Positions 1 to 32,851 of a DNA stretch of 32,851 nucleotides are shown here, piece after piece. This DNA is from Folioceros fuciformis (Eukaryota): contig JBNGIO010006237.1 in assembly GCA_049999805.1 (NCBI GenBank), positions 1 to 32,851 on the forward strand, read 5' to 3'. Position numbers and translations under genes: made by a program. The first letter of the stretch is position 1; the number at the start of each line of letters is the position of its first letter. The notes under the pieces are model-generated. The model was not told the origin of the DNA, did not search any database, and was given only the letters and a program-made list of their open reading frames with translations.

Positions 1-205
1 TGGCAAGCTCTCACAATTCCATAAAACAAGCTTGTTTCCGACAAGCGATTGCTTACAAGCGAGTTGCAGCCTCTGTAAAAACGACAGGCAAAGTCGAGAA
101 TCTGGGTCGTCCGCGTTGTATCCAGACTCCATCACAATCACAATCATTATCGTGGACGTTGATGTGAAAAGGCAAACATATTGGCAAAGGTTACTAGCGT
201 GTTAG

Positions 206-871
206 CTATGCCATCTCGGAGAGCCCCACGCGAGAGCTGGTCTTGGCGTGGGGGATTACGGAGGCGAAGGCAGAGGCCACTAGGTCGGACGGGAGCGCGC
301 CGAGCACGGTGGGAAGGTTGAAGACGCCGGAGTTTTGGCTGTTCATGACGGCGATGGCGGTGGCCTTGATGGTGCCAGCATTGCGCTGGTAGTGCACCAG
401 GCCTCGGGGGAAGACGAACACCTCGCCCTTGTTCACCACCTCCTTGTACAGGGTGTAGCCATTGGCGACGAAGGCCACCTCGATGCTGCCATCCACCACG
501 TAGAACACCTCGGAGGCCCGGGGGTGGATGTGCGGCGGGTTGAAGCCTCCCACGGCCAAGTCCACCCGCGCTGCGGCCACGCCCAGAGTGTTGACTGCGG
601 GCCAGAACTGCGCCGACCCCGGCATCACCGCTACCCCGAAGGGCGCGTTGGTCGGGTCCAGCCCGTTCACGAACGCCGAGTACTTGAAGTCCGACGACTT
701 CACATCCGCCACCGGCTTGCAAGAGAAGCCGTTCAGGCTGCTCCCGGCCAGAGGGTTGGAGGCGACGCAGAAATCCTGGAGCGGGTCCTCGTCCGCGGCC
801 CAGGCCGGAGCAGCCAACATCGCCACCGCTGCCACCAGCGCCAGGGCCATCACTGCCATCCTCCGAGCCAT
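206..871 (-). CDS. GLP: Germin-like protein (cupin 1), intronless, secreted
   Basis: ORF 206..898 begins at TTG; first ATG is 871. Hydrophobic signal peptide, then DEDPLQDFCVA (box A), GFNPPHIHPRASE (germin box 1) and KGEVFVFPRGLVHYQRN (box 2), with all Mn ligands H,H,E,H present. Strong GC3 bias. Confidence 0.95.
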   Translation of the reverse strand: MARRMAVMALALVAAVAMLAAPAWAADEDPLQDFCVASNPLAGSSLNGFSCKPVADVKSSDFKYSAFVNGLDPTNAPFGVAVMPGSAQFWPAVNTLGVAAARVDLAVGGFNPPHIHPRASEVFYVVDGSIEVAFVANGYTLYKEVVNKGEVFVFPRGLVHYQRNAGTIKATAIAVMNSQNSGVFNLPTVLGALPSDLVASAFASVIPHAKTSSRVGLSEMA

Positions 872-1148
872 GGACGCTTGCGAAGCTTGGCGTGCCAAAT
901 AGCGAAGCCGGGGGCGGAGTGCTAAATCGTGAAGAGTGCTTGCCTGGGGGCCTTTTTAAGGGCATGCACAATAATGCACCTACTTGACGGAATCGGACAA
1001 GGTACGTAGGATGCCGTGCCTGGCTTGCCCTTGCCCGACTCCGTGCAGCCACGCACGCAGATATTGCACGTGCGTGCTCAAGGATTGCTACGCCGACACA
1101 GAGTGCAGTCAGATTTGCTTTGAGATTCCTTGCAGCCTGGGCTCTCTC

Positions 1149-2111
1149 TCAACGAGTCTTCAGTCTAACGTTACAGCGCGGATAATTGGCAATGACCTTC
1201 ACACCTAGCCAGGGATGAACTTCCAAGGGAATTTTGGATTCGTCAACGGATGTCGTCTCGAAAGACAATGCAGAATGCAGCATCAGGGCTGGAGAATTTT
1301 GAGGTCCTTCGCTGGAGCTCCGGGCCCAGCCGTGTTTTCTCTCGCTTCCAAGCAAGCTTGGCATGAACTTCTCTTGTGTCTCTATGTGCAGGTAGGTACT
1401 CTGAGTACGTCCAAGCCTGCAAATAGGACAAGGTCTCCCCGCAAGATCTAATGCTGCCAATGCTCTACCTTCGAGAAGTAGGCCAATTCAGATACCTCTT
1501 CTCCACCTGCTTGTTGAACATGAGCGCTGCGCTTCTATCAATAGCTATTACATCTCATAGTACACCACTGCACCTGCAATGCCACAATGCTGCTGTCACA
1601 CCAGTTCAATTGTGCGACGTGCTCATTGAGACTTTCTTTTCCTTCACAATCGGGCGACTTGAGCTTCTGGGGCCGCCGTTGGCTCCCTCCAATTCTTTAG
1701 GTCAATGACATCTGTGGTTTAGGAAAACTTCAAAGCACACTTGGATTTTTACAGCCTTTGGAACTGGAGATGGTGCACCTTGCAACTGCTTTGTTGAGAC
1801 ATTTCGTACGCGTACACTTGCAATGATCCAGAGGCCAATTGGCGTCTGGATCCTGCAGCAGGGCCCACCCATGCTTTCTGTCCGTGGGCCCATGCTTTCT
1901 GTCCGTGGGCCCATGCTTTCTGTCCGTTCCAGAAAAGCATGAAATGAGCTTCTCTTGTGTGTCTATATGGAAGAAGATACCCGCCTTCCCGACGCTGAGG
2001 CTCTCTTCGCGATTTCTCCCATCGCGCTTTCCCACCGTCGCCTGTTCTTGAGTCTCAAGCTGCCCCTGACACTCAGTACTGATACTGATGACGATGATGA
2101 CGAGAGTGATC
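1149..2111 (-). pseudogene. Degenerate unidentified coding sequence with a duplicated HI(D/E)TQEK...RKHGWA motif, interrupted by Copia element 1
   Basis: 1322-1390 and 1861-1971 are homologous. In one minus frame the differences are largely synonymous (AGA AAA CAC GGC TGG GCC vs AGA AAG CAT GGG TGG GCC). Stops lie in between; no family recognised. Confidence 0.35.
1868..1927. repeat. 21-bp tandem repeat, about 3 copies (cccatgctttctgtccgtggg)
   Basis: Read directly; encodes TDRKHGP repeats on the minus strand. Confidence 0.9.
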
Positions 2112-2339
2112 TGTTAGGATAATCTAGTTAAGAGAGTGCTTAGTCATCGATCCCTAGCAATAGCTCTCATTGGTAGATAGCGAAGAGTCACGACGTTTAG
2201 ATCGCAACGTTCAGCACTCATGCCTCCAAAAGGGCAGATCGTGCAAAAGGGCAGATCGTGTATCGTGTATGCGCTGTGAGTGTACTAATGATAATCCATT
2301 GTCTTTCTTAATTTGTGTGCTCAGCGTAGAAGAACAACA
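2112..2339 (+). repeat. 5' LTR of Copia element 1
   Basis: Direct repeat of 7219-7422 with about 9 substitutions plus internal duplications (aaaagggcagatcgtg twice). Confidence 0.95.
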
Positions 2340-2352
2340 TGGTATCGGAGCC
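2340..2352 (+). promoter_or_regulatory. Primer binding site (initiator tRNA-Met type)
   Basis: TGGTATCGGAGCC directly after the LTR; one mismatch to canonical TGGTATCAGAGC. Confidence 0.9.
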
Positions 2353-2691
2353 ACTCTAGCGATGTCATTAGAGGTTTTCATAATCAGATGGCACTTTAGA
2401 TCCTTCCTGGTGACCATCACAAGGAAAATGGAAATTCCAGAAATTCCTTCACTTCCCATGAGCAATGGAATGGTAGAAAGACGAACTCGGGAACTTGTGC
2501 TGGATAGACAATTTTTGCATCAAGCACGACTTCATGATGAAGACTCATCAATCTCAGAAATGGAGCAAATTCTAACCTGCACAAATGACTATAGTCAGCC
2601 CAGTACATTACCCACTCAATAAAATTGCCTGTAGTTTTTAGGTAGAAGCACATTATGGCAGGCATACCCTAGCCAAATAGCATTCAGTCTC

Positions 2692-5600
2692 ATGTTCAAA
2701 GCTTTTAACGGCAGCAACTACTCAACATGGAAAACCAAGATGCAACTTCTTCTACGAAATGAAAATGTATGGACCATTGTGGAGGGGACAGAACTCGTAT
2801 CGATACGGGGACCAGCGACCCCTGGTGGTACACAGCCACCTGCTCTCCCTCTAACTAGACCATGTAGTGTTGCAGACTGGGAAGAGCATAACTTAAATGC
2901 TCTCACCCTGATCTCCTTCTATGTGGAAGATTCACACAGTCAGTACTTGGATGAGTGCACCACATCACATGCTGCTTGGCTAGCTCTACATCAATTATGT
3001 GAGACTCATGACTCATCTACTAGGCTGTACCTACGTCGTCGTTTCTACCAGATCAAAATGCAAGAAAATGAAGCAATTTCAGCATTTCTTCTGAGATTCA
3101 AAGAGTCCCTATCACAATTGGCAGCATCAGGAGTTAAAATAGATGAGGATGACAAAGTAGAAACATTGTTGTCCAGTATGCCAGAAAGCTATGATATAGC
3201 CGTCATAAATATAGGAGCGAGACCTACCCTGACTGTAGAAGAGGTGGGAGGTCTCTTATTAAGGGAAGAGTATAGACGCTTAGGAAAGTCAAGTGCCCTT
3301 GGTGGTAGTTCCTCATCTACAGCTTTGTATGCCAGCCGTAGACCCTTCCCTAGGAACAAGCCCTTCCCTAGACCATCCTATGATCATGTTGGAACATCCA
3401 GCAAGCCCCCGGCTAAATCAGAAACCTCAGCAAAGAAAGGTAAATGCAACTATTGTAAATTACCTGGTCACTATGCTCGAGAGTGCAAGAAGAAAAAGTC
3501 AGATGAAGCCTCCAAGTCCCGCATTGGAGTGCATTCAGCCATAGCCTTCATGGCTAGTGAGACTCTTAGTCTCTCCCAACCTGATGTGTGGATCCTAGAT
3601 TCAAGAGCTACCAAATACATGACACCCAACCACTCATGGTTTCAGTCGTATGAGCCCCTCTCTACAGGTGAAAAAGTCTACCTGGGTGATGACACCCCAG
3701 TCCCCATTGTGGGGAGAGGTACAATTCCTATCGCTTTCTATGATGGATCCGAGAGGCTTATTACACATGTCCTGCATGTTCCCGGGTTGAAGCGAAATTT
3801 ACTCTCCGTAGGTCGTATTACAGATGCTGGTTACAATCTATAGTTGCATAGAACTAACTTTACCATACAAGATCCACGAGGTGAATTGGCTCTTACAGTG
3901 AGAAACAAGGTGACTTCTATGTGCTTAGCGGTGCTCCAGGCGGTTCTTCCCCTTCGAACTTGGGCTTCACCCCTGCAGCATTAAAAGCCACAGTCAGTAA
4001 TCCCCTCACCTCTCTTGACTTGTGGCACCGAAGGTTAGGCCATGTGAGTCCTAGCAAACTGCAAGACATGCTTTCCAAGTAGGCAATTATTGGACTCACT
4101 GTCAATCCTTGTGATGCTCCTAGTTTTTGTGAAAGCTGCGTGCATGGCAAGCATCAATGCCGCTCGTTTCCCAAAACTGGAGCACACAGGGCCACCAAGG
4201 TGTTAGAGCTCAAACATAGTGATCTTTGCGGTCCTTTCCAAACTCAATCTATAAGTGGCAAGACCTGGCTTCTCACCTTCATTGATGACTACACTAGGCA
4301 TGTTACTGTCTATTTTCTACGCCACAAGAGTGATGTCCTGGATGCTCTTAAGTCCTATTGCACCCACGTAGAAACACAACATGGGCCAAAGATTCACCTC
4401 CTTTGCACCGACAATGGCACAAAATATTGCAATCATGCATTCCAGGACTATTGCTCAAGGTCGGATATTCAGAGACAAAGTACTGTACCGTATACACCTG
4501 AGCAAAATGGGGTTAGTGAACGCCTCAATCACATGCTTATGGAGGCGGCTCGTACAATGCTTAGGGCAGCCGGGCCTTCCCAATACCCTTTGAGCGGAGG
4601 CCATCTCCACAGCAGCCTACTTGCACAATCGTGTACTAACCAGTGCTATCCCCAACATCACTCCAGAGGAGGCTTGGACGGGTCGTAAGCCTTCTATTTC
4701 TCATCTACGGACCTTTGGCTGCTATGCCTACGCACACATTCCCAAGGATTTGCGCCGCAAACTCGATTCCAAGGCCCTCACCTGTGTGTTGGTAGGCTAC
4801 AATCTAGAATCGAAGGCCTATCGCCTCTATGATCTTGCAGCCCATAAGATCATTGTGGCCAGAGATGTGGTCTTCGATGAATCTCGTTTCTATGGCAGCC
4901 CAATGCCAGTGGGAGCTCTTCCCTCTCGCACCATAAGCCCTCCATACCCTGGCGCTGGTGATCTTTGGAATATCCTCTGCTGCAGGAGCGCTCTCCCGCG
5001 GTGCTATCGGCACATGTGATTCCTGAGGCTGTCCCTGCCCTTGTGGTGCCCCCTCCTGTCCTGCCAACCCCGGTGGTGCAAACCCCAGGCCCGCTGCTTG
5101 CGCTCCTTCCTACTCCAACTATTCCTCCCCAAGGTACCCCTATTTCTCCCTCCTTTCTTGCCTCTTCCTCAGATATTGAGGACTATGGTGGGGCTTGGCC
5201 TCTCTCCCCTACTCGTGCCGTGCCTGTGGTGCTTCCNNNNNNNNNNNNNNNNNNNNNNNNNNNNNNNNNNNNNNNNNNNNNNNNNNNNNNNNNNNNNNNN
5301 NNNNNNNNNNNNNNNNNNNNNNNNNNNNNNNNNNNNGGCTTGGCCTCTCTCCCCTACTCGTGCCGTGCCTGTGGTGCTTCCTTCTGGATTTTCGTTCCGC
5401 CCCGAGCACCCTGTTCCTGGGTTGCCTCGTCTTGTGCCTCCCCAATTTGGTGGGGACCTGGTGGAAAGATTGTTGGCGCCACAAGCAGAAGCATCCCAAT
5501 CTCGGCTACACTCCAAAGGCAGGTAGGAAGTTAAAACCTAAACGTGACCCCGACTTTTCATACCTTTCTTATTTAGCAGATTATGAAGAAACTCCTCTAA

Positions 5601-7212
5601 AAGCATCGGAGGCTCGTGAGTCTGTGACCATGAGAGAGGCATTGTTTGGCCCCACGTCAAAACAGTGGGAGCAAGACATACAGTCAGAGTATGATTCCCT
5701 CATACAGAATGGTACTTGGGAATTAGTTGATCTCCCACCAGGTAGAAAACCCATCATCTGCAAATGGGTGTTCAAGCATAAACATGATTCATTTGAACAG
5801 ATTAGTCGCTATAAGACTAGACTTGTAGCCAAGGGCTATAGCCAGGTTCAAGGGTTAGATTATGAGGACACTTTCTCGCCAGTCATGCGGCTGGCAACTG
5901 TGCGTGTCCTGCTGTCCTTGGCCACCATGCTAGATATGGAAGTCTACCAGCTAGATGTAAAAACTGCATTTTTGCATGGTCATCTAGAGGAAGAAATCTA
6001 CATGATGCAGCCCGAAGGTTACACTTCACCAGGTACTGCTAACAAAGTGTGTAGGTTAAAGAAATCCATCTACGGCTTGAAGCAAGCCCCAAGGTCCTCG
6101 AATGCCAGGATCAATGAGTACTTGCTCAGACACGGGTTTGACAAAAGCTCTGCAAATTCCTCCTTGTACATCAAGCATGAGAATGGTGAATTCATAGCTC
6201 TAGGTCTTTGGGTTGATGACACCATCCTAGTCACTAAGGATCTTGATTTGCTAGCTCGTACCAAGGCACTCCTTCAAGCAAAATTTGACATGACGGATGT
6301 TGGAGCTATTGAGTTTTTCCTAGGCATACAGGTTCTTGGTAACCGAGCTAACAGAACTATGTTTCTAACTCAAAAGCAGTACATTCATTCTATGTTAGAG
6401 AGATTTAACATGTCGAATTGCAATGGTGTGAGCACACCATTAGAGGCCAACAAGAAGCTAATGAAGGCAGACTCTCCCCAGACCGACGAAGAAAAATCGG
6501 CTATGTCTGGTTTTCCTTACCAACCAGTCGTAGGTTCAGTCATGTATGCTAGCGTGTGTACTCGTGTTGATCTTTCCTTTACATCTGGCAAATTGTCTTA
6601 GTTCTCCTCTAACCCAGGGGACGATCACTGCCAGTCAGCCAAGCGGACGCTACGATACATGAAGGAAACTACTGATCACGGACTAAAGTATGGAGGTTTG
6701 TCATCTTCGGATGGTCTCACTCTCACCGGCTTTTGTGATATTGATTATGGCAGTGACCAAGACTCTAGAAAGTCCACCACGGGCTACGTACTCATGCGGG
6801 CTACGTACTCATGCTTGGTGGTGGAGCTGTCGCCTGGTCAAGCAAAAGGTAAGCCACTGTTGCTCAATCGAGCACGGAGGCTGAGTATATTGCAGCAGCA
6901 GAAATGGCCAAGGAGTGCGTTTATATCCGAAGACTTCTTACAGATTTACAACAGCCTCAACCTGGTCCGACTATGATCTATTGTGACAATCAAGCGTGCA
7001 TGGCCATGTCAAAAGACCCAACATACCACGGGCGAACGAAGCACATACAAATCCGATACCACTTTATCCGAGAGATGGTGGCAGCAGAAGAAATCACTCT
7101 CGCATTTTGTCGCTCTGAGCAGAACTTGGCAGATGTTTTGACGAAGTCTCTACCCAAGGAGCAACATTAGAGATGCGTTACAGGATTGGGCGTGACCAAG
7201 CCAGCTGTCTAG
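2692..7212 (+). pseudogene. Disrupted Copia gag-pol polyprotein
   Basis: FNGSNYSTWK gag start, zinc knuckle CNYCKLPGHYAREC, protease WILDSRAT, LWHRRLGH, integrase HSDLCGP/TFIDDY/PEQNGVSER, RT LDVKTAFL...WVDD, RNase H YCDNQA/TKHIQIRYHF. Several stops (e.g. 3841, 7168) and frameshifts, including a 17-bp duplication at 6780-6813. Confidence 0.95.
5237..5336. other. Assembly gap (100 N)
   Basis: N run with about 45 bp duplicated on both sides. Confidence 0.99.
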
Positions 7213-7218
7213 TGGGAG

Positions 7219-7422
7219 TGTTAGCATAATCTAGTTAAGACAGCGCTTAGTCATCGATCCCTAGCAATAGCTCTCATTGGTAGATAGCGAAGAGTCACGA
7301 CGTTTAGATCGCAACGTTCAGCAATCATGCCTCCAAAGGGCAGATCGTGTATGCGCTGTGAGTGTAGTAATGATAATCCATTGTCTTTCTTAGTTCGTGT
7401 GCTCGCGCGTAGGAGAACAACA
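7219..7422 (+). repeat. 3' LTR of Copia element 1
   Basis: Follows PPT AGTGGGAG; matches 2112-2339. Confidence 0.95.
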
Positions 7423-8538
7423 GATCCGATAATGGTGGTTGCACGGTGGGGTGGTGCAGTCTTCGCCGTGGTGAGATTCCTCTCGAGCTCTGAGGTAGGG
7501 TAGCTATAGGAAAATGAGTCATCGGAACAAGGCCAGCTATCAACAAGTGCATAGCCCTCAAGCCTTGCTTTGCCATATTCATTTGCATCCAGACTTCTCA
7601 GGCCTTCTCAGACCCTGACCTGTTGTAGGTGCCCAGCCTTGCCTCTTCAGGTGGGCACTATCATGATATGTATTATGGTAATCTAAAGCCTTCTGACCAC
7701 TCCGCACCCATTTACATGGCTGTGAGCACTCATGCACAGATCCTTGGGTCAGCTATGAGCTTGTGATACGGTGCACGTTTCTTAGCAAACGTAATGGCTC
7801 TGAACATAAAGGTGTATGGCATGCCAAAGCGGACACTCTCTCACTATGCTTTCCCATAGGGTATCTACCAGAATATTCCCTTTTGATGTCTATATTTTTT
7901 GTTTTGGTAAGCCGACCAAATCGAACTCCACACCAAAGGGACATGGCTCAACGGTTACAGCCCGTTTTGCCGGGCGGCCTTAGGGCAAAAAGCCCAAACA
8001 CGGCCTGTAACCATGGGTGGGGGTGCGCCCATGCTTGAGCAAGGTTTGCTTGCAAAGTGCAAGCATGTCTTGTTTGGTTTTGGCTCTAAAACTTGCGTAC
8101 GCGTCAAAGGGGACGCGTAAACCCTGTGTTTGTAAAAAAACTTAGAGAGAAGGGATGCGTCCCCTTGGCATGCCATAAAGATGGCGGTGGGTAAAGAAGG
8201 AAGCAGTAAGAGGGTGAGGACTTCTTAAGAAACATTTTATTGTTCCTTCGTCTTATCGTCTCATGTGCTCGAGAATGTGCCGTGGAGTTTAGTGCTACTC
8301 GGTTTTCCCTCGGACAGCAATGACTTGACGGTTGTCTACCATTGTGCACTTTCTATCATACATGTTGTAGATGCAAAAATATCTGTCTAAGATGGTGCAG
8401 TTTCTTTCATTCATTTTGTACATGCAACCCAAATGAGGGTGGAGGAGCGGACTCCCTGCTCAAGAGGCCACCCCTCATTTTACTCTTGGGGCGCGCCAAG
8501 ATTCCAAAGTAAGTAAGTGTGCTAAGTGTTGGATAGAT

Positions 8539-9009
8539 TGTTAGAAGCATCAGCGCCATGTGTGGCACTGTCGATTGTAGATAGCTAGCTGTAAAGGTAG
8601 TTGGAGGTACGCCGACCGCCGTCGGTAGTGGAGGCCTCCGTCCATAAAATGCTCTCCGCTCTAGTTAGATAGGGCCACTTCTCCCGCTCTTGGCTGTAGA
8701 GGAGTCCCGTTGGTTGGTGTATGCCACCACCTTGGAGGAGGTGGTGAGGAGGGGGCTGTGGTTGGGTTTTCTAGCAATCGGCTTAAGGCCCTGCAAGTAC
8801 TCTCACCCCTCCTTGAGGTCAGTCGTGAAAATGTTCAATGCATCTCTGACCGATCGGCGTGCAAGCAAGAGAATCAATTAGGTTCGTGGTCTATACAGGT
8901 TATGTGTTCTGGTAAAGAAGTGCCACGAAATGCAACCACTTAGTAGCATGTCGTTTTGTGTCAAGTGAACCGTGCCCTAACTAATGCTAGGGATACTATT
9001 ATTGTAACA
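8539..9009 (-). repeat. Putative 3' LTR of Copia element 2
   Basis: Starts TGTTA right after the PPT and ends TAACA at 8539 (5-bp terminal inverted repeat). The left boundary is inferred because there is no partner LTR. Confidence 0.7.
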
Positions 9010-11208
9010 CTCCCACTTAGTGACCTAGCATTAGACTTAGGACTTATATTTAGAATACATGAGTGTTAATTATTGCTAAAGAAAGCTTGAGATAGTCTTC
9101 TTAAGCCCATTGATGCGCAGTGCTGCTGGTGCTTGGCCGAGCTGAGGGCTTTGGTCAGGATATCAGCTATCATTTGTTCGGTCAGCCAATATAGGACTTC
9201 AAATTTTCCGTCCTTTACTACTTTCCGGATAAAATGAAATTGTACCTCTATGTGTTTGGTACGCGCATGGTACTTAGGGCTATAGGTAAGCGAGATAGTT
9301 CCCTGGTTGTCATAGTAGAGGGATCTTGGGAGATGTTGAGCTTCTCCTAATTCCGATAGTTGTTGAAGTTGCCATAGTCCTTCTTTACAAGCATGTGTCA
9401 AGGATGCTATATTCTGCTTCCGTGGAGCTGAGAGTAATCACTTGTTGCCGCTTGTTGCTCCAACTCGAGGCTGTGCCTTCGAGCAAATACACATAGCTGC
9501 TTGTGCTCTTCCTAACGTCCTTGTCCCCTGCCCAATTAGCGTCACTATATCCTTGAAGCTGAAGGTGCTCATCTTGCTTAGCAGAGGACTAGTATAGGAG
9601 TCCCATATCCGAAGTAGATCTAAGATATCTAAATATGTGCTTAATAGCCTTCCAATGTTCTGATGTGGGAGATGATAAAAACTAAGAGAGTGCTCCCACT
9701 GGAAAAGCAAGGTCTAGCCTAGTGCAGACCATTAAGTACATAAAGCTTCCAACTGCTGAAGAGTAGGGTACCCCATTCGTGTCAGGATCTGGAGTTGAGT
9801 CTCGATCTGCCTTAATCAGCTTAAGGTTAACTTCCATTGGTGTGGAGATAGGCTTAGAGTCTTGCATCTTGTACTCAGTTAAAACTTCTTGAATATATTT
9901 GGATTGATGTATAAATATACTTCTAGACTCTTTGTGTCTAACTATTTGAATGCCTAAACAATGAGATAAATCCCTGCAATTGGTCATAGCAAAACACTTC
10001 GAAAGCATTGACCTAGTCTCTTCTAGCATGGGTTTGGAGTTAGACATTAGAACAATATCGTCTACATATACAGCAAGTAGAATAAAACAATCATTTGATT
10101 TTCTAATATAGATGTTGCTATCGGAGTCTAGTTTGGTAAACTCTAAGGCCTCTAAGGTTTCATCTAACTTAGAGTACCACTCCATAGCGCTTTGTTTGAG
10201 TTCATAAAGTGCTTTCAATAATTTGCATGCATTGTATAGTCGTCTATTGACCTTAATCCCCTCGAGTATGTCCATATATGTGTGTTATAGGTCGTCGTAT
10301 AAGAAGGCAGTTTTTATATCCAGTTGCAAGAGCTCATAATCATGGTGAGAGGCTAATGCTATAAGGGTCCTAAGTGATGTAATCTTGAGTACCGGGCTGA
10401 ATGTTTCATCATAATCAAACCCGTGTTGTTGAGAATAGCCCTTAGCTACTAACCTTGCCTTATACCTCTCTATGTTGCCGCCAGCGTTTAGCTTGATCTT
10501 AAATGTCCATTTTGAGCCCACTAATTTTCTGTCTGGAGGTAAAGTGGTGAGAGTCCAAGTTTTGTTAGCCCTAAGTGAGTCCAGTTCTGATTTAATAGCA
10601 ATTTTCCAATTTTCGATTTCAGGACATGTAATAGACTCATGATAAGTTGCGAGTACAAATTGATCAATAGCCGCATATAAGCAATGAGCTAAATTCATTT
10701 TAGGGTCCCTCCAATTGGATGGAGAATACCTCCGTATGGTACCTAGACTCGTACGTTGTGATCGTCTGCCGGGCCTGATATCCGTGTGTGTGTTATCCTC
10801 GTCTTGTGAGTTGTGTGACCTGAAAAGAGCACTATGTTCTGAGCCTGAAACACCTCTATGTTGAGGGCGGGAAGATGCATCCATCTTCACGCTCTGGTGT
10901 TGAGGATGGAGGTCTTGGTCCTCCGGGCTGCCAATGCCGAAGGGGTCGTCCTCTGCACTGCTGCTATCTCCTCCTGCAGATTGTGGGCGATGGCCGAGGC
11001 TAGAGGCCGTAGGCTGCGATGCAATTGAGGACGCGAGCTCCTCCTTGTCGAAATCGCCGAAGGTGAAAGAGTCTGCACGTACGTGTTGGTGATGGAGATT
11101 GGGAACTGGTTGGGCAGGCTGTTGTGCTGTAGGTTGGATAGGTTGTGCCTGATTTGGCTGTGGTGTGGGTTGTGCAGGAGGAGCTGTTCCCATGGAAATA
11201 TCGTCGTC

Positions 11209-11218
11209 NNNNNNNNNN
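11209..11218. other. Assembly gap (10 N)
   Basis: N run with about 47 bp duplicated on both sides. Confidence 0.99.
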
Positions 11219-11726
11219 GGTGTGGGTTGTGCAGGAGGAGCTGTTCCCATGGAAATATCGTCGTCGCTATCTGCATGATCTGTAGGGAGGTTGGATGCTC
11301 CCACTGCAACTGGGCCCTACATATCTTCTAAAAAAAGTGACATCTCGTGAATGGGTCACTTTGTGAGTCTGTGGGTGCATGATTTTAAAACCCTTGACGC
11401 CGTTGGTGAAGCCAATAAAGATGTGTTTACTTGCACGATCCTCTAACTTGGTTCTTGTGGCTTTAGGTACATGTGCATACACGGGAGAGCCGAACACTCT
11501 GAGGTTGGATAAATCAGGCTTGTGTCTCGTCCATGCTTCGTAAGGAGTTTGTTGTGGCAAAGCAGCCATTACAGATCTGTTGATGAGGTAAACTGCATGG
11601 GCCATTGCTTCTGGCCAGTATGTCTTGGGCAGGTTAGCATGGATCAGCATGGTCAGTCCATAATCTTGGACTGTTCTGTTCATACGTTGTGACACCCCGT
11701 TCTACTGAGAGGTGTGAGGTGTGGTC

Positions 11727-12119
11727 TGTTGAGATGTCACCCCCGCCATGCTCAAAGGAGGTTAAAACAAGTTAGTTGAAGCAAGATGCAGAATCCCAAA
11801 ACTAAGAGCACTATAACAAGGCTCTTAAACTAAAATAAAAAGGAGAATTACAAAAACAACACTATACAAGTGAAGAGGGAGTTAGACTGCATATACTAAG
11901 TGGGTTCATCCCTTCTTTTATGGACCTATGGGTGGCACTCTCATTTCGTGCCCAATATGGGATAAATGACCCTACAATACTTCTTTTGCCTAACATAGCA
12001 AAGTCTAATAAGCTATATATATATATTAATCATAACCTTAATCACTCTTACCACTAATTAGTACAAACTCAATAAGCTGGATTAGCACTAATTAATATCA
12101 ACATTAATCATGCTTAACA
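11727..12119 (-). mobile_element. Solo LTR (393 bp) nested in the integrase of element 2
   Basis: TGTT...AACA ends with a perfect 5-bp TSD TGGTC (11722-11726 and 12120-12124). Removing it restores INREVTTPHTSQ*NGVSQRMNRT. Strand inferred from a CATAAAA TATA-like site followed by a T-rich tract. Confidence 0.92.
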
Positions 12120-13537
12120 TGGTCACCTCTCTATTAATGCTGTGTGTCTTGCAAAATTGCAGGAAGGCATTGGATCTATATTCTCCTCCTCCATCTGAAC
12201 GGAGTGTTAGGAGTTTCTCTCCTGTTTGCGTTTCAGCCCAAACTGTGTATTCTTGGAAGTAGGTGAGGGCTTGAGATTTGTGCTTTAGCAGATACAGGAT
12301 GGTGAACCTACTCATGTTGTCTATGACCAACATGAAATATAAGTATCCGTGAATGGATCTCTTGAAGGGTCCACAAATGTCTGAGTGTGCTAACTCTAGT
12401 CCTCTTGTGGATCTGCTAGTGGATTTAGTGAAAGGAGTACAGTGGCTCTTCCCAAGTGAGAATACCTCACAGATGCCGAACTCCTCCACATTGGTGCCTT
12501 TAGCTGCGCCTGCTGTAAGCATTTGTTTCATCCTTTGTACCCCCATATGGCCAAGTCTTGCATGCCATAAATATGATTTGTTGTGCTTGTCTACGGTAGA
12601 TAATGAAAGAACAGGGTTATGACTTCTGTCCATGTTGAGATGATACAGGTCATCGTTCTTGAGGTCTCCAGTGGTGATTAGCTCTCCTTGAGGTGTCTCC
12701 ACAACGCAATGGCCTTGTCCAAAACATACATAGCAGCCAGATTCATCAATTTTACGGACTGAAAATAGGTTTTTGGTTAGTCCTAGAACGAGTAGGTCGT
12801 CTAAAATTTGGAGTGTGCTTCCTGGCTTTAGGTTTAAGTCTACTGATCCGTGTCCTTCTATGGTGTGCCTTGTATCGTCACCCAAGCTGACGAAATGAGG
12901 AGGCTTAGAGGGTGTGAAGTCTTTGAAGTATTCTCGATGTGGGGTCATATGCTGTGACGCCCCTGAGTCTATGTACCAGGAATGCTGGCCTTGAGCAGTT
13001 AGGCATGAGGCAACCAGGGCTGATGGTGATGAGTCTTACCAAGTTTTTTGTAGGCATAGGAATGCCTTTGAATGTCTTTTCATGGTTAAAGCTAACTGGC
13101 CTGATGCTTCTCCTCTGTCTCTTCTTTAATTGTTGTTTGCCATGCGTTTCCAGCACTCATCATAAGTATGGCCCGAAATCTTGTAGTAGCCGCATATTTT
13201 TCTCCAACTTGGGTTGAAGCTGCCACGTCCTCTAGAATAAGAACCTTTGCCCTTGTGTTGCTGTTGGCCTCTAAAGTTGGGCCGGCCACGACCTCGAGCT
13301 CTACCTCTACTTGTGAAGTAGGCGGCACTTGACGATTCTCCGCCGAAGGAGGTAGCGAATACTTTTCTCCTTGCTTCTTCTCTCAACATTGCATTGATCA
13401 CTTTGTTAACCGTGAGTGGGGCTGCACCTTGTAAGGACTAGACTACGGAGATCCATGATTCAGGTAGAGTGGACAGCAATATTGCTACCATTAAATCTTC
13501 AAAGATGGTGAAGCCGCATGATTGGAACTTGGCATTA

Positions 13538-13571
13538 CCCACAACATGTTTGTCTACAAACATGTTGTGGG
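13538..13571. repeat. Perfect 16-bp inverted repeat with 2-nt loop
   Basis: cccacaacatgtttgt-ct-acaaacatgttgtggg. Confidence 0.95.
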
Positions 13572-14481
13572 AAAGTGATGGATGGAGTGATGGTTTCCTA
13601 TGGGGCTACTTATTTAGTCCCACATCAATTTTCATCTTTGATTGTATTTTCTTTTTTTCATATTTTCAATTATACCAGTTATTTTTGTACCTTTATTTTC
13701 ACTGGATATTTTTATCCTTTTAATAATATATATATAATTAAATGTATAATCTGAAATTTAAAAAAATTATAATATCTCTCCCTCCAACTTTACCCCATGG
13801 TACTATGCGAAGGCAGGCAAGCGCGCCGCTCTTACAAGAGGCCGCTTATTTGCGTCTTGAACCCTACCCCCGGCCACCGCCGCTCCAGATCCAATCGCAG
13901 ATGACTGGAAGCCGTGGACGGGCCTAAAGGAAACCAACCATACGTATCTGACAAGTTTCAAGTCCTGGCACGGCCTACACCCTACAGGTTGTGTATGTTC
14001 CATCGCATCCAATCGTGCAAACACCTTCCAGCTGCAGCGTTTTAGACAGTAGCTTAACATTGCTTGCTTAAACTCGTGAAGTCCAGGCTGCGGGCCTTCT
14101 GCTCTTCACATCTCAACCAAGCACCGAGATTCTGATCCATAGATATTTAATCGCATGGTTATTTGATGCCGGTTTTACGAAGGATGTGAAGAACACGATG
14201 CATTACTTCTAGACTGCACACGATTGCCAGCATCTACTGGCCGAAAGGAGCTCGTTGGAACATACACTCGTGTTAGGTGTATGCCCATGGAAAGGCTTTA
14301 AATAACAACGACGGACAACGCAGAGAGCCGCAGTAGCTACGGACAAATTCGATAGCTATGGTCGGACGGCAGCGAGATGCAGAGACGAGGAAACAGTGGA
14401 ATATGAGCTGGCTCATGCAAATATTGGATTGGGGACTCAGCCTTCACCAAAATTGTTTCTGGCGCACACTGGAGTATTGCG

Positions 14482-17220
14482 ATGACGACCTCTCCAACTC
14501 ACAGTAGCCATGTAGATGGTCAATCTTCAGAATCCAATCATGCTCTGTCGACGACTCCTGCAAGCATTGTGCCAGAGCATCCAGAGCACCAAACTCTGAA
14601 CTTGCCTGCGGTGGACAACGATAGCACAAATGACGACATCATCAAGGAGTCGGCTTCTGTTGCTGTGGAGGCTCAGAAAGCAAAGCGAGTGGCCTCCCTG
14701 GACGCATTTCGAGGCCTCACCGTCCTTGTAAATGGGTTCTCACCAGCCAAACTTGCCTTCCGAGCATTTGTACTTTGACAAGTGAACCTGTCTCCTGTTT
14801 CAATTTGTCCCAGAGTGATCAGCTTTCATACGTGCCTCTGAAATGTGAACAATTCCTTGCGACTCTGGTGGTTTGCCAGATCATGATACTGGTGGATGAT
14901 GCCGGGGGCTATTGGCCACAAATAAATCATTCTCCTTGGAATGGAGTTACTCTCGCCGACGTTGTAATGCCCTTCTTCCTTTTCATTGTGGGCGTCGCTA
15001 TAGCTCTTGCTCTCAAGGTACAGCACCATTGTTTTGCAAGGCTGTTCAAAATGTCAACCAGTATTCCGTTTCAGGCCTGTTGACGAGGTCAATTGATCGA
15101 CACGACCGTGGGTGTTGATGTGAAGAGAATTCCGGACAAAGCAAGGGCCTCACGCAAGGTAATCCTGCGCACCATTAAGCTTTTTATCTGGGGGCTCCTG
15201 CTACAAGGTTGATACCCTGGACACAGCCCTCTGCAAGTTGGAGTAGACAAAGGTACTGATCTTTCTCTCAGTGGCATCTGTCCAAACTTCACAAATTTAT
15301 GCGATGATATCAAACAGGGGGCTACTCTCATGCACCCGACGACCTTAGCTATGGAGTGGACATGAAACGCATCCGTTGGATGGGCATCCTGCAGGTATAT
15401 GTGAAAGATGAATTCCCTCCTCCACATCTCGGCTGAGCCTTTCCTTTCCCGACGGTGCTGACTCTAGGCAGGATGGTGTTTCGTCCTTCCAACCAGAGAA
15501 TTGCCATTTCATATTTCGTGGTTGCCGTGATCGAAATTGCAACAACTAGGAGTGGAAACTTCGAACTAAAGAAAGGACCTTTGGCAATATTCAAGCGCTA
15601 CAGATATCACTGGTGAAGTAAAGTCTTTTGAGAAACGTCGTTCCGTGTGCCCTTCAAGACTTGCACACGTGATTCTAAAATGTTCTCCATTTGACATTGC
15701 CATCACAGGTATGCGGCAGCAGTTATACTTGTCGTCTATCTTAGCCTAGAGTATGGACTTTACGTGCCTGATTGGCATTTTGATGCTCAGGGCACCCAAG
15801 ATGATGTCCCCGGTCCAAGACTCCATGTAAACTTGCTACTGACCTGAGCTATCGATCACTGTTGACTTCAAGCATGAAGCTCATGTGAGAAGAAATTGAA
15901 CTCAAGTTTGTGAATCACAGGTGGAGTGTGGGGTGAGGGGACATGTGGGACCTGCCTGTAATGCTGCGGGATATGTAGACCGTGCTATTCAAGGAGTGAA
16001 CCACCTTTACATCTATCCTGAATTGACTCGAACCCAGGTACGATCACAAGAGCTCCAAGCATTTTGCATCAAAACCTTGAGCATATGCAGGTTTCCCATC
16101 TCGAACCATCGTGCTCCAAGTGAGCTGACAATATTGAAGCTATTGTTCAGGCTTGTAGCCTAAGCTCACCCGCTGACGGAGACCCTCCTCCCAATGCCCC
16201 AACCTGGTGTCAAGGCCCATTTGAGCCAGAAGGCATCCTTAGGTTAGGAAACGTCATGTTCATGACTTTATCAGTCTTACAGAGGTACTGAGACCTACGT
16301 CGTATGTACTTGACTTGCTCATGTGTGGCTTTCAGCTCGGTATCAGCTATTCTTAGCTGCCTGCTGGGAATCCATTATGGTCACGTCCTTATCCATTACA
16401 AGGTAAGAAAACCTCATCCATCCAATTGATTTTGTTCCCACCACTAGGAGTCTCCACAAGTTAACATGCTTGCCACCTGCTTTCTGTGTGGGTTTGGCAG
16501 GGCCATGTAAAGAGGCTGATACATTGGGTCGCACCTGCAGTAGCGTTTATACTGTTGGGCACTGTTCTTCACTTCTCCCATGGTGAGTAATGCTTGCTTT
16601 GGCCACCATCTGTGGTTCTTGAGTGGCAACCTAAACACTATGCCTTGCAGCAATACCCATCAACAAGCAGCTGTATAGCGTAAGCTACGTTGCTTTCACT
16701 GGAGGAGCTGCTGGATTGCTGTTCTCAGCCCTCTATATTCTGGTAGGTCATAAATTCTGCACACTAATGTTTTCCAGCTTCACGAGAGAAGAGTGGCCAT
16801 CTTCGTTTAACATGAGGCCCTTGCTCCTGAACCTGTCGGCCAGATTGATTTGTACAGCATCAGAAAGCCAACGGCATGGTTGGAATGGGTGGGCATGAAT
16901 GCCATGCTGGTCTTTGTTCTGGGAGCTCAAGGCGTCCTCTCGGGTTTTGTCAAGGGCTTCTACTTTCATTCTCCGGGCAATGATTTGGTGAAGTCTTATG
17001 GACGATGCAGTGTTTGCCTTTGCTGCCAAGAATCGTAGCGAGACCCTATGAGCTGATACTATCCTGGATGCAGGTGTGGTGGATCCAAAAGCATATCTTT
17101 ATCAAACCGGTGGGGTCGACAAGGGTTGGAATACTCTTGTATGTGCTTTTCGGAGAGATCCTTTTCTGGTGCGTGGTCTCCGCACTCTTGCACTGGAGGG
17201 GATGGTACTGGAAGCTGTGA
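14482..17220 (+). CDS. HGSNAT: Heparan-alpha-glucosaminide N-acetyltransferase-like membrane protein, 13 exons, about 505 aa
   Basis: Exons 14482-14727, 14880-15017, 15126-15207, 15318-15394, 15497-15612, 15709-15826, 15921-16037, 16151-16242, 16336-16402, 16501-16582, 16651-16742, 16844-16987, 17074-17220; all GT-AG and frame-consistent. Motifs RVASLDAFRGLT, HSPWNGVTLADVVMPFFLFIVG, GILQRIA, CNAAGYVDR, PFEPEGILS, PINKQLYS, GMNA, WYWKL. Confidence 0.93.
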
Positions 17221-17305
17221 CATCCATGACCAAATCCTGCACATATATCGGACTAATCAGTGCATAGGCAGTCCCAAATCTCCTTCCGCTTTTTTTTGCT
17301 GGAAG

Positions 17306-18771
17306 ATGGCCGTGTGTCCTGTGGTTGCCTCGACACCACGTCCTTCCTCCTCTTTTGCCGACGCAGTGTGCACGCTAGCGCAAATCTGTTCACTTCTCTT
17401 CAGCATTCTTCTCACGTTCTGCCTCTCGTGCGGGCAATCGCTTCACCTTGGCGCTCGCAGCGTTGTCCCGTTGGTCAAGTCGGTCTTCAAGGACCGACAA
17501 GGGAGACGGCACAATGATTGTCAACACGAGGCAAATGGGAACTGCAGATCACAGACCCAGACGGAGGGGGAATGGGAAGGACTTGTGGCGGATACGCAGA
17601 AGTTGAGCAGCAATCTGATCTACGAAGGCAGAGTGTGGCACGAGAGGCGGCATCCCGTGGTGCACAAGTTCGAGTACGGGGTTCGATACGCCTTTGTGAA
17701 TTTGGACAATCCTCCGTCCTGGTATCTGTCATCTGCTGCCAAAGAGCATTTGGGCGCTGAGCAGGCTCGCAGCATATCAGGGACGTCGGGACCAGTGTAG
17801 GCATTGTGGTCGCTTTTCCGGGGGAGCTGACTTGAGCTGCTCGACTATGTACCTGGTCCTGGTTGGTAGCCGATGGGTTCCCAGTGCTGAATCTGCTGTT
17901 CGTGGTGCAACAGATACCTGCTTACTTTGCTCAGAAGTGTGGGCTACGAGCAGAATCCCCTCAGTGTCTATTACTGCTACGAAGCAGATGCTGGAGACCT
18001 TGTGAAATGCATAGCCGAGGTATGTCAGTTTGCACTTAAGCAAATATTGTTGTGGCCGCATAGTTTCCTTGGTTGGCTCTGCATTGCATGTTGTCTTGCA
18101 GCTCATTGTTCTTCATTCAGGTGACTAATACACCATGGGGTGAGAGAGTCACCTTTGTATTCGAGCCCAGGGTTGACACAGTAGCCAAACCCCTCCACGT
18201 CAGTCCATTCATGGTATTCCTCATTGCCCTTACATCCAGCTACATTGCAGCTGCGTAGTCTGTTTACAGACATTCAACCCAGCAAGCTGGTGTTGTTTAC
18301 AGGACATGCTAGGGTCATGGCGGATGCTGGCTTCGGCCCCTGGGGAGACCCTACAGCTCACCATCCAGGTGCAGCATCCTCAGCTTGGAGATTACTTCGT
18401 CGCTAACCTGCGAATGAAGAGAGTGGATGACAAGAGCATCGGCAGTCCTGAGGTGTTTCTGTGGCTCATGCCTCACAAGGTTGCCCTGTGGATCTACTGG
18501 CAGGTGCGTAAATTGTACACTCTGGCCTGTCTCACCTCCTGACCGTCCAGTGGTCTTTCTCATTGCCATCAACTGTGGCTGTTTTGGCTGCCAGGCAATC
18601 ATGCTGCTGTGGAAAGGGCTGAAGGTGCAGCCGCATCCCAAGGACGTCGATGGCTCAGCTTATCGCAACCGGGCTCGAGCAAGAGATGCTGAACTGCGAT
18701 CCAGTGAAAGCCAAGAACCGACAGCCCGTCTGTTCAGATGGAGAGAGGCTGCAGGTTGGCCTTGGACATGA
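17306..18771 (+). CDS. DUF1365 family protein, 5 exons, about 355 aa
   Basis: Exons 17306-17796, 17914-18019, 18121-18213, 18303-18503, 18595-18771. Motifs YEGRVWHERRHPVVHKFEY, GYEQNPLSVYYCY, AEVTNTPWGER, KPLHVSPFM, IYWQAIMLLWKG..HP. Hydrophobic N-terminal segment; start codon inferred. Confidence 0.9.
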
Positions 18772-19013
18772 TCACTGGGATCCTTGGACTCCTTTCCTTA
18801 TGTGCAAGCCGGATTCTTATTATTCGTTCTTGGGCTTTCCACGTTCCTCTTGTTCAATTGTAAAGAGATTCCCTTCGTTGCACGGCAAGTTCGTTCCTGG
18901 CTTCGAGATGGCAGAATATTCTAGGAAATGTCGTTCGGCTTCCCGGATATCGTTAGGGCTTATCCGCACGGTGGATTAGAAGTTGAGGTGCGGTAGTGGA
19001 ACATCGTCTCGCC

Positions 19014-19818
19014 ATGGAGCGCTTGCTGGCTTACGATAGTGTCATCACTCCCTTGGGGCCACTGATCTTGGGAGCATCCGCCACAGCCCTGCACTCTGCC
19101 GCGTTCGGCACGCTGCCGACTGGTGGTCTGACCTCGCCCACAGATGGCCATCCGGTGCTTGCTTTGGTAGGTGTCAGGCAGGCTGTGTGTGATGTTGTTG
19201 CTGGGGTGGGAGTTTTCTTCACGTTTTAATCGTCTGCGTGAGAGCACGTCTGCGGTTGCACGTAAGGTGTGGCCGGTTGATTTGACACGGGAGTTGAAAG
19301 GGAAGCATCATGGTGGTTGTCCCCTCAAGCTCATAGTGTAGCTGGTGCAGCTAAGTTGTAGCCTACTTCTAGCGTTGAGGTGTCGGCCCTTCACATTAGG
19401 GCAAGGGGAAAGTAGTGAGCCTGCATTGATTTGATGTCTTGTGGTTTTGAGACAGGCCAAGCAGCAGGTTCAGGAATATTTCAATGGGCAGCGGAAAGAG
19501 TTTGACATACCGCTGTGCTTGGAAGGCACCCCGTTCCAGAAGAAGGTGTGGTCTGTGCTACAGCGGATAGAGTTTGGCCAGCGAATCTCGTACCAGGAGC
19601 AGGCAAAGATGATGGGAGAACCAAGCAAAAGTAGGGCCGTTGGAGGAGCGAATGGTAAAAATCCTATCTGCCTCATCGTGCCTTGCCACCGTGTTGTAAG
19701 AAAGGAAGCAGGTAACCTTGGAGGCTATGGCTACGGCCTGCACGCCAAACAGTATTTGCTAGATTGGGAATCTGGTATATGCGGTAAGGGGAGGGGAGCA
19801 GCGTCTGAAGGAAGCTGA
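19014..19818 (+). CDS. MGMT: Methylated-DNA--protein-cysteine (O6-methylguanine-DNA) methyltransferase, 2 exons, 171 aa
   Basis: Exon 1 19014-19166 (YDSVITPLGPLILGAS, N-terminal domain), phase-0 GT-AG intron, exon 2 19456-19818 with GTPFQKKVW, ISY, RAVGGANGKNP, IVPCHRVV, LGGY and KQYLLDWE. Confidence 0.93.
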
Positions 19819-21936
19819 GAGCCTCGGAGGTGCGAGTCCGACGTGTGAGCTGACTAGGCTCTACCGTGGGAGGACATGATCCAGGCGGGAAAGGTGGATC
19901 GACTACGATCTCCAACAAAAGGCCTGGAGAGCAACAGCTTTGATGTTGGGCGCGCAGTGAACAGTTAGTTAGCCTAATTTAGTGTGCGTTTGCAGCTGCA
20001 GCGGTCGCAGGCTGCAGATTGGACGTGCTGGTTGGGTGGACATTCTGGTAGGGTCAAAGAGAGCCAAGTCTCGTAGATGAGGCGAAGGAGCTGGCCGTCT
20101 GACTGATACAGAAAGGTGTAGATCTCATCACAATCAGGTGCTGTTATTGTGGTGAGTGGATAGTTTCTGTCGGATGTAGCCTGTCAAGGTAGTGCCTGCA
20201 CCCCCCTGGAACACGAGGGGTACGAAGTCCCTTGATCTGGGGAACGCGTGATCTCTCGTGTTATTTCGGCGTCATAGGCGCTGCCTACTGGGAGGCCTCC
20301 AGTTGTCGGCGTTGGCAGTCAGGGCACATCAAATGCTTTTATGACAAGGCTTTCTAGTATCTACACTGGCATCCACGGCTCCTCCGAGTGGCACCAAACT
20401 GGAGATTTCAGGTCTGGTGGTGCTCGCTCGTGGAGCCTGCAGGTAGAAAGAGGCGGAGTCGGATGCTCCGTACCACGGCGGAAGTGGACAGTGGGAGCGA
20501 ATTCTGGACATGGTCGGGACAGGCGTCTACCTGGGGAGTTGCATCCTCCATGAACCAAAAGTCCCGTCTCCGATGTTTAATGTATCTAAATTATGAATCT
20601 CCTGTTCGCATCTAGGGCTGTCCTGGGCCCGGCTTCATTCTTACGCGGAACTCGTTCTCGGGGTCATCTGCCACGCGGGGTCATAGCCAATTTCGGAGTT
20701 GGCACTGCGCCTCCGTCTCATCCGACCGGCGTGTGAAAGCACACACCTCATCTCTTGTTGCGAATGGCCCTTACCCGAAGGCTCTTTTGTGGTCCTTCCG
20801 CTTCACACCGCGACGCTCCTCCTCGTTTCCGTGCGGGACACTGGAAGGCAAGCCGACTTCGTAACCCCCGCGACTATGTCACGCGTCCAGACGGCTTGCT
20901 CGGTTCTCGTGAGTGTTTCTGCACTAGCCTGCTTTTCACCATGTGCCCCCAACCTAGTCAAAAATAATGACGTGCTGCTGCCCCCTGGGCCACACCTCAT
21001 CTCATTCATCTTCCTCCCCATCGTCACCTTTCTCTTGTGGTCCAAGGTACCTTGGTTTCCATTCTACATTTTCTTTGTGAGGAGGAGCACAGCCATCCAA
21101 GATGGGTTCTGATATTCTAAAATCATTACAAGAAAAGGAGATAGTATATTCTACACAACTCAAGTTTCAACTACCACACACTTCTGGACGCTCACCCAAA
21201 TTTTTTAGAGGAAAAGTTTCATGCACACTTGCTAAGTGTTTGTTGTGACGCCTGAATCGTGATCCTTGGACTCAAGTCCTCTTCAGTCATGGGTGAAGTA
21301 TTAAAACGTATGTCAATGCAGTAAGGGTGTATAAAACTGTGAAATTAACTTAAGCCTCACAACACTGAAAGAAAGGGGCTTCTTATTCTAAGATCTTCTT
21401 CTCCTTCGTCGTCTTCTTTGCAACATTCAACTCAGAGCCTTCGCTACCTGCCGTGGTGGTGGTGCGAAGCATTTGTAGCTGCTGTACTCTTGGTGCTTGG
21501 GGAAAATCGCCCCAGTACGGCGTTAGGATTGGCTGACGCGTGAGGCCACATGTGACTTGACGCGCTCACCGGGATGGGCGTCCAGTAAGGTGGGTAAGGG
21601 TGGGAAGGTGAGCCTATGTACACTGTATGTACATATGTAGGAAGCAAAGGATAGGCCAAAACGCGGCCCGGGTTTGTCCGCAAGCGCCATCTTGTAGAGA
21701 GGAGGAGGACAGTGTTGGAAGTCACCAGCTACCTACTCACCCTTGTAATGAGGCCCACTTCTGGCATGGAACAGCCCAAGTGTCCCAAGCGTACACGGGC
21801 GTGGGAACGGGGTTTTCGACTCACCTCACAGCCCACAGCTGCTCGCATTTAATATGGCGTCTAAACCACAACCATCCAAACGGAAAGACGCAGGTGAGGC
21901 AAATCCGAGGTGCCGTTCATTTTAACACGGTGCCTT

Positions 21937-21942
21937 TATAAA
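21937..21942 (+). promoter_or_regulatory. Candidate TATA box of the kinase gene
   Basis: TATAAA about 400 nt upstream of ATG 22341, at the start of a GC-rich leader. Confidence 0.35.
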
Positions 21943-22340
21943 GACGATGCACTCGCCGCGTGGCTCGCGTTCTGAGTTCGCGCTTCCCTTCCACAGTGCA
22001 GACTCATATCTGTGCTCTGCTCCGGGAGGAACACTGATACTTCTCCTTGTTGGTGCCACCCCCGCCCCGGCTTCACACCTGTGGCGAATGTTTCGAAGAA
22101 TGTTCGGGCCGGAGCGGGCGCGGTAATGCGGGCATTGAGGCTGGAAGTACTGGGGGACAGGGAACGGGTCATGCTGCCTGCTGCCTGACCCTCGAGCCCG
22201 CTTGCACACGGGCAGATGGCGTTCTGGGACACCAGGGAACGGGCTCCATGAGCTCCTGGAAGGTTGAGAAGGACGGGTTCTTGGTTTAGGCTCGCGGGCG
22301 TTTGCTCTCTGCTTGCCTTTCCCTTGCCTGGCGCTGCTTC

Positions 22341-25012
22341 ATGGCCCCGGAGTACGTCAGCCGCGTCCACGCTTGGCAGTCCGGCAGCACGGTGAGTGGA
22401 AACGGGGAGGAAGCGCATTCTCGCACGCCGGCGGAAGCCGGAGGTGCTGCGCTCCGGAGGCCTTCTTGCGAGGATGCGGGGGACGGAAGTGGAGCTGGCG
22501 GCGCACACAAAGCTGGCGGCGATGCCAATGCTTGGGAAGACAGTCCCAGGTCTCACCTGGACCCCCGGCGCCGGTCGGGAGAAGACGACCAGGCTGGCAG
22601 TGAAGACTTGAATCCGTCTGAGCTGCAGCCTGCGTTACCTTCACCGGAGTTGGGCTCTTTATGTGTCGATGGAATTGGCGGTCGCGGATCCCTTGGGCCG
22701 CGCCTTCGAATTGAGTGTGCGCTTCCCACGGCGTTCCCGGCGTTACGAACGGCCACCGCGGAAGATCAACAGCCGCTGCAAGCTATTGAGGACCAGGCTC
22801 TCTCTTCTTCGCAGAAAAGCTCCTCTGCGTCGTCCAGTTCCTGCCAGGCGGGGGAAGCAGAGAAGTCCATTACTTCAGCGCACAAGCCGAGCAACAGCCA
22901 CAGCTTCTTTTCCGCCAGGGAGTGGCATCGTTATCTCCACCTGCCCTCGCCGGCTTCCCCGGAAGACATGTCCAGTGTTGGAGCCCCCTGGCATGTGGAC
23001 TTGGACCAGCTCGAGATTGGTGATGTAGTGGCTACCGGATCATTTGGTATGGTGAACATGGCAATCTATAAGGGTCAGCAGGTCGCAGTTAAATCACTCC
23101 TCATACCTGAAGCTTCGTCCGTCAAAGAACTGAACAAGCTCAAGGCCGGATTCAGGCAGGAAATTGGCTTGTGGTACACGCTGCGTCATCCCAACATTGT
23201 GCAGGTACACTCGTTCGTATCCATGCCCTTCATCTGCAGTCTGCACCAGTTGCAGAGTCGCTGACTCGCATCCATGTCTCGTTCATTCGAATGTGAGTAC
23301 TTACGAGGAGCACGCAATCCGTCTAGAGAAACCCTCCTTCCTCGTTGGACCTGCCAGGAGGCAGCTGAGTCAGTAAATGTGTGCTTGGATGTGCTCCTGT
23401 TGGTCTTTGTGCGTCACCTGGATAACAACGTCCGGAACGGAGTGCAGTCGGTGAGTACGAAGTGCTAGCCTTGGTCAGAGATGTTTTTCGGCAGGACGCT
23501 CCCCTGGTTTAGGTACCTAGGCATCTTGTGTGTGTCTATGGACAGGTCAATGTCAAGTGCTTTGGATTGGAGGTCATGTTCGTGATCTTTACTCCAAGGA
23601 GCAATCGGTTATCGAGACCACATGATGGACAATCTTGGACAAGTTACCGTTCCTCTTGATTCAAAGTTGGCTGTCATGTGTCGCAGTTCATCGGGGCATC
23701 CATAAACCCACCAAAGTGGGCCATCGTGACGGAATACCTTGAAGGAGGATCCCTGAAAGCTTTTTTGATGAAACAACAGAAGAAGAAGTTGCCCGTGCCG
23801 AGAATTGTTGAAATGGCTCTGGACATAGCAAGGTAGAGCTTCTGCCATGTAGCCTTCCTCATGTCGGGTCGTTCTTTTTATGAATTCTTTTGAGAGCTCC
23901 TTTTCGCTGTTGCTGATGGTAATTTGGTCAATGCTCGCAGGGGTATGGAGTATCTCCATCAGCACAACATAATGCATCGGGACTTAAAATCTGCGAACCT
24001 GCTTCTGGACAGCCAAGGGGTCGTCAAGGTGGCTGACTTTGGGCTTGCAAGGTTGGAAGCTGAGGATCCTGGCAACATGACTGCAGAGACCGGCACAATC
24101 AGATGGATGGCTCCAGAGGTGGGCTATGAATTCATATGCTGCTCATCTGTGAGGCACGCCATGGAACAATGTTTGTGGTGATTACATGGCTAATGAGCCG
24201 TGATGTTTCTTACCAGGTGATAGGCCATAAGCCTTACACACGCAAAATCGACGTATACAGTTTTGGAATTGTGCTCTGGGAGCTCTGCACTTGTCTTGTT
24301 CCATTCGAAGGGCTGGCCTTCGTCCAGCTGGCACATGCAGTGGCGAATGATGTAAGGATACTCTTAAGGGTCTTGCTATCCCAGCTGCGTGCGTCTGGAG
24401 AAATGGAATGCTTGCTTCCTTGAGCAGTAAGGCAGGAGGCAGGAGGATTCCTATGTATAATCTTTGGGCTTTCTCATTGCATCTTTTAATTCTGTCCATA
24501 TGCCTGTCAGAATCATCGGCCGCCAACATCTGCTTGTGACCCTTCATTGGCGTCCATAATGTCTAAGTGTTGGCACCCAGACCCTTCAAACAGGCCAGAT
24601 TTTGTGGAGGTAGTGCAGATGCTCGAAGCCGTGGAGTTGGCAGGGACACAAAACATCAAGTCGATGCCATCGACTACTAAGGAAACTGTTGGCGTGACCA
24701 GGTCAGTATCATCAGCCATAGAGAGCAGAGTATGATTGATCAACACAATCATGTCGTATGTGCAATGTGTTCCTCGCGTGGGTTAGGTCACTTCCTCATT
24801 CGGCTTTGATAGCAATGTTCATGACCTACATTGGTTGTTTCAGGTCAAGTAGCAAGTCAGCCGTAGACCCTTACAGCAGACAGACTGTCAGCATGAGAGG
24901 TGGTCAAGCCATTACTCGACCACGGGCTGTATATGCATCATCGGTGGTAAACACCGAGGAGGATAACCAGGACAAGATGAATGTGCCAGGCTGTCAGTGT
25001 ATTATTCTCTGA
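22341..25012 (+). CDS. Raf-like (group C, STY/HT1-type) Ser/Thr/Tyr protein kinase, 6 exons, about 560 aa
   Basis: Exons 22341-23204, 23687-23832, 23941-24118, 24217-24351, 24511-24701, 24844-25012. Motifs [62 protein letters not shown]. Start codon and last exon are less certain; without the last splice the CDS ends at 24735. Confidence 0.9.
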
Positions 25013-26398
25013 GAGGTATATGCAGAGCAGGTTGGTTTCAGGGTTGTCCTATGTTTGTACATTCCGTAACTCTCAACAGGTGCATTCAGGGCCATGTGTA
25101 TATACTACGTGTTCCATAGCATTTTTGGACGTGCAAGAAATCAGCGTCCTGTGGAGCTGCTCTTCCTTCCACTCCTCCATATTTTTGGCAGGTGACAGCT
25201 GTAGGGTGGGCTTCTAAGCTTCTTCATGTCAGTGTGACTTTTATCTTCTTAAGTTCACAAAATAGGCACAAAGCAACATCTAGACCGGAATGTAGACTAG
25301 GATTGTGGCACACTTGTCACAAACGTCGGGCAAAGTCCCGGAAAGGCATCTTCTCAGGTAGCGCACTTCATCTCCACGGGAGAGGGCAAGCACAGGTGGG
25401 GAGGAAGGGAAGGTTTGCAAATGGATTGCAGGACCCCGCATGGTGAAGCAGGGAAATACCAGGTTACGAGGATCGGAGGAAATATGGAGAAGTGGCTAGC
25501 GATTCTCGTTTGATCTGATTCGCAGGGAATGTTTTACGCACAAAAGCATCGAATTCACCACACTGAAGTTGGCAGGGTGGGGAAGTGAAGACAGTCTGTC
25601 GTATCTATCAGGAGAGTTCTGTGGTTTGCAAATTCAGGTCAGCTAGGTTGTGGGAGGATGCACAGGAAAGTTGATCGTTAACAAATCTGTTGTATACCTT
25701 CGAAGATGAAGCTTAGCAGGAGGTCGTTTGTGGATGTAGTGTTTGAGCTTTAGCAAGCTGAAAAACGTGGTTACCACAAGTGGCCACGTGTTACATGGGT
25801 AGGGGGAACGAGCTTGAATGTTTAGCGGCACTGTAACGTATCATTTTATGAAAACTCAAGTCTTTAGCTTTAGCTACTGCAGCTCTCGCCATGTACGCAG
25901 TGTGATACTTGTGGCTAGTCGATCAGAATCGTAGGCGAGCCCAAGCAGGGGCGTCCTTCACAGGATGACGACGAATAAATTCCTAACATGTCAGATTCTG
26001 TCCCTAATTCCATATTTCCGCGTTTGTTCGACTCAAAAAATGGAGTGTCGAAATCCTCTGGGTGCTGTCATTTTCCTCGTGAAGCGCACCTAAACGTATC
26101 TGAACGTCCCTGAAAGACGTCAGCCTTGAGGATTATCCGATCATAGCCACAGTAGAACGATTCATCTTCGCAGGGTTCCAGGTTTCTACAACTCTTGTGC
26201 CATGTGACGAACGAAAAGGTTGGAAACGCTGACGCCACGTCCTGACCAGGCTGTGCACGCCTCATTGGCAAAATTGGCGGATCGTCGGTGGACCCTGCCC
26301 GCCCGTCACCTCGTCGCTCTCTTCACACAGAGCGGGCCGCAGAATTCAACAGGTTCCAAGGTTCTGTGGCTGTGAGAAAGCAATGAGCCCATAATGTT

Positions 26399-27290
26399 TC
26401 TATCACAGATTTTGCTTCCTCTACCTCCGGTCCTCCATCAATCCATTCCACGCTTGCTTGAGTCCATGCTGCTAGTATGCTTAAGAAGACTATGGGGTTA
26501 TAATATACTGCTTACTGATAGTTATGCTGAGCCAGTAATATATAATTTTTTATAAATTATATAAAAAATAATTATATCTCTACCTCCTGTCCTCCATTAA
26601 TCCATTCGATGCTTGCTTGAGTCCATGCTGATAATAGGCTTAAGGCTATGGGGTTATAATATACTAATATCTAATAATTATGTTGAGCATAATTATTAAA
26701 CCGTAAACCGTGGAAGATAGCTAGATTCCTCATGGCCAATGGAACCACTCCTGCCCATGGGGAAGGTAAGCCACACATTGACAAGGTTTCTCTCACTTGC
26801 ACGATAGATCAGATTTGTTCACTTCTGCAGTCTAGGAATTTGCGGTTCACTTCTGCAGTCTAGGAATTTGCGATTCACTTCTGCAGTCTAGGAATTTGCG
26901 GTTCACTTGTGCAGTCTAGGAATTTGCGGGAAGGCTAACGCCTTACCTTATGCAATAGTGCGTGCAAGTGTTGTATTTTGGATGTAGCTTGAGCTACGGA
27001 TAATCAGATTTTTTTTTTCTTCAGGAAAAAATAATATATGCTGAACATTGTATCAATAATATATAACTTTTATAATTTATTTAAAATTTTCATTATATAC
27101 ATCTATCACAGATTTTGTTTTCCCACTACCTCAGGTCCTCCATCAATCTATTCCATACTTTCTTGAGTCCATGCTAATAGTGCGCTTAAGATTATGGATT
27201 TATAATATACTGCTCACTAATAGTTATGCTGAGCATTATACCAATAATATATAAGTTTTTTATAAATTATATAAAATTTTTAATTATATA
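26399..27290. repeat. Degenerate AT-rich ~160-190 bp repeat array
   Basis: Core ctacctc..gtcctccatcaatccattc..cttgagtccatgct..ttataatatact recurs at about 26421, 26579 and 27126; a partial tail copy lies at about 27040-27100. Confidence 0.85.
26817..26928. repeat. 28-bp tandem repeat, 4 copies (gttcacttctgcagtctaggaatttgcg)
   Basis: Four head-to-tail copies with 2 substitutions in total and no spacers. Confidence 0.97.
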
Positions 27291-27291
27291 C

Positions 27292-27326
<35 letters not shown>

Positions 27327-27331
27327 CATAC

Positions 27332-27362
<31 letters not shown>
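27284..27362. repeat. (TA)n microsatellite with CA interruptions
   Basis: Read directly. Confidence 0.95.
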
Positions 27363-27363
<1 letters not shown>

Positions 27364-27838
27364 GTATAGGAATCTAGTTTGATGGCAAGAATATGAGCTC
27401 ATTCTAGTTTTCTATGGAATGTTGATTGACATAGCACAGAGTTAGGTCTTTTCCCTCAACTATATGTTATCACTACTTCCTCTACCTCGATAGGATTGTC
27501 CTCTACCGGCGTGGTCTCCCTCTGACCGGTAGCAACCTTGGCTACTATAGGGTTATTAAAGCCCAATGTGCTTAGACTAATGTGTTTAGTCTAAGATTAG
27601 TGTCTAGTTAAGTATCATTAGTTTAGTTTAGCTTAAGCTAATTTGTAGGAAGCTTGTTGTGCAGCTTCCTGTGGGCTTCTTGTGAAGCTTCCTAGGGAGC
27701 TCTTCTAGAGGGTATAAATACCCCCTTGAGCTCCCTTGTATTGTGAGACTCAATGTGAGAGTATGATCTCTCTTTCTCCTCTCCTTCTGCCTTCTCCTCT
27801 CCTCTCCTTCACCATGCTCCTTTAGCAATCCTTTCAAG

Positions 27839-27850
27839 TGGTATCAGAGC
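27839..27850 (+). promoter_or_regulatory. Primer binding site (initiator tRNA-Met)
   Basis: TGGTATCAGAGC, 2 nt after the LTR-terminal CA. Confidence 0.93.
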
Positions 27851-28563
27851 TAGGGTGTGGAGCAAGATGGTTGTGTCTATTGTAGGAACAATAAACAGAG
27901 GCACAAGGCAAGAAGATATCTAGGAGGAGCTAGGGCTCCGCCGCCGCAGGTAGCTAGGGCACAGCCATCGGGCTAGGGCGTCAGGGTGTGGCTAGGGCAC
28001 CGTCGCCACCGCCAGGCTAGGACGCAGCCGCAAGCTAGGGCGCTAGCTAGGGTTAGGGCGCCAGCATGGCGCCACCCAGGCGCCAACAAGGCTTTGCGGG
28101 ACACCACCCTGGTGCCACCCGGGCGCAAACGAGGCACCAGTGGGACGCCAACGAGGCACCACCCGGGCGCCATCTGGGCGCCCGTGGGGCGACACCCGGA
28201 CAGCAGTGAGGCACCAATAGGGCGCCTCTTGGGCGGCAGCCAGGCGACACCTGGATGGCAACCATTCGCCAGCGGGGCGCCAGCGAGTGAAGGATCTGGC
28301 CGGGTGCCGAGGGCGCTAGACGAGCGCAAGAAAGCGGACGAATTGCGGTCACCGAGAGCGAGGGTGTGGGCGCCGAACTAACCCCGACCGCGAAAGTCAA
28401 GATCTTGATCGAACGATGGGAGACATTCCAGTTATGAGCGATCGAAGCCTAAGTTGTGGACATCCAATTGGGAACAAGTTGTGAGGGTAACTTTGAGAAT
28501 CTACATTACATTTCGATTGTTTTCTAACTAGCCTTTTAGTTGATTTGCATCGATTTTTGAATC

Positions 28564-30531
28564 ATGACATCCTTAGCAAACGTCATGTTCAATATCAAGA
28601 AGTTAGATGGTACTAACTTCCTGTTCTGGAAAGAACAAGCGAATAATGTTCTAGTGCAGAAGAAGCAAATCAAGCAGATAAAGTTGCTAGGAGTGAAACC
28701 TGTTAGCATGACTCAGGATGAGTGGCAGGATCTAGATGAGCTTGCTAGGTCTACCATCATGCTAACATTGTCGAAGTCGGTCTACTTCAATGTGAAAGAC
28801 AAGACCACAAGTTATGAGCTATGGCAGAAGTTGTGTGACCTGTAAAAGAAGCAAAGTGCAGCTTCTCAGGTGTACAAGTTGGAACAGCTAGTGAACTTGA
28901 AGATGAAGGAAGGGACGAGGATGTCCGATCATCTGAACTAGTTCAATACGATTTTCAGCCATCTCTCATCTCAAGGTATCTCCTTCCCAGATTCCGTGAG
29001 AGCTATGTTTCTGTTGGTCACATTACTAGACAGCTGGGACACCTTTCGTACAGCTCTGAGTAATTCCGCTCCTGCCAGTGGTCTTACCGTTGTAAATGTA
29101 GAAGGTAGCCTGTTAAGAGAGGAGGTGAACAAGAAGCATATGGAACCTTCGAAAGGTTCCAATGCCCTCATGGTGAGAGGAAGGTCCACTTCAAAGGGGA
29201 AGTACAAGGAGCAAAGTCGTTCCCGTAGTAAGTCTCGTAGTCGTAACAATGTTGAGTGTTACCACTGTCACAAGAAGGGTCACATCAAGAAGGACTGCGA
29301 GAAGTTGAAGAAGGACAAAGGAAAGGAGAAGAAGCATATCGACAACAAGGCAAGCTCGACTAGCAAGCCTGACGAGGTGAATTCTGTTGACGATGGAGAT
29401 GTTCTTACCTCTTCTTCCTTCGATTCTGCACAACTGACAGCCGTGGAGAGTCAATTATTCTCTAATTGGATAATTGACTATGGAGCATCTTTCCATGTTA
29501 CTCCGCATAGAGAGTGGTTTAGCACGTATGATGCTACTAGAAAAGGATGTGTTCGGCTTGGAAATAACTACGCATGCGAGATTGCAGGCGTTGGTGATGT
29601 GCAGCTGAAGTTCGACAATGGATCTTCATTCGTACTGAAGGATGTTAGGCATGTTTTGAAGTTGGCCAAAAGCATGATTAGCGCAGGGCAGTTGGATGAT
29701 GCTGGCTACCAGTGTTGGTTTGGAGATCGTTCTTGGAAGATCTCCAAAGGTTCTCTTGTGTTAGCTCGTGGATCGAAGTGTGGCACTTTGTACTCACTTC
29801 AGGTAACGACTATCAAGGATCATGTGATTTGTGTAACGGAACAGCCAAGCGTTTCCTTGTGGCATAGTTAGTTAGGACATATGTCTCAAAAAGGAATGAA
29901 AATCTTATCTTGTTTTGGTTACGTCCCTGTTTATGACTTCTTCGATTTCTCCGTGTTTGAGCACTGTTTGTATGGGAAATAAACGAAGTCACCACATGGA
30001 GCAAGAGGTAAACTCAAAAGTAAACCTCTTGAGTTGGTTCACAGTGATGTTTCTGGACCTATGCCCACTATATCGTTAGGCGGTGCATCTTATTTTGTCA
30101 CTTTCATTGATGACTTCTCACGCAAGGTGTGGGTTTATCCTTTGAGGAAAAAGGATGATATTCTAATAGTGTTTCAGAAATTCGTCACCCTTGTGGAGAA
30201 TCAGTCTGGCCTCCGACTGAAGTGTCTAAGGACACACAATGGGGGAGAGTATGTTTCAAAGGCTTTCCAGTCATTCTGTGATTCCAAGGGAATCAAAAGA
30301 GAATTGACTACACCGTATACTCCTCCTCAGAATGGTGTGGCTGGACGGATGAACAGGACCATCCAGGAGAGGATGCGTAGTTTGTTGTCAAATTCTGCAT
30401 TGCCTAACGGATTTTGGGCAGAAGCAGTAGTTACTGCGGTGCATCTTATTAACAGATCTCCTAATAGGGCTGTGGATGAACAGGTTCCAGAGGAGATGTG
30501 GTCTGGAAAGAAGCCGTCATACAAGCATCTA
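28564..30531 (+). pseudogene. Disrupted Copia gag-PR-IN (Tnt1-like)
   Basis: KLDGTNFLFWK, CYHCHKKGHIKKDC, WIIDYGASFH, LWHS*LGH, VHSDVSGP, TFIDDFSR, PPQNGVAGRMNRT; several in-frame stops. Confidence 0.92.
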
Positions 30532-31135
30532 TGAGAGACAAAGCACACTTACTGTAAAAGCTGACAATATGGCGCTGATACTCACGGTAGTGCTCTATCC
30601 TTACTCGTACCATCTTCAGGTGGGTGTAAGAGCACTTATACCACAAAGGGGTACAAGGAATAGCAAAAGAACCAAGGCTCACAATCTTGGTTTCTTCACC
30701 AGAGTGTGTCGGAACTGGAAATATCATCGGCACAGCAAGCCTATGGTCAGAATCAGCATACGCAAACTCACCAGCTTTGAAGTGAAGCTTGTCACTGTGA
30801 TCGCTCCAAAGAGGCCCCTCTTTAAGGGGAGCTGTCTTACACGCAGCGCCAGCCTTTGTCTTACAGGCTGAAGCATCTGATGATCGCCGCTGATCCAGAA
30901 AAGCCTTGGTGGTGCTGCGTGGTCTTCCTCGCAAATGCCTCCCGCTGAGGTCATCTTGAGGAGCAGGAGGAGGCATCTTTGTTGATCCTTGCTGTTGAGA
31001 GGAGGTGGCTGTTCTGGTCGGCTTGCTCACAAACCGCCCTAGCTTGTTACGATGGCAGACGCGGAGCTTTGCAGGAGGGGAGTCAGTGGCTGAGGACAAC
31101 ATCTTGAGATCAGAGATCCTACGCCCCAAGAGCAT
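30461..31135 (-). CDS. Hypothetical basic protein with an AT-hook-like RGRPR motif, possibly truncated
   Basis: Open frame of 241 codons (ATG at 31135 or 31102). Contains RNKLGRFVSK and HLRGRPRSTTK; the last codons run into the antisense strand of the element 3 integrase. Confidence 0.35.
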   Translation of the reverse strand: MLLGRRISDLKMLSSATDSPPAKLRVCHRNKLGRFVSKPTRTATSSQQQGSTKMPPPAPQDDLSGRHLRGRPRSTTKAFLDQRRSSDASACKTKAGAACKTAPLKEGPLWSDHSDKLHFKAGEFAYADSDHRLAVPMIFPVPTHSGEETKIVSLGSFAIPCTPLWYKCSYTHLKMVRVRIEHYREYQRHIVSFYSKCALSLIDACMTASFQTTSPLEPVHPQPY

Positions 31136-32032
31136 ACAAATAAAGGACTTGAAGCGAGGAGGGATGCTATAAGGGTCGCGACACACCTGTTACCCAAGTT
31201 TGTACAGATACGCTCCATCGCGTTTTTTTAAAGGCAAAGGTGTCGGCGCAACCCTGTACATGCACACTATGAAGCTTTCAGCTCAACTCTCAGTCTCGCA
31301 CTCGAGGAGAACCCTAAAGGAAAATCCAACTTAAGTTTGTAAGTGGTCATAATTGATAAATGGCCATAAACAAAACATAATACAAGGAGAAAATTTGGAT
31401 ATTTAATTTATTCATAATCCTCCAAATATGGGATATTGCAGCAATTGCTTTGTCTTCTCATGCAGCTCCAGGTGAGCACTATGGTAGGAGCATCACACAG
31501 GAAGCCTGTCGGGCTATCTCTACTCAGATTTCCCAACAGTCTGTGGCAGATGTGGATGTCCTCAGTAGCGCGTCTGTGTGTATTTGTTTGCACCCTTGTT
31601 CGCGCAAGCTTCTTTTGCCTCAACCTGCCCTTGAATCGGCCAGCCTCTGCTGCAAAGATCACTTGATGTCGCAGATGGACAGCTTCAATCCCCATAATCT
31701 CGGTAGCCTAGGTGTTGAGGAAGGACAGGCGCCCCCAGATTGCAAGTGTGCATGCTCAAATTGTGAAGGATACCTCCAGATTAGAGAGTCGGAGCCTCCA
31801 TTGAAGATACCTGCAGCCATGAGTGAGGAGGGGATGCGGCTATCTACACGGGGCGTGGCCATACACCTAGTAGCGGCCCCATGTGTGAAGAGTATGTAAA
31901 ACACACTCAAAATATTTGTCATAAGTGCCTGAGATGCTGGAGGATGAGCACTTGACTTTATGAACCAAACCTGGGGCTAGGATAAGAGGTTATCTTGCAT
32001 CTGCCCCTAAATACCTATATTAGGATTTTGTC

Positions 32033-32851
32033 TTAAGGTGATTTGGACTTAATATCTAAATTGCCCAGACTTTTCATATGTTTATTATGTAATTCCCGAC
32101 TGAGGGATTTGGTTAATAAATCGGATGAGTTATCATGAGTTGGGATATAACTGATATCTATTGTTTTATTTTCTAACATTTCTCTTATGTAGTGATACTC
32201 AACAGCTATATGTTTAGTTCTAGAGTGAAAAACAGGATTTCGTGCAAGTGCAATGGCACCCTGGCTATCACTAAACAAAGATGTAGGCTTAAGTTGAGGA
32301 TGATGAAGTTCACTCAAAACCAACCTAGACCACACTATGTCTTTAGAAACTGAGGTTACTACCCTGTACTTAGATTCAGTACTTGACAAAGCTATAGTAG
32401 GTTGTTTCTTACTTGACCAGGATATTGGTGCTCCTCCCAAGAGTAATACATACCCCAATACAGATTTTCGTGTGTCGGGGTCACCAGCATAGTCGGCATC
32501 AGCATATGCCGTTAGAGTTAATGTGTTGATAGATGGTGTATGCTTCAACATCAGTCCTATGTACATAGTGCCTTTAAGGTATCTAAATATACACTTAACA
32601 AACATCCAGTGCTCATGTCCAGGATTCTCCAAGAATTGTGAGCAAACTGACTTCAAAAGATATATCTGGTCTCGTAAAATTACATAAAAATATTAGGGTG
32701 CCAACAGCATGCCGATATGGAACTATTGACATTTCTAGCTTTTCTTCAGCTGTTTTGGGACTCATATCTAAGTTAAGCCTAACACCACTTGCAAAAGGTG
32801 TGGATGCAGGCTTTGCATCCTCAAGTCCAAATTTAGCTAAACTCTCCTTAA
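32033..32851 (-). mobile_element. 3' end of pol (RT C-terminus and RNase H) of a fourth Copia element, running off the window
   Basis: FRYLKGT, YADADYAGD, SWSSKKQ, LFSDSQGAIAL, RTKHIAVEYHYIRE, SDLLTK; candidate PPT AGGGGCAGA at 32008-32000. Confidence 0.92.

Follow-up and report, generated by a model that had tools for sequence, protein, structure and literature searches.

A spliced Ogt-type alkyltransferase gene in plant nuclear DNA and its probable place in a bryophyte family of proposed bacterial origin

[quoted passage not shown] The closest described system is a gene family of bryophytes. Zhang et al. 2020 (PMC7027989), in the pertinent text and figure legend of their genome paper on Anthoceros angustus, present "DNA methyltransferase" genes combining PF02870 and PF01035 as a bacterial transfer common to hornworts, liverworts and mosses. 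Their Fig. 4d is a tree that samples green algae, metazoans, stramenopiles, fungi and archaea as well, and in it the bryophytes are said to share a clade with the putative donor from bacteria, named as Actinobacteria (PMC7027989). This was the only paper found to mention PF02870 in the literature searched, which contained no biochemistry or genetics of any plant AGT. The words 'methyltransferase', 'methylguanine' and 'alkyl' do not occur in the main text of Yue et al. 2012 (PMC3493653).

We analysed a 32,851-nt stretch of DNA (hereafter the window) that carries an AGT gene. To judge from its sequence, the locus holds a genuine gene that is probably functional and belongs to a family described before. 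In our reading, which we consider quite probable, it is a nuclear, expressed, two-exon AGT gene of the Ogt type that goes back to one ancient bacterial transfer and belongs to the family of Zhang et al. 2020. Neither the family nor its bacterial origin is new, both having been published in that year. The original prediction had treated the gene as a little-described repair route and thereby overestimated its novelty, given that a bacterial transfer in three bryophyte groups is set out in the passages cited (PMC7027989). The likeness to the family, as those passages describe it, extends to the two-domain form, the plant host, an apparent bacterial affinity and a presumed role in DNA repair, and the window gene is a plant nuclear gene that falls in one clade with bryophyte orthologues, apart from bacteria. 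Here we add direct evidence for the splice, from a spliced contig, and a shared intron position, neither of which figures in the passages of PMC7027989, together with a strongly supported plant clade. The donor, Actinobacteria in that paper, is left open by our tree with the present sampling.

Gene structure and genomic surroundings

The window is plant nuclear DNA (Table 1). Among the 120 matches listed for its germin-like gene in a protein database search are many named land plants. The best match is an unnamed protein (57%), the best named one is from the lycophyte Diphasiastrum complanatum (49%), and the gene has no close annotated relative among the matches listed. The DNA is that of a land plant to which no annotated species in this database is close. 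An Rfam scan of the whole window gave 0 matches.

Joined by their coordinates, the two coding exons form a 516-nt coding sequence with a single terminal stop that encodes a 171-aa AGT, in agreement with the intact two-exon frame that had been predicted. The start codon stands in the context gccATGG at position 19014. An in-frame stop lies 28-30 nt 5′ of this ATG (18984-18986), and the frame is open over 18987..19229. The intron begins with GTAGGT and ends with ...GAGACAG.

The stretch is contained in three of the eight sequencing runs listed (X1, X2 and X3), which we compared over positions 18300-20600. X1 and X2 are DNA runs from one sample, possibly the source of the assembly. X3 is dated 2017 and its RNA label is a guess; contigs give no strand, level or true transcript ends. 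One X3 contig of 1355 nt covers 18971-19165 and 19455-20600, thereby skipping exactly the 289-nt GT..AG intron; the shorter side of the joint comprises 195 letters, and the segment 19455-20600 occupies contig positions 15-1160. A second X3 contig, which ends at 18841, lacks the 91 nt of a GT..AG intron that belongs to the upstream gene (18501-18591). Both joints are absent from the contigs of the DNA runs X1 and X2. Because these two intron-shaped joints are present only in X3, this run is very likely transcript-derived and the 19166/19456 junction, which the original prediction had singled out for checking, is very likely used.

Table 1 Features of the window in order of position
Feature	Position	Strand	Remarks
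Germin-like gene	206-955	-	Cupin_1, E = 3.5e-33
Copia-type gag, reverse transcriptase and integrase remnants	2635-6601, 9682-13035, 28942-30534		
N runs	5237-5336, 11209-11218		
DUF1365-family gene, spliced			Ends 130 bp upstream of the AGT transcript
Minimal 5′ UTR of the AGT gene	18971-19013	+	Coverage by the spliced X3 contig begins at 18971; no ATG inside
Exon 1, coding part	19014-19166	+	51 codons; most of the N-terminal (Methyltransf_1N-like) domain
Spliceosomal intron, GT..AG	19167-19455	+	289 nt, phase 0, between Leu51 and Ala52
Exon 2, coding part	19456-19818	+	120 codons plus TGA (19816-19818); end of the N-terminal domain and whole DNA-binding/catalytic domain
Tyr97 (ISY) - Arg111 (SRAVG) - Asn120 (GKNP) stretch	19591-19665	+	Helix-turn-helix/recognition region
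Active-site PCHR, residues 127-130	19681-19692	+	Cys128 = TGC, 19684-19686; predicted alkyl acceptor
3′ UTR of the AGT gene	19819-20600	+	At least 782 nt; the X3 contig continues ~14 letters beyond 20600
Weak protein-kinase exon	22290-23264		

Domains, active site and comparison with known enzymes

Exon 2 matches PF01035 over its residues 26-106 (E = 5e-29, 100.4 bits, cut-off 27) and the NCBIfam model TIGR00589 'ogt' (104.6 bits, cut-off 46.4). Its residues 2-20 match positions 51-69 of the 71 positions of the PF02870 profile (20.9 bits, cut-off 21); as the start of exon 2 matches the end of this profile, the N-terminal domain is split by the intron. Exon 1 alone yields no Pfam match. Scored against a hidden Markov model of the N-terminal parts of 59 bacterial homologues, it reaches 18.3 bits, with 7.6 bits as the best of 2000 shuffles, and it aligns with the N-termini of liverwort orthologues. 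The N-terminal ribonuclease-like domain (PF02870) is thus found in the window protein with exon 1 and exon 2 scored separately, and a precomputed domain list gives PF02870 for most full-length plant orthologues. The liverwort gene models predict a further 40-90 residues at the N-terminus, an extension that the window protein lacks. An AlphaFold2 model of exon 2, built from a 14-row alignment, is of moderate quality (mean pLDDT 66.5, pTM 0.58), too weak for a fold search.

All AGT motifs named in the original prediction are present, namely ISY (Tyr97), SRAVG (Arg111), GKNP (Asn120), PCHR (Cys128) and DWES (Glu156) in full-length numbering. In exon 2 numbering, P76, C77, H78 and R79 as well as Y46, R60 and N69 are invariant in 14 of 14 plant-type sequences, and the same holds for Glu156. 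We take the roles of the Tyr, the Arg finger, the Asn hinge and the distal Glu to be those of the human and E. coli enzymes. By analogy with the bacterial and human enzymes, the C-terminal helix-turn-helix would bind the DNA minor groove. Tyr97 would help to rotate the damaged base out, Arg111 would insert into the helix and replace the flipped base, and Tyr97 and Asn120 would together shape the pocket. Cys128, activated by a Glu156-His129 network, would then take the alkyl group from O6-alkylguanine, and possibly from O4-alkylthymine, in an irreversible, single-turnover and self-inactivating reaction.

Among solved structures, 45 chains matched. The best were 4wxd/4bhb (165 aa), presumably Mycobacterium tuberculosis Ogt, with 98 bits over 104 residues (E = 5.9e-27), followed by 1sfe, the Ada C-terminal domain (73.5 bits), and 1eh6, which we take to be human MGMT/AGT (68.7 bits). 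By these scores the protein is closer to bacterial Ogt than to the human enzyme, in keeping with the bacterial look ascribed to it in the original prediction. Bacterial Ogt (4bhb/4wxd; E. coli Ogt, NF007626) is similar in size (165-171 aa against 171 aa) and also lacks the N-terminal part of Ada, and its PCHR, Arg finger, Asn hinge and Tyr all align with those of the window protein. Unlike bacterial Ogt, the window gene has a spliceosomal intron and lies on a plant chromosome. The match to the E. coli Ogt model NF007626 spans positions 64-166 of its 171 and reaches 88.1 bits, short of the 192-bit equivalog cut-off, so the protein is not an E. coli-type Ogt equivalog. With the human enzyme it shares the catalytic domain (residues 28-114 of exon 2 align with residues 96-182 of chain 1eh6) and a presumed suicide mechanism, at the weaker similarity given above.

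Two further identities were considered and rejected. Alkyltransferase-like (ATL) proteins have the PF01035 fold and the base-flipping residues in common with the window protein and are without the acceptor Cys; their motif is PWHR or PAHR, whereas that of the window protein is PCHR, which points to a Cys-type alkyltransferase, as had been proposed. The Ada model NF011964 is matched only over profile positions 247-348 of 354 (88 bits, cut-off 345), and the 171-aa protein has no N-terminal methylphosphotriester/AraC-type regulator part; it is the short two-domain form without an Ada activator that had been predicted.

A Cys stands at the third position behind the Asn hinge (NPIC). It was rejected as a plant-specific feature, as NPIC is found in 34 of 215 non-plant homologues. 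We take this Cys to occupy the position of Pro140 in the human enzyme, a residue that matters for O6-benzylguanine binding. Owing to this substitution, the O6-benzylguanine labelling suggested as a check in the original prediction may fail.

Relatives, shared intron and origin

With exon 2 as the query, a search of 5.8 billion proteins listed 120 matches that are 52-67% identical; one bears a plant name (Riccia sorocarpa) and eight bear bacterial organism names. With the Riccia protein as the query, the list is headed by four named liverworts (Riccia sorocarpa, R. fluitans, Marchantia paleacea and Calypogeia fissa), after which come unnamed proteins with plant-like N-termini, and six further rows among the 120 matches listed have bacterial organism names. 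For neither query do the 120 matches listed include a named eukaryote other than plants. The named plants among the matches listed are liverworts only, with no named moss or hornwort, and the orthologues thus comprise four named liverworts and two unnamed plant-type groups. The best non-plant relatives among the matches listed are bacterial or metagenomic, at 55-63% identity. Several unnamed short proteins (P0131, P0140, P0141, P0164 and P0160) are exon-2-only frames that diverge just before the 'AK' opening exon 2. In the ESM Atlas, we found only bacterial PF01035 clusters, an observation with no bearing on origin.

A metagenome scan identified six plant-type loci (L081-L086). L081 and L082 are uninterrupted, cDNA-like copies. 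The genomic copies, L083-L086, lie on contigs of 4-23 kb and have two exons and GT..AG introns of 375-382 nt; their exon 1 closes with ...PVL[A/G]L ahead of the GT, and their exon 2 opens with AKEQ after CAG. The joined form in L082 reads ...PVLAL-AKEQ, and the window has ...PVLAL at the end of exon 1 and AKQQ at the start of exon 2. The phase-0 intron position is identical in the window and in L083-L086. Since this site is shared with a lineage whose protein is only ~60% identical to that of the window, the intron is evidently old and, by the same sequence comparison, the gene appears to be inherited vertically in plants. Intact frames are found in the window, in L081-L086, in the four named liverworts and in the unnamed groups. 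Among L083-L086, variation is lower in the coding sequence, at 7-8 of 504 sites, than in the intron, at 12-16 of 375 aligned sites; the coding differences, 1 synonymous versus 6-7 nonsynonymous, are too few to interpret and do not demonstrate purifying selection. The flanks of L081-L086 contain no DUF1365 similarity, nor does any of 160 loci, and co-transfer of the alkyltransferase gene with the DUF1365 gene upstream was rejected.

In a quick tree of 150 rows, 14 plant rows fall on one branch (SH-aLRT 91). A more careful tree of 77 rows and 170 columns was computed in IQ-TREE with LG+C20+F+G4 by PMSF, its bootstrap not being fully settled. Here all 17 plant rows, including the four named liverworts, form one clade (100/97). 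Six liverwort-type rows group together (99/98), and the window AGT joins an unnamed plant group (100/85) as a separate branch beside it. A group of 20 unnamed metagenome proteins joins the plant clade (91/92, not starred); the eight named Actinomycetota rows fall away from it. If the plants are forced to group with these eight rows, the log-likelihood drops by 25 units, and an AU test, on fast-search LG+G4 trees only, does not reject the constraint (p-AU 0.233). The genome-derived bacterial rows were drawn by plant-derived motifs, and this part of the sample is therefore biased: of the 79 loci whose motif can be read, 77 carry NP[IV]C, compared with the 34 of 215 homologues with NPIC in the unbiased lists. 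With the present sampling, the sequences neither recover nor reject an actinobacterial affinity of the plant clade. The non-plant rows are all bacterial or unnamed metagenome proteins, and because no algal, animal or fungal AGT is among them, the 77-row tree cannot separate transfer from vertical descent.

The transfer step is taken from a single paper, from its text and a figure legend (PMC7027989). A single transfer from bacteria to plants would have preceded the split of several bryophyte-type lineages, with the intron gained early and vertical inheritance since. The original prediction had offered two origins, a transfer or an ancestral gene, and it is the transfer that the passages in PMC7027989 support. 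Under vertical retention, an AGT already present in the ancestor of the green lineage or of eukaryotes would have survived in bryophyte-type plants and disappeared from vascular or seed plants, and its bacterial look would have to be put down to slow evolution or to fast divergence of animal and fungal MGMT. The intron and the monophyly of the plant sequences would suit a long-resident gene whatever its origin, the ties of the plant clade to particular bacteria are weakly supported in trees that contain no eukaryotic comparators, and the Chlamydomonas reinhardtii homologue implies that the green lineage is not devoid of AGT, as noted in the relevant passage of PMC10779285. We nevertheless regard such retention as rather unlikely, given that the bryophyte sequences group with the putative bacterial donor in a tree with algae and other eukaryotes, according to the legend and text in PMC7027989, that the matches listed name no non-plant eukaryote although the database includes EukProt entries, and that the best bacterial structure outscores 1eh6. 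The original prediction had also held that orthologues spread across green plants and grouped with other eukaryotic MGMTs would refute transfer and lessen the novelty. Orthologues are indeed widespread in bryophyte-type plants; the grouping with eukaryotic MGMTs is not what the passages in PMC7027989 describe. A bacterial ogt placed in a plant scaffold by contamination or chimeric assembly, for which the bacterial or metagenomic identity of the best non-plant relatives might speak, has a negligible probability. The frame is interrupted by a GT..AG intron that is removed in the X3 contig, the position of this intron recurs in unrelated metagenome contigs, the neighbours are plant genes and copia elements, and no bacterial sequence exceeds 63% identity among the matches listed. 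In addition, one X1 DNA contig runs unbroken over 18300-20600, although X1 may be the source sample and is then not independent. Taken together, the intron, its removal in a contig and the plant genes nearby rule contamination out, in line with the argument of the original prediction.

The protein may instead have kept the AGT signature while serving mainly as a damage sensor or regulator, or persisting as a weakly constrained relic. The excess of nonsynonymous over synonymous differences among L083-L086 would fit such a role, but counts this small are compatible with neutrality as well as with constraint. The literature searched offers no functional data on a plant AGT to set against it, and the exon 2 model is only moderate. 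By contrast, the catalytic residues are invariant from the liverworts to the window, the frames are intact in the window and in all six metagenome loci, and the gene is carried by a spliced, transcript-like contig; we consider a main role other than repair very improbable. Our preferred reading remains an Ogt-type repair gene probably acquired from bacteria, with catalytic activity predicted from the conserved active site, a presumed role in repair in vivo, and a proposed direction and donor of the transfer.

Alkyltransferases and DNA damage in bryophyte-type plants

Two departures from the published account are conceivable, and we judge them distinctly unlikely. First, the window may stem from a land plant outside the three bryophyte groups, as the lycophyte source of the best named matches to the germin-like gene and the separate branch of the window AGT beside the unnamed plant group would suggest. 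If this were true, the family would not be restricted to bryophytes as published, and the transfer would go back to the land-plant ancestor, the gene being lost later toward seed plants. Second, and apart from this, the donor may be other than Actinobacteria, as the rows nearest to the plant clade in our tree are unnamed metagenome proteins.

The repair literature searched makes no mention of the Ogt-type gene of bryophyte-type plants, and reviews still describe plants as being without direct reversal of O6-alkylguanine, yet bryophyte-type plants carry an intact, spliced and conserved gene of this type. The finding bears on whether these plants handle EMS- and MNU-type damage unlike seed plants, and on mutagenesis protocols in bryophyte models. 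It also bears on the role of acquired bacterial genes in early land-plant history.

Genes and repeats across the window

Besides the alkyltransferase gene, the window carries a germin-like gene, a DUF1365-family gene, two weak exon candidates and remnants of retrotransposons.

Features of the window other than the alkyltransferase gene
Feature	Position	Strand	Basis
Germin-like gene, single exon	206-955	-	Cupin_1, E 3.5e-33
Copia-type LTR retrotransposon remnant	2635-6976	+	
Copia-type LTR retrotransposon remnant	9066-13035	-	
Candidate DUF5009-like exon	14634-15083	+	E 1.5e-4, under gathering score
DUF1365-family gene	17620-18841	+	PF07103 match and spliced X3 contig
Candidate protein-kinase exon	22290-23264	+	Pkinase, E 3.8e-5, under gathering score
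Copia-type LTR retrotransposon remnant	28942-30534	+	
Copia-like frame	32033-32692	-	Likeness by eye only, without Pfam match

The third codon positions of the germin-like gene are very GC-rich (GC3 of 0.885 versus 0.593 in the alkyltransferase gene). Among the matches listed in a protein database search, its closest relative is only 57% identical, and the closest named one, from the lycophyte Diphasiastrum complanatum, 49%. The kinase candidate is preceded by a long GC-rich low-complexity frame; both weak exons are probably pieces of multi-exon plant genes. The copia-type remnants have broken frames in which parts of gag, the Pol beta-barrel, integrase and RVT_2 can be seen, and two of them contain assembly gaps (N runs at 5237-5336 and 11209-11218).

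Transcripts around the alkyltransferase gene

The DUF1365-family gene lies directly 5' of the alkyltransferase gene on the same strand. One of its frames matches PF07103 profile positions 1-34 and another matches 149-223, and a 91-nt GT..AG intron (18501-18591) is removed in a 2,894-nt contig of X3, the run tentatively labelled RNA. According to the X3 contigs, which do not show strand, ~130 bp separate the end of this transcript from the start of the alkyltransferase transcript. The DUF1365 family is chiefly bacterial, and at none of the 160 loci examined did a member adjoin ogt.

On the other side, an X3 contig, again not showing strand, extends at least 782 nt beyond the alkyltransferase stop codon (19819-20614, + strand). 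Neither AATAAA nor ATTAAA was found in this stretch, so that the gene has a long 3' UTR or a second transcript overlaps it here.

Variation among plant-type alkyltransferases

Of the four genomic copies from metagenomes (L083-L086), L083 and L084 are identical across the gene, which leaves three closely related variants. The main variants differ by 1 synonymous versus 6-7 nonsynonymous changes. Preceding the Arg finger, this group reads GEHGKAR, whereas other plant sequences read GEPGKAR or GEPTKAR.

We compared the residue three positions past the Asn hinge in proteins from two database searches and in loci L001-L080. All plant members carry Cys here. Among the 215 non-plant homologues listed, Pro (58), Ser (52), Ala (36) and Gly (18) are also frequent; because 34 likewise carry Cys, the plant residue is an ordinary bacterial variant.
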